NCBI GenBank assembly: GCA_030704615.1
Contig: CM060734.1
Location: 18,042,001 to 18,106,000 of the forward strand
Reading direction: 5' to 3'
Length of the DNA stretch: 64,000 nt
Source of the DNA: Takakia lepidozioides
Taxonomy: Eukaryota > Plantae > Bryophyta
In this document: piece by piece, positions 1 to 64,000 of the stretch
How positions within the stretch are numbered: position 1 is the first letter of the stretch
How the letters are laid out: every line of letters begins with the position of its first letter
Notes under the pieces: model-generated
Database searches by the model: none
Told to the model about the DNA's origin: nothing
The model's input: the letters and a program-made list of their open reading frames with translations, nothing else
Position numbers and translations under genes: made by a program

Positions 1-3000
1 AGGCTGAAATAGGTCGAAGAAGAAGGTGCCCTCACACATTCTCTAAGGCCTCCATACCACGCCCCTGTTGTGCACACCCTGCAAGCATCGTGTTCCACGT
101 GATGAAAGATTGTCGAGGCATTCTGTTGAACACTTGGTGAGCATCCATGATGCCCTGCACATAACATACATGTTGACAAGGGGTTGAGTAGAAAAATATT
201 TGGCATTGCACTTTGGATAATGTGAGTGTGCACCTGCTTTCTAGCTTCAAGGCCTTTCATCTTGATGCACTTATGCAAGAGACAGACATACGTATTTGAA
301 TATGCTAAAACGCCTCCTTGGTTTAAAGTCAGTAGATCCTCTTTCAACTCACAAAGCATATCCACATGCCCATAAGTGCCAGAAGAGGCATTGTGGACTC
401 CCTCTTGTGATCCTCTTCCAGAAGCTGTGGTCATGGTTGAGGTGCCTGACTTTATAACTGTGCCGTTGCAGTGCTGCTGCTTTGGCGATGCAACCATGCA
501 CATTCTTTGCAATCTGGTAATCTGACAGGCAATTCACCTTGGTACAACTCCAGCTCTGAAGATGTCGCCATGTGGACCTCTTTTCCCCTTTTCCAAAGCT
601 GCCAGGGGCAGTGTTCAGATTGACATTTAGTACAATTCCAGCTTTGATAATATCCCAGCACCTCTTTGCCCTTCTCCAGGGCCGCTGCTGTGCCAGGCTT
701 GCACAAGCATGGCGATATGCAAATGCACACAAACATGATGTGCCCCCCATCATTTGCTCATAGGTCTCCAAAGCCTCCATTCCACATCCCTGCTTTGCAT
801 ACCCTGCCGCACATCATATCGCACTCCACGACACCACATGTCGTTCAGCCATAGTGTCAACACTCCCTTTTGATCCTAGAGCACCCACATTTCGCAAACA
901 TGTCCACCAGGGTATTGTTCAGAATGTCATCTGGTACAAATTCCAGCTCTAAGATGTCGCCATGCACCCTTCCCCATTCCAAAGCTGCCAGGGTAGGTTC
1001 AGATTGACATTTGGCACAATTCCAGCTTTGATGATATCCCCATGCACCTCTTGCCCTTCTCCAGGGCTGCCAGGCTTGCACGCACATTGCAAATGCACAC
1101 AAACATGATGTGCTTCCCCTATCATTTGCTCATAGCTCTCCAAAGCCTCCATCCCACATCCCTGCTGTGCATACCCTGCAAGCATCGCACTCCACGACAC
1201 CACATCTCGTTCAGCCATAGTTTTTGAACGCTCCCTTGGCATCCTGATGCACCCACATTTTGCAAACATGTTCACCAGGGTATTGGTCAGAATGACACAT
1301 GGTACAATTCCAGCTCTGAAGATGTCGCCATGCACCTCTTTCCCCTTTTCCAAAGCTGCCAGGGTAGTGTTCAGATTGACATTTGGCACAATTCCAGCTT
1401 TGATGATACCCCATGCACCTCTTTGCCCTCGTCTAGGGCTCAATGCACCCACATTTTGCATACATGTCCACCAGGATATGGTTCAGAATGACATTTGGTA
1501 CAATTCCAGCTTTGATGATACCCCATGCACCTCTTTGCCCTTGTCCAGGCTCGATGCACCCACATTTTGCATACATGTCCACCAGGGTATGGTTCAGAAT
1601 GATATTTGGTACAATTCCAACTCTGAAGATATCGCCATGGACCTCTTTCCCCTTTTCCAGAGCTGCCAGGGCAGTGTTCATAATGACATTTGGTACAATT
1701 CCAGCTTTGATGATACCCCATGCACCTCTTTGCCCTTGTCCAAGCTCGATGCACCCACATTTTGCATACATGTCCACCAGGGTATGGTTCAGAATGACAT
1801 TTGGTACAATTCCAACTCTGAAGATGTCGCCATGGACCTCTTTCCCCTTTTCCAGAGCTGCCAGGGCAGTGTTCAGAATGACATTTGGTACAATTCCAGC
1901 TTTGATGTCCCCATGCACCTCTTTGCCCTTGTCTAGGGCTGCCAGGCTTGCACAAGCATTGCAAATGCACACAAAGTGGCCGGGCTTCACCCCCTCCCCC
2001 ATCATTTGATCATAGGTCTCCAAAGCCTCCATCCCACGTCCCTGTTGTGCATACCCTGCAAGCATCGCACTCCACAACACCACATCTTGTTCAGCCATAG
2101 AGTCGAAAACTCCCTTGCATCCTCAATGCATCCACATTTGGCATACATGTCCAGGTCAAGGCAGTGTTCAGAATGACATCTGGTGCAATTCCAGCTTTGA
2201 CCGATGTCACCATGGACCTCGTTCCCCTTTTCCAGGCTTGCACACGCATTGCAAACACATACAAACGCGATGTGGTTGGGCTTCACCCCTTCGCGCATCA
2301 TTTGCTCACAGGTCTCCAAAGCATTCGTACCACGCCCATGCTTGGTAATCCTGCCAACATTATATTCCACGTGATCAAAGATCGTTGAGGCATTCTGTGT
2401 TGAACACTTGGTGATCATCCATGATGCTCCCCTTAACATACATGTTGACAAGGTTGTTGAGTAGAAAAATGTTCGTCGTGAATCCACTTTGGGCAATGTG
2501 AGTGTGCACCTGCTTTCCAACTTCTAGGCCTTTCATCTTGATGCACTTAGGCAAGACACACATACGTATCTACATCTGTTGAAATGCCTCTTTGGTTTAA
2601 AGTCTGTAGAGCCTCTTTCAGTCTACCTGCCTCATAAAGCATCTTCACATGCCCATAAGTGCCAGAAGAGGCATTGTGGACTCCCTCTCTTGATCCTCTT
2701 CCAGAAGCTGTGGTCATGGTTGAGGTGCCTGATTTTATCAACTGTGCTGCTACAGCTGCCGCTTCCAGCTAACCATCTACCCATGGAGGTTTCTTGTAGC
2801 TATCCTTCCACAGGGATCCATAGGTAATCTGGAGCTTGAAATCCGACCCTCTTGGATGAATATGGACCCACACTCTATCCTACTCCTTCAGCTATCACTG
2901 CCTCTGCACAAATCATGCATACATCCTTGCCTTGCTGCCAATGTGATCATCGCACTCCACGACACCACATCTCGTTGAGCCACAGTCGAACACTACCTTT

Positions 3001-3115
3001 GCATCTTCAATGCTCCCGCATTCGGCATACATGTCCACCAGGGCGGTGTTCAGAACGACAAACCCTACAATTCCAGCTTTCACGATGTCACCATGGACCT
3101 TCCATGTCACTTCCA
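1..3115 (-). pseudogene. Cluster of frameshifted PLS-class pentatricopeptide repeat (PPR) gene copies/fragments
   Basis: Recurrent P/L/S motif signatures on the minus strand (LVDMYAKCGCIEDA, RDVVSWSAMLAGYAQQGRGMEALE, FVCICNACASLAALEKGKEVHGDI) broken by many frameshifts. The N-terminal block at ~95-470 is a diverged duplicate of ~2365-2750. No E/DYW domain is visible in the window. Confidence 0.93.
1443..1935. repeat. Near-identical internal tandem duplications within the PPR array (~195-bp period)
   Basis: TGCACCCACATTTTGCATACATGTCCACCAGG recurs at ~1444, ~1555 and ~1750. Flanking GTTCAGAATGACATTTGGTACAATTCCA blocks are also repeated. Confidence 0.85.
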
Positions 3116-3892
3116 GGTAGAGGCAGTACATATTAAAATATGCAAGCCCCCAAGGCCAGATTTTATTTGTCTATTCTTGTGAAACACACGTCAGCAAATG
3201 TGGCCCTGAATCACGGGTGCAATCAATGCACAGTGGTTCATGGAGTCGTTGAGTCGACTACATATTCACTTTAATGAATAAATATCTTTATTCCATTAAT
3301 CAAATTATGAATGAAAATTTCTAGTCGCATGTGCAATAATTAGAACCACTTGTAATTTCCGTTTTTTCAAATTTTATGTATTTACGCAATTAATTAAATA
3401 GCCCGGATTTTTGCTACGACTCCGGAGTCGTTGACCCCACTTCTGCCCGCCGTCTGAAATGCCCCCGTGGGCCCACATGGTCCGTTTCGACTCTCCAGTA
3501 GTCCCGCTTACTGCCAAGTGGTTCCTGGAGTGGTTGGCGGACACCCAGTCGATTCGGAAAAGACACGAATGCTTCTAGTGCTAGCAACATTCACAGCTGT
3601 AGTGACTTGGCCTGGAGAGTTGCTAGAGGGCAACGCTCATTCAGAGGATACACCTCCAGGAGAGCAGGATGACATGTATGGTACAGCGGAGTTGCCTGCC
3701 ATGGTTGCTTAGACTCCATTGTGGGGCACGAGCAAGGATTTGCAGCGGGTTGCTGATCGACGGGTGCAACAAGCCTGGGTAGAGGCTTTTGTACCATCAG
3801 GAGAGGAGGAGAGTGCGGGGATTGCACCAGGACCACCTCAGTTGTCTCCATTGGACACCACACCTATTGTGTGGCAGTATCCGGATGAAGGC

Positions 3893-4838
3893 ATTTGCTT
3901 TCTGGACTTGTTTGGCGGGATCAGCACTGGATTGGCTGCTGTGCTACAGGCAGGTGTACAGGTACGGAGATACCTGTATGTGAAGAGGGATGAGACATTA
4001 TGATGCGTCTCACTACGCCATGTTGCCCAATTAGTACAGCAGTACCCTGAGTTGTTGCCAGTGTTTGCAGTTCGTGGATACCAGCAGGCATTACCAGCAG
4101 ACATTTTCTTGCTGGGGGCGCAAGATTTGGAGCAGGTTGGCTCCATCCACTTGGTAGTGGCAGGTTGGCCTTGCCAAGGACATTCATCAGTCGGGCATGG
4201 CAATAGATTGCGAGACTCGAGGTCGGGTCTGTTTTGGGAGATGGTGCGGGTTTTGCGCTACTTACAGCTTCATCAAGCTGTATCTCCGGCATACATTTTG
4301 GAGAATGTGCCACTGATGGGCGATTCTCGAGGCAGGGTGATGGCCAGTGTGCATCAAGTCCGGTCATGGCTTGGGTTAGCAGTGTTGTTGGATGCAGCTG
4401 CAGTGGGGTCATGGGCTCATCGTCCACGGCTATGGTGGACTAACTTGATGTCACCCACACTGCTCAAGCGTGCATTTGATGGGATGCAGCGGCCAACACA
4501 CCTCACAGTGGATAACATTTTGGACACAGGGAGACAGTCTCAGAGTGTGAGACACGATGACCGTTCGCCTTTGGCAGTGGTCAATAAGGTGGGTCAACCA
4601 CAAGCAACACTACCTACACTGCTCAGCTTCCCAGGATCACATGCTTTCCGGGATAGTGGACCTGGCCTCTTGTGGGATGCTCGGTTGCAGCACTTAGTGG
4701 AGCCTAATGCTAACGAGCGTGAGCGGGCGATGGGTTTTTCCACTAGGACCACGACGGTGCCTTCTCTTTCTGAGGCATCACGTCATCAGGTGTTGGGGCA
4801 AGCAATGGATCTCAATTGCTTGACCTGGATTATCAGCT
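3893..4838 (+). pseudogene. DNA (cytosine-5)-methyltransferase domain within Pol (DNMT3-like linear motif order)
   Basis: Motif I LDLFGGISTG, III PADI, IV VAGWPCQGHS (catalytic PC), VI YILENV, VIII AHRPRLWWTN, IX ERERAMGF, X RHQVLGQAM. One in-frame TGA at 4001. Confidence 0.93.
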
Positions 4839-5263
4839 TGGCTATGGCTGAGCAGCGCAAAGTGCGGAATATACTTCCCTCGATGGTCTCTCTGCCTACC
4901 AAGATGGTACAGGCACTGAGTGGGGGCAAGCATGTGAGGATCACGGGGTGCAGGCATCCATGGCACACGTGGGAGGTGCTTGAGGTTCAGAGGGAGTTGG
5001 CAGCCAAGGCGGCGGTGATGGATGAGGTTGGGGATTTTTCTCGGGTTGAAGAAGTCCTCGAGGATGAGATGATGGGGTGGGATGAGGCCTCATTGACTGA
5101 GCAGGCAAGGAGTATTGCTCAAGAGGTTGCAACATAGCAACCACTGGACGCGTCCTCCATCTCTAAGCCCACTGGACTTAAGGTTGCAGTTACAGAGGAC
5201 AATTGGGAGCCTGACATTGGACCCATTGTCACCGGAGGAGAGAGACGACGTATACGGCAGTTC

Positions 5264-6640
5264 TTGAGGGCTTATAGGAATTGCTTTGCCTTCAGTTTGA
5301 AGGACTTGGGAGCATTGAAGGGTCAAGAGATCTGTATTGAGTTGGCCACTGACACGTCAATCTTTCGGAGACCCTATAGATACAGTGACATGGAGAGGTC
5401 TTTGATTCAGATGAGGAGTCAAGATCTCTGGGAGGCTAGTTTGGTGGAGCTCTCTGGTGGAGGGTATGCTTCAGCCACAGTGATGCCAGCCAAGAAGGAT
5501 GTCTATGGCAATTGGACGGAGAGACGTATGTGCGGTGATTACCGGCCTGTAAATCGTCAGATCAAGTCCAATAAGTATGCCATGCCCACACCGGAGGAGA
5601 TCTTTGATGCCATTGGGCATGTTAAGGTCTTGAGCACTTTGGATTTACGATCCGGATATCACCAGTTGCCGATCAAGGAGGCGGACAAGCAGAAAACGAC
5701 ATTCTGGGGGATCAATGAGCACGGCAAGGATTACCTATATCAATGGCGGTTCTTACCATTTGGGCTTAAGAATGCTCCTGCAGAGTTTCACAGAGTCATG
5801 GATAGGATTCTAGCAGGGGTGGACTTTGCTCGGTGCTACATAGATGACATCATCATCTTTAGCGCTACGGTGGAGGAGCATGAGAGATACCTTCAGGTAG
5901 TATTGGAGCGCTTGAGAGCGCATGAATTGAAGTTGCGTCTGGGGAAGTGCAAGTTTTTCCACAACCAAATTGAGTATCTGGGTCACATGATATATCCTGG
6001 AGGATTGGGGGTACAGCAGACTAAGGTAGAGGCCATTGCACAAATTCCACGCCCCACGGATGTGAGCCGAGTTTGAGCTTTCATGGGATTAGCAAACTAC
6101 TATAGATGGTTTGTCAAGGGATTTAGTGCTATTGCAAAGGCTCTAACCAAGCTGACCAAGGTGGACTAGAAGTGGCAGTGGGAAGATGAGCAGGAACGAG
6201 CTTTTCAAGAGCTCAAGGCGAGGTTGACCTCGGCGCCTATCCTGAGACGACCTATCAAGGGGCGTCCCTTTCAGCTGCATAGGGATTGGAGCACGTTGGG
6301 GCTTGGAGCGGTGCTCACACAAGTGGATGATGAGGGAAGAGAGTTCGTAGTGGCTTATGCTAGCCGCTCAAACAACGCTGCAGAGACTAAGTACAGCTCA
6401 TATGAGGGAGAGTGCTTAGCTGCAGTGTGGGCCGTGGCACACTTCAGGTGCTATCTATATGACAATCTCTTCACCCTTATCACGGATCATTAGCCACTCA
6501 AGTGGTTGATGGAGTCAGATAAGTTTACAGGGAAGCTTGCACGGTGGGCACTCACACTCCAAGAGTATGATTTTCAGGTTGTGGGATCGACCGGGTTTGG
6601 TCAATCGGGATGCGGATGGATTGAGTCGCAATCCATGCAT
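5264..6640 (+). pseudogene. Gypsy reverse transcriptase and RNase H
   Basis: RMCGDYRPVN, LDLRSGYHQ, PFGLKNAP, YIDDII. RNase H DWSTLGLGAVL...YASR...YEGECLA...TDH...NRDADGLSR. Stops at 6074, 6167 and 6491. Confidence 0.95.
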
Positions 6641-6999
6641 GAGCCAACAGGATGACACTGAAGCTCGGTGGCATGGTGAGACGGACGAGAAGATGGTGTC
6701 GGGATGGCACGCATCTGCATTTTTGTGTATTTTGGTAGTGGGAGGTCAGATTGAACCTACAACAGGGATGACTATAGATGGAGTGTCTGAGGACCCTGAG
6801 GCTAGTGACGAGCCAGGTGGTGCCAGAGATATACAAGAGGATTCGGCTGTGTTGGACTACCTCCGTACTGGAGACACGACAGCCATTGTGACTGCCAAGG
6901 AGAGGGATCGGATCCTGCAACGAGCCAAGAGGTTCAAGTGGGAGGGGATACACCTGCTCCGAGTGTGGGAGGATGGTCGGGTGAGGATTGTGCCTCACC

Positions 7000-7932
7000 C
7001 AACATAGCGTGCATGGTTAGTGCGGCATGCCCATGAGAAGTTGGGGCATTTTGGAGTGCGACGCACTCACAGTTTACTGCAGGGACAGTATTGGTGGCGT
7101 GGTATGCATACAGAGGTGCAACAGTTTGTGGCTAGGTGCATGGTGTGTGACAGGGTGCGTGCTTCATTCAACGCCCCTACACCACAGTTGCATCCTTTAC
7201 CAATCATAGGATTGGGCTGGCTTGCACAAGGGACACCTAGGAGATTGGGATCTTCAGGTGCCTTGGTTAGCCATGGGCTACAGGTTCAGCAAACGAGCAT
7301 CACTTGCCTCCTTTTCACCATATTTCCTTCTCTTTGGCCGAGAGCCGGATTTGCCTGCAGCCATTCGTAGGAACACTGCTCAAGTCCTTAACCTCGACAA
7401 TCCGGACGTGTAGGTACGTGCATGTGATCAGCGTACAGAGTTGTTCAAGAAAGTCATGCCCATGGCTTTTGAGAACCTTGCCATTACACAGCACCGTGAT
7501 ACGTTGAGGTATGCCATTATACGTGGTGGAGGATATCGTCCTGGGGTTTGGAGGTTTAGCCCTGGTGACTATGTTTATTTGCAGCAGACTGCTCCTACGA
7601 CCCTGGATGTCACTACAGGGCGTGTTATTCTGAGGGTTCGAGAGGTGTTGCCCTCAGGAGTCCTGATCTTGGAGGGTCGGGATGGCATGACTTGGAAGGA
7701 CCATGTGCGTAATTGTGCACCATGTCACCTTCCCAATGTCGATGGCAAAGTTAACCCAAACTTGGCAGTGGTACCTGCAGGTTTGAGGTGCATGCTCTAT
7801 GGGTCTGCCAAAGGGGCAGCCACCGTGCTGGTGTATGATCGATGCTCAAGAGGTTGGCACATGGCATGCTTGACACCACCTCTTGAGAGGGTTCCTGATG
7901 GAGATTGGTTATGCCCACACTGCTTGGGATAG
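7000..7932 (+). pseudogene. Integrase remnant (HHCC, catalytic core deleted near 7218) with C-terminal PHD finger
   Basis: HEKLGHFG...YWWRGM...CMVC, then a jump to WDLQVPWLAMGYR...SPYFLLFGREP. PHD at 7789-7923: CMLY...YDRCSRGWHMACLTPPLERVPDGDWLCPHC (two expected Cys are Tyr). Confidence 0.88.
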
Positions 7933-8192
7933 TGGTAGTGGATATGACCAGTAGCAGCTAACAAGACATGGGCGGCCAAGCTCATATGAGTCAATACACG
8001 AGATCCCAGACTCAAGTTCACAGGTTGCAAGACGGCGACTAACAATGGGGCTACTCTTGTACTCGACCTCTTGATCTATCAAGTTTGAGTGTAGTAGGGA
8101 CAGTGGTGGAGGACTTAGTGAAGCTATGGTCACTATCACATCTTGTGGCTACCTGGACTTAGAGGGACTAAGCACCAGCTAGGGGGGGCGAT

Positions 8193-8820
8193 TGTGGTAG
8201 ACTAGTGACTGCCATAGTGGGCAGCATAGTGGCAGCCTAGTGGTTGGACTAGTGGTATACTAGTGTGTGTTATGCACATGTGTTGTGTGGTTTGGGACAA
8301 CGATATAGTTGTGTAGCGATATGTATGCGCACGACAGCTGTTAAGTTATTTCACCACTAGTGTGAAACTAGCTAGGAAATAACTAGCTTTTACATATTGA
8401 CATTTGGGATTGGCCCAAGTGTCAATCCAGGGATCAAGGCAGATTTAGGCCCTGGAGTGGTTATCTTCACGACAAGCGTGGGAGGCTCATCTTTCTCGAG
8501 TTGAGCCTCACCGCGCCTAGCTATGGCGCCGTAGTGTGGATTCCCCATGGCGTGGGATGCACTTGGCTTGACTTGTATTTGAGTGATGAGTTTATATATG
8601 CATGAGTTTATGCTTCAGCTTTGTGAGCTTGCATGAGCTCGTGTGTATTCTTCTTCTTTACCATTGTGGTGGACTAGTGACTGCCATAGAGGGCAGCATA
8701 GTGGCAGCCTAGTGGTTGGACTAGTGGCTAGACTAGTGATATACTAGTGTGTGTTGTGCACATGTATTGTGTGGTTTGGGACAGCGATGTAGTTGTGTAG
8801 CGATATGTATGCACATGACA
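8193..8820 (+). repeat. 3' LTR of the DNMT element, with terminal direct repeats 8193-8336 and 8665-8820
   Basis: Starts TGTGGT just after the PPT and ends GACA. The two ~145-155 bp blocks are highly similar. Confidence 0.8.
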
Positions 8821-9719
8821 ACCTGCCCACACGAATAATAATCCTGATTGGGTGGAAGCATATGGTAGGAGTGCTAAGTTGGACTTCAGACCCCCCGTCT
8901 CTAAGTTTGTGCGTTGGGCATATCAGCCAACAAACACTAGCCAGCGTGCACCCCTTCAGACATTAGCCCAGCAAAACAAGCCACAAAGGGAAGTGACTTT
9001 CCATGCTGTATGTGCTGCCTACATTGCTTTCACTTCAGATATCAGTTTTGGATATTGTATTATGTGTATGCTCCTAACAATGTGATCTCTTACATCCCTC
9101 CACATTTATATAATTCAAGGGCTTTTGCCTCATGTATGCATTTCAACACTGACGTATACTTCTATGTCTATTCCTCCTCACTCTTGTTATCTACTCATAA
9201 TAGTGATACTACTCTGTTTCTAGGGATACCCATTTCGAGCTGGGACATACCCTCATCACGCTTGGTATTTACCCCGCATTGTAACAACTTAAATGGTAAA
9301 TTCTTCTCATTAGACCCACCTACTCAGCTACGAACACTCCTCCGTTCCTCTAGCTACTGGAACAATATGACCCAGAGGCTTCAACACAACTTGCTGCCAC
9401 CATCTTGGCCTCGCTGATGAAGCAACGTGTCAAGCCATCCGACACATCTTCTTCTCACCAAGCCTGTTATGTTACATTTTTCTGTCTTTGGTTCAGTTGT
9501 CGAAGCATATCGAAGAATGCATGTGCTATATCATACTACTCTCAAAGAAATTCATATCTAGAATTAGATATGCATTCTTATACTTGTGGAGGACACTCAC
9601 GATTACCTCTTCAAGTTCTTCTATTTTGCAGGAATCACACTATCACATCGGCTTTCCAAGACTTACATCAAGCTGCATTATATCAATATCCTTACGGAAT
9701 TTACTGACACATACCTCTT

Positions 9720-9960
9720 GCCATGTACATTCTTTTGCGAGTTGAACTCTCAATATCGTGGTAGATCCATCACTGAACTCACCCACCATAGACTCTCTAC
9801 AAACTTGATACATCCAAAGGCACATGTCTTTGGCCTGGATATTACATGGCATACATTCTCCTATGCAATTGACTCTCAATATTGTGGCAGACCTCATGTT
9901 GAGTTCACCATCTCTCTACCGACTTGACGCACCCACTGGCACATGCCTTGGGTCTTGATA
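9720..9960. repeat. Diverged ~120-125 bp tandem duplication
   Basis: ACTCTCAATATYGTGGYAGA...CTCTCTAC...ACTTGA...GCACATG occurs twice. Confidence 0.6.
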
Positions 9961-9964
9961 CTCT

Positions 9965-10640
9965 ATCTTATGCTTCCATTCCTCATACTACGATATTACT
10001 TTCAAGAAAATTTTCCATTACTACACCTCGGTATTACTATCAATCAAATTCTATATTGGCCATATTTTGGACCCACTCTCACTCAAATCTTACATTGCTC
10101 ATACGTCACTATTACCTTCAAACAAATTATATGTCGTTCATATTTCAATACTATTTTCAAATAAATCTTACATCGCTCATACCTTGGTACTACTCTCCAA
10201 CAAATCTTACATTGCTCTTTCAGGCTTTTCGGTCTCTTTAGACACAACTCATATTCTTAACATTATTTTCAAACAACCTTGACATTGCTCATACTTCAAT
10301 ATTATTCTCAAGCAAATTTTACATTGCTCATACTTTGGTACTACTTTCAAATAAATTTTACATTGCCCACACCTCGGTTCCACTTTCAAACAGAATTTAC
10401 ATTGCTCCTACTTCAATACTACTTTCAAATAAATTCTACAATGCCCACACTTCGGAACTACTTTCAAACAGATTTTACATTGCGAATACTTCAGTACTAC
10501 TTTCAAGTAATCGTTACATTGCTCATATTCTCGTACTAATTTCAAACACATCATGTATTGTTCATAATTCTACCCTACGTTCAAGTAATACAATGTTCAT
10601 ATTCCGGTATTACTTTCAAACCAATCTTACTCACACTTTG
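9965..10640. repeat. Degenerate 39-bp minisatellite (~15-17 units), consensus ~ACAAATTTTACATTGCTCATACTTCAATACTACTTTCAA
   Basis: Periodic TTACATTGCTCATAC...TACTTTCAAA, and 13-aa periodicity in the + strand ORF translations. Confidence 0.85.
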
Positions 10641-10840
10641 ACCACCTCTCATACGTCATTAGGCCTTTGATATATTTTCCAGTTTCCAACACATTAGTTT
10701 ATGATATCTACTCATGGATACAGAAAACTGCTTCTCCTGATGGTGACAACACCCGCACCCAAGTGCCTCTAGACTGCCCCTTGTACAGCTCTTCTATACA
10801 CCAATTTAAAAATAGCCCATTTACCAAAATTATAATTACC

Positions 10841-11099
10841 TCCAACTCCTATTATTGCTTAATTACTAGACCCCTCTACACACCAACCCATCAACTTAAT
10901 AGCGCTAGGATCGACCACCCCGCACACTCACTGCCCGCTAGCTGCACTTCTATAACCCCCAATCTTCTCCAACTCCTATTATCGCTTAATTAAGTACTAG
11001 ACCTCTCTCTACACCAACCCATCAACTTCATAGCGTTAGGATTGACCACCCCGCACACTCAGTACCCACTAGCTCCACCTCTATAACCCCCAATCTTCT
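10841..11099. repeat. ~128-bp tandem duplication
   Basis: TCCAACTCCTATTATYGCTTAATTA...CACCAACCCATCAACTT...TATAACCCCCAATCTTCT occurs twice. Confidence 0.85.
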
Positions 11100-12448
11100 T
11101 ATCCATATAATCCAACCACACCCCTCTTACCCCCACCTTTCCAAAATACCTTACCAAACACATTTTGAACCCCTTGAACTCGTCGTTCACCCACACGGAA
11201 CCCGCCATCAAAACCCTCTAAAATGCAGGCATTACTGCCACCATCCCCCCTCAACCGACACAACATACACAGACACCTGTATCGACCTCATACTCCTTAG
11301 ATGTGGAGACATCCACCCAAACCCAGGGCCCTCTTCTATAGATGATATCATTTGTCAATTACCCATAGACCCATGTAAGACATATATGCTCTATATTTCC
11401 AAAAAAACACCTTCTCCCTCACACACCAATACCAACATCTATCTGACCACTTGTTGAGCGGCTTTTACTCACCCATCCCTTCACTATCCGAGGTGGGAAC
11501 TCCAAGATAGAAGAGTTGGATATCTCTAAGCACTCAGCCCGCTCAGAACAATCAGTCATGACCTACAACTAGCTGTGTATCATGGAAGTGCTTCTTGTTT
11601 GTATTCTTTCTTGCCTTCATGTCAGCGAATTACCTTATTGTTTATATTTAAGCATCAGATTGCTTCAGCAATCTACCAGGTTCCAATCACTCACCCCTTC
11701 ATTCCACAGCTTCACTCAGGTCTCTCTACACAATGTGAGTATGGAATATGTATCAGATTAAGATCTATCAAATATCAGGCCGAAGCCATGGTGTCGCTAG
11801 TCTGCTCTACAGTATAACTCTACAGCTTGCATGAATCAAGCATCAACAGTTCGTGTTTCCTCCTTCACTGCGCTCCCCATTCCTCAGCTCCAGATCGTCC
11901 TCCTCTCCTCGATGACCAAGTCGTCAAGCAAGAAGTGTCATCTCCCTATTGCTACCCTGCCTTTTCTACCTGCAAGCTGTTCTAACTGCCTAACTAACTA
12001 ACTCTCATCCAGATAGAATACACGTTCCCGCTGCCGATGTCGTTCCCACACAGTCGTTCCCTGCCATGGTAACCGTTCCCTGCGAATGCTGTGACGGGTT
12101 GTGCCCAACTGTGTCGGCTGTGACTGGCTATGTTGGGCAATGTCGAGTTGTGTCGGGCTGTGACTGGCTGTGTAAAGCTATGTCGGGTTGTGGCTAATTG
12201 TGTCGGGCTGTGTCAGGCTGTGATAGACTGTGATAAGCTGTGATAAACTGTGATAGGCTGTGTAAGGCTGTGTCAAACTGTGTCAAGCTGTGTAAGACTA
12301 TGACTAACTGTGTAAGGCTTGTGTTGGTCTAAGTCTTCCATCCGTAAGTCTGCGCAAAAATTAAGGGTACCCCACAAAACCCATAAAACTGTCTAAGTCC
12401 CAGACAGCCCTCTAACATTACCCCTCCCCCTTTCAAAAAGTCGTGTCC

Positions 12449-15400
12449 TCACGGTTTACTCTTTAGGATCAACAAACCTTTGTGAGCGAGCACCCTTCTG
12501 TCGGTGAGAGTCCCTTGGAGGGCTCTGTGTGCGAGCCCGAGCCCTGTCACTGGCTGGTGGAGATGACTGGTCACCAAATGGAAATGTCTGTCCTTCCTTT
12601 GGTTGATAAGGAGGTAACTTCTCTGGCATAGGAGATCCCCGTCGTTTCGTCTCTGCCATTTGTAGTGCACATCCTCCGCCATGTCAAAAGTTTCCTCTAC
12701 AGAACCAGTTGTATCATAATCATCCTCCCCCCTGTGGACTTTCGGTGCTCTAACCTTCTCGGGAATCCTGCGTGGCACACAGTGTTTGTCCACCATGTCT
12801 GGAAGTTTAAACTTTAAAACCTGCATCAATCTCTTGAGTGCAAAATTAGTGTACTCCCGGAGCTCCTTGTCCGTATAGATGAGGGGTGTGCCAACGACCT
12901 TGGAATAGTGTAAGTATTTTCTGGCTTCATGTCCCTTATAAAAAAGATCGTCAAGGCCAAATTTTTCTTTGGCCAAAATGTCCAAAGCAAAATTGAACCA
13001 AAAACGAAGTTGGGGATCCTTCTGCAACATGATCTTCACATCATACAGATACGTATGGGGTGGAACTGAAGGTAAGACCCAATGATCCCCAGTGGAATAA
13101 CTCTGAAATCTCGACTGCATCTTCTGCTGCTCAATGTGATAGCGTGCAATGAAACAAGCCGCATAGTATAATCCACAACCCATGACCAAACTAGGTACCT
13201 CCTTGATCTTGGTGTAGATGTACCCATGAACAATCTGGAAGGCAATTAATTCCTTCAGCATGGTGCCTGCCTCAGACCAGTACCTCGCAAAATGGTGATC
13301 CTCAATGGGTCGGTTATTCGGAAGAACCTTAGTCCGAGTTGCCACCGGCAACCAAATGCGCATGCTCTAGTAATATTGTGGCAAAGACTCTAGGATTGAA
13401 TTCCTTCCAAGCCAAATCCATCACAATGGGAATTTGGTTGAAGGGCATAATCATAGCCCGATTGTACTCAAGTGCAGCAGGAGTCCTAGGTGGGTTAAAA
13501 GAAGCATCCCCCCAAACCTCAGATTGCTGCAGGGCCATGGTATCAACAGTGTCGACCTGTTGTGGTTGTTGTGATATGGCCGCCACTGTCCCTCCTATTG
13601 TTGGCAAGTCCTGCACCTCCTGCGATGAAGATTGAAAAATCAGAGTCCTCGCATGCAAATAAGCAGCCACCAGCTGTTCCTTAGGAACAAAGGCTCTTTT
13701 GTCAATGTTGGAGCTCAAGTCATCCACTTGAGTCTGCAGCCCTTCCACATCATCCGGCAACTCAACTATTCCACTATAGACATTGTCTATAGTGGTTGTG
13801 GCAATGTTTTGCACCTGCAGCCTGAGATCATTCATCTCTTCCTGGGTGAGCTTTCTTGGTGCCTTCCCTTCCACCGGCCCTTGTGTTAACCACTCTTGCA
13901 AAAGATGATTATCCACCAAGTCCTGTGTAGCACCCCGAAGAGCCTGCTCCTCCTTGCGTCTGTACATATCCAACTGCTGCTGTAAAGCCTCCATGTGCTT
14001 CGCATGAGGTTCAACCAGGGTTGCATAGGCAGCAGTCAAATTATTGGCTTCTTTCCAAGCCTTGGTAGTTACCGAAAGCTCATTCTTTCGTGATGTGAGT
14101 GTTTGCTGCAACTCAAGGATGTACCTGTCCTTCTGAGCCTCAACTTGACTGTATTGTTGGAAAGTATCCTCATTACGACGGCTAGTAGCCTTCAAGTCAG
14201 CAATGAATTTCGTCTGCTCCACTGATTCAGCCTCCACCATCAAACATCTATCAGCCTGATTCTTAACTTCTAATGCAGTCAGCTCCAGAGTAGTTGTTAA
14301 TGTGGCACATTGGATGGTCATTTTCTGATGAACTGACTCCAACTCTGTATGTAGCAACTTCACTTCCTGCAATTTTCCCTCATGCTTCACTTGCAACTGG
14401 TATAACTGCTGCTTGTGCACTTCATGCAACTTCTCCTACTCCAGACCTGCTTCAATCAGGTTTTCCTTTGCAAGCTATAGGGCAGCCCTCGTGTCTTCCA
14501 ACTCTTTCTGCAACTTGAGGTTGGCCTCCACATCCACTTTATTTGCACACTCAGTGACAATTCTTGCCTCAAACTCTTGCTTGAGCTCCTCCCTCAATGC
14601 TGCCAATTGCGTGGAAGGAACATGGGATTTCACATAGGTGCCCAACAGGTTGAGAGTCCTGCTTATGGAACTCATAAGCATGGCCTACTGTGGGTCTTCA
14701 TGGAGAACTTGTTGTTGTTCTTCCTGATCCTCCATAGTTTGATGTTTCACAAACCAATCGGGCCATGATCCCACAAGATCCTGTTCCTGAGCCACCTCAT
14801 CCTCCACAGGTGCTGCAGTGCCCTTGCACTCTACCCCTTGAACCTCTGTCACAGGTTTGGGCATGACTTGCACAAGAGGGATTTCCTTGGTCAGACTCTG
14901 CATCTTTGGTGCTACTGGTTCTCCGACCATGCCAGTGTTTTCATAGAAAAGGTCACCCTTCTCAATTTTTGCCACTACCTGCTCTGTAGTGGGGATGTCC
15001 AACCCTTCTCTTTCCACAACAATAGGCTCTGGTGTAACAGCATGTACTATCTGAGTTACCTCTGGAGCAACCGAGTCAACTGGCTGTGGTGGCTGTGGCA
15101 CTGAAGTAACTTCTTCCTCCCTCTCCAAAGGCCGTGCTTCCAACAATGACAGCCCCCTGTGTTGCTGTTCCCCATCCTACATAAGAGCTATGGAAACATC
15201 ATCTTGTGGTTTCCTTGTAGCTAGTGGATCTGCCACTACCGTCACATCCCGCTTCTGTCTCTTGGACTGTGCTGCCCCTCCAATCCCCCTTCACCTTGTG
15301 AAGAGCCCTGCTCCTCAATTGCAGTTGTGGCTGTCTCAAATACTCCCATCTCCTTGCGTTCTCGCGCATCAAGCAAACAAGAGTCAAGGATAATTTGCGC

Positions 15401-16511
15401 AATTATTGGGCCAGGCACAATGATCGGGGACTTAGCAGTAGTATTTTGTAACCGCTTCATCTCCTCCACCAGACCATTGTACATCAACTCCGCCCAAGCC
15501 ACATCCTCTCCCCTCAAGGCTTTCAGTACCTCCTCCATGAAAGATCTGCTAAGATACTGTTGGTTCTGTTTCATGGCAAACATAACGTTTAGTATTTGGC
15601 CAACTTCCCTTAACCCTGGGTACTCGGCCTTTGTGCAGGTGTATCCCTGGGTCTTAAAGAAACTTGTTTCTTGGAACAAATCCCCTATCTGCAATCTTGC
15701 CTTGTGTTCATCCACATTCACATGGGCTGATGGCAATTCAAACAGTTGCTGCAAGTACTGGGGAGTAATCTCTATATCTACTCCCCTCACCTGTGTAACT
15801 CTTGTCCGAGGCTCAAAGTTCTGAATGAATTGAATCATGAACCCCCGATGATGCAAGGACCATTCTTTGCGTAGCAGCCCTTCCAATCACAACTCCTTCA
15901 GCAGCTGCACTGCCTGTGGTGTAGCAATTGTTTGCTTCTGTAGAATCGTGGTGCTCTTCACCCTGATATCCTCCATTTCCCTAATTCTCTTCATCCCAGA
16001 CAAACAAGAAGGCCTTGTTTGGAATAGTTGTAGAAAAGCTTACAGGGCGTAAAGCATGAAAGTATGGTTGGCACAGAAAGGAACGGGTAAGTGAGTGTAA
16101 GCCTGTGGGGCTTGCAGATAATGAGTGAGAGAGAATGTCCTTTCAATCCGTCCGTCCTTGCGCCACTGCGTAAGTAGTAAAGCTAGCGTATAGTCTGTGA
16201 TATCCCATAGCTACAAAGCTATAGCTTTGATTGCCCCTCCCGTCGAGACGCTGGTTATTCGGAGCAACCCCGACTCTTCCGCTCATAACTTTTCTAATTT
16301 CTTGTTCTTGTTTCTTGGAGAGAACCACCTGCATGAAATTCACGTTCCTGATTGGCTGTTGCCTCCTTGGGTAACTTCTCAATTTTATCCCCATCTGTTC
16401 ACATTCCCACTTGGAATGCCCACTAGGACAGCACATGTGGCACAGGTCCCCCTTTGCTGTACGCGTAAAGGGTTCCGTTACCTGCTCCCTGGATGCATTA
16501 ATGGCCCGCAA
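12449..16511 (-). pseudogene. 3' accessory (env-like position) ORF: CCHC knuckle, plant-transposon-protein-like domain, acidic linker, coiled coil
   Basis: Co-oriented with pol. CHMCCPSGHSKWEC; FMIQFIQNF...QVRGVDIEITPQYLQQLFELP; long heptad-rich region at 13329-14681. The homologous frame is conserved in copy 2. Confidence 0.7.
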
Positions 16512-19500
16512 TTACATCAGCACGTACTTCTTCCACATGATATAGTTCATGTTTCCTTACTTTAATTGAATCCTCCAATTTCATTCTCCTCCCCCATTCA
16601 GTTCTCATGGTAGGTAATAAGAATTCCACTGGAAGTAAAAGCTTCCATACCATAAACTAATTGGAATGGTGTATACTTGGTGGTGACTTTATATGAAGTC
16701 ATGTATGACCACAAAGCTGTCAACAGCTTTGTATCCCAATCCATTCTGTTTGCATTGACTATCTTAGCCAAAATAGTGCATAGTATTTTGTTGGTGGCCT
16801 CTGCTTGCCTATTGCCCTGTGGGTAATAGGTTGTACTCTTCCTGTGCACAATCATGAACTCTTTAATAGTTCTATGGTCTCATTAATGAAGTGACTTCCC
16901 TGGTCACTGATAAATTCCAGGGGACAGCCAAATCTTGTGTGTATGTTCTCATACAGGAACCTTGCTGTGGACTTAGCTGTGTTGTCCTTCAGAGCCTTAG
17001 CTTCCACCCACTTTGTAGTATAATCAGTGGCTGTGATTATATACTTGCTCTGTGTATTCCTGGCTGGTGGATTAATTGGTCCAACAAAGTCTAGTCCCCA
17101 TTTCTGAAATGGTTCAGTAGGCATCGTAGGATGCAAAGCCATCTTCCCAGATCTCTGCAAAGGTCCTAGCCTTTGACACTCATCACAACTCTTGCAATAC
17201 TTGTGTACATCCTTGAACAAAGTAGGCCACCAGTAACCTGCAAGTAGTATCTCTCTACTGGTAGTCTCCTCTCCAAAATGTCCTCCAGCCACTCCTTTAT
17301 GAACTTCATGGTGGTACAAGCACCGTTTAAGAACTCCATCACGTCCTAGCTTATACAATATGCCACCTATCATAGTGTAGGGTAAAGCCTTGATAGCTAT
17401 TCTCTTCCTCTGTTCCTTCCCATAACTGGGTGGGCACTGATCATGAGTAAGGTAGTATCTGATTGGCCACTGTCAATCTAACCAATCATCTGCACTTCCC
17501 TGCACCTCCACTGCAAATAAACTCGCATCAGGCAGCTGGTCGTCTACTCCCGTGGCGGCCTCTCCTGTTGATAGCCGTGACAAGTGATCTGCCACAAGAT
17601 GCAAACGGCCAGGCTTGTAAACAACTTCAAATTCAAACTCGTGCAAGATTATCATCCATCTTGTTATCCTGCCACTTATCAAAGGCTTATTCACCAGATA
17701 AATCAAAGCTTGATTGATCCACATAAAACATAAACTTCCTTCCCAATAGGTAATGCCTCAATTTCTTAACTGCATAAATCATTGCCAAAGCTTCTCTTTC
17801 AGTAGTGCTATAGTTCCTCTCCGCACTGTTCAATAATCTGCTAGCATAGTACACAGGTGAATCTATATTTCCTGTGACATTCTGGGCTAACACAACCCCC
17901 AATGCTTCTCCTGAGGCATCACAGTGTACATGAAATACTACATGCCAGTGAGGGTTAATCAGCACAGATGTAGTTGTTACTGACAATGTAAGTGCTTCAA
18001 ATGCCTGTTGACATTCAGCTGTCTATGCAAACACTGCATCCTTCTTCAAAAGCTTGCTCAATGGGATTGTCATATGTGCATATCGTCTGACAAACCTTCT
18101 ATAATAAGTAGTTTGTCCAATGAACCTCTTTAGATCCTTAACGTTACTTGGTGGTGTTGAGGCTTTAATAGCCTCTGTCTTTTTAGGATCCACAAGCAGT
18201 CCATTCTTACACACAATGTGTCCCAGTAGTACCCCTGAGTTCACGCAGAAAGTACACTTTTCTGGATTCAGACCAAGACCTCTCATCCTGCATCTGGCCA
18301 AACATAACTCCAGCACTGAAGTCATCGAAGAACACTTGCATGAAATCATCCAGATACTCATAGAAGGATTCACTTATCACCCTCTGAAAAGTTGCTGGTG
18401 CATTACAAAGTCCAAAAGACATGACTTTGTATGCATAAGCACCCCAATCTGTGATAAAAGCTGTCTTTCCTTGGTCTTCTTCCGCCACTTGCACTTGGTT
18501 ATACCCACTGAAGTCATCCATGAATGAATACATCTCATGGCCTGCCACAGTGTCCAATACAGCTTCTGTAAATGGCAAGGGAAAATGATCTTTCTTTGTA
18601 CAAGCATTCAACTTTTTATAGTTCACACAAACCCTCAGTTTGCCATTCTTCTTGGGAACTATCACAATGGGTGACAACCAAGTTGGATACTCTATCGGGT
18701 ATATGAACTTAGCCTCAGCCAACTTTTTGATCTCTTCCCCAACCTTTTGTGCATAGTTGGGATTCATCCTGTACCTTGCCTGTTTGATTGGTACTGACCC
18801 TGGTTCCAGTTCGATCTTATGCTGACAGATCTCAGGTGGTATCCCTTTCAGATCCTCATAGCTCCAAGCAAATACATCTCTGTATTTGATGAATAGGCTC
18901 TTAGCTTCCTCAAAGAATTCTGGCTCCAAGTCAGCCCCCACTTTCACCATTCTTGGTTCCTCCTCAGTTCCTACATTCACTTCTCTTACCTGCTCTCAGC
19001 TGTGATTGTCCATCCAGCCACTACTTCATCCTGTAAACTCACAGTGGCTGGTTCTTCTAGGATTTCCATTTCTCCCCCTCTTTCCTCATAGAAATGTGGT
19101 GGGTAACTACTTGTTTCCCCCTCAATTGGTATTGCTGTTACTGCACCACAGCAGATACCTTTAAAGCAACTCAGGCCTCCCAGTTGCATTTCTGCAACCT
19201 GCTCCCACTCTGGGTGTGCAGCAAACAGTATAGCTTCCTGCTCCTCCCCTCCAGTCATACTCTCTGACTCCACGAGGTCTTCTGGTAGCAGGTAGCCTAC
19301 TAGATTTCTTAGTGGTGACCTGTATTTTGTGCTTCCCATCATGCACAGTCAGTAACTGGGAATTCCAGTCATGGAATACCCTGGCCTGCTTCAACAATGG
19401 CCAACCTAGCAATAAGGAGTAAGCTTCCATGACATCATCCATTTTCAACACAGTCACTGTGATCTTAAATATCATCTTCTGAATCTGTATCTTAACTCCT

Positions 19501-19680
19501 CTTATCAAGCCTAATGGCTGTACACTCCTTTGATCTGCCATTGTTACTGTGAATGGGGCTGGTTTCATGTTACTTAGACCAAGCTTCTGCCTTAATTGGT
19601 CTGTCATAATATTCACTCATGAGCCCCCATCTATCAGTACATCAGACAAGTCTGTGCTTCCAATTCTCAATTGGATTACT
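16512..19680 (-). pseudogene. Gypsy pol (PR-RT-RH-IN), disrupted
   Basis: ORF fragments 19161-19616, 18207-18980, 18023-18373, 17687-17986, 17473-17724, 16852-17373 and 16598-16855 carry canonical motifs. Confidence 0.95.
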
Positions 19681-20461
19681 GTTCATATGGTCGCGCTACT
19701 GCTTCAAGTGGTTCTAGTATGCTACGGTCAACTCACTACTCGGCAGTTTGCATCTGGTTTTATGGTCGGCCACACCGTGATCACTGCCTATCCTTTGTTA
19801 CCCTCTATGAGGCCAGATCGCCTGTAATGATCATTCCTAGTGCTCGTGTGGCTATGCTATAAAGTTGCTCTTCAATGCGGTGGCCCCTCGTATGGAGCCC
19901 GCATGCTTCATAAGGCAGAACTCACGATTTGCTCACCGATCTCATTACTTTGTGCTACGAACGCAGATGCAAGCTCCTCTTCAGAGTGTCACTATCCTCC
20001 TTTGTATCACGAAAAGACACCCGTCATGCTAAGCAAGACTCACTGTTACTTCAGCATGGATGCAAGTCCGCGTATGTATTACTGCGTCACTGAACTACAA
20101 TGCTAATCTCCTGCTAAGTCCTTGCTATCAGTGTCCATCATGACCGATCTACACATCCTCGGCGCTTCTCTCAGACTTGCCTTGTACCCTCAAAAGCTGG
20201 TAGATTAGCCCTTCACATGGGGCTGCTCCACTATGATCACCGCTCAACTGATTATTCTAATACTAAACACATTACCTGTATCAGGTGTACCTCCCTTCTA
20301 TGTGTTTAATACATGGCAAAGTGGCGTATAATAAAGGCTTGATAATGTCCAGCTTAAGCCTAAAACATAATTACCAAAATCTGCTTAGTCATGTACCATC
20401 GGTGCTGTAAATTGAAGGCCTCCACATCAGTGCGCCGCGTGTTGAACACATGACACCTTCA
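19681..20461 (-). repeat. Possible LTR remnant of another retroelement
   Basis: Non-coding. On the minus strand it begins TGAAGG directly after the purine run GGGAGGAG. It abuts the truncated XDH. Confidence 0.3.
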
Positions 20462-20474
20462 ACTCCTCCCAGGG

Positions 20475-22600
20475 GGCGTGGCCATGGTGCCCACAAAATT
20501 TGGCATTTCATTCACCACTAAGTTCCTCAATCAGGTCCTTGGCAACCATGCCCTTTCAGGTTTATAGGTTTACAGGTGTATGTGCTATATACAGGTATCT
20601 AGGTGACATATCAAGGGCTTTTGGTATAGAGTCTTCTTTCATCTAGTATGTTTATGGCATATCCAAGGTGTCTATGTAGTGGAAAGCTAATCGCTGTCAT
20701 TTTGGGATTGAACAATGAAGGCGGGAGCATTAGTGCAAGTATACACTGATGGCACAGTGCTGGTTACACATGGAGGCGTGGAGATGGGGCAGGCACAAAT
20801 TGCAGCATCTGCTTTAGGCATCCCACCTAGTGCTGTTTTCATTTCTGAAACCAGTACAGATAAGGTCCAACTTCCTTTCTTCCTCCCATGTGAGGTGATG
20901 GAGTTCCTCTGAATCCCCCTGTTTCTCACATGTCAGTGAAGTCAAATGGCAAGTAGCCCTTTCCAAGTGGACCCTTACGATCTCACCGAGCTTTTAGATC
21001 ATTCTGATGGTACATACCACCTAAAAATACAAAGTAATATCTTATGTTTCTTGTCGGGAGGATCAGTTTCTGGAAACCTGGCCCCTCCAAGACAACTGCA
21101 GTATGTAAGCGCACATTCACTTGGCCTATTTCCACAGGTACCCAATGCTCGCCAACAGCTGCCTCAGCAAGTTCAGAGATGTATGGAGGGGCCGTGCTGG
21201 ATGCTTGCCAGAAAATCAAGGCTAACATGAACCTGTAGCTGATAAGAGAAATTTATCCTCGCTTGCTGAGGTAATATTCTGTCCTGACAATACAATGATA
21301 CACACAGGAGGTCCACTCCCAGTACCCCCTGTTAGGAGCCTTTTCATCCTGTAACCATGTGGAACACTTCATTTTTTACGATGCTGATATTTCGTGTAAA
21401 CAGAGGAAATGTGTGATGTATCCTGTGCTTTTCTGTTCCTTGAGGTCTTCTCATGATCTCACAAATACCTGTATATCTTAACAGTCATGCAAAGGTACAA
21501 TGGCTTCAGTAGTATATGCATAGGAGGAAGCTTGGTAGGCCGTTCTGTCCTTTCTTCATTTCATTCTTTATTATTTTGTGTCTATCTAATATTGTTTCAT
21601 TGGGAGGAAAAGAGGAAACATTCTTTTCCCTTTCTCTCACTATTCTTGTGGCCTTGACATTCAGCTAGCAAACACCTGCTACATGGAGCGCATCGATCTT
21701 TCAGCACATGGATTTTACATTACTCCTGATATTGGATTTGACTGGACAACTGGAGAGGGTCAACCCTTTGCCTATTTCACTTATGGGGCTGCATTTTCTG
21801 GGGTTGAACTGGACAGTTTGACAGGGGACTTCCACATACGACGCGTGGATATTGTTATGGATTTGGGAAACTCTTTGAATCCAGCAATCAATATTGGCCA
21901 GGTATCCCTGCCTTTTAGAGAAGAACTCTTACCAAAATATTGTGGGAGGTAGGTTTGGAGGGGTCTCCATTTTGCTTTCCTTCAGATAGTAACCTGCTTC
22001 TTAAACCACAGGCTCAAAAAAGAGTAAATTCTGTGGGGCATACCTGCAGGTGGAAGGTGCGTTTGTGCAAGGTCGGCTGGGCAATTCTAGAGGAGTTGAA
22101 GTGGGGGGATTCTGCCCACCCCTGGGTAAAACCAGGTCATCTTTTCACACAGGGTCCTGGCACCTACAAGCTCCCAACTGTCAATGACATCCCGATTGAG
22201 TTTCACGTTTCGCTGCCCAAGGTTTGTAGTTTGTACCGTAAGTGTTGTAGCTGCCTGTGTACAACAAAGAATCTATGAGAGGTTTGTCTTCCAAAAAGTT
22301 TCAGCAAGTTTTCAGGCAGGACAGGGAGTAGATGTCGCAACAAAGTTAACAGATTTTCACCTATTGCAGGATGGGGCGGTCTATTCATCAAAGGCAGTGG
22401 GAGAACCTCCTTTGTTTTTGGCATCGGCAACATTTTTTGCCATAAAAGATGCTATTGCAGCTGCTCGGCGAGAGAGTGGGCACAATGGCTGGTTTGAGTT
22501 GGATGTCCCTGCGACACCTGAGCCCATACGCATGGCTTGTGCTGATGAGTTCACACTGCCATTTGCCACCCCTGATCTTCGGCCTAAACTGAGTGTATAA
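20475..22600 (+). pseudogene. XDH: Xanthine dehydrogenase, C-terminal molybdopterin-binding exons only
   Basis: Six exons with GT-AG introns: [57 protein letters not shown]...YFTYGAAF, VEGAFVQG...[21 protein letters not shown]...KLSV*. GLHTKV is missing after EMGQ, there are frameshifts at ~21150 and ~22074, and the 5' part is absent. Confidence 0.92.
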
Positions 22601-24280
22601 GGAATCATCAGCAGCCCTAGAGATTCTTCCGCACTGGTTTGGGAAAGGAAGGAGTGTGGGCTTGCATGCACATCAGTCAAATCGAAGACAGTAATAACAC
22701 ACCCATATGGGGCCTAATGTGATTATCTGTGTAACTTGGTGAGGAGATCAGCTCAGTTTGTAGATTGTCCTCAGGTTGTTTGTCTGGGTTGCAGTTTGAA
22801 TCACTTCCACATCTATTGCTAGAACAGGGAGGATACTTGTACAGCTTTGAAACTAGTAATTAGGTGCAGCCAAAAGCCCCACTTTGTTATAAGCAGCATT
22901 CATAAGGCAGCCTGACAGCTGATGTGCTATACAGATATGAAGGTTAGACTCTTATGGATGCTCCTTATCTGAATCATAAGATTCATAATACAATGGATAA
23001 ATGACCCCAGCCATTCCACAAATTTTTACTAGAAACATGTTCTGGTGCTCATTTTGCAACTATCTAGTTTGTTGTATAATATTTTGAGATTTGGCTTGCC
23101 ACTTTCTGGCGATCCGTACTGGGCACAGTTAACCTGCCTGAAGGGACACTGGCCTGTGGCTTCGAATGGGTTCAAGACATTACTATAGCCCTCATAATAT
23201 GTCGGTTAATCTCTACATTCCTACTCATCTACCTGCAAGAGAGGTGAAGTTCTAGAGCTTCTCAGTAAGTGTAATCCTGATATATTGTCTAAACTGATGT
23301 CATTCTCTGGTATATGTCCAAATTATGTGATGCAAAACAACTTCCTGCAATGATAGATCGGGTGAAGCACCTGTTCTATCTGTCACAATCTTGTAAAGAG
23401 TGTGATATGCAGAAGTTCCCATTCTTTCAAAAGTTGAGGATCACAACAGTAGATATTAATGATCAGAAATTCAGCCTCAGAAATGGGTTTCATTGATGAT
23501 CCTCAACAAACCCAAACACTTTTGTGTGGTTCTCCTCAAACCTTCCCTGGGTGGAGAATATTTATCAACCTTCATCAAGCTAGAGATTGTCCACTGGAAC
23601 TTCAAGAGAACCAAGAAATCTTAGTTAAAAGCAGTATGCTCCAGATCAATGGTTGTGACTTGTGACCTGCACCTCACAAAAGGTTAAGTTGATTATCTGT
23701 CAAACATTTCATCTCTTGCCTAATTCTGGTCATCAAGTTCTGATTTGCAGTTTGATAGCACGAGCAGGGTGCTAGATTCAAAACGTACACCCCCACTGCA
23801 AGACCTGGCTTGCAAGCAAACCAGTAATTTCCATGGCCTGGCAAAAGACCCACAGAAAGAACTACACAGTCTCTCGAACAAACAAAAACCCACAAGCAGG
23901 AAATGAAAAATCGGTGAGGGGTCGATTCAAGGAATCACAATTTGATATATGTCCAAAAGAAGCAAGGTACTGAATCACCCTCCAAGTTTCTAAGCAACTC
24001 TGCACGATGTTACCTCACTATCTGTCATGAGATCAGCTCAAGACCTAGCAAATTTACACACCTGCCAGGCTACACACTGCAGGACGCCAAATCCCCTGGA
24101 AGTTTTGGACAGATCCCATCCCTACCAGTCCATCAGAACTAGCTCTATCCAGCAGTACCGAACTCTTTCCTCGCACTAAAAAGGAGTGTCTATTTGCCGC
24201 CTGCACCTTTTGTTTTGGATGCCTCTCCCTCACATTCCTGTACTCTCCAGACAACACCCAACGTGTATGTGACCTGTTCA

Positions 24281-27200
24281 TTACTCATAGGCACGCCTCA
24301 AAGGAAGTCCTCTCTTTCCAGGAAAGTCATCGTTGCCAGGCCCTGATGCAAGCTCTGACCGCCCAAATGATGCCACCCTGTTCATATCTCCAGACCCAGA
24401 ACCATAACCCCCTGCCTTGTTGCCGACACTAAACCCATTGTTTGGTCTATCATTACCATACCCACCCCCAGAAATGTACACATCCCTTGGAGGTGCTTCC
24501 GCAAGTCGTGAAAAGGGGGCATCTTTTGATCCATAGACACCCATACTCCCATTCATAGACCCAGGTCCATACACTTGGCCAGGACTCCTAGGGACTGGAC
24601 TGACAGGGCCACGCAGGTTGCCACTGCTGCTGCGTGTAACTCCAGACAGGAGGGAGCTAATTGTGGATGACCGGGAAAAAGCTTGTGCAAGCTCAACTGC
24701 TGAAGCTGTTGCACTGTAGCCAAATCGACCAGGCATGCGAGGGGAGGGATCCAGCAAAGCAGAAGTGGCAGGAGGGCCCTGTGGGGGCCCAGATGCTGGG
24801 CTGGGTGATGCAGGGCGACGCCAGCTGTCCTGCTTGTCAATATCTCGGCGAGGTCCATCTTGCTTGTCAGAGTCGCAGTTGCGACTCTCTTGACGGTCAT
24901 ATGGACGATTGTTTTCATATCTGTCTCGATTGTCTTGTCTGTCAAAATCTCCCCGGTCACTCCTTCGAGCATCTTTCCTTTCCAGGTCTCCACGGCGATT
25001 GTCAAACGCCACTCTGTCTGCAACCACCCGATTGCTGTCTTGTCTCTCCAAGAGAGGTGGTCCCTGCCTATCCAATGACCAGCTCCCCTGGCGCTCGAAG
25101 CGCCGACTAATTTCCTGCTTTTCATCTGCCCAGCTCTCAGACTGATCCATGCGTGCCCCTTCCTGTCGCTCTGGCTTGCTGCTGGCACTTACAGGTGGTG
25201 GTCCACTGGAGAAAGTCAATCATGTACAAGTGAGAGTACTGTTGAAGAGCAGATTGCATGAGTGTTGATGTTTCCTTCAATGTTGTCTTATCAGTCACTT
25301 TCCCATACATGATGAAGCTCCTTAGCTCTCATAGGCAGGCAGTCAAATGTAGAAACAAATGACACATGGTGAGTGATACAAAGGGTAAATCTCACAAATC
25401 CATAAACTGATCAACAGAAGTAAAAGTGACAGGCATACTAAAGCCCTGGAAACTCAGTCTCTCCAGCAAAATCACGCATAGGACATACCTGGTAGCTGGT
25501 GGGGTAAGATTGAGCTCAACGCCTGCAATTGCTGATTCATCTGCTCCACGATCCTTCAACACCTGGTAGTAACAACGCCTAATTGTCAACTACCTCCTAA
25601 CATTGACTCAGAAAACAGTCTCCAGTTAGAATGAAAATTTCATGCTAGTGGCAAAATAGTTAACCAATTAGGTGCTGCTGTCACCCCACGCCTTGTGCTA
25701 AGTAGAAGTCCCTTCAGCTACACATTTCAACATATCCAATTCGAAGACCCTTGGCATTTTACATTTGAGCATGGACAATCAACCTCTGCCAATTAGAATT
25801 CTTATATTCTACCAGAGCAAGGTAATAAAGTATGGCCACCCTTGGACACTGAGAGACCAAGTGGAGGCCTTATAGTGATAAGTGTTTTTGTACTGTGTCT
25901 GAAAATGAGTCTTTTGCAAGTCGTACTTGTCCATCCCAGCCATAAATTAAATCCACAGGGAAGAGTTGGTATACTGGAGTGTGTACTTACCAGCTCACGA
26001 GGGCGAGCACCACCAAATAGAGATTGCCTGCAAACAGCCAAGCACCACAGAAATTTGCTCCAGCCAAGATAACTCACAATGTACCACAATCGCTCTAAAG
26101 AGATGAGTCCAACCACGAGGAGCTAACAAGGATCTGTACTACACACCTCCCTGGCATGTTTGTGAAGACTATGCCATCTAACTCAGCAGAGCAATACAGT
26201 CAAAACTTGAGAGCAAAAGATGATGGCGTAAATAATAACCTCGTTCCCTTGCAGGTTGGCCCCCTTTCGGGAGTAGGCTATGTGGAACACCTAAACTACG
26301 ACTGGTCCATGAAGTCTCACTAATTACATCTCTTTCTCAACAGAGATACAATGTTTACAGAGCTAACAGCTTTCACAAGAATCGCAGATCCTGCAGCTCA
26401 ACATTCTCAGTCCAATAGTATTTCAACCACTCAAAAGTCGGCAAAACCAAAACTACATGTGGAATGCCACTTCGTAACCAATTTGTCTCTCAAGAACAAC
26501 CGTTATGGCAATGTTCAGGTCAGTTGCATACCATGATTTGCTCAGCTGTCCTCTTTGTAACAACAGCCAATATCACATTTGTTACCATAGCCAACATTCA
26601 GAGGGGGGCAGGCAATGAAAAAATCCAACTACTCACCTCACTTTCTCAGAGCCGTCAAGCTCAACTCCTGCCTCGGCTGGCTGTGACCGAGGTTTCAAGA
26701 GGAGTTTGGGGCGTTCTGCCAATCGGCTAGTTTCTTCCTCAGCATCAATGTGTGCAGATGCTTCTGTCGACACAGTGTCACTTTCCCCATTGCACTCCGT
26801 TATTATAGCTTCTGAGGACAAGACCTCAGCTGGTCGCCTGTCGTCAGCCTGGTACCTGATTTCCCTTACAATTTCCTGCAAGCAAATGCAAATGTCAATT
26901 GAAGTTGCAACCCCTTCACCACTCAGTCTCATTACTTGTATACCAACTTCTGCATGTAGTCGTACCAAGACAATTGACAAAATCCGGCTGGCTTGCAGTC
27001 CAGTCCTACAGAAGAGTACAAAGCTCTAGTCTGGCAAACAGCAAATCACATATCTGGTTGGAGCTCAGCCAACGTATCAAGGCAGAGAGCTAAATAGCTG
27101 TTGCAGTAGTTTTGAACAGCAGCTGATGGTACAGGTAGTAAGGTACTTTTTCTAGAGCATCCAACCGCCTCATGATTGGGGGCCTGTGACACAGGCCCCA

Positions 27201-30200
27201 TGCACATCAGGAAGCTCACAGCAGGACCTTAAAAGGTATAAGTCAGCAAGTTGGTTAGAGATTCTCAGAAGAACAGTAGACAAAACATAATAGCCTAGTA
27301 GCTGCCAATAGTGAATTATATATAAATTAGTACACAGGATAAGGGCAGGGATTTTAGTTTAAAATTTCAGTATCTGCCCAGCAACTGAATATACGGACCA
27401 AACCATAGCATTACAAGGCTAAACCTTGACCCGCAGATCCAGCAATAGCTAGGCAATGTCATGACATAATCAGACAATGGGAGAGAGTACCAACCTCAGG
27501 TGCTGCAGCTTCACCTGCAACAGACCCAACTGGCTCCTTCTCCACAGGCTTGGACCGAGGAAGAAGCTTCAAGCGAGGCCTTTCAGCCACTGGTTCTGGC
27601 CATCCCATTGGGGCAGCTACCCATGAGGCATCACCTGGAGAAGCCGCAGCAGAAGGATAGCTACCTCGGCTTTCTGAACGTGCACCATCAGGAGTGAGGG
27701 ATTGGCCACTCTCACCTGCATGAATGTTTCTGCTCCTTTCCCGGTCCCCACCATATGAACTCCAGTTACCATCCACCATGTACCCTCCTCGAGGTCCACC
27801 TTCGTGAAGGTAGGGACTGTGGGTCCCACTCTCTGAGGACAGAGAAACACGACCACTACCTGAGCCATATCCATTTAGTCCCCCTTCAGCACCGTATGTA
27901 CGACCACTATCCCCATATACTCCATCCGTAGAATACAGTACCCCCTGGACACCCTCTGGATGACCCCCGTGATCACCAGTGTAGCTTATGTGCCCCCTGT
28001 CAGAATAAGTGCCACGACGTGTGTTGCTGTAACCACCCCTCCCAAATTCACTATAGCTACCCCTGTTGCTATCTGCATAAACACCACCTTTTCCTGCTTC
28101 ATTGTAGTCTACTTTCTCTGAATCCCCATAGCCGCGTCGCCCAGTTTCGGTAAAACCCACAGCCTGGCCTGATTCCCCACCAACTCGACCAGTCTCTCTG
28201 GGTGCAGCCCTTCCAACCTCTGTGAATGCAATTCTCTCTGAATTACCAGTCCTCACAGTCTCATTGAACCCTCCTCCATTCCCACCCAATCTATCATCAC
28301 TATGACCAACACGGCCAGTGTCACTCAAGAAACTTCGCCCTGAATCTGCACAATTGCCCCGCCCACCAGCTTCTGTATAACCAACTCGCTTTATCTCCTC
28401 CCGATCCCTGCTGCTGTCGCTGTTTGGAATTTTACCAGATGCAGTAAAGCCAGACCTGCCCCCCTCAGGGTAAACACCCCTAGTATTCTCTCCACATCCA
28501 GCCCTTCCTGAGTCCCCATAGCCAGTCCTACCACTATCAGTGAAAGTATCCTGGCCCCACTCGGATACATATCCCCCTCGACCAACATCAGAGGGGACAG
28601 GACCCCGACGTGGGACATTAGCATAAGGGGACAGCACAGTGTCTGAAGAAAATGCACCTCGCCCACTAGTATCCAATTGGTATCCAGTTCCATAATTGTT
28701 CTGGCGGACAGGTTCAAGTATCTCTGGCCCGGAAGCAAGCCCTTGGCGGTCAGGGATGGCACCCATCCGAACTGGTTCGGACTGCCATCTTCCTGAAGAC
28801 ACCTTCTCTGCAGCAGTCACTTCAGAAATTCTTGCAGAAGTATTTTGTGACCGCCACTGGGAGCCTCCACAAGGATCATTCTGTACAGGTCTATTAAATT
28901 CATCATCCCGTCGCGCAGTCCACACATTTGGACCAGAGCTCCGAACCGCAGCAGCAGAAGGCTGCTGCTGTGATGACTGCCTCCAGTGTCGGGGGGGAGA
29001 TGACAGGTGTGACTGCTGTGTCGTATATGACAGCGAGGCCTGAGAGTAAGTTGATTGGTCATGGGACAACAGAGGGGACACAGGCTGCACCAGCTCGGAT
29101 GGATAGCCAGACACTGCCTGCTGCCTTAGCTGTGCAGTGGAGGTGGGTGGTACCTGGGAAGAGGTGGATATTCCAGATTCAGAAATGAGCTGAATACCAA
29201 TCCTATTCTAGTCTCAAAATCTTCATATACAGAAAGTAAAAAACACGTGAGGCAAAGTTTTGCCTGACCTATTAACAACCCTAGTGCAGCACATTACACA
29301 AAGACGCACTGATACTATTGTATATATAACAATCACAAAAAGTAAAGTCACACATGGATTGTTCGACCCTACCCCAACCAATTATGAATGCATCTACCAA
29401 ATGGCACACTAAGAAGGCTAACCTGCACATCACGTTTGGGCGCTCTGAAGGGAGGATCCCCCACAGAAATCAGACCATATTCATCATGGACGTAATTGTC
29501 ACTTTCATAGGCACGGCCAGGAATAACTGGAGGGAACCTATCTGAGGCAGAACCCAAGCTCCGCGGCTCAGTGAATGTGGCAGCACCGCTGTTATAACTC
29601 CCTTGGTCATCAAGGGAGAAACGATCCACAGATTTTTCATAGCCAGAGCGACGCTCCTCATACCCATGGTCTTCATAGTGGTCTGCACTGTGGCTGCTAC
29701 GAGGACGACCATCCACTGGCTTGCGCTCGTCCTCATCATAATTCCGCCCAATATTGGCAGGGTTTGGGAAATAGGATGCTTTGTCTTCAAACGTACGAAC
29801 ACCATTGGCAGACCCCTGCCTGTGGTAACCACTGCTGCGATCCCCGCTACCATAGCCCCTGCCAAGAGTAGGACTAATCCACGCCCCAGAACCTTGTCTC
29901 TCATAAGCACTTCGATCAACGGTCCTGTTGAGCACATAGTGAGACAAGAGTATAGTGCAAGTCAACATTATGAAATATAAATGTTCTGGAAGTCCTACTC
30001 ACCATAGACAACAATGACCATTAATTGAGTTGCAAGACATACATATAACAGTTGTAGAATCATAAAGAGGAAGCCAGCATAACAACAGTATCCACAGGAC
30101 AGTGCCTGTACTCACATCCCAGGAGCAGAGGGAAGAGGCAGATCAGATGGAATTGAGCCACCATGGAAGTCCTTCAGAGTCATGGCGGAGCGAGGCATTT

Positions 30201-30213
30201 TCTTCTTTGACAT
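24281..30213 (-). CDS. Plant Gly/Arg-rich protein with eIF4B-like motifs, 7 coding exons (approx. 30213-30116, 29924-29423, 29188-27495, 26876-26637, 26028-25991, 25563-25489, ~25195-24281)
   Basis: Starts MSKKKMPRSAMTLKDFHGGSIPSDLPLPSAPG. ERPRLKLLPRSKP, ERPKLLLKPRS and FGGARPREL-VLKDRG motifs. GT-AG junctions keep the frame across exons 1-3; later junctions are approximate. No lesion was seen. Confidence 0.85.
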
Positions 30214-30799
30214 CTTGCTTCTCACAGGGGTTACCTTGGTGACACCTGCAAGAACTAAATTTTGAAATACTTAAGATGTAGGGTGCTTGACCAAGAGCTG
30301 TCCCTGGGTTGGCCACCGGTTAAAAAGTGTGAAGTTGGACCAGAACCCTTGTCAAGAAGAAGGTAAATTATCAGCTTTATAGAGCTCTAGCCAGTGGGGA
30401 GAAGAGACTGGGATGGAATATTGGTAAAGGAGAAAGAAGATTATATGAGATCACTTCCGGGAAAAATGAAAAACTGGAATTGGCGGAAGTAGACGCAGAA
30501 AATCCAGCACCGAACAATAGATCAAAGGATAATTATGTGGAAGGAAAAGAGGAAGGGGCAGATGTTTTGAGAAAATGGAGCTAGAAATGGTGAAGGCACC
30601 GTCACCGCCACAGATGGTCGGTGGAAACCAAAGACGAATAGGAAAACAGAAAACAGAAGGGAATGCAGAGATGCAAACAGAGAGAGCTGATGTGACAACA
30701 GAGGCAGAGGAGATCGAAATTGAGGTTGAACAAAAGAAACAGAGGAAAGCTACACGGTGAACAGATGACACTCAAAAGCTGCTGAATAGCACCAACAGC

Positions 30800-31920
30800 A
30801 CGAAGAAAAAGACAGGGAAAATATAGACAGGGCCGCAATAAATTACTGAGAGAGGACCGAGATGGCCAACAGGTCCGAGTGATCAACGCTCCCCGCGATC
30901 TGGTGATATGATTGACTGACAACACAAGTTCACTGGGCAGAGACAAGGGGACCGGCACAGAAGAAGCTTTCTACAGATACAGGTCGTCAAAGGTCAGGGA
31001 GCTGCAATTAGCACTCGAGACGAAAGTGCCACAGATCACTGCAAATACCTCATCCCCACCCGGATGCAATCGATATCCAGGCAGAGCAGAGCGTCACCAG
31101 GAACGGCAACAGCAGAGAGACGACGGCAACAGATTGACCACCAATCACACGGCAGGGCTTCGCAGAACCAAAGAAAGATCTCAGACAGATCAGGCCCGGC
31201 TCAAAAGGTACGGCCGGGAGAGAACAAAGCAGACGAATAACTGTAGGACCAGGGGAAAAAAAAGGAAGAAAAAAGAGAGGAACGCAGCAGTAAGCTTAGC
31301 AGGCGCGAGCAAGGAGCGATGGAGGCGGGCCAGTGGAGGCGCAGGCCAGCCAGATAGCGAGCGAGCGAGCGAGAGAGACGTGGTTAGTTTCCAACCCACG
31401 GTTAGCCATGGTTACACGTACCTGTTTATTATTTTTAATATTATTCCAGTTTTAGTATTTGTTTTGTTTTTTTAAGGTTCTCATCCAGTAATGAGACTGG
31501 AGCAAGTGGACGATAGAAAACTTTGTTTTGTTTTTTTTAAGGTTCTCATCCAGTAACGAGACTGGAGCAAGTGGACGAACGTGTTTTCTAAGATTATACA
31601 TCCATCCAAACATTCGTTAGCAGCTATCGTCACCGTCACACCCGGTAGGGGAAATTAAGGGGGTTCGGCGTGCTACCAGCCAACGGAAATGCGCCGCGTG
31701 GCAGAAGCGCGTTCCGGTATAATTAGCCTACCTTTACTAATAAAGATTAAAGCCCGTAAAGGCTCCCAGCCGTAGATATTTTAACGAGACGCAGATCACG
31801 CCACGGTGTGCGAAATTAGGGTCTGGCACCGAAATTGAACGGCAAAATCTCCGCGCTTAGTTTACCGTAACCTAACTGGTGGTCAAGGAAGGCAGCGGGA
31901 GGACTCTAACCACGGTTAGC
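30800..31920 (-). promoter_or_regulatory. CpG-rich 5' UTR/promoter region of the eIF4B-like gene
   Basis: CpG-rich compared with the TE surroundings, pyrimidine-rich leader on the minus strand, and lies upstream of the ATG. Confidence 0.4.
31458..31578. repeat. ~63-bp tandem duplication
   Basis: TTTGTTTTGTTTTTTTAAGGTTCTCATCCAGTAAYGAGACTGGAGCAAGTGGACGA occurs twice. Confidence 0.85.
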
Positions 31921-32091
31921 GCACAGCCGGCGGTTACACAACCATCTGTCACCGACTTTCGTCCACTCTTCTTCCACTTCCCCGTCCAGGCCACCAGTAT
32001 GCACCAGTTCGTCCGTCCATTCTGCTTCTGTTGATGCGAGGGTGGAAGGTGTTTTTAGTTGGTGCGTAGATTCCTCGGTGGTTTCTCTGCA

Positions 32092-32264
32092 GGTCGCCCA
32101 GTGATTGGGTGTTTGTGCCTTGCCTGTGCATAACCTAGGTGATCCTGGGTTCAATCCTTGAACATGTGCCTTCAGACCGTCCATTGGGCCCTTGATGGCC
32201 TGTGTGTAGAGCAGTAGGCTCTGTAAATTCACTGGACGTTAAAGAAACTTTATCTTATCTTATC
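32092..32264 (+). mobile_element. Putative tRNA-derived SINE
   Basis: Degenerate A box TCGCCCAGTGATTGG, B box GGTTCAATCC at ~32148, 3' CACTGGACGTTAAAGAAAC and a (TTATC)3 tail. Confidence 0.5.
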
Positions 32265-33078
32265 TGCTGGGAGTCAACCCGCAGTCAAATTCACGGGTGT
32301 TGCATCGGAAAGCATTTTTGTGAGCATTGCTGATGCAGTAGAGCAGCAAAAAGATCTAGGGTATTGGCTTCCCCTGACAGGTCATGCACGCATGTTTGCA
32401 TGGCATTGGGCCTGCGTGCGATGGGACAGAGCCTAGAGGGTCTTTCCGAGGCACGAAGGTACCCACCATGGATGTCGTCAATGGTGGGCACAAGGTACGA
32501 AAGCGTGGCAGCCAAGCCTCGTAAGTAAGTTAGGCGGCTTCCAACTTCCAAGTGACGAAGAAGTGCTGGGCGGGCATCTTTGATGTGAACATGGGGATTG
32601 GCAGTAATGATATTCCGCATCTGACACGGAGCATGGGTACAGTAAAGAGGTTGGAATCCGGACCCACATTTGCGCCAATCGGAGCGCGCTTGACTGTGTA
32701 GAGAATTACGCATTACCGCATCTTGTTTCGGATTGGCCATAAGTTGATGGGCTGCATCCACATTCCCGGGGGTCCCACTGTGCCCTCGGGTTTGGAAGGG
32801 CGAAAGCTCGGAGGTTCACAATATCAGGGAAGATGAGCCGGGACTGGCCCCACAGCTTCTGCTCACACTAAGAGCGGTGTGTATAATGTGATTTGCGCAT
32901 GCTAACAATGTGTACTGGACCGGAAAGAGCATGGCTGAGTATGGCTGTGCTGCGACTACTGTAGTCTAGCTCGTGAAGACCCGGCCAGGATTTCTTAGTT
33001 AGAGACGATGGCACCTTATGTATTAGAGAACGATGGCTCCTAGTGACCGGGAGGGCGAGACCTAGGGCGAACTAGGAG

Positions 33079-33590
33079 CCATAATGCGCCTAGGGGGCGC
33101 GTTCCCTGGCGTAAAGGACTTTTGGGAGCAGATTCTGCGAGGCCCTGATTGGCTGCAGGCCATAATGAGGCAATTAATGTCAAACTGCCGATTAGGAGAG
33201 TCAAACAGCCTATTAGGAACGCAGAAAGCGCCAGCGCCGTGGAGCGTCCATCTTCTCCATCCTAATTTGCCTCAAAAACGGCAGAATCTGCCCCCAAAAT
33301 CCTTTACGTACTAATGAAGGCGCCCCCTAGGGCGCATTATGGCATCTCGGCCGGGACGAACTAGGTACCATAATGCGCCCTAGGAGGCGCCTTCCCTGAC
33401 GTAAGGGAATTTTGGGGGCAGATTCTGCGAGGCCCTGATTGGCTGCAGGCCATAATGAGCCATTAAAAGTCAAACTGCCGATTAGGAGAGTCAAACAGCC
33501 GATTAGGAATGCAGAATGCCGTGGAGCGTCGATTTTCTGCTTGCTAATTTACCTCAAAAATGGCAGAATCTGCCCCCAAAATCCTTTACG
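33079..33590. mobile_element. MITE-like foldback element (33079-33342) followed by a tandem, right-truncated second copy (~33368-33590)
   Basis: TIRs CCATAATGCGCCTAGGGGGCGC...GTAAAGGACTTTTGGGAGCAGATTCTGC / GCAGAATCTGCCCCCAAAATCCTTTACG...GCGCCCCCTAGGGCGCATTATGG. Confidence 0.75.
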
Positions 33591-33991
33591 GGGCAGGATT
33601 TTTCCGCCAGGTGAGGATGGCACCTTAAGCCACGTAAGGTTCCTCCTCTCCTCCATAGGAAGCAGCTTCAGACGCGTAAGGTTGCTCTTGTGAGCCGCCC
33701 GATCAAGGAAATCCCAATCCAAAATCCTTGCTGTTTCTTTACGCCGAGTGCCTAGGCCCCGAGTTTCAGGAAGGCCCCCGTCCGAAGGCCTCACCCTGCA
33801 CTTTCATCTTAAGAATGGTTGTGTTGAAACGAGAGTGTGGAGAAACTCCAATGTGTTCAGTCCAAGATTGGGTTAAATGCACATATTCTGTCTTTGGGCT
33901 CACTGGGGACGAGAGCCATTTAACAGAGAAATACCTTCTGCCTGTAGCGATTTTCAGGAGTAACTTGTCACAATGTGGATGATGGCACAGT

Positions 33992-34102
33992 CATTGGGAT
34001 AAAAAGTCATCTACTCTTTAATGGACGCGTCAAGTGTCCAGGATTACATTGGGATAGAAAGTCATCTACTCTTTAATGGACGCGTCAAGTGTCCAGGATT
34101 AC
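33992..34102. repeat. 55-bp tandem duplication
   Basis: CATTGGGATARAAAGTCATCTACTCTTTAATGGACGCGTCAAGTGTCCAGGATTA occurs twice. Confidence 0.9.
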
Positions 34103-35541
34103 CACAGTGAACACTCGCTCGTGCCAGTGTCACTCCAGCATCTGGTAGGACTTCTTTTCCTAAGCCATTACAAAGTGCAAAGTGCCCAAGCGGTGGATGC
34201 AAGAAGAGAGATCTGGATACTTGGGTAATGCAGAGGTTGATGGTATGCCCATGTCAACAACACGGCCACTCATGCCGACGGGAATACCAAAGGAGGTGAG
34301 GAGATGGCTCTGCCTGAGCTACAGGTTTGGTTGCACACACTGTAGGGCCTGGTGCACAACCTGCACGCCAGTGTCTCGCAGCTCTGCACCCACCAGGCAA
34401 AGTCAGGTCTATGACATCCCAAATTTAGCATCCATGCGTGCCTGCTGTTCAAGCAGTTCCCAATGTCTTTCTAGACCGCATTATCCACATCTTCATGCTT
34501 CTATATGTTGATCACCCATACTTTCTCCCCTCCTGCAAGGTGAGAAACATCCAATGGGCTGAAAGCCGGGGAATGTATCCTAACCATAGAGAGTGCATGC
34601 CAGTGAAGTACAAACATTCCCAAGACTTAAGTGTATGTAGACAGCAAATGTTGGTAATTTAGCAGTGGTATTGTCCACAATAAATATCATTTACAACAAA
34701 GAAGAGCAGGGTGCCCTGGCAAGAGTCAGGAGGGAGGACAAGGGCATACAAGGGCAAAAAGACAGCCATTGGTAAGTGCACCATCGAAACCAAGGCTCCA
34801 GCTACGGGCCTGACTGAGAAATCCTCCTTCTCCATCATCATCTTGATAGATTACATGTAGATAACATTCAGTGATGCCCACTCCCAGACCTCATCCAATG
34901 AGATCCCAGTATCTACAAAGGGCAATTGAACTGTTGGTTAATGAACTTGATGCACATGGCATGTGTTACGACTACAAATTTTCAACTGAAAGTATCCATG
35001 GATGAAGAAGATATTGACTGCCAATCTTCTCCACAAATTCCCAAGCTCGTTGAATACAGCAAGCCAACATAAAATCAGACAATATGACAGACTTGAGCAA
35101 CCCATGGACAACCAATGGCAAAAAGTGATGTAGCAAACTTGAAAGAGACAAAGCTTCTCCTCAGTATGCTGTACTTAAAGAGGCAGATCCCTGGAAGTGA
35201 TTTTTGTTGTGCGCAGCTATCCTCCATTTCAGGCTACTGAATTGTCAAGGTTGCTCTGCCATGCTGCAGCACACAGAGCACACAGATGCCCTCCACCTGA
35301 AACTCCCTGGAACACAATCGTAAGATCACCCATTTAGAAGGTTACATGTGGCCAGGAGATGAGAGAAAGAGAGCCAACCTTTATTGACATCCGCATCAGA
35401 TACGAGCAGTAGCGTAGGATGACTGAAGTCCATAATGTTGGAACAAACATAGTACACTACACATGCAGGCCAACATTGGCAGACACAAAATGGATCATGA
35501 TGCATTTTAAGGACATCCAACAACCTTGCGCTGCAGCTCCT

Positions 35542-35997
35542 CACCATGATCTCTGCATCTTGTTTATTTTCTGACAAACATTTGAAGGACTAAAATGCAA
35601 TCTCTTGAAACGTTGTCTCGAAGATAAATGGTTTTGCTGGAGATGGTACAATCTTCAAAAGCCGGAGGCAACATGTGGCTTGCAGTGGTAGGGTGAGGGC
35701 AATGATGATGATGAGAATAATGCTGTAGAATTGTTCGCTAAGCTGGAGCATATCAAGAAGGAAAGATCTGAAGAGAATTGTTAATTGATACGCTCCAGCT
35801 TAGCAAACAATTCAGCAGCATCATCCTCATCATCATCACTACCTTCACCCTAACACCCCAGCCACATTCTGCCTCCAGATTTTTAAGATTCTACCATCTC
35901 CAGCAAGACCAGTTATCCTCAAGACAATGTCTCAAGAGAGTGAGTTTAGTACTTCACATGTTTGTCAGAAAATAAACAAGATGTAGAGATCATGGTG
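35542..35997. repeat. Long imperfect inverted repeat (arms 35542-35756 and 35785-35997, 28-nt loop)
   Basis: CACCATGATCTCTGCATCTTGTTTATTTTCTGACAAACA...GCTAAGCTGGAGCATATCAA pairs with TTGATACGCTCCAGCTTAGC...TGTTTGTCAGAAAATAAACAAGATGTAGAGATCATGGTG. Confidence 0.93.
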
Positions 35998-37099
35998 GAG
36001 TGTTTTCATTTCCGTGATCTTCAGCAGATCCTACAGTTGGCCTGAGATTTTGCTGCCTAGCTCCCCACAAGATAGTCAGGAGCATTTACTGCCGTAAACA
36101 ACCCTACAATTGCAAGCACATGGAAGTACCTTTCATCATAATCACTTTTGGCCTCCTCATTTATGGCCAGCCTCTCCTCTGTATCCCATTTCGATCCTAC
36201 ACAGAAAAAGCCAATTACCCCTTACATTACATCGCAGCAAACCAAGAACCATCATGCACCTCCCTCCCACACCTTGTTTATTACCCCCCTCAACCCACCA
36301 TCCAGACACAATCACCAAAATAAAACTATCTGTGTACAAGTACATAGCAACAATTCACAAAATCACATCATAGCAGAATGGAAGTCACCTTCTAAGTACC
36401 CTCCACTTGCAGAATTCCCCTTCCAGTGATCTCGTTCATATGATGCCAGACACACTTGATCGTAAGGAAATGTAGGATACCACGAACGGCCATGAGTCAT
36501 GACGCCGCCTCATGACCCATGACGGAAAATAAACGAGAGGCAAGAGCCAGGAGCATGAAGCATGAACGCGGAGCATGAAACAATGGCAGCGTTTCCTTGC
36601 TCAAGCTCTTCCCTCAGGTTGTCGAATCATCGGTGGTGTCTTGGCAATCAACTCGATATTCGTGTCCATAGTAGATGGATACACGTAGCCTATGAGTATC
36701 TAAATTCGGAGACCCTGCAAGGGTTGAGCGAAGAAAACCGAGGGGCAAATGTAGCCGAACCCCTAATCTCGTCTGAGACGATCATTACCTGCAGAAACTT
36801 TGACCGAAGAAAACTTATGGCCTTTATAAACAAGGGGGTTGATGGTCTCTTTGAATGATGAATGGCCTTTTCTAAGAAAACTCCACCCTCCCACCCTGAG
36901 ATTTCATGTACTCTGAGATCTACAGTTCATTTGAGATGTGCATGGAAGGAGGTGTTAGATGGTGCCATGTAAAGGGCTGATGATGTCTTTAATTAACAAC
37001 GACCCTACTGGTCTTGTCTGTGTCTTGACATGACATTAATATCTTCCCTCTCTTCCTTTGACCAGTGTACTTACGTGGTGTTTGTACACACCATCTACC

Positions 37100-37350
37100 T
37101 CCGATTTGGAGTGATGAACTCAAAGCCAAGGGAGTTCCAGCAAGTGCAACCTTGTAAAAATGACTACTTATGAAACCTGTGCAGTGCTTGAAAAGCTCCT
37201 CATCGTACAGATTGCCGTACTCCAAATATTCCCAGCAAGTGTCACAGGTAACCAATTTCTTCAACCACGAAGTATAATATTCCTCATCTCAAACCTCACG
37301 CAAAGGCATAAAGAAACGACCATTGCCTGCAGGAATTTTGAGGGAACAAA
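37100..37350 (-). pseudogene. Possible BTB/BACK-like protein fragment
   Basis: KKLVTCDTCWEYLEYGNLYDEELFKHCTGFISSHFYKV resembles the helical segment that follows BTB domains. It is short and weak. Confidence 0.3.
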
Positions 37351-37377
37351 ACCAGAGACAAACGAAGCCTAATACTC

Positions 37378-38040
37378 AATGTCTGCACGTAGACCATGGC
37401 TGCAAGAGTCAATGCCAACAAAGGAATCACAATATCACCAGCTTTGGAATAAAAATCCATGGCTGGGTTTGCATATATATAACCACTGAAGTATGGGTTG
37501 AAGGGATGAAACAGGTCCTCCACCAGTCCCCAATACTCCTTTGCTTCCTTCTGCAGGACATGAGTCCCAGACATTTGCAAAGTCATTGACTTCCTTGGTC
37601 AATGCTGTTTGGTCATGGTTAGTCCTAGCAACATGAACAGCAAGCACCACCAGGAAACTCACAACATGGGTGATCCCACAGACCAAATTTACGTTGCTTC
37701 CTTTCTCTCGGGAGTTCCACTGCAGCTGATTTGAGCTCTGCCTGAGAGGCAGTTATCATACGTTCCTTCCACACCTTCTTGGCAAGGCGGATGATCAGAA
37801 GGAAAGCTACCAGCGTGAGGGATTTCACAAGAAACATGATGCTTTGGGTCCACTGGCCCTCCCTTAGCAGGTTGTATCCAGTGTCAACTTCTGTGTCTGA
37901 ATTCATCCGTGCAAACAACGCTTCTGCCCCTGTTACAACAGCAGGCAGTTGATTGACGAACCTTGAGATAACATGCAAATCTAGCCAAATATTTGTGAAT
38001 GTACCAGAAAACCACATTCTGCCCCAAGAAGTGATACTCA
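37378..38040 (-). pseudogene. DUF2921-family membrane protein C-terminal fragment
   Basis: VTGAEALF..., FLVKSLTLVAFLLIIRLAKKVW, EYWGLVEDLF, YIYANPAMDFYSKAGDIVIPLLALTLAAMVYVQ. Frameshifts and an internal deletion are present. Confidence 0.7.
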
Positions 38041-38180
38041 AATTGTAGTTAGAGCTCTGGTGTAACATGCACTCACCCAAGTCCCATGGCCTTTTTTTCA
38101 AGTAATCACAAACCCTAACCTTCAAAGTTGGAAGACAGAAATTTAAATGCCAAGCATACAGAGCGTGTACTCCTCTGTTT

Positions 38181-38820
38181 CTATATTTGGCATACATGTC
38201 CACAAGGGCATTGTCCAGAATGATAGTTGATACAATTCCAGCTTTCAGGATGTCAGCATGGACCTCTTTGCCCTTTTCCAGGGCTGCAAGGCTGGCACAG
38301 GCATGGCAAATGCAGACGAACGTGATCTGGTTGAGCTTGACCCCTTCCCGCATCATTTGCTTATAGTCTCCAATGCCTCCATCCCACCTCCATGCTGGGC
38401 AAACCCTGCGATCATCACATTCCAAGAGATTAAATTTCGCTCAGCCATACTGTTGGACACTGCCTTTGCATCCTTCATGCTCCCACACTTGGCATACATG
38501 TCCACCAGAGTAGTGTCCAGAATGATAGTTGGCACGATTCCAGCTTTCAATGGCAGCATGGACCTCTCTGCCCTTTTCCAGGGCTGCCAGGCTGGCAAAT
38601 GCCTTGAGAACACAAATGAAAGTGACCTGGTCGGGCTTCACCCCCTCTTGCACCATTTGCACATAGGTCTCCAAAGCCTCCAACCCACACCCATGCTGGG
38701 CATATCCTGCAATCATCGCAATCCAGGAGACCACATCACGTTCAGCCATCTTGTCAAACACTCTTTTTGCATCCTCAAGGCTCCCGCATTTAGCATACAT
38801 ATTGATGAGGGCACTGAATG
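38181..38820 (-). pseudogene. PLS-class PPR fragment
   Basis: SALINMYAKCGSLEDAKRVFDKMAERDVVSWIAMIAGYAQHG; ITFVCICHACASLAALEKGKEVH; frameshifts. Confidence 0.9.
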
Positions 38821-39134
38821 ATATTTGGCACAATCCCAGGCCTGGAAACAAGATAGAGATAGGTTTCCGCAAGAAGATCCACGTATCAACAGATGCTCAA
38901 AATCTCTGCTTGGGAAGGCCGGGGATGGAAGCAAAGTAAACCTGCACACCAATCTTGTATGGTAAGGATTCTCTGGAAAACTGCACACTAGACTATTGTA
39001 GATTTGATCGCATCAGTCCTGAAACAATTCTCACGCCCTCATTGTGATGTGAAGATCTGGCACTCTCTAATGTACTGTTTCTAGATATTGGCACAAGTAG
39101 GCAGACGTCCCGCACGTCCAAGAAGCTAGGTCCA

Positions 39135-39259
39135 CCATGCAGCCAAAGGACGCCATGATCTTGGCTCAGGGAATCGAAGTAGTGTCTTCCTTCATCCAGT
39201 AGGCCAGTGTGGCTGCATGCAGAGAGAACACATATAAAGGTGATACTGTCCAGCTTCAA
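39135..39259 (-). pseudogene. PPR L2/S2-type motif fragment
   Basis: [33 protein letters not shown]. Confidence 0.8.
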
Positions 39260-40784
39260 ACAATACTACAAAACTATCCTTGTCATTGAACAAACCAGCT
39301 ATACAAATCAACCTGGAGAAGAGAGAGAAGAGGAACTATTTCTAACCTCCATGTGGGCCCCCAGGGCAATGAAAATACAGGAAAAAAGAAACAAACCGCA
39401 TCATGTACACATGGAAAGAAAGACAAACTAAAGAAACTTTATTACATCCACAGGGGGGCCCAAGGACCCCTGAAACAAAGTAGAACAACAAGCAAAAATG
39501 CCGAAAGTTTCCAAAAGACATTTCCCAAAGACATACCTCATGCAAGTAAGCTGCCAGACACTTCTAGTCATCAAAGCCTCTAAACAGACAGTAGCAACTG
39601 AGGTCTTCCAGACTAACCAATTCATGGAGGTCGCTTACACTTCTGGTCGATTCTGGAGTCTTGGCTTCGTTATTCCTATTTTGAACTGTGGAGACCCTGT
39701 GTCCTAGGATTGAGATGTGGCTTCTGCTGTTTGTAACTTTCCCTTGCCTTCGCTGAGGCTACATGAAGAGGTTTCCTTGTAAAATTTGACCCGGATCTTG
39801 CTCATTGCCTCTTACTAAAAAGAAAACACGAGAAATTATATAACGTTCACGGGGGGCGAGTGCACATGGGAGAGGCAGAAAAACAAAAGGAAAAACTTTT
39901 AAACGTCCACAGAGGGTCCAACTTGCATACCTGGGCATCCTCCAGCTCATTTGCATAGAATCGAGCAACTCCTCCCCACACTCAGCCCTCAGCCGGTAGC
40001 ATCCTCGCTACTGTACCTGCCATCGAAGGATAAGACCAGACTATCACTGACAAATCCTTGTAATACTCAAAAGGGGCTGCAGGATTTCAGATTTGGTGAC
40101 TGTAAATGAAGACCACCAAGCTGCATACAATGCCTGTATTTCTTTCTTTGACTTTAATGGAGTTAAGGCAAGACAACGGAAATGCCCACTAGCGGTGTGT
40201 TTCTGTTCACCAATGTCTTAGGACCATAATCATACACAGCATCAGTAAACCTTACAAGTCTTTGACTAATGGATTGCATTGCAGAAACTTTTTCCCACAG
40301 CTTACAGATCACTGAAAGGAACTCACAAGGAAGCAGATTGCTGTGTGTCCAGTGTGCTCGTTCTCTACATCTGCGCCTGAGGGCTTATAGCTGATAGCCA
40401 CGTGGCTTGCAGTAGTGCCGCCTTTTGAATCTGTTTCTTCCCGCCTGCCATATTAGGTATGCTCCTCTCACGCATCAGATGGCCTCTGTCTGTGTGTGCC
40501 TACCTTTGGACGGGTACTGTGCTTAATGGCGTGAGCAATAACAGACTTACTACTTGATTCTACTCTTCTTGTGTCAATGCTCGAGAAGGGCAAGAAGGAA
40601 CAGCATTGCTGATAGTTCAAGCTACCTCATACTTGCTCAGCAGAGCTTCTCGAGAATGGGACCAAATGCAAACTCGTCATCATATGGGGACGCTCGCCAG
40701 AAAAGAATCGAAGAAAACAAGAAACGTATGCTAGAGCTTGACCAAGTCATCCTGTCCATCCAGTGCAACAGTTGTGCGGTCATG

Positions 40785-43700
40785 TATGGAATGCCGAAAG
40801 GGCCATACTTTCTAGCAACCCATGACCACTGGGAAGATGCCCATGTCGATGCCGGTTGCCACTGGTTACCCGTGGGAGGACCGCGGTCTTGCGTGACAGT
40901 ACTTTATACCAAGTATTTATATAAATACCAAGTAAGTGTATATGGGAATTCCATACGTTCCAAATTTTTCTGTAGAATGCCCGGTTCATCGCGGGCAGGG
41001 TTCGCTCGAGGGAGGGGAAAATAGGGTGTTTTTGGTGCAGTGTTTGATTTACACATTAGCTGCAATTTAAATCAAGTGAACAAAATATATGCATAAATAG
41101 AAAAGAGATAACATTATAATGAATAATATAAACTTATAGTCAATATGCCACAATGCCATTGGTGTTGTAACATTGTATTGACGCCACACGAGGGGTAATG
41201 CTCTATATCTCCTTTCATAGTGAGCTCCTAAGAAATTAATCAATGAAAAAAAAATGTCATAAAGAATAAAAACAAGGAATGTGCCATTGAACCAACACAT
41301 CTACAAATTCCACATGTTTAATGGTACCTGATAACACTTGCAATGCTCTTGCGATCTTCCGCTATCACATAAACCAGTGTTGGTAACCAACGTGCTCTTC
41401 CTCTACAGGCCACCTGATAAATCTTTATCACTCCCTTCTCCAGACCCCACTCAGGGTCAGCATCATGCACTCTTTTAAGAATGTTTTCTTTACAACCGTC
41501 TGGCAATTCCAAGAACCTCTGAAAGAATTGTTTGGACAATCTTTCCTTCTCAGTTTCACAGGGAATTTGATTCACATCAAATTCTTTAATTCTCCAACCA
41601 CCATGATCCCACCAGATGCCTGTCACATCTGGTTGTTCAAGACTTAGTTCCCCAGTATGGTCGCCAAATGTCAGGCGACTTTTACTCACCCATCCCTTCG
41701 CTATCCGAGGTGGAAACTCCAAGATAGAAGAGTTGGATAAGCGAGTAGAGTTTGAAGGCTGGGAGGAAAGGAAGGTGAATGTTTATACTTATATGCATGA
41801 AGAGCTTGTACTGGTAAAGAATTGGATTCCAAAGGATATTCTGTGGATCAAACTCACACCAAGAACAACTTTCCAGACTTATTTGCCATATGGTTATATG
41901 GTAACGGAGACTTCTAATATAGCCAAGGGTGCATTGAAGCTTGAAAGAAACCCAGGCATATACGAGAGATACTACAGAAGAGAGTTTTGGTTACTGCCAC
42001 ATTAAAGAAATGAAAGACATGAGACATGAGTGATCAAAGAGAAGCTAGACTCCAGAGATATTCAGCAAAAAGAGAAAGTTATCTGAAAGCTAATTATCCA
42101 TATCTTTGGGAGAGAGGAATAGACATAGGGGAATCATCTGGACCTCTCACACCATTAAGATCAGAGAGTACATCACCCATACCGGAAGAACTAGAGTTGG
42201 ATGCCACTCCTTCTTTTCTTTGCAAGAAAGATTAAGGGAATTGGTACGGGAAGAAGATCAATCACGAGGTGAAAGATCTGAGGTACATCCCTGGATAAAA
42301 GATTTGACAGAAATCTTTGATAAGAGTTGGCATGAAACACCAAAAGCAGGAACTCCAGTTTCTGAAACGGAAGGTGAAGAAGGAGGAGAGGATGTGGCAG
42401 AGCCAATGGAGAGTTCAGACTCTCCAACACCATTACAGTTGAGTTACATGAGTGAAGAAGAAACCTAAGGGCAGAACTTGGAGGATGAAAATAGAGAGAA
42501 GAAATTGGAAGAGAAAAAGTATGAAGAAGTAGACCCAACAGCTGAGGTTGAGACTACAACCAGGACATCCCAACCCGTTGGACCTGGATCAAGTGGAGCA
42601 CTTGGATCACAGGCCAACGAAGATGTCGGCTCAGGGGGATCAGGCGGGCAGCCTGGATCTGGCTCTGGGGGGACAGGGAGTGTGGGAAATAGTGCAACTA
42701 GAGCTGGGAATACTGTGAATATCGTGGGGCCAGTAGCAGGGAGTGCTCAGGGGCCACCACTTGATCGGAGATCCACCACAACTACAACAGGTCCTCAAGG
42801 ACCAGCACCAGCAAGGGTGCCAGCACCTGTCAGTGGGCAGACGGTAGGGCCACAGATGGCGTTACAACCAACACTGGCAAAACCACCTTTTCCAATATAT
42901 TCAAGAAAAGGGGATCCCGATGTACGCATTAGCCAATTTGAGCACATGTGTATAGTGAACAATGAGAATGGTGATGATGCCAAGATGAGACTGTTTCCTT
43001 GTTCCCTTATCAAGAAAGCAAGTGAATGGTATGCAAGATTCCCTGATAATCATTTCCTAACCTGGAATGGCTTGAATACAGCATTCCGAAATAGGTTCAG
43101 GACAAGTAAAACTGAGGATGAAGTGTATGGAAGTTTACAACAGTTAAAGCAAAAAAAGCATGAAACTATTGAGGAGTATATAGAAAAAATGGAATTGATG
43201 ATGAAAAAGCTGGCTACTGTACCAGCACCAGGTTTACAGAAGACGTGGTTTGTGAGTGGACTAAGACCAGAGTTGCAAAAGAAAGTGGATATGTTACCCC
43301 ATAATACAGTGGAGGAGGCATTTGAAACAGCAAACAGAATTGAGCAATTGGGAATGCTCAGGAGAGAGAAAAGGGATGATGAGGACTCTGAGGATGAGGG
43401 AGCCCTCACATTCAACCGTGTTAGGGCTGCTTTGACGTGCAAAATGCCCCAATTTGAAGAGTGGATTGAATTCTATCTGACAATTCCTCAATGATGAAGC
43501 TACCATATACCTTGAATTTGTAACCGAGGGCCTTTGTCAAAAGCCTCTTCAACTGTCTAGGGTCTTTAATACTTAGAGCTTCAGCAACTTTTTTGAAAGT
43601 AACTCCTTGGTTGAGCATGGTCTGAACATAGGTCACTAGGTCTGCCATAGGCTGAACACCCTCTTCAGCCATAACTCTTCTGAAAAAGTAGTTGCAATAA

Positions 43701-44209
43701 TCACTGTGCTAGCTGCATCCAAAGAAACTAGGGTTAATTGAACTACCTAATGTTACTTCAGCTCATGATTTTCCTGGGAATTTGGCAAAAAAAACTAAAA
43801 CAACCACAACTATACTCAATCAGTCAGTCTATTAACCACTTCCTCTCTCCACCATAGCACCAAAAAGCTAACCACTCATCGAATCCTTGTCACAATCCGA
43901 GGCTGCAAACGACCCCAGCCAGAAGGAAGGTCGATGTGCATGGCGTCAAAGCTCCACAGTCCGCATTCGCCGCGACCCACCAAACTGAACCCTCAATAAA
44001 TCCTCCCAAAATTTGGAACATATGGAATTCCCATATAAATTTATTCGGTATTCGTATAACTACTTGGTATAAAGTATGGTCACGCAAGACCGCGGTCCTC
44101 CCACGGGTAACCAGTGGTAGCCGACATCTTTCCAATGGACATGGGCATCTATCCAGTGGTCATGGATGCATAACTGAGAGAGAAAGCATGGCCCTTCTGG
44201 CATTCCATA
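40785..44209 (-). mobile_element. IS3EU-like DNA transposon derivative with ~190-200 bp TIRs and 6-bp TSD GTCATG
   Basis: Ends TATGGAATGCC / GGCATTCCATA. GTCATG lies at 40779-40784 and 44210-44215. TIRs ~40785-40967 and ~44008-44209. Transposase remnants at 43672-43405 and ~41228-41130 (RQYNVTTPMALWHID). Confidence 0.8.
41340..43400 (+). mobile_element. Nested Gypsy gag-region fragment (Retrotrans_gag) with an upstream antisense ORF
   Basis: FPIYSRKGDPDVRISQF...KMRLFPCSL...ASEWY...LTWNGLNTAFRNRF...LKQKKHETIEEY...FVSGLRPEL. ORF 41318-41722 lies on the minus strand. Confidence 0.85.
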
Positions 44210-45559
44210 GTCATGTAAGAAAAGATGCCTCTCCCTGCGGTCAAGGTGTGGGTCCAGGGGACACAGACAAAGTCTCCCTCTCCGATACTTCTCTGATAAG
44301 GCTCGCATGGCAGCCATTGAAGCTGCTGAAGAAAACACCAAAGGCTTAGATAATCCCTCCATCGTGAAACCAATGTTACACTCCCATACAACGAGTGGGT
44401 TTTGGCTCGGGCTGCCAGCCGCCTTCTGCAAGGTGTACTTGCCATTACAAGATGACCGAATTATGTTGCAGGATGAGCAAGATATGGAATGGGAGACGAT
44501 CTATCTAGCGAAAAAGGTGGGACTGAGTGGGGGATGGCGAGGCTTCTTGCTGGACCATAACTTGGTAGATGGAGACGTATGCGTGTTTGAGCTCGTTTCT
44601 AGGACTAGATTCAAGATCCACATTGTAAGGGCCTCTAAGTCAACTGCATCGTATCCAGCCAGAGAGAAAGTGGAAAAGAGCTCAAGCGGGAAAAAATCAA
44701 TGACGCCTGTATCCAGGAAACTTCATAAAACAATCAAAGAGGAGATGAACCAAGAAGATGCAGCTGTTCTTGATGTGGTGCGGTGCAAGAAAGTCAAACA
44801 AGGTGCCAAAGAGGACACAGAATTGAAGGTCGTTGAGACAGCACAGTCTGGAAAACGCAAGAGACAAGTCAAAGAGGAGGAGGTTGTGGTTTGCGAGCAG
44901 AGTGACGAGGAAGGTCAAGATAGAAGGAAAAAAGACTCACAGCAAGAAAAGCGAGGTCGCTGACGTAAATGAGGTGATTGAACTAGAATCCGACCTTGTC
45001 GATGAGGACGACGTTGGGCAGTCACCAGCAGCACTTCAAAGGTTTAAACAGACCAGGGGTTCTTGCCGGACATCACAGAGGGTCAGTACACTGTCAGGGG
45101 GAGAAAACAAACCATCAGGAAGAGTTTGTAAACCATCGGAGAAGACCGGTAAACCAGCACGGAGGATCAGTAACTCATCAGGGAGGACCAGTAAGCCAGC
45201 TGCAAAATGGCTTGGTGTGAGGCAAGCTAGAGGCCCCCCTGCTTGGAAATGTTCCAGTGGGGAACTGACTGTAGCAAAAATGTGCATCCGAAGTAGAAGT
45301 GAAGGTGAGTAGATTGACAAATGGATCAGGAATCCAAGGACCAGCTCACAACATTGTGAGTTGATCACGTGTAGTTTTGCGGGGAGAGGGAAAAACCTGT
45401 GCCAAGATGGCTACTGGCAGTCATGCCCGTGTACACTTCTCTTGAGCTCTCTCTCGTTCTCTGTCGTTTTATGCACATTTTGAGCTGGATTGGAACCCAT
45501 TTCAACATCATGACACCTTCATGGTCCTCTGCGAAAATGATTCTTACATCCCAACTACT

Positions 45560-45985
45560 TGTGTGCAGCTTTGTCTCCATATTTGCTACATGCATTGGGA
45601 AGGTTCAGGATGGGCTCTCACAATTTGAGGATAGAGACTGGAAGACTGGCAAATTGGAGCTTACCAGACGCTTCTGCCAAGCTTGTGCTAGAGAAGTCAG
45701 ATAGGCCAGTGGTAATCTATTTCTTCCCTGTACGTTTTACTAAAAAACTTGGGGCCATTACTACTACTTGTTTGAAGACAGTAAAGCCCTTTGGGGAGTC
45801 TTTTCCACAGATGCCTGGCAGCACATCTGCATGAATCTCTCCATCTTCGGGAATCCATTGTTGATTCAAAATTTTCGGGCTCATTGACAAGCCCCTCAAT
45901 TTTTTTGTATTTTGTTTTTGTTTTCCTCTGAGCCCTGTTGGGCAGAGGGCTACATTGGACAGTGCTGGAATCCATCCCATCCATA
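45560..45985 (+). mobile_element. 3' end of a non-LTR retrotransposon (LINE ORF2 C-terminal zinc-finger region)
   Basis: LGRFRMGSHNLRIETGR...RFCQAC. 3' stem-loop AGCCCT...AGGGCT, then CATTGGAC and an ATCC-repeat tail. Confidence 0.7.
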
Positions 45986-47061
45986 TTTTGTATGAATGCA
46001 CCAACTTACAACTAAGCAAACAAAGGTCATATTTACGTGTAAATGTCATGTTGATTTTAGGTGTGGTAAACATCAAATTGTGCAAAATATTTATGAGTTT
46101 ATAGTGGTCTGCTCTAAGGAAAGATATTCAACATTGTTTTAAATGTAGTTCAGAGTAGGGATTAGGGGTTAGTCTTAGGGATTTCTTGATATGAATAGGT
46201 AGAATTCGCGCTTCTTAGGGTCCCATAAGATCTTTGAGCTTACCTTTGGATAGTCCTTTTCTTCCTTTTTTTTTTTTTTTTTTTTTTTTCCCTCTTGGAA
46301 CACCATTTTTTCTTCTCCTACGGCGAGAGCTATGGTTGCAGTGTTTGTGAACACATTGTTTGTCATCCTGAAGGCAGAGTTTGACATAGTACCACGAGTT
46401 CAAGCCCGTCATTATCTTGCAAGTAAGCTGCTTACTTATTGTACTTCCAGGTGGGGCCCCCCACCCTAGAGAAACGACAAAAATATGCCCCCCCTCATCC
46501 TCGCCATCCGCCAGCGTGGGCGGCGCACCGGCCCTCTATCAGTTATCACAGCCGGTATTAGAGGTGGGATTCATACCGCCAATATAAACGCGCTACACGA
46601 CAATCTTAAAATCCCTATCCCCCCGATCCACAAATGCTTTAAAGCCATCCACCTCACTGCGATCCGCTCCCTCACTGCCATCATCACCAATAATCGACAA
46701 CTCGAGTCCAACCCCTCTGCGGCATCCCGAATACCTTGGGGTACCCCCGGGTACCCTAGGTACCCTAGACACCGCTACCCTATTTACTACCTCCTCCTAG
46801 TTACCCGGTGTCCCTTGGACACCTGTTCTCTTCTTAGGGCCCACCCCCGAAAGGGGGCAGTAGCCGAAGTGGCTCTTAGTTACGCCGGCTTTGGCCGGAG
46901 TCTTCTCTCTCTCTCTACTTCCAAGTGCATCTCACTCTTGATCTGTATTAGGATTTAGAGTTCTTGGCATACTCTAACCACCTAACCAAAAGCAAATACT
47001 ACTCAAGGGATTGCCTAAGGGTCAAAGCTTCATGGAGGTCAGCTGCCAAGCGTTTTTGATC

Positions 47062-50000
47062 TCACACTGTACTATCTGTAAAATGGATAACCATTCTACT
47101 GAGAATTGTTATTACAATAGAAGGACAGCTACAAGAGAACCTAGGCAAGTGAGGGTACATCAAATGCAACCCCAGCCAAGAAGAAACAATGACCATGACC
47201 ACTATGGTAGGCCTGGTGGATATAACAATGGTATGGCAGGAAGAGGTAATCCAAGAGGGAATTACCAAGGCAATCCCAGAGGCAACTATCACGGTAATCC
47301 AAGGGGGAATTACCAGCCAGGGAATCAGGATTATATAAATAACCCAAAATAGACCAAAGGCGAGGACCCAATGGTGAAGAACTGTGTTACTATTGCAACC
47401 AAGCAGGACATTGCAAAGCAGCCTGTCCATTCTGGATCAGATACCAGAATGAGATGAGAGCCCTGTGAATGAGGGCCCAGCAGTGGCAGCTCACATGGTT
47501 ATGCCATGTTTTGTACCAGAAGTAAGTACAATGATAGTTATCAGAAGCAAAACTAAACTATTGTCTCCAGTGGATGAGGAAGAAGATGTTAATGAAGATG
47601 GCAATGATGTGCCTGAAGATGATGAGGCATAGAGAGATGAGAAAGAACTGCACAAGGAAGTGGCTGATACCATAAGGGAAATGCAAAAGGATATTGATAT
47701 CCCTATGGCAGATTCTTCTGACTCTGAAAGAGAAGATGAAGAAGGTGAAGATGAAGTGAAGCAAGAGGCTTCACGGGTGCAGGATAATGAAGGGGCTTTG
47801 GCTGAAGTAATATGCCAGTCCAAAGCTGAGATTACAATTGGGCAGCTATTGGCTGTGACACCCCATTGTAGACACAGGCTGTATCAAACAATCAATCAGA
47901 TTGCTCATGTGACAGAGAATACAGACCTGAACAGCAAGGTGACAAGTTATAATGGGCCAGAAACTATCATGGACTTTGATGATTCCATGTTAGTAATCCA
48001 ATTGAGAATTGGAAGCACAGACCTGACTGATGTACTGATAGATGGAGGCTTGGGAGTGAATATCATGACAGACCAATTAAGGCAGAAGCTTGGACTGAGT
48101 AACATGAAACCAGCCCCATTCACAGTAACAATGGCAGATCAAAGGAGTGTATAGCCATTGGGCTTGATAAGAGGAGTAAAGATACAGATTCAGAAGATGA
48201 TCTTTAATATCACAGTGACTGTGTTGAAAATGGATGATGTCATGGAAGCTTACTCCTTATTGCTGGGTCCACCATGGCTGAAACAGGCCAGGGTATTCCA
48301 TGACTGGAATTCCCAGTTACTGACTGTGCATGATGGGAAGCACAAGATACAGGTCACCACTAAGAAATCTAGTAGGCTACCTGCTACCAGAAGACCTCGA
48401 GGAGTCAGAGAGTATGACTGGAGGGAAGGACTTGATGAAGAGCAGGAGGCTACTCTGTTTGCTGCACATCCTGAGTGGGAGCAGGTTGCAGAAATGCAAC
48501 TCGGAGGACTAAGTTGTTTCAAGGGTATATGTTGTGGTGCAGTATCAACAACACCAATTGAGGGGGAAACAAGCAGTTACCCACCACATTTCTATGAAGA
48601 GAGAGAGGGAGAAATAGAAATCCTAGAGGAACCAGCCACTGTGAGTTTACAGGATGAAGTAGTGGCTGGATGGACTATCACAGCTGAAGAGCAAGTGAGA
48701 GAAGTCAATGTGGGAACTAAGAAGGAACCAAGAATGGTGAAAGTTGGGGCTGACTTGGAGCTGGAACTATTTGAAGAAGCTAAGAGCCTATTTATCAAAT
48801 ACAAGGATGTATTTGCATGGAGTTATGAAGACCTGAAGGGGATACCCCCTAAAATATGTTAGCATAAGATTGAGTTGGAACCAAGGTCCGTACCAATCAA
48901 ATAGGCAAGGTACATGATGAATCCCAACTATGCACAGAAGGTTGGGGAGGAGATTAAGAAGTTGGCTGAGGCTAAGTTCATATACCCGATAGAGTATACG
49001 ACTTGGCTATTACCCATTGTGATAGTTCCCAAGAAGAATGGCAAACTGAGAGTTTGTGTGAACTATAAGAAGTTGAATGATTGTACAAAGAAAGATCCAT
49101 TTCCTTTGTCATTCACAGAAGCTGTACTGGACACTGTGGCAGGCCATGAGATGTACTCATTCATGGATGGTTTCAGTGGGTATAACCAAGTACAAGTAGC
49201 TGAAGATGATCAGGGAAAGACAGCTTTCATTACTGACTGGGGTGCTTATGCATACAAAGTCCAGCAACTTTCCAGAGAGTGATAAGTGAATCTTTCCATG
49301 AGTATTTGGATGATTTCATGCAAGTGTTCTTAGATGACTTCAGCGTGTACAGCTCTAAGAATGAGCACTTGCAGAAGTTGGAATTATGTTTGGCCAGATG
49401 CAGGATGAGAGGTCTTGGTTTGAATCCAGAAAAGTGTATTTTCTGTGTCAACTCAGGGGTACTTCTGGGACACATTGTGTGTAAGAAGGGACTGTTTGTG
49501 GATCCTAGAAAGATTGAGGCCATTAAAGCATCCCCACCATAGTAAAGGTTAAGGCTCTAAGGAGATTCCTTGGACAAACCAGCTATTACAGAAGGTTTGT
49601 CAGACGATATGCACAGAAGGCAGCACCATTGAGTAAACTCTTGAAGAATGATGCAGTGTTTGCATCGACAGCTGAATGTCAATAGGCTTTTGAGGAACTT
49701 ACATTGTCAGTAACAACTACACCTGTACTGATTAACCCTCATTGGCATATGGTATTTCATGTACACTGTGATGCCTCAGAAGAAGCACTGGGGGCTGTGT
49801 TAGCCCAAAATGTCACAAGAAACATAGATTCACCTGTGTACTATGCTAGCAGATTGTTGAACAGTGCTGAGAGGAATTATAACACTACTGAAAGAGAAGC
49901 TTTGGCAATGATTTATGCAGTCAAGAAATTCAGGCATTATCTACTGGGAATGAAGTTTATGTTTTATGTGAATCATCAAGCTTTGATTTATCTGGTGAAC

Positions 50001-53000
50001 AAGCCTTTGATAAGTGGCAGGGTAGCAAGATGGTTGATTATCTTGCACGAGTTTGAATTTGAAGTTGTTTACAAGCCTGGACGTTTGCATCTTGTGGCAG
50101 ATCACTTGTCATGCCTTTCAATAGGAGAGCCCGCCACAGGAGTAGACGATCAACTGTCTGATGCCAGTTTATTCGCAGTGGAGGTGCAGGGAGCAGATGA
50201 TTGGTTAGATTGGCAGTGGCCAATCAGATACTACCTTACTCATGGTCAATGCCCACCCAGTTATGGGAAGGAGCAGAGGAAAAGAATAGCTATCAAGGCA
50301 TTACCATACACTATAATAGGTGGAAGATTGTATAAGCTAGGACCTGATGGAGTTCTTAAACGATGCTTGTACCACCATGAGGTAAATAAAGTTTTGGAAG
50401 AAGTTCATAAGGGAGTAGCTGGAGGCCATTTTGGAGAAGAGACTACCAGTAGGAAAATACTACTTGCAGGTTACTGGTGGCCTACTTTGTTTAGAGATGT
50501 ACATAAATATTGCAAGAGTTGTGATGAGTGTCAGAGGCTATGACCTTTGCAAAGATCTGGGAAGATGGCTTTGCATCCTACAATGCCTACTGAACCATTC
50601 CAGAAATGGGGATTAGACTTTGTTGGACCAATTAATCCACCAACCAGGAATACACATAACAAGTATATAATCAAGCCACTGATGATTCCGATACTACTGG
50701 TTCTGTGGAGGAAACTTTTGACATGGCTGAAGATTATGCGATGCAAATGGCGGAAAAGAAACGACGGGGATCTCCTATGCCTGAAAAGTTACCTCCCTAT
50801 CCTCCTAAGGCAGGACAGTCAAATCCATCTAGTCGACAGTCATCCCCACCAACCAACGACATGGCTCGGGCTCACACACAGAGCCCTCCGAAGGACTCTC
50901 ACCGGTAGAAGGGTGCTCGTTCACAAAGGTTTGTTGATCCTAAACAGTAAACCGTAAGGACACGGCTTTTTGAGAGGGGGAGGGATAATGTTAGAGGGCT
51001 GTTTGGGACTTAGACAGTTTTACGGGTTCTGTGGGGTACCCTTAATTTTGCGCAGACCTACAGTGGTAGACTCAGACCAATACAGACCTTAGGGGTGACA
51101 GACACAGGCCTTAGGGGTGGTAGACAGCCTTACACAGCCTGGCACAGCCTGACACAGCCTAACACAGTCAATCACAGCCTATCACAGTCTATCACAGCCC
51201 GACACAGCTCGACATAGCCAGTCACAGTCTGACACGGCCAGTCACAACTCGGCATAGTCACAGCCCGACACAGCTTGGCACAGCCCGTCACAGTGTTCAC
51301 AGAGAACGATTGTCATTGGCAGAGAATGACTGTGTGGGAACGACATCTGCAGAGGGAACGTGCATTCCGTCTTAGATGACAGTTAGTTAGTTGGGCAGCT
51401 TTAGTGTCCTCCAACTCTTTCTGCAACTTGAGGTTGGCCTCCACATCCACCCTATTGGCACACTCAGTGGCAATTCTTGTCTCAAGCTCTTGCTTGAGCT
51501 CCTCCCGCAATGCTGCCAATTGAGTGGAATGAACATGAGTCTTGACAAAGGTGCCCAATAGGTTGAGAGTCCTGCTTATGGAACTCATAAGCATGGGTCT
51601 TCATGGAGAACCTGCTGCTGTTCTTCCTGATTCTCTACGGTTTGATGTTTCACAAACCAATCAGGCCATGATCACAGATTCGACCATCACAAGAATGTAG
51701 TGATCTGCAACTTTTTCCTGAGCATCCTCATCTTCCACAGGTGCTGCAGTACCCTTGCCCTTTACCTCTTTAACCTCCGCCACAGGTTTTGGCATAACTT
51801 GCACAACAGGGAGCAGACTCTGATCTTTGGTACCATGGGTTGACCATGCAGAGAGACTCTGCATTTTGGTACCATGGGTTCTGCCACTACTTGCTCTGTA
51901 GTGGGGATGTCCAACCCCTCTCTCTCCACAGTAAGAGGCTCCGGTGTAACAACATGTCCGGTCTGAGTTACCACTGGGGCAACCTAGTCAACTTGTTTTG
52001 CTGGCCGTGGTACTGAGGTGACTTCTTCCTCCCTCTCTAATGGCCGTGCTTCCAGTAATAACAGTATATTGTGCGGCTGCACCCCCATCCTGTGTAGGAG
52101 CTATGGAAACATCATAGTGAGGGTTCCTTGCGGCCAGTGGATCCGCCATTACAGTTGCGTCCCTTTTCTCTCTCTTGGATTGGTGCTGCCTCTCTAAACC
52201 TCCTTCACCTTGTGAAAGGCCTTGCTCCTCAACTGCAATTGTGGCTGCCTCAAACACCCCCATTACTTTGCATTCTTGCGCATCAAGCAAGCAAGAATCA
52301 AAGATGATCTGTGCAATAATTGGGCCAGACACAATAATTGGGGACTTGGCAGTAGTATTTTGTAATCGTTTCATCTCCTCCAGCAGACCATTGTGCATCA
52401 TCTCCGCCCAAGCTACATCCTCTCCTCTCAAAGCTTTCAGAACCTCCTCCGTAAAAGATCTGCTAAGATACTGTTGGTTCTGTTTCATGACAAACAGAAT
52501 GTTTAGTATCTGGCCAATCTCCCTCAATCCTGGATACTCGGCTTTGGTGCAAGTGAATCCCTGGTTCCTGAAGAAACTCATTTCTTGGAAAAAATCCCGT
52601 ACTTGCAATCTTGCCCTATGTTCATCCACGCTCACATTACCATATGGTAATTCAAAAAACTGTTGCAAGTACTGCGAAGTAACTTGTATATCTACGCCCT
52701 TCACCTGTGTAACTCCCGTCTTTGGCTCAAAGTTCTTGATGAACTGGATCATCAATTCCCGTTGATGCAAAAACCACTATTTGCGCAACAATCCCTCCAA
52801 CCGCAATTCCTTCAGCATCTGCACTGCCTGTGGTGTGGCGATTGTTTGCCTCTGTAAGATCGTCGTGCTCTTCACTCGTAGATCCTCCATATCTCTAATT
52901 CGCTTCATCCCGGACAAACGCCTTGTTTGGAATAACTGCATGAAAGCTTGTAATGCGTATAGCATGAAAGTGTGATTAGCACAGAATGGAACAGGCAAGT

Positions 53001-55039
53001 GGGTGTAAGCCTCCGGGGCTTGCAAATAATGAGTGAGAGAGAAAGTACTTTCGACCTGTCCTTCCTTGCGCCACTGCGTAAGAAGTGTTGCTAGTGTATA
53101 ATCCGTGATATTCGCCATAGCTACAAAGCTATAGCTTTGATTGCCCCTCCCGTCGAGACACTGATTATCCGAAATAACACCTATTTTTCCGCTCATAATC
53201 TTCTTAATTTCTTGTTCTTGTTTCTTGAATGGAGTCTCTTGTACAAAATTCACGTTGTTGATTGGCCGTTGCCTCATTAGGTAACTTCTCATTTTTACCC
53301 TAATCTGTTCACATTCCATCTTGGAATGACCACTATGACTGCATATGTGGCAAAGGTTCCCCTTTGCTGGACGCGTAAAGTGTTCCGTTACCTGTCCTCT
53401 TGATGCATTAATGGGCTCATAATAAGTTTCGGCTGATGTACCGGGTAGGTACTTTGTCGGCCCTGTTTGTCTTCTTGTGTGATGACGCTCGTTATTGCAG
53501 TACATGCAATGCGGAGTGCTTTGCCCCTTAGGCCACGTGTTTGAATTCAAACACTCTCCCGTCTCCCTCTGTCCACGTGACACATTCTCCGAGTTTGACT
53601 TCCAAACTGTCTTTACACTTACCGGCCACTTAACTAACGTTAACTCGTGTCCATTTGTCATTGCCCCTTTGGACTGTGCGACCTGTGTAGGCTGTGTTGC
53701 CTGTGTTGGGCTGTGACAAGCTGTGATATGCTGTAATAGGCTGTGGTGGGCTGTGATATGCTGAGTTAAACTGTGGTGGACTGTGATGGCTGTGTGAACA
53801 CTTGTGTTCTCTACTATGGCCATACACATTCGGCTTTATGTCAAGTGCTTCATGCTCCGATGGTGCTATTGGAGTAGTCTGTGTCTGCATCTGTGTTTCA
53901 AGATGCAAATCATGCTGCAATGGTCTATCATGGATACCACTGTATCCCTTCAACTTATTGGCATTGACTCTACCAAGCATCTCTTTGTTAATGGTTTGTA
54001 ACATAGCTGTGTTGTTATCATACATCTTCTGTGTGACATAAGGTCCTTTCCATGGTGATTTAAGCTTAGAAGCTTTAATCTTTCCCTTCTTCTGCAACCT
54101 CAGTACCAAATCACATGTCTTAAAAGTCTTCAATTTACCTTCATGAAACTGATCCTTCCTCTTCATCTGAATTCTAGTCATGTTATCTGCTACATCAGCA
54201 CGTACTTCTTCCACATGATATAGTTCATGTTTCCTTACTTTAATTGAATCCTCCAATTCCATTCTCCTCCCCCATTCAGTTTTTATGGTAGGTAATAAGA
54301 ATTCCACTGGAAATAAGGCTTCCATACCATAAACTAATTGGAATGGTGTATACTTGGTGGTGACTTTATATGAAGTCTTGTATGACCACAAAGCTGTCAA
54401 CAGCTTTGTATCCCAGTCTGTCATGTTCGCATTGACTATTTTAGCCAAGATAGTGCATAGTATTTTGTTGGTGGCCTCTGCCTGCCCATTGCCCTATGGG
54501 TAATAGGTTGTACTCTTCCTGTGCACAATCATGAACTCCTTAGTCAATAGTTCAATGGTCTCATTAATGAAATGACTTCCCTGGTCACTGATAAATTCCA
54601 GGAGACAGCCAAATCTTGTGAGAATGTTCTCATATAGGAACCTTGTTGTGGACTTAGCTGTGTTGTCCCTCAGAGCCTTAGCTTCCACCCATTTCCGTGG
54701 TGTTACAGATGAATGATCTCAGGTTACGGGTGCAGAACATTGCCACAACCACTACAGACAATGTCTATAGTCGGATAGCTGAGTTACAGGAGGATGTAGA
54801 AGGGCTGCAGACTCAAGTGGATGACTTGAGCTCCAACATTGACAAAAGGGCTTTTATTCCTGAGGAACAGCTGATGGCTACTTATTTGCACGTAAGGCCT
54901 TTGATTTTCCAATCTTCAGCACAAGAAGTGCAGGACTTGCCAACATCAAGAGGGACTGTGGCAACAACATCACAACAACCACACCAGGTCGACAGTGTTG
55001 ATACCATGGCACTGCAGCAATCATTGTCTGAGGTTTGGG
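47062..55039. mobile_element. Copy 2 of the Gypsy family at 11.5-19.7 kb, rearranged into four segments
   Basis: 47062-50672 (+): gag knuckle CTICKMDNHSTENC, PR LIDGG, RT FLDDF, RH, IN N-terminus. 50673-51395 (+): extra-ORF end, PPT and partial LTR from 50989. 51396-54692 (-): IN core to extra ORF. 54705-55039 (+): extra-ORF fragment. Confidence 0.9.
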
Positions 55040-55499
55040 GTGATGCTTCTTTTAACCCATAGACAAGCTAAAATCTTGAGGAAAGGTGGCACTGGCCTAT
55101 CACATTCACCCCCCTCCCCAACCATCCTATCCAAACACCCTTTCCATTCTTCAGGCAGGAGAACCCTAGTACTTCATTCAAACATTTTTGAGATACTCAC
55201 CGAATTTTGGATCCTGACATTGGTTGAAGACACAGTAAAGGGAAGTTTTTCCCCCTTGTTTCCCTCCTGCCACACAGAAAACAGGTACATGAATCATGAG
55301 CTCAGGACTCCACAAAGCAAGGCCCTCTATTGCTTTGTTTATCCTCCTTCCCCTCCTCCTACAAGCATAGGAAATGAGTACAGCATTCCTTATCACTCCC
55401 TCATGCAAGGGTTTGAACAAGGGATAGCCCACATGCCTTGGCAAGGATGTCATTGGTCATTATTGCATCATTCTCGTAAGTCAGTAGCACATCTGTCAA

Positions 55500-58400
55500 C
55501 CGCTGATTCAGGAAAATATCTGAGGCCTGCACAACCCCAAACTGTTCGGCATTGTGCAATCAGTGACAACGCAAAAGAGCATCAAGGCTAAATGACAAGG
55601 ATCCACGCAGATTGCAAATTCTCCTGCAAATGGAAATTCGACTTGTCAAGCTCTTCTTTGTTCCAGACAGATGGCTTGCAACTTAGGTGCTGACACTAAA
55701 ATGGTCAATGGCTTTTAAAAAGGGCATTCAAACTTTCACCCATACACGATCACAGACAGGAATTACCTCACGGGCATCACGTGGTAGCACTGGTACTTTC
55801 AAGAATACTTGTTCCAGAAAATCCGTGGCTTCCTTGTCACCTATTTCACCAAGCATGGTCTAGTGTCCATCATCATGACATAAAACTGAAAATAGAATGA
55901 ACAAAGACCTGTAATATCAACACAATTGGGAACTGCCAGCACCTTATGACCAACCCGTCCACTCCCTCATTGGCCTTGGAAGTTCCCCATCTGCCATGAA
56001 GGTTTCCCTCTCTCTATATTCCCATATTTATACTTGCATTGATGCATGTCCCCTTCCGCCAACTCTGCTTGTTGGAGGCCCCATTTGTTTCTTGATTTCC
56101 TTTGTCCCGTAAGCTCTTTGAGCTTCCCGGAGGTTATACACTTCCTTCCTTCCTTCCTTCCGTGGACGTTATAAAGTACCATTTCATTTCTACAGATAGA
56201 GACTGGTAGATGGGAAAACCTGCAACGGGAGGACCGCCTATGGCCAACATGCACCGGGCGCAACCAGGAAATTGAAACTGAAGAACACTTCTTTTTATTG
56301 CCCTCTCTACTATGAGATCCGAAGCATTGAGAAAGCAAAAATATCTTCAGACATAGAAGCAAGCTATCAAACTGCTGCAGAAACCTACTCACTTCCATTG
56401 TGAGCAACTACAGACCCCCACAGGCCAAAGAAGTTCCAGCGCGCAAACCGATCTATCAGTGCCAAGACACATGCAAGATTCATAAAGTAGAAACGGGGCC
56501 GAGTTTTTTCAGGCATATGCAGGCCTGGAGTCTTCGGATTGGCTGTTAGAACAGTAATGTCTTCGCGCATCAGATCATCCCAGCCCGTCACTTTCTTCAA
56601 ATTACCAGGCTGTGTCATTATGCACACCACTGATTCTGCATTCACTCCATTATTTGGCACCTGCACGTTGACACGTCAGATGAGGTCCCACTGCAATAGA
56701 GGGAGAGGAATACAAAAACCACACATCAAGCATGAAGTACAACCTCGCATCCATATGAGCATACGATCAACAGACTGCATGCCACCACTCATCAAGAACC
56801 TTTTAGAAAGCACAATGAAACATTAACTCAAATCGTATGTATACATCTCCTGAAAAGAAACTGAACTCATGAACTCTCAACTTCTTTGTCAGTTAAGTAT
56901 ACCCTGGTCTGCCAGTCAGAATTTATCAGTCCTGCTTCTTGGATCTTAATAATATCCAATGGCATGGCCAGCGCCACAATGTCTGCTGGGAGCCCATCAA
57001 TCACAGCCCTAGCCTGTGTCCCACTACCCCCTGTTGCACAACAATGGAAACAAGGTGCACATAAGTCAGAAGCCCCACACTACTATTGCATGTGTCATGC
57101 TAGTTCCAATTTGACCTGTCATTAAAGCAGAACTATTTTAAATGGAAAGATGTTTTCTCTCCAAATATCAGTTAGAGGAGTGACATTGTTGGCAGGCAGA
57201 AGGGGCAGAAGAAGAAACAATTAGAAACACCAAGCTGAAGAAACACATTGATCCAACAATATATCAGAGGAATGTCATGCTGCATGATATAAACAGACGA
57301 GCTATCACGGGAAAGGGTGCACACCAAAGCTGAGGCAAAACCGTACAGGCTGCCCTGTCTCCACCTCCCACTTTTCAGCAAATTGCCTTGTCAACTGGAT
57401 ACTCATAAGTTAGACATGGCCAAACATCACCAACCAAAACCACGTTCAGCACAGGAGCACAGTACTCATAAAAGCAAATGCCCTGAGTTGATAATATGCA
57501 TATGCTAGTGCTTGAATACAAGGGTATAATGGCCTTCACCTTGACATACTGCTGCCAAGAAAAGAGACAGGGAAAGGGGGGTCAGGAAACAGGAAGTGAG
57601 GGGGATGAAATGAAAGGGTACTTTATAACGCCGGATCTTATTACATTTATAACGTCCGACCTGTACACCAAATTCAACAGCAGCCTTGCACCAAAGCGGG
57701 AAGCGACAAACGAGGATCGGAGCAGCTGTGGCCGAGAGATCTGTTGGATGCTGAGAGACTGAGAGGAGGTGGCGGAATGTAGGCTAACCTTTTCATAGAC
57801 GAGCTTAGTAACTGCAAAGGACACAAGTGTGACTGTAATAGGTCTCTTCACTCGATTGTTGTTGCTTGCGGATACAGCAGGACTACCACCCGCATCAGAG
57901 CCCCCACCTCCACCACCGCCACCCCCCCAGCCACCACTTCCATAACCTACCTCCCCCAGGCCCAGAATAAGCCACTGCAGGTTGGAACGCAACCGCTGCT
58001 GTTGAAACTGCACTGGCACTGGCTATTTCCAACTTCAATGCAAATTTGAGGGGCCTTTGAATCTGTGCTTGGACGACAGTTAATGTCTCTGCCTCCTCTG
58101 CTGATTCTCCTACACAGCAATTGAAATAAATCCTGAAAACTTTCTGCACATTCAATTTCGCAGTTGGTGAATCGAATTACTGTTCCAAACATAAGAGAGA
58201 AAGAGAAATGAAATGAAATGGTATTTCAGAGAGTGGCCAAATCTAAGACAACTCATCAGCATTTGTCTTGTGCCTAGCCCATCTTTTAGTTCATAGATCA
58301 AATATGCCCGTGTGTGTCTATGTCGTCTGGGCCTTCCTTGGCTTACTAAAGATGTCATCAAATTTTGACCGTTTACTTAGTCGTTTCCCCTTTCCTCCCG

Positions 58401-58725
58401 AGAAACAATAAGAAGACAAAGAGAAGGGGTGGGGGAAAGGGATACCTGAAGTAAGGGCAGGTTTAACAAGCGACGAGAGAATGAGATGAGCACGAGCCAT
58501 GACTTTGGGCCTCTTCCCTTCCTGACGGCACAATGGAACTGTAAAGCTTTCTTGCCGAAGTCGATGCTGATTCGTTGTGCAGCAAAGGCCAACTGCTATA
58601 CTACGTACTGCACTCAAATCTATGGAACTTTTTGTGTGTAACTAAACAACTCGAGCTGTAAAGTACAACCAACAGAAAGTGAGAATTCCTTCATACTGAC
58701 AGTTCCGACCTGAAAAACTCTCCAT
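55500..58725 (-). pseudogene. sbp: Nuclear, intron-containing sulfate ABC transporter substrate-binding protein (Sbp/CysP family), probably plastid-targeted; disrupted and 3'-truncated
   Basis: ITVTLVSFAVTKLVYEK; [43 protein letters not shown]; PNNGVNAESVV...GWDDLMREDITVLTANPKT; ARWNFFGLWGS; VPVLPRDARE. N-terminal Ser/Arg-rich leader. Frameshift at ~57948. Confidence 0.85.
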
Positions 58726-59049
58726 TGCGTCCCAGATCACCTGTGTAGTAGAAGGAAAACTCACTTCTCAACAGAGAATCTTGATCACAAGTTCTCAGGC
58801 AGGGCAATGATCTTGCCTCGGTTACTATTTCTCCTCCAACCTTTCGCGCTTACCCCATCCTCTCTATGACTTATATACAGTTAAGCATCCACATTGCGCG
58901 TGAGTGTTAATATCATTTTTCTGACAATGAGGACATTCACTTGGATGCAGAGACCCCGAGCCTTCAATGCCACAGGGTTTAAGGTTTAAGAAGAGCTCGG
59001 ATCGCTCTACCTACCTACCTTCCCGCAGGTCACGCCAGGTTGACATCAG

Positions 59050-62000
59050 TGTTGGACCGGTATATAGGTCTTGGGCGGGTATCAACTAGGGTAAGGGTAA
59101 TGGTACGAAGGATCATACCAGGCGGATACCTACAACGGCAAAACCCGGCAATACCATGGTGGGGTAGGATACATGGACTTCTAAAACCCTAGCGCAAAAC
59201 ATACAAGTCGGGTCTTCTTCCTCGCGCTACCACTCCAATACCATGCATGCGTCGGTTGAGGGAAGGATGCAAGGGCAGGGTCTAGGGTAGTTTGAGGTTA
59301 GGGATACTAACTACATATAGCGTTTTCAAGAGGGCACTTCAATGAGGATGAGTTACAAGATGCTAATATGTTTGAAGAGGAGTAGATGAAATGCAATTTG
59401 TTAGTTTCTGCTCTTAAAGAGTGATAGAGAAGAGTTAGGGGCCATTCGGGATATTTTTCAATATTGAAATGGCTGTTTGAGTAGTTGAAATCTTAATATG
59501 ATTTAAAGGGCTTGTGAAACCAAGATTCTCGCCCGGTTATTCCTCTTCCTCTACCGGTATTGAGCTAACAAGGGGATGTGAGCTCGGCAAAGCGGACAAG
59601 CGAGGTAGGCAGGATCATAGGCAGAGGACTTAGAATCTAACGCGTATCCCCTCAGTACATCCCTTCACACACTATTCATCCAGCACATGCACACTCGTAC
59701 ACCAGAGATTATCACTTTGAACATACATCGCAGCCTAGATTTGCAGCTGACCTCCTTTTATAATCCATGGCTTAAGATTACATCATCACAAGATGGCATG
59801 TCCTGATTGGCCCACTAGATTACAGCCAGATTCCCATCCAGATAGGATGACACAAGCTAACTTAGAGATAGGGTAGCTGTTAACATAAGACAATCCTTAG
59901 TTTATAAATAGATCCGCCAACCTGTCTTCATCCCTACCTTTTCATAACGGTCTTTCATCTACGTTTGTCATCTCCGTTCATCCAGTGTCAAATAATAAGG
60001 TAGGTGGGAATCTAGTCTTTAATTATGTGAAACGTCCTGGCACACAGAATGAGCGAGCTCCAGCGAGCTATCGAACCAAAGAGAATGCTCAAAGGAGAGC
60101 AGTGTTGCTCAAGATTGCACTGAGATGGGATGAAAAAACCTCCACAAGGAAAAAACCTTGCTCTGCAATGTAAGCGAAGGACAAAACCTTGCCAGGGAAA
60201 AACCCCATCTCATGCTTCGTGCAATCTGAGAACTACAAAAGAAGAAATCCAAGTGACTCAAATGTCAAAGCCAATCCAATCAAAACCAAAATGTCACCAC
60301 TAAAACTACTCCTACAGCTCGGAGGCTATGTCGAGGCGAGCCCACTTCTTGGGTGTCAAAACCACATGCCAATTCTCCACGTTGAGGCAGGTAAGATCAA
60401 ACTGCAGCTTGGAAGGGACAAGTTGAGAAACATGAACAGTCCCAGGGAGTTCCGCTGTAGATGGATGTTGTGGCAGAAGTCGATACTGGCGACCAGGCAA
60501 AATGGCATGAATCAAGTATGGCCCATCAATTCGCATTTTGGACTTGGTGATCTGCTTGCCAGGCTGCAAACGAACATAGACAGTTTGCCCTAGAGAAAAG
60601 TTTTCAGAATAAACCACTCTTCTATTGTAGTTCTTAGCATGTACTACCTGAGAAACATTAATGTTGTGTTTAGCAGTTTCAAGCAAGCGCAACGATGGGC
60701 AGTAAGATGGGTGAAAAAGTCTTCCCAGATCACAGGCTCCTCCACCTGTGTTTGTAAGACAGGAACATGAAGCAGCGTACGAGCTTTGCGACCATAGAGG
60801 AGCTCAAAAGGAGAATAGCGGGTACTAGCATGCACTAAGGTTCCATAAGCAAAAATGAGTATGGGTAAGGTGATATCCCACTCATCTGTCAGAGCACCAT
60901 TCTTTTCAAGGAGCTGGCACATGGTTTTGTTGAACCTTTCAGTGAGCCCATTGCACTGGGGGTTGTAAGGAGCCGTCAAGCGATGCTTGACATCAAGATT
61001 GAAACACACAACCTCCATCAACTAGTTACAAAACTCGGTACCCTGGTCAGTCAAAATTTCAAGGGGGCAGCCATGCCGCAACATGATTTCATCAAAGAAG
61101 AACTAAACCACCTCATTGTTGTCCTTGGCAACCAAAGGCCAGATCTCAACCTATTTAGACAGGTAGTCAGTAGCTACTCCAATGTAGCTATTGCCCTTAG
61201 TTGTAGTTTTGAGAGGTCCAACAAGGTCTAGACCAACCCTAGCAAACATTTATGTCACAGGGATTGGCTGAAGTTTAAGAGGAGCCACGCTCCTAGGCAG
61301 CAGGGTTTTGGATTTGCATGGAACGCACTTGGCAATGAAATCAGAGACATCCTTGGTGAGACCCTTCCAGTGATACTTTTCTTGAAGCCTCTTTATAGTT
61401 TTATCAACTCCAAGATGACCAGCATAGAGAAAACAATGATATGGTTCTAGTAATGAAGGGACGGAGCTTATAGTAGGGACCTCCACAGCACTCTCCTGCC
61501 CATGAATACAAACCATTTTGAGCAACTTACCTTCATGCTCCCTGTGGGTAGGAAGATGATAGTTTACTTGCCTCTTAGTGTGGGAGGAGAGGCCCTGCAG
61601 ATGAGTGCCAGTGCTACATTTCTAGAAGAGGGCTTGATGTAGTCGATCTTCCATGTCTGCAAGTGGCATAGCCATACCCTGATGTTAGTATGAGCAAGTA
61701 TGGAGTGTCCGCCTCAGTGAACTCCATGTGATCATAAGCTCAACTAGGAAAAAAGGGCTGCTTGATGAACAGCAGACAAGACATTGTAAGCTTGCAAGCT
61801 GCAACACCCTATGGAGAGAAGACAACAAGAATCATGAGCAGAATCAAGAAGAGAAGGAGTAGAGATAGAGGAAGGGGAAGAACCTCATACCTGGAATGTA
61901 AACTCAGTGACAGGTCAGTACCCTAGAAAGCATTTAACCAACAGAGAAGGAAAGAAGATCCCACTCAGACATGAGATCAGGAGGTGCAAAAAGAACAGTT

Positions 62001-64000
62001 GCAAACAAAGCCAACAAGTCAGGACCATCGGAAGCAGAAGCAGGCTGGGAGGAAGCTATAGCTAGCAGGCGCTTAGCTAAATCATCAAGAGAGGTATAAG
62101 GTTCAGGAGACTTAATCTCGCCTCTAGTGAGAGCATCAGCGTTAGTGTTAGCTTTGCCCTTCTTGTATTGAATGTCATATTCAAACATCTGTAGCGTAAG
62201 GGACCAGAGAGCAAGACAACCAGATAACTCATGGGGTGTCTTCAAGGCCTTGAGCGGAAGATGATCAGTTTGAACTACAAAAGGACACCCATGTAAGTAC
62301 TGGCGAAAATGCTTAACTCCAAAAATCACAGCAAGTCCTTCTTTATCGGTAATACTGTAATTCTTTTCATGCTTATCAAGATGCCTAGAAGCATAGGCCA
62401 CAACATGCTCTCAACCTTCTCGCTTTTGACACAAGATGGCAGAGACAGCCAGGTCAGAAGCATCTGTCTGCAGGATGAAGGGCTGGGAAAAATCGGGAAA
62501 AACCAGAATGGGTGCACTAGTAAGAGATTCAAAGGTAGAGACTTGAGACTTACCCCAAATGAAACGAACGTCCTTGCATAATAACTGAGTGAGTGTAGCA
62601 GCAATGTTAGCGAAGTGCTTAATGAACCTACGGTAGTAAGAAGCTAACCCAAGAAAGGCACGGATACAATTCTTGTCGCAAGGAGTGGGATATTCCCAGA
62701 CAGCTCGAACTTTGGCTAGGTCAGGACTAATGCCAACAGCAGAGAGGAGATGACCAAGGAAGTGGAGCTCGGTCATGCAAAAGTCACACTTTTTGGCCAT
62801 GACTTTGAGTCTAGCACCTCGTAATCTGCAGAGCACCTGCTTAAGATCGAGCATGTGCGGTTCAAAGTCAGTAGAATACACATTGATATCATCAACATAT
62901 ACTAAAGCACATTCCCATCGTAAGTTACCAAGCACAACGTCCATGAGGCGCTGAAAGGTGGCAGTAGCATTGCAAAGGCCAAATGGCATAGTCTCAAATT
63001 GAAAAAAACCCATTTTGCAAGTAAAAGCTGTCTTTTCCTTAGCAGAGTCAGTGAGAGGTACTTGCCAAAACCCTGCAGCGAGATCCAAGGATGAAAACAA
63101 GGTAGCACCATTGAGCTGATCCAAGGTGTCATTTATGCGAGGCAAAGGATAAACATCATTTTCAGTGAGAGCATTGAGGCGGCAAAAATCAACACAAAAG
63201 CGGGTTGTACCATCCTTCTTGGCCACCAATACAATGGGGCTGGCCCATGGAGAGATAGAGAGCTTAATTATCCCTGCATCCAGCATCTTGGTCAGTTCTT
63301 CTTGCATGACAGTTCGCTCTTTGATACTTTCCCAGTAGGCATATTGTTTAACAGGACCTCCCTCAGTCACAATATCATGTTTGAGAACATCTGTCCTGCC
63401 CAGGTCATGGGAGCCAGCGCTAAAGACATCAAGATGTTCACGGAGGACAGTGTACAGGCGAGTTTTTTCATCCTCGGTGAGGCTGGGACCTATCCTAACC
63501 TCATGCAAGATGCGATCAAGATGAGCAGCTTGTTCAGTGGTGAGAGGGCTAACCTTGGGAGCGGCTGCTGACTGGGCCAGGAGAACTAAGTGATGAACGG
63601 GGTCATCAATCAGGCCAATATCACTGAAATTCAAGGCATGTTGTACCTCACCTAGTGCTGCCAAGGGAGCAGCAGTGATTCGGGCCAGGACCTGCCCTTT
63701 GCGAATGGTGATGGGTATGCACTCAGGATTAGCCACTAGTATGCGCAGCTCACCTTGAAAACCCCAATCCAAGACGCCAGAAGCAATGAGACAATGCTTT
63801 GAAAGCATTAGGCGTTGCCATCCTTCCACCTCAAGATAAGTGCCTTGGGGACATAGAAAGGTTAAGCCAAGGGAAACAATCCGTTGAGAAAAAGCAGGAA
63901 TAACAAAGTCTTCAGGGGTACGAAGGAGAGTAGTGTTCCTTGGGATGGTACCAGATACAAGGGAATCTGCCATTGGTAAACGCTCGGAGGAGCAGTCTTG
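59050..64000 (-). mobile_element. Ty3/Gypsy retrotransposon with a dUTPase-like domain before RT; continues beyond the window
   Basis: RT RFCVDF/LDLAAGFWQ/MPFGLCNA/YVDD, RH QTDASD...NADALTR, IN HLGVDKT...CVPC...APYNPQCNGLTERFN...GPY. Candidate 3' LTR 59050-59930 follows the purine tract GAAAAGGTAGGGA; LTR limits are tentative. Confidence 0.88.
63665..63930 (-). other. dUTPase-like domain in the Pol ORF
   Basis: EDFVIPAFSQRIVSLGLTFLCPQGTY...SGVLDWGFQGELRILVAN...TIRKGQVLARI follows the trimeric dUTPase pattern. Motifs 2 and 3 are degenerate. Confidence 0.7.

Follow-up and report, generated by a model that had tools for sequence, protein, structure and literature searches.

A land-plant Gypsy retrotransposon family with a DNMT3-type methyltransferase domain ahead of a conserved, probably leaky stop codon

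Since 2018, retrotransposons that carry a DNA methyltransferase (DNMT) have posed the question of why they carry an enzyme that silences them. The closest described element is KnitGypsy-Dnmt3 of the alga Klebsormidium nitens. As described in the text of de Mendoza et al. 2018 (PMC5890265), it combines the Gypsy set of protease, reverse transcriptase (RT), RNase H and integrase, in that order, with an intronless, non-permuted Dnmt3-type domain that retains key residues and lies in one ORF with RT and RNase H; it has DIRS-like A-coding-B-A-B repeats and is under purifying selection by a Ka/Ks < 0.2 criterion. The same text describes two elements of Symbiodinium: SymbioDIRS-Dnmt3, which has a Dnmt3-type domain and A-coding-B-A-B repeats and whose domains, related to the one described here, perform de novo CG methylation in yeast, and SymbioLINE-Dnmt, which has a C5-methyltransferase in ORF1. 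EpiLTRs of Cymbomonas and Euglena (bioRxiv 10.64898/2026.05.21.726589) are LTR elements encoding both a DNMT and a chromatin reader, and their authors separate them from "streptophytes (Gypsy-DNMT3)" in the text of that preprint. Gypsy-7a_cRei and REM1 of Chlamydomonas are green-lineage Gypsy elements with a PHD finger that is proposed to steer insertion, and no DNMT is among the domains listed for them in the text of PMC9940879. The family is named, in the literature we found, only for Klebsormidium or "streptophytes".

Here we describe a family represented in the window, the 64,000-nt stretch of Takakia lepidozioides contig CM060734.1 that was analysed. The family shares with KnitGypsy-Dnmt3 the domain set and order (with the protease taken from intact relatives, the window copy having lost its own), the domain type and the repeat layout, and most of its pairs fall below the same Ka/Ks value. 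It differs in having a land-plant host, in a conserved leaky-type stop that separates DNMT from RT, in a PHD finger, which the text of PMC5890265 does not mention, and in relatives that span chlorophytes, liverworts and mosses, whereas the authors of that paper interpret the capture as one confined to the K. nitens lineage. The Symbiodinium elements differ in being tyrosine-recombinase or LINE elements for which the same text reports no DDE integrase, PHD or readthrough, and EpiLTRs in having, according to the preprint text, a DNMT4-like domain, an adenine methyltransferase and a chromodomain.

The window copy is a dead, 5′-truncated Gypsy retrotransposon at approximately 3540-8820 on the plus strand, and comprises a DNMT3-type C5-methyltransferase, RT, RNase H, a core-less integrase and a PHD finger; Gag, protease and the 5′ repeat A1 are missing. 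The original prediction had placed a land-plant Gypsy element at 3467..7932. Its domain content and land-plant assignment hold (Pfam RT, RNase H and integrase domains; PPR and B3 genes for the host), and its limits do not: homology begins at ~3535-3560 and the element ends at 8820. The truncation point lies in an ORF1 remnant from between protease and DNMT (3540..3874), where the tblastn match to intact ORF1 P0071 starts at 3560, corresponding to residue 806, and blastp matches start from about residue 26-45 of P0002. The DNMT (3875..4864) is followed by an acidic ORF1 C-terminal tail of 89 codons (4865..5134), intact ORF1 proteins stopping 53-162 residues past the DNMT. Downstream of the stop lie RT (5138..6166; RVT_1, E 2.4e-30), in the ORF1 frame and placed also by the RT tree, RNase H (6170..6583; RT_RNaseH_2, E 1.9e-33), and the tether and integrase, including its C-terminal part (6586..7788), with an H2C2 zinc finger at 7017-7163 (Integrase_H2C2, E 1.1e-15). 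A PHD finger and then a stop end ORF2 (7789..7932; E 2.2e-7), as predicted. Decay includes seven stops (3710; 4001 in the DNMT; 6074 in RT; 6167 and 6491 in RNase H; 7005; 7411), a frameshift at ~6585 in RNase H, and a deletion of ~113 codons at 7218/7219 that removed the integrase catalytic core (residues 688-800 of intact P0449 are absent, with loose ends at 7218). In addition, the PHD lacks two zinc-binding cysteines, and DNMT motif II an acidic residue, that are present in relatives.

The methyltransferase is, on sequence and model evidence, a non-permuted DNMT3-type domain. All motifs named in the original prediction are present in a single frame and in canonical order: FLDLFGG (I), DIFLL (III), GWPCQ (IV), ILENV (VI), AHRPRLWWTN (VIII), ERERAMGF (IX) and LGQAMD (X). 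The suggested PF00145 search gives a match (E 1.1e-9), and ESM Atlas returned PF00145 clusters only. The DNMT3 resemblance noted at first reading is likewise supported: the best PDB sequence matches are to DNMT3A (E 1.2e-9), with weaker matches to 4onj ("DNA methyltransferase"; E 0.009), which we take to be plant DRM, and to M.HhaI (E 0.017), and the AlphaFold2 model (pLDDT 92.6) has DNMT3A/3B as its best structural matches (E 7e-20; TM 0.73/0.84). Plant DRM is ruled out, since DRM has a permuted motif order and the motifs here run from I to X. Among 40 long ORF1 or polyprotein sequences, which are not independent, EN[VT] is retained in 40, HRxRxxW in 39 and G[WF][PE]CQ in 37; GWECQ replaces GWPCQ in many chlorophyte-type relatives. 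Judged from sequence and model, the element DNMT is probably catalytically active.

The DNMT is a fixed trait of the family and not a chance neighbour, and the distribution of related sequences indicates that the DNMT-bearing Gypsy family is old. In particular, relatives occur in Marchantia, Calypogeia, Sphagnum, Closterium and chlorophytes, the window DNMT being 71% identical to a Calypogeia protein and 65-68% identical to the best Marchantia proteins. The anticipated kinship with Klebsormidium elements is reflected in the shared layout and in the RT tree, where P0365 and P0410, two of the three RT proteins of K. nitens (none with a DNMT in its gene model), fall in the same RT clade as the window family. 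These relationships indicate a capture older than one algal lineage. No named vascular-plant member is among the matches listed, which is weak evidence.

Selection and phylogeny argue for co-descent of the DNMT with its element. Between families, the proposed dN/dS comparison indicates purifying selection on the DNMT: nine unsaturated window pairs give 0.08-0.24, with seven at 0.08-0.12 and the values of 0.19 and 0.24 belonging to two pairs near saturation, and the L025-L028 pair gives 0.124 for DNMT versus 0.139 for RT. Inside the decayed L001 family, values are 0.39-0.69 for DNMT and 0.32-0.58 for RT. With 35 elements, 11 of 17 well-supported DNMT splits are found again in the RT-RNase H tree, and DNMT and RT distances correlate (Mantel rho 0.57; 0/2000 permutations), so that the trees largely agree. 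A viral source is unsupported: viral contigs contain only distant bacterial/phage-type C5-methyltransferases, 24-52% identical on short segments, which served as outgroups.

These data bear on whether the DNMT was recently taken from a host DNMT3 gene and has since evolved neutrally. True DNMT3 genes exist in non-flowering plants, such as PpDNMT3b, whose catalytic domain is likewise non-permuted (PMC6453930 text). The DNMT tree contains no host DNMT3, since neither host DNMT3 nor a K. nitens DNMT is among the matches listed (~8000 candidates per homology search), and it therefore cannot place the donor. However, host plant DNMT3s carry a C-terminal DUF3444 according to the same source, whereas the element domain has no Pfam DUF3444 and is part of a Gag fusion; the closest homologues belong to other elements, in hosts as far away as green algae; and dN/dS is ~0.1 with congruent trees. 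A recent host capture is accordingly scarcely credible. Nor did we find the two other outcomes that the original prediction named as telling against itself, family copies without the DNMT and a consensus without PC/ENV.

The original prediction treated the DNMT as an integral Pol domain separated from RT by point stops only. The shared frame stands, and the Pol assignment falls: the stop at 5135-5137 is a conserved feature, and not decay or a point mutation. It lies in the sequence TAG-CAA-CCA (5135..5143, plus strand), a CAR-YYA context. A stop followed by CAR-YY occurs 19-26 codons before the RT start at 31 of the 34 loci having an RT start, in a sample that is skewed (39/48 clustered loci in one family) and includes some loci assembled twice; TAA is used in 8 of the 31, and the misses are L034 (TAG-TAG-CCA), L050 and L016. 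Decay stops, taken as control, are followed by CAR-YY in 12/642 cases and by CAR-YYA in 0/642. With families defined by 80% DNA identity clustering, the context is kept in 5/7 families, only 54-73% alike in DNA, and strict CAR-YYA in four. The window copy, L009, L025, L028 and L031 have the strict form; the largest family, that of L001, has CAA-CCC, imperfect at the sixth base. Within the window family, no alternative letter reaches 4% at positions 5133-5144 in four runs; at stops 6167, 6491, 7005 and 7411, unlike the 5135 stop, ~99% of depth differs (run X1). For the named Marchantia and Calypogeia genomes, the evidence on stop context is the ends of ORF1 proteins.

A single uninterrupted polyprotein, in which the DNMT is one Pol domain among others and all stops result from decay, is the layout of KnitGypsy-Dnmt3 according to its authors (PMC5890265 text) and of P0154, P0172, P0380 and P0061; a stop fixed among window-family copies and conserved across families contradicts it here, and we consider it very improbable. 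Since a stop in a readthrough context is maintained between DNMT and RT, the DNMT is the last domain of the Gag-protease ORF, and the predicted products are ORF1, Gag-protease-DNMT3, and ORF2, RT-RNase H-integrase-PHD. Protease-DNMT without RT is found in 70/297 DNMT-bearing proteins, a count that includes fragments and near-duplicates. Many relatives have a single ORF and no such stop (e.g. P0154 and P0172) or carry the DNMT downstream of RNase H and ahead of the integrase, indicating that members of the clade can do without a Gag-level dose.

The site consists of UAG and CAR-YYA with both ORFs in frame, as at TMV-type (type I) readthrough sites. In L025, a 1369-codon ORF is followed in the same frame by one of 1047 codons, with only TAG-CAG-TTA between them, and in L031 TAG-CAA-TCA is followed by 1047 open codons. 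The TMV signal gives 32% readthrough in transient assays and 6-10% in stable Arabidopsis (PMC2754532 text). In-frame stops that set the ratio of short to long product are likewise described in MuLV gag-pol, soybean SIRE1, rice RIRE2, Candida Tca2 and TMV (PMC2754532 and PMC2194720 texts). The stop here differs in following a protease and an enzyme domain, not Gag directly. We infer that ORF2 is very probably expressed by readthrough at the conserved stop. Alternatively, ORF2 could arise by splicing round the stop, from an internal promoter or by reinitiation, with the DNMT still ending ORF1. An in-frame AUG 3-5 codons past the stop in the L001, L028 and L034 families would suit this account, and the first 79 ORF2 codons of the window copy and L025 contain no Met. 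Marchantia and Sphagnum gene models (P0008, P0009, P0014, P0018 and P0041) fuse DNMT to RT through shortened linkers, but the linkers of the four Marchantia models all differ (42, 74, 68 and 24 residues), as artefacts of gene prediction would. The Candida Tca2 junction by itself supported no readthrough in yeast and contained a weak promoter (PMC2194720 text). In the present family, the six bases 3′ of the stop match the known plant readthrough signal in divergent families, and ORF2 is in the ORF1 frame at intact loci. We therefore consider expression without readthrough distinctly unlikely. No conserved RNA structure was found 3′ of the stop (z +0.7 to -3.4; seven loci; mononucleotide shuffles).

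These features suggest a model to which, as a whole, we assign a probability of roughly 0.55: the DNMT ends the Gag-protease ORF, the UAG-CAR-YYA stop is leaky, and the particle-loaded enzyme likely methylates cDNA. The DNMT, as the last domain of this ORF, would be made at coat-protein (capsid) level, while a minority of ribosomes would pass the stop to add the RT-RNase H-integrase-PHD extension. The expected dose would thereby be set per capsid protein, not per RT, and the enzyme is likely packaged in excess over RT and integrase. Each particle, with DNMT at a Gag-like dose, could then methylate element cDNA before integration. Whether cDNA is the main substrate, in which case new insertions would already be methylated on arrival and would either be taken for host DNA or remain silent, we judge evenly balanced. 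A different account keeps the leaky stop but has the DNMT act mainly elsewhere, with the ORF1 product working in trans on chromatin, the insertion site or RNA, or binding DNA non-catalytically. Retention of the catalytic Cys, ENV and RxR in 37-40 of the 40 long sequences at dN/dS ~0.1 argues against this account, as does Gag fusion, the usual route for particle loading. The Gag-level dose, far above the need of one cDNA per particle, and the GWECQ variants argue for it. So does base composition: the element has a CpG observed/expected ratio of 0.49, three further Gypsy stretches within the window have 0.12, 0.23 and 0.35, and five relatives range over 0.28-0.69, so that no added load of CG self-methylation is apparent. 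The nearest domain to have been assayed, that of KnitGypsy-Dnmt3, moreover showed no activity in yeast, a result its authors deem inconclusive (PMC5890265 text). On balance, we think this account unlikely, and retain the cDNA model.

For the clade as a whole, we offer a tentative scenario that we consider less likely than not: an ancient green-lineage Gypsy clade may have carried DNMT3 and PHD before land plants, a bryophyte branch may have gained the leaky stop and hence Gag-stoichiometric DNMT3, with particles delivering methylated cDNA, and high-copy families, when expressed, may add de novo methylation activity of their own to that of the host. The number of DNMT3-type genes in bryophyte genomes may far exceed the two host genes that are normally counted. 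The published hosts (dinoflagellates and Klebsormidium) are hard to manipulate, and Marchantia polymorpha has genetics and methylomes. Its long uninterrupted Gag-protease-DNMT3 gene models (e.g. Mp4g09160, Mp5g06330, Mp5g06860 and MpVg00370) are annotated as hypothetical or CCHC proteins.

The PHD finger is common to the whole clade and so not peculiar to the window element, and in place of a chromodomain at the integrase end it sets the family apart from chromoviruses. The PHD of an intact relative is nearest to those of CHD4, PHF12, PHF21A, KAT6A, ATXR5, DPF3 and KDM5; it may tether integrase to H3 tails without K4 methylation, a proposal we rate slightly below even odds.

The 3′ end of the window copy has DIRS-like B-A-B repeats, and the full A-coding-B-A-B layout is present in L033. 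In particular, repeat B1 (8191..8336), which ends in ACA and is immediately preceded by a polypurine-tract-like AG7 run (8181..8188), is followed by repeat A2 (8339..8662), which begins with TGT and is named by analogy, and by repeat B2 (8663..8820), the element 3′ end, which also ends in ACA; B1 is 87% identical, with gaps, to B2. The palindromic, att-like B/A junction ACA-GC-TGT (8334..8341, no strand) is also present in L002, L031 and L033, with ACA-GT-TGT in L025, and an AG7-type motif precedes the junction in L011, L025, L031 and L033. Depth over the element, which reflects high copy and not copy number, drops by three orders of magnitude past ~8875 (run X1). A run X10 contig over 4766-6936 was not counted as expression, that run being only guessed to be RNA. 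A DIRS/Ngaro identity is ruled out by intact relatives, which have rve and H2C2 and no tyrosine recombinase, and, in the relative L033, by a target duplication of 4 bp. The segment after the junction recurs at the element 5′ end in L033 and L002 (A1/A2); integration might proceed from a two-repeat circle cut at ACA-GC-TGT, yielding A-coding-B-A-B, although we hold this route to be somewhat doubtful.

The element is a decayed Gypsy retrotransposon copy that retains, on the + strand, a linker, a C5-methyltransferase (DNMT; 3875-4864), reverse transcriptase (RT), and RNase H in frame 2 (~3540 to 6583) and, 3′ of a frameshift near 6585, the zinc finger and C-terminus of an integrase, then a PHD finger that extends to 7932. 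As originally predicted, the DNMT is non-permuted and DNMT3-like, and a PHD finger closes the integrase. Specifically, the motifs follow the canonical order I, III, IV (GWPCQ), VI (ENV), VIII (AHRPRLWWTN), IX, and X; by sequence, DNMT3A (E 1.2e-9) and DNMT3B/3C rank first in the PDB, with 4onj (0.009) and M.HhaI (0.017) far behind; and an AlphaFold2 model built on a 26-sequence alignment (pLDDT 92.6) is closest to structures of DNMT3A/3B (E 7e-20, TM 0.73/0.84). The window copy is dead, because it lacks Gag, protease, and the 5′ repeat, has a deletion at 7218/7219 corresponding to residues 688-800 of intact ORF2 (integrase core), is missing two PHD cysteines, and carries seven decay stops. A repeated segment between a PPR array and the truncated element (3120-3540) has a short internal direct repeat (3242/3424) and no second match within the window.

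In intact relatives, an ORF1 of 1230-1775 residues spans Gag (with a CCHC knuckle), protease, and DNMT and terminates 53-162 residues past the DNMT, at the position of the window's TAG (5135). Among 50 related loci and the window, an RT start is present in 34, and an in-frame stop followed by CAR-YY lies 19-26 codons 5′ of it in 31 (23 TAG, 8 TAA; strict CAR-YYA in five of the 31), the exceptions being L034 (TAG-TAG-CCA), L050, and L016. Of the 642 remaining in-frame stops in these loci, 12 precede CAR-YY and none precedes CAR-YYA. The signal is present in five of the seven families with an RT start defined at 80% DNA identity, and DNMT DNA identity among these five is 54-73%. In particular, the stop is followed by CAA-CCA in the window and L009, CAG-TTA in L025/L028, CAA-TCA in L031, and CAA-CCC in the L001 family; L025 comprises 1369 open codons, TAG-CAG-TTA, and 1047 codons. 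Within 5100-5175, variation of at least 4% in four sequencing runs occurs only at 5132 and 5145; at four of the seven decay stops (6167, 6491, 7005, and 7411, among the rows listed), ~99% of depth in run X1 differs. We infer from these comparisons that the stop at 5135 is programmed and not decay. The original prediction, in which point stops alone separated a Pol-integral DNMT from RT, therefore fails at this stop, which is kept among copies and families; DNMT, RT, and RNase H do share a frame, with the conserved stop intervening.

UAG-CAR-YYA is the TMV readthrough signal, described as giving 6-32% readthrough in plant reporters (PMC2754532). Counting against readthrough, three families have an AUG 3-5 codons past the stop, public gene models P0008, P0009, P0014, P0018, and P0041 bridge the stop and join DNMT to RT, and the account of Tca2 indicates that such a junction can mislead (PMC2194720). 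The linkers of these five models are shortened and unlike each other, apparently through introns predicted around the stop.

In run X1, 57,883 contigs match 2800-9300, and summed depth, which is not a copy number and may come from the window's own source, has the same order of magnitude across DNMT (4-9e5) and RT (8-9e5), falling to ~300 past 8875; the similar depths thus indicate a high-copy family carrying the DNMT. This family and its protein relatives bear out the claim that the DNMT is no chance neighbour. A first protein search gave 64 matches. Marchantia polymorpha accounts for 18 of these models, and others come from Calypogeia fissa (71%), Sphagnum (two), Closterium (two), and 'Chrzof1' (one). 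PPR and B3 genes place the host among land plants; it is probably a bryophyte, as the closest named elements belong to liverworts. A 50%-cluster library yielded 626 relatives at E<=1e-10 (181 at 1e-30). A redundant set of 297 DNMT-domain proteins comprises 70 protease-DNMT proteins without RT, 40 with RT-RNase H-DNMT-integrase-PHD, 89 with DNMT alone, and partial or single-ORF forms. One 1043-residue RT-integrase-PHD member (P0499), labelled 'uncultured Synechococcales cyanobacterium', probably derives from plant DNA that was binned as bacterial.

In a 170-sequence tree of RT-RNase H, with FastTree supports that are weak at deep nodes, the window groups beside Calypogeia and Marchantia (0.98), nested in a PHD-integrase clade (0.94). 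This clade further contains Klebsormidium nitens P0365 and P0410, Closterium, DNMT-bearing 'Tetstr1' models, and chlorophyte-type elements. DNMT and RT largely co-descend: trees of 35 elements, with four pairs joined by equal source-sequence length and one Marchantia pair representing two copies, have 11/17 and 11/16 supported splits in common (Mantel rho 0.57). DNMT dN/dS between families is mostly low (12 window pairs: 0.08-0.12 in seven, 0.19 and 0.24 in two, three saturated; unsaturated pair L025-L028: DNMT 0.124, RT 0.139) and is higher within the decayed L001 family (DNMT 0.39-0.69, RT 0.32-0.58). In the DNMT tree, elements with ORF1 ending after DNMT group together (0.96), separately from most of the single-ORF forms, and a second split form, P0207, lies elsewhere, beside fused P0061; the stop therefore looks derived and labile.

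The L001 family (L001, L008) has an RT start closely matching Sphagnum fallax P0041, and in both trees adjoins a Marchantia element inside liverwort elements (0.95, 0.96; versus P0006/P0018 and P0071/P0449), reflecting old polymorphism or transfer between bryophytes. In a large sister clade (P0043, P0048, P0057, P0328, and others; named members Monoraphidium neglectum and a 'Chrzof1' model), DNMT lies between RNase H and integrase, and the domain has therefore moved within the element. There, GWECQ often replaces GWPCQ, some members (P0057, P0278) have a G-patch, and P0316 has a chromodomain plus PHD.

The 3′ end of the window element comprises a purine tract (8181-8188), repeat B1 (8191-8336) followed by GC, repeat A2 (8339-8662), and repeat B2 (8663-8820). 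Locus L033 (1676-10805) has the complete A1-coding-B1-A2-B2 layout and a 4-bp target duplication. At the B|A junction, the window, L002, L031, and L033 all carry the palindrome ACA-GC-TGT. Like an ordinary LTR, the L033 B-GC-A unit begins near a TG past the polypurine tract and has a terminal CA, so the integrated form resembles a permuted two-LTR circle. Because this unit sits 3′ of the purine tract as a normal LTR does, we hypothesize that a two-LTR circle is cut at its internal junction and then integrates.

The window element is a close relative of KnitGypsy-Dnmt3 of K. nitens, for which the same DIRS-like repeat layout is stated (PMC5890265), but DNMT there shares an ORF with RT (de Mendoza et al. 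2018), a defining feature that the window family lacks. 'Marchantia' and 'PHD' are absent from that paper's text, and Marchantia from its species table. Later work ascribes Gypsy-DNMT3 to 'streptophytes', with no land-plant examples in the relevant passages (PMC12344493; bioRxiv 2026.05.21.726589). In the open literature we found no land-plant description of the family, although published trees may include bryophyte sequences, and nothing for it on CAR-YYA in retrotransposons, PHD-Gypsy, or split repeats; parts of other papers provide context (PMC11982613, PMC8566409, PMC6453930, PMC6317226, PMC6673714, PMC8557442, PMC2774666, PMC9477723). The observation is real, and its new aspects are land-plant hosts, one of them a genetic model; a clade across the green lineage with DNMT in two positions; and a conserved leaky-type stop tying DNMT to Gag.

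Beyond the layout, fold, conserved stop, selection, and co-descent documented for the family, a mechanism can be proposed. Most ribosomes would stop at the UAG, yielding Gag-protease-DNMT3, and a minority would read on into RT, RNase H, and integrase-PHD, so that the methyltransferase would be in ~3-20-fold excess over RT in the particle, alongside newly made cDNA, the most probable substrate. In L025, the intact PHD is nearest those of CHD4, PHF12, PHF21A, KAT6A, ATXR5, DPF3, and KDM5, most of which recognise H3 tails without methylation at K4; such reading would favour inactive chromatin and has a parallel in the ADD domain of animal DNMT3. Contrary to this model, CpG observed/expected is 0.49 in the element versus 0.12-0.35 in other window Gypsy stretches, and the Klebsormidium DNMT domain showed no activity in yeast (PMC5890265).

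Elsewhere in the window, copies of a different Gypsy family (12100-19700, −; 47600-51300, +; 51300-55000, −) have CpG observed/expected of only 0.12-0.23, 10-bp tandem arrays, and long extra ORFs (12449-13366; 13329-14435, coiled-coil-like; 15245-15886) for which Pfam gave no convincing match. Frameshifted PPR repeat arrays (Pfam PPR; 1-3100 and 37600-38900, both −), presumably PLS-class, are very abundant in sequencing runs, and a B3-domain gene (44211-45300, +) is intact across 250 codons.

Follow-up and report, generated by a model that had tools for sequence, protein, structure and literature searches.

The closest described systems are the DNA transposons IS3EU and GingerRoot, which form one lineage with 99% bootstrap support (Kojima and Bao 2023, PMC10045372). 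GingerRoot was described in Selaginella and detected in 18 moss species (Cerbin et al. 2019, PMC6839031), and it is included among eight superfamilies of plant DNA transposons (PMC9804982). A first-pass annotation of the locus had placed IS3EU outside the standard plant superfamilies; this is contradicted by the same reports, as the single lineage has been known in lycophytes and mosses since 2019. Its definition of IS3EU by TAY..RTA ends and a 6-bp TSD agrees with the published one, namely TA..TA ends of the form TAYGG..CCRTA and a 6-bp TSD (PMC10045372, PMC12730594, PMC6839031). GingerRoot elements commonly capture gene fragments and lose the DDE region: of 77 elements, 22 carry fragments, and only 6 of those 22 retain a DDE (PMC6839031). 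No description of IS3EU or GingerRoot in liverworts or hornworts was found in the literature searched, and Repbase and the species tables of PMC6839031 may list such families.

The element analyzed here lies within a window of 64 kb (the whole stretch of DNA that was analysed), where it occupies 3,425 bp (40785-44209) with the ends TATGG...CCATA, as is characteristic of IS3EU/GingerRoot. Its left TIR (184 bp, 40785..40968, plus strand) begins with TATGG and its right TIR (202 bp, 44008..44209, minus strand) finishes with CCATA. Both are well over 30 bp long, and their alignment comprises 162 matches, 22 mismatches and 18 gap columns (blastn E 3e-50). The element is flanked by the TSD GTCATG at 40779..40784 on the left and at 44210..44215 on the right. 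The TSD has the 6-bp length of IS3EU/GingerRoot in a single pair, that of this copy alone, and the chance of 6-mer identity between two random sites of the window is 0.00036. In contigs X10 (1,187 nt) and X5, which represent the empty site of a B3 paralog, the left B3 flank is joined directly to the right flank with one GTCATG. The terminal 22-mer has no further copy in the 64-kb window with up to 5 mismatches allowed.

Because TA comes after the right TSD, the direct repeat can also be read as 8 bp. hAT elements have 8-bp TSDs. A TSD of 7-12 bp is reported for MULEs, in which long TIRs are also typical (PMC10741241). The presence of GTCATGTA on both sides, and of TA flanking TGG...CCA, would thus fit a MULE-, hAT- or Tc1-type element (8-bp or TA TSD) that carries a GingerRoot fragment as cargo. 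However, an 8-bp TSD would leave the element with asymmetric ends, and a TA TSD predicts two GTCATG at the empty site where the paralog has one. The TSD was taken as 6 bp rather than 8 bp because the element boundary in contigs of other copies falls at 40785 (X5, X10) or 40784 (X1, 2 contigs). In addition, two JGI metagenome loci (L001 and L002) share the terminal 22-mer and stop at CCATA before different GC-rich flanks, each locus holding one element end and neither a transposase. No other transposase was found inside the element, and none of 10 ORFs gave a MULE or hAT match in Pfam. We therefore rejected membership of MULE or hAT, with their longer TSDs and own transposases, on the TA boundary in other copies and the Pfam result, and of Tc1/mariner, with its TA TSD, on the single GTCATG; altogether this reading has a negligible probability in our judgment. 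Ginger1 and Ginger2, which have TG..CA termini, were set aside on account of the TA..TA ends. The termini, long TIRs and perfect 6-bp TSD read in the first-pass annotation were borne out, with other copies ending at the same TA, and so was the IS3EU-type call, since the ends, the TSD and the transposase remnants all fit IS3EU/GingerRoot.

The element interrupts a copy of a B3 gene. The 5' coding part of this copy (40656..40778, plus strand) lacks 26 nt at position 40739 relative to a paralog contig, which causes a frameshift, and the 3' coding part (44216..44963, plus strand) contains the B3 domain (PF02362, E 1e-16); the two parts are in frame only in the longer form of the paralog. The interrupted copy is a frameshifted duplicate, that is, a spare copy. 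The earlier claim of an insertion in a B3 gene thus stands as to the B3 identity, the target being more precisely a duplicated copy with a frameshift of its own.

Four colinear pieces on the minus strand together encode the transposase, beginning with its HTH-like N-terminus and reaching as far as the first catalytic Asp. The N-terminal piece (43451..43672) is matched in tblastn by 17 of 30 relatives and by an HMM of the relatives (E 5e-24), and its match to the HTH family PF00165 is weak (E 0.0028, below the Pfam cutoff). A second piece, beyond a frameshift (43398..43463), is matched by 16 of the 30 relatives (HMM E 7.5e-7). The third (41328..41361), which adjoins a captured fragment, aligns weakly with HMM positions 101 on (E 0.27) and is colinear with the relative P0002. 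It is followed by a putative 100-bp GT..AG intron (41228..41327), across which the relatives P0002, P0031 and P0034 are uninterrupted, and by the exon that ends at the first catalytic Asp (41138..41227; Asp codon 41141-41139). The motif of this exon matches the IS3EU/GingerRoot block in Fig. S1 of PMC10045372, as had been proposed for the peptide quoted in the first-pass annotation (41139-41225, minus strand); both that peptide and the HTH-like piece were recovered where claimed. A second intron probably starts behind the exon with a donor-like ATAAGT at 41137 and merges into subterminal DNA (40969..41137, minus strand), where RNA-labelled contigs continue in frame. These contigs come from two runs of different studies, match 41140-41185 at 40 of 46 nt and read on past 41140 as D-S-Y-D-K-L-T-M-Y-G, the counterpart in Selaginella SL_GR-005 being D-S-Y-D-K-L-S-M-Y-G. 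They offer a lead toward an active element; in a run search, no RNA holder was among those listed. With the window's first-Asp motif and P0001 they provide the W-H-x-D-x-Y-D-K-L start of an IS3/IS481/integrase-like DDE core. A conserved HHCC motif upstream of the core was found neither in the N-terminal pieces nor in the 29 aligned relatives, the N-terminus being HTH-like instead, with weak HTH matches. The window copy has only the first of the three catalytic residues, and tblastn with the P0001 core found no match in the window for the DDE core beyond the first Asp or the C-terminus. Pfam gave no match for the Asp exon by itself. In the ESM Atlas, this exon fell near PF24764 clusters (0.83 and 0.78) and the N-terminus near HTH clusters (0.79-0.80), which ranked under unnamed clusters (0.82-0.85); all these values are below 0.9 and serve as leads only.

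Because only the first catalytic residue is retained in the window, the family call rests on relatives. Of the 3 candidates found with the Asp exon, two were P0001 (77%, E 8e-9) and P0002. P0001 is the closest relative that retains the core (PF24764, rva_4, E 1e-20). A hand count over 59 positions put the likeness of its core at ~54% to Selaginella GingerRoot, ~36% to animal IS3EU and ~27% to rust-fungus IS3EU, and at the second Asp it has D-F-A-A-E-H, like Selaginella SL_GR-014 and -069. With an HMM built from 29 relatives, after removal of the repeat-rich match P0057, the three best-ranked of 2,575 six-frame peptides were pieces of the element, and their order was colinear. The first-Asp motif is reached by 13 of 30 relatives and the alignment ends there in all 13; PF24764 was found in none of the 29 relatives scanned. 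When longer proteins were searched by word matches to the 83-aa N-terminus, 0 of 54 candidates proved to be relatives, and the N-terminal piece had only spurious BLASTP matches to P0001 and P0002. The break after the first catalytic Asp that the relatives have in common is likely an intron, and it may account for the poor annotation of such transposases.

A recent horizontal move of an IS3EU element from a fungus or animal into the plant would agree with the TAYGG..CCRTA terminus reported for rust-fungus IS3EU (PMC12730594) and with the S-Y-D-K-L motif, which is also present in oyster and beetle IS3EU. The P0001 core, however, has the GingerRoot-type residues of Selaginella and is by hand count least similar to IS3EU-1_PGra, and the lineage was already known from mosses and lycophytes (PMC6839031). 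Moreover, the N-terminus is common to about 30 divergent relatives, and many of these break at shared intron-like points, suggesting that the radiation is old. We consider a recent transfer very improbable, and the fungal origin raised earlier is unsupported: by hand comparison, the nearest relative with a full core is most like Selaginella GingerRoot. Vertical inheritance within non-seed plants is the likely history of the family.

The transposase gene is split by a captured 2,036-bp fragment of Ty3/gypsy type (41362..43397, plus strand) with a truncated gag reading frame (42469..43397, plus strand; PF03732 E 6e-13, PF19259 E 9e-8). It resembles a Ty3/gypsy LTR retrotransposon in its Retrotrans_gag and Ty3_capsid matches, LTR-end-like TG/CA, PBS-like motif and very high abundance (summed contig depth 0.9-1.3 million vs 50-70 for unique contigs), but it is without pol, intact LTR or TSD, and is partly inverted. 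The inverted part, its first 376 bp (41362..41737, minus strand), forms an opposite-strand joint with loose ends at 41737/41738 and 1-2-bp microhomologies. It would comprise an LTR-like end of ~70 bp (41669-41739), a PBS-like TGG motif and a leader; the LTR-like end recurs at window positions 11452-11522 (95% over 65 bp). Nested LTR insertions are common, and the family is extremely abundant. A normal nested insertion, later eroded from both ends, is nevertheless unlikely to explain the fragment: neither junction is an LTR end or has a TSD, as would be expected of a canonical insertion, only 3 host bases are missing relative to a fragment-free copy (one contig links 41361 to 43398), and two precise erosions sparing host DNA would be needed, which is less simple. 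The retroelement family continues beyond both ends of the fragment in other contigs. Because both ends are cut, part is inverted, microhomologies of 1-2 bp occur and no TSD is present, the fragment was likely taken up by repair, probably as filler DNA copied by template switching while a break was being closed. The nested gag claimed in the first-pass annotation is therefore present, though as a captured piece and not as a normal nested insertion.

The host lineage was assessed with one neighbouring gene, whose best named matches were liverworts (the top three), followed by mosses. In a tree of 1,144 columns, from which hornworts and seed plants were left out, the gene stood beside mosses (SH-aLRT 84), and a liverwort clade, suggested by the top matches, was rejected (p-AU 0.017). 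The tree of this single gene places it among bryophytes, far from ferns. By this marker the host is a bryophyte, within the bryophyte and lycophyte range of GingerRoot.

Taken together, these data make us highly confident that the element is a non-autonomous, internally deleted IS3EU/GingerRoot copy, likely inserted by cut-and-paste, in a coding exon of a duplicated bryophyte B3 gene. Insertion was likely carried out by an integrase-like DDE transposase, leaving the 6-bp duplication; by analogy, this enzyme would bind the TIRs via its HTH and cut the target 6 bp apart. Both activities are established for IS3/IS481/integrase-type DDE enzymes. The element is real but broken, and an ordinary one of an already described kind; the known range and mechanism of IS3EU/GingerRoot are unchanged by it. 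To a superfamily that has been sampled little, it contributes a bryophyte family whose 6-bp TSD is verified by an empty site, and it brings the two names, IS3EU and GingerRoot, together at one locus. A more speculative idea, to which we give little credence, is that the locus belongs to a GingerRoot sub-lineage that is still transcribed, may be active and has an intron directly after the first catalytic Asp, and that one of its copies has taken up the end of an LTR together with a primer-binding site and gag. If so, such a sub-lineage would escape ORF-based and DDE-motif screens, its plant range being underestimated, and the uptake of these parts would supply raw material for the DNA-transposon/LTR chimeras on which Cerbin et al. 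speculated.

Compared with IS3EU as defined in PMC10045372 and PMC12730594, the element has the same TA..TA (TAYGG..CCRTA) ends, 6-bp TSD and W-H-x-D-x-Y-D-K-L motif without HHCC, a first Asp that lies 100-300 residues into the protein, and PF24764 in its nearest relative. In contrast, the animal and fungal IS3EU elements have more distant cores by the hand count given above, and no second gene (alpha-kinase, TET/JBP) was seen in the present element. The GingerRoot elements of PMC6839031 differ in several respects: TIRs are 100-150 bp in Selaginella vs 184/202 bp here, lengths are 3.9-12.9 kb vs 3.4 kb here (1.4 kb minus the captured fragment), and the Selaginella elements avoid genes, whereas the present one sits in a gene copy. 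Its cargo is a retrotransposon piece, unlike that of the GingerRoot elements in the same source, and its transposase gene would have two introns, a feature not discussed in PMC6839031, where the word appears once, about captured genes. The likeness to GingerRoot of Selaginella lepidophylla and mosses nonetheless extends to the TA..TA ends, 6-bp TSD, long TIRs, integrase-like DDE and non-seed-plant host, to the acquisition of cargo accompanied by the loss of the DDE region, and to the protein itself, as 9 of the 13 residues up to and including the first Asp are identical between Selaginella SL_GR-020 and the element.

The hexamer GTCATG occurs at 40779-40784 and again at 44210-44215, and the 3,425 bp between these two copies start with TATGG and end with CCATA, as the first-pass annotation had claimed. 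Alignment of the long terminal inverted repeats (TIRs; 40785-40968 versus 44008-44209) gave 162 matches, 22 mismatches and 18 gap columns, and the chance of a common hexamer between two random window sites is 0.00036. The length of the target-site duplication (TSD) was read from this single pair. Since TA follows its right copy, an 8-bp repeat, or TGG..CCA ends with a TA duplication, could also be read. In a contig of 1,187 nt from the RNA-labelled sequencing run X10, and in one from run X5 that follows the same path, the left B3 flank continues up to 40786 and then directly into the right flank, so that the empty site holds a single GTCATG. In contigs that stem from other copies, the boundary of the element falls at 40785 (X5, X10) or 40784 (X1), and TA is therefore part of the element. 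Together, these contigs rule out both alternative readings and bear out the annotated 6-bp TSD for this one copy. The terminal 22-mer is identical in two JGI metagenome loci, which both end in CCATA and have differing, GC-rich flanks. These metagenome ends (L001 1-135 and L002 437-525) belong to a related family; they are 86% alike over 89 bp, and against the TIR in the window they reach 76-78% across about 57 bp. Contigs of runs X1 and X2 join 40832 to 43705, bridging the left TIR and the N-terminal region by 39 other letters, which suggests that the family has a member that is shorter or rearranged. A further contig record goes from 40840 back to 40784 and resembles tandem or self-nested ends.

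The insertion does lie inside a B3 gene, with the coding start at 40656 and PF02362 downstream of the element. A paralog contig is longer by 26 bases at 40739 and by 2 at 40631, and the B3 halves are in frame only with its 26 bases; the two copies differ at 5 of about 180 aligned bases. The window copy is a duplicate thus disabled twice, by the insertion and by the missing 26 bases. Runs X1 and X2 also contain an opposite-strand joint (40486/44340) that connects the B3 flank upstream with the one downstream, and depth is raised on both flanks; we read this as several B3 paralogs, at least one of them rearranged.

Transposase remnants form an ordered series of four pieces on the minus strand. 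The first, 43672-43451, is followed past a frameshift by 43463-43398; then come 41361-41328 and, beyond an intron-like GT..AG gap of 100 bp, 41227-41138. A search with 40 residues around the exon with the first catalytic Asp yielded two proteins from three candidates. One, P0001, has the same Asp exon followed by a core matching PF24764 rva_4 (E 1e-20), and the other, P0002, is continuous across both the site of the captured fragment and the first intron. Among 1.84 billion proteins, HMMER found 30 matches to P0002, P0002 itself included; the N-terminal piece is matched by 17 of these, the middle one by 16 and the Asp exon by 9. When 2,575 six-frame peptides were scored with an HMM built from 29 of these relatives (P0057 was left out), element pieces took the top three ranks (E 5e-24, 3e-13, 7.5e-7), the match to the Asp exon being partly by construction but that to the N-terminal piece not; the fourth piece matched weakly (E 0.27). 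The HTH-like N-terminus and pre-Asp segment noted at first are hence colinear remnants recovered by their relatives' HMM. The P0001 core matched nowhere in the 64-kb window, so the DDE core beyond the first Asp is absent and this copy is non-autonomous. A donor-like ATAAGT lies one base beyond the Asp codon (41137). Among the relatives, 13/30 reach the Asp motif, alignment is lost there in all 13, and none of the 29 scanned matches PF24764, which fits a common intron after the first Asp. Contigs of X10 (1,333 nt) and X11 (839 nt), RNA-labelled runs from different studies, agree with 41140-41185 in 40 of 46 letters, and their next 30 letters hand-translate to D-S-Y-D-K-L-T-M-Y-G. They represent either a transcript that has been spliced or a relative that lacks the intron; the 'RNA' label is presumptive.

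The nested gag fragment is also present, as a retrotransposon piece at 41362-43397 that terminates within gag. Its summed contig depth is 0.9-1.3 million versus 50-70 for unique contigs, a contrast of about four orders of magnitude that is not a copy number. Its family extends past both junctions, at which no TSD was found. The part at 41362-41737 is inverted relative to the remainder, with 1-2 bases in common at the joints, and carries about 70 bp of LTR-like end adjoining a PBS-like motif. One contig connects 41361 to 43398 through three other letters, and fragment-free copies therefore exist. Filler capture by template switching would be the simplest reading. Cargo is reported in 22/77 GingerRoots, mostly without DDE (Cerbin et al., PMC6839031). 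The fragment's LTR-like end has a counterpart from this abundant family at 11452-11522 (95% across 65 bp).

This counterpart adjoins an ORF (10990-11457) without a Pfam match, which has a 'CGDIHPNPGP' motif known from 2A-like sequences of LINE elements. Elsewhere, a decayed plus-strand retrotransposon (4004-7932) has a C5 cytosine methyltransferase domain (PF00145, E 1e-9) just before its RT (PF00078), terminates in a PHD finger (PF00628) and fits the description of streptophyte 'Gypsy-DNMT3' elements (bioRxiv 10.64898/2026.05.21.726589). Two rearranged copies of a long gypsy-type element (11986-19680, 47992-55059) are 80-94% identical in blocks, and their extra ORFs have no Pfam match. Decayed minus-strand tandem PPR-like repeats (40-3100, 37625-38896), presumably PLS-type, contain frameshifts and internal duplications. 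Plus-strand exons with stops and frameshifts at 20700-22600, xanthine-dehydrogenase-like by their motifs, are likely a pseudogene; the single ORF scanned there had no Pfam match. At 33065-33590 about 240 bp are repeated directly, part of the repeat being inverted, and an imperfect 456-bp palindrome (83%) lies at 35542-35997.

DDE enzymes of the IS3/IS481/integrase type bind TIRs, excise the element and transfer strands with a staggered cut, gap repair of which yields the TSD. Beyond the directly observed anatomy, empty site, transposase remnants, missing core and captured fragment, the present element would by analogy have moved in the same way. The core-less copy may have been mobilised in trans or have decayed in place, the retrotransposon fragment was probably taken up during repair, and the family was probably inherited vertically.

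To place the host, one exon of a neighbouring gene (24293-29923) was searched, giving 28 matches of 291 candidates, led by three liverworts (72, 66, 64%), with mosses, lycophytes and ferns ranking below them. A tree of 175 columns gave no resolved placement. In a tree of 11 rows and 1,144 columns, composed without hornworts and seed plants, the window sequence branches off early, next to mosses (SH-aLRT 84), a clade with liverworts is rejected (p-AU 0.017) and ferns are distant. The host is therefore a bryophyte, inside the published GingerRoot range. Our literature search found no report of such elements in liverworts or hornworts, so a slight extension of host range is possible.

According to Kojima and Bao (PMC10045372), TA..TA ends and TSDs that are usually 6 bp long define IS3EU, which forms one lineage with GingerRoot (99% bootstrap); rust-fungus IS3EU termini are given as TAYGG..CCRTA (Kojima, PMC12730594). 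In Selaginella lepidophylla, 77 intact GingerRoots with GC-rich 6-bp TSDs are described, 72 of them with TA..TA ends, and GingerRoot DDE was detected in 18 species of Bryopsida and 3 of Lycopodiopsida and reported absent from ferns and seed plants (PMC6839031). The IS3EU assignment of the first-pass annotation was thus right, in agreement with the ends, the 6-bp TSD, the transposase remnants and the P0001 core with PF24764. Its claimed novelty for plants was wrong, GingerRoot being the same lineage, known in mosses and lycophytes (PMC10045372, PMC6839031) and one of eight plant superfamilies listed in PMC9804982. By eye, 9 of the window's 13 residues ending at the Asp are shared with Selaginella SL_GR-020 and 8 with IS3EU-1_SK, a difference too small to discriminate. 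Unlike these residues, the P0001 core does discriminate on a hand count of 59 positions, with 32 shared with the Selaginella GingerRoot SL_GR-005, about 21 with each of two animal IS3EU elements and about 16 with the rust IS3EU-1_PGra.
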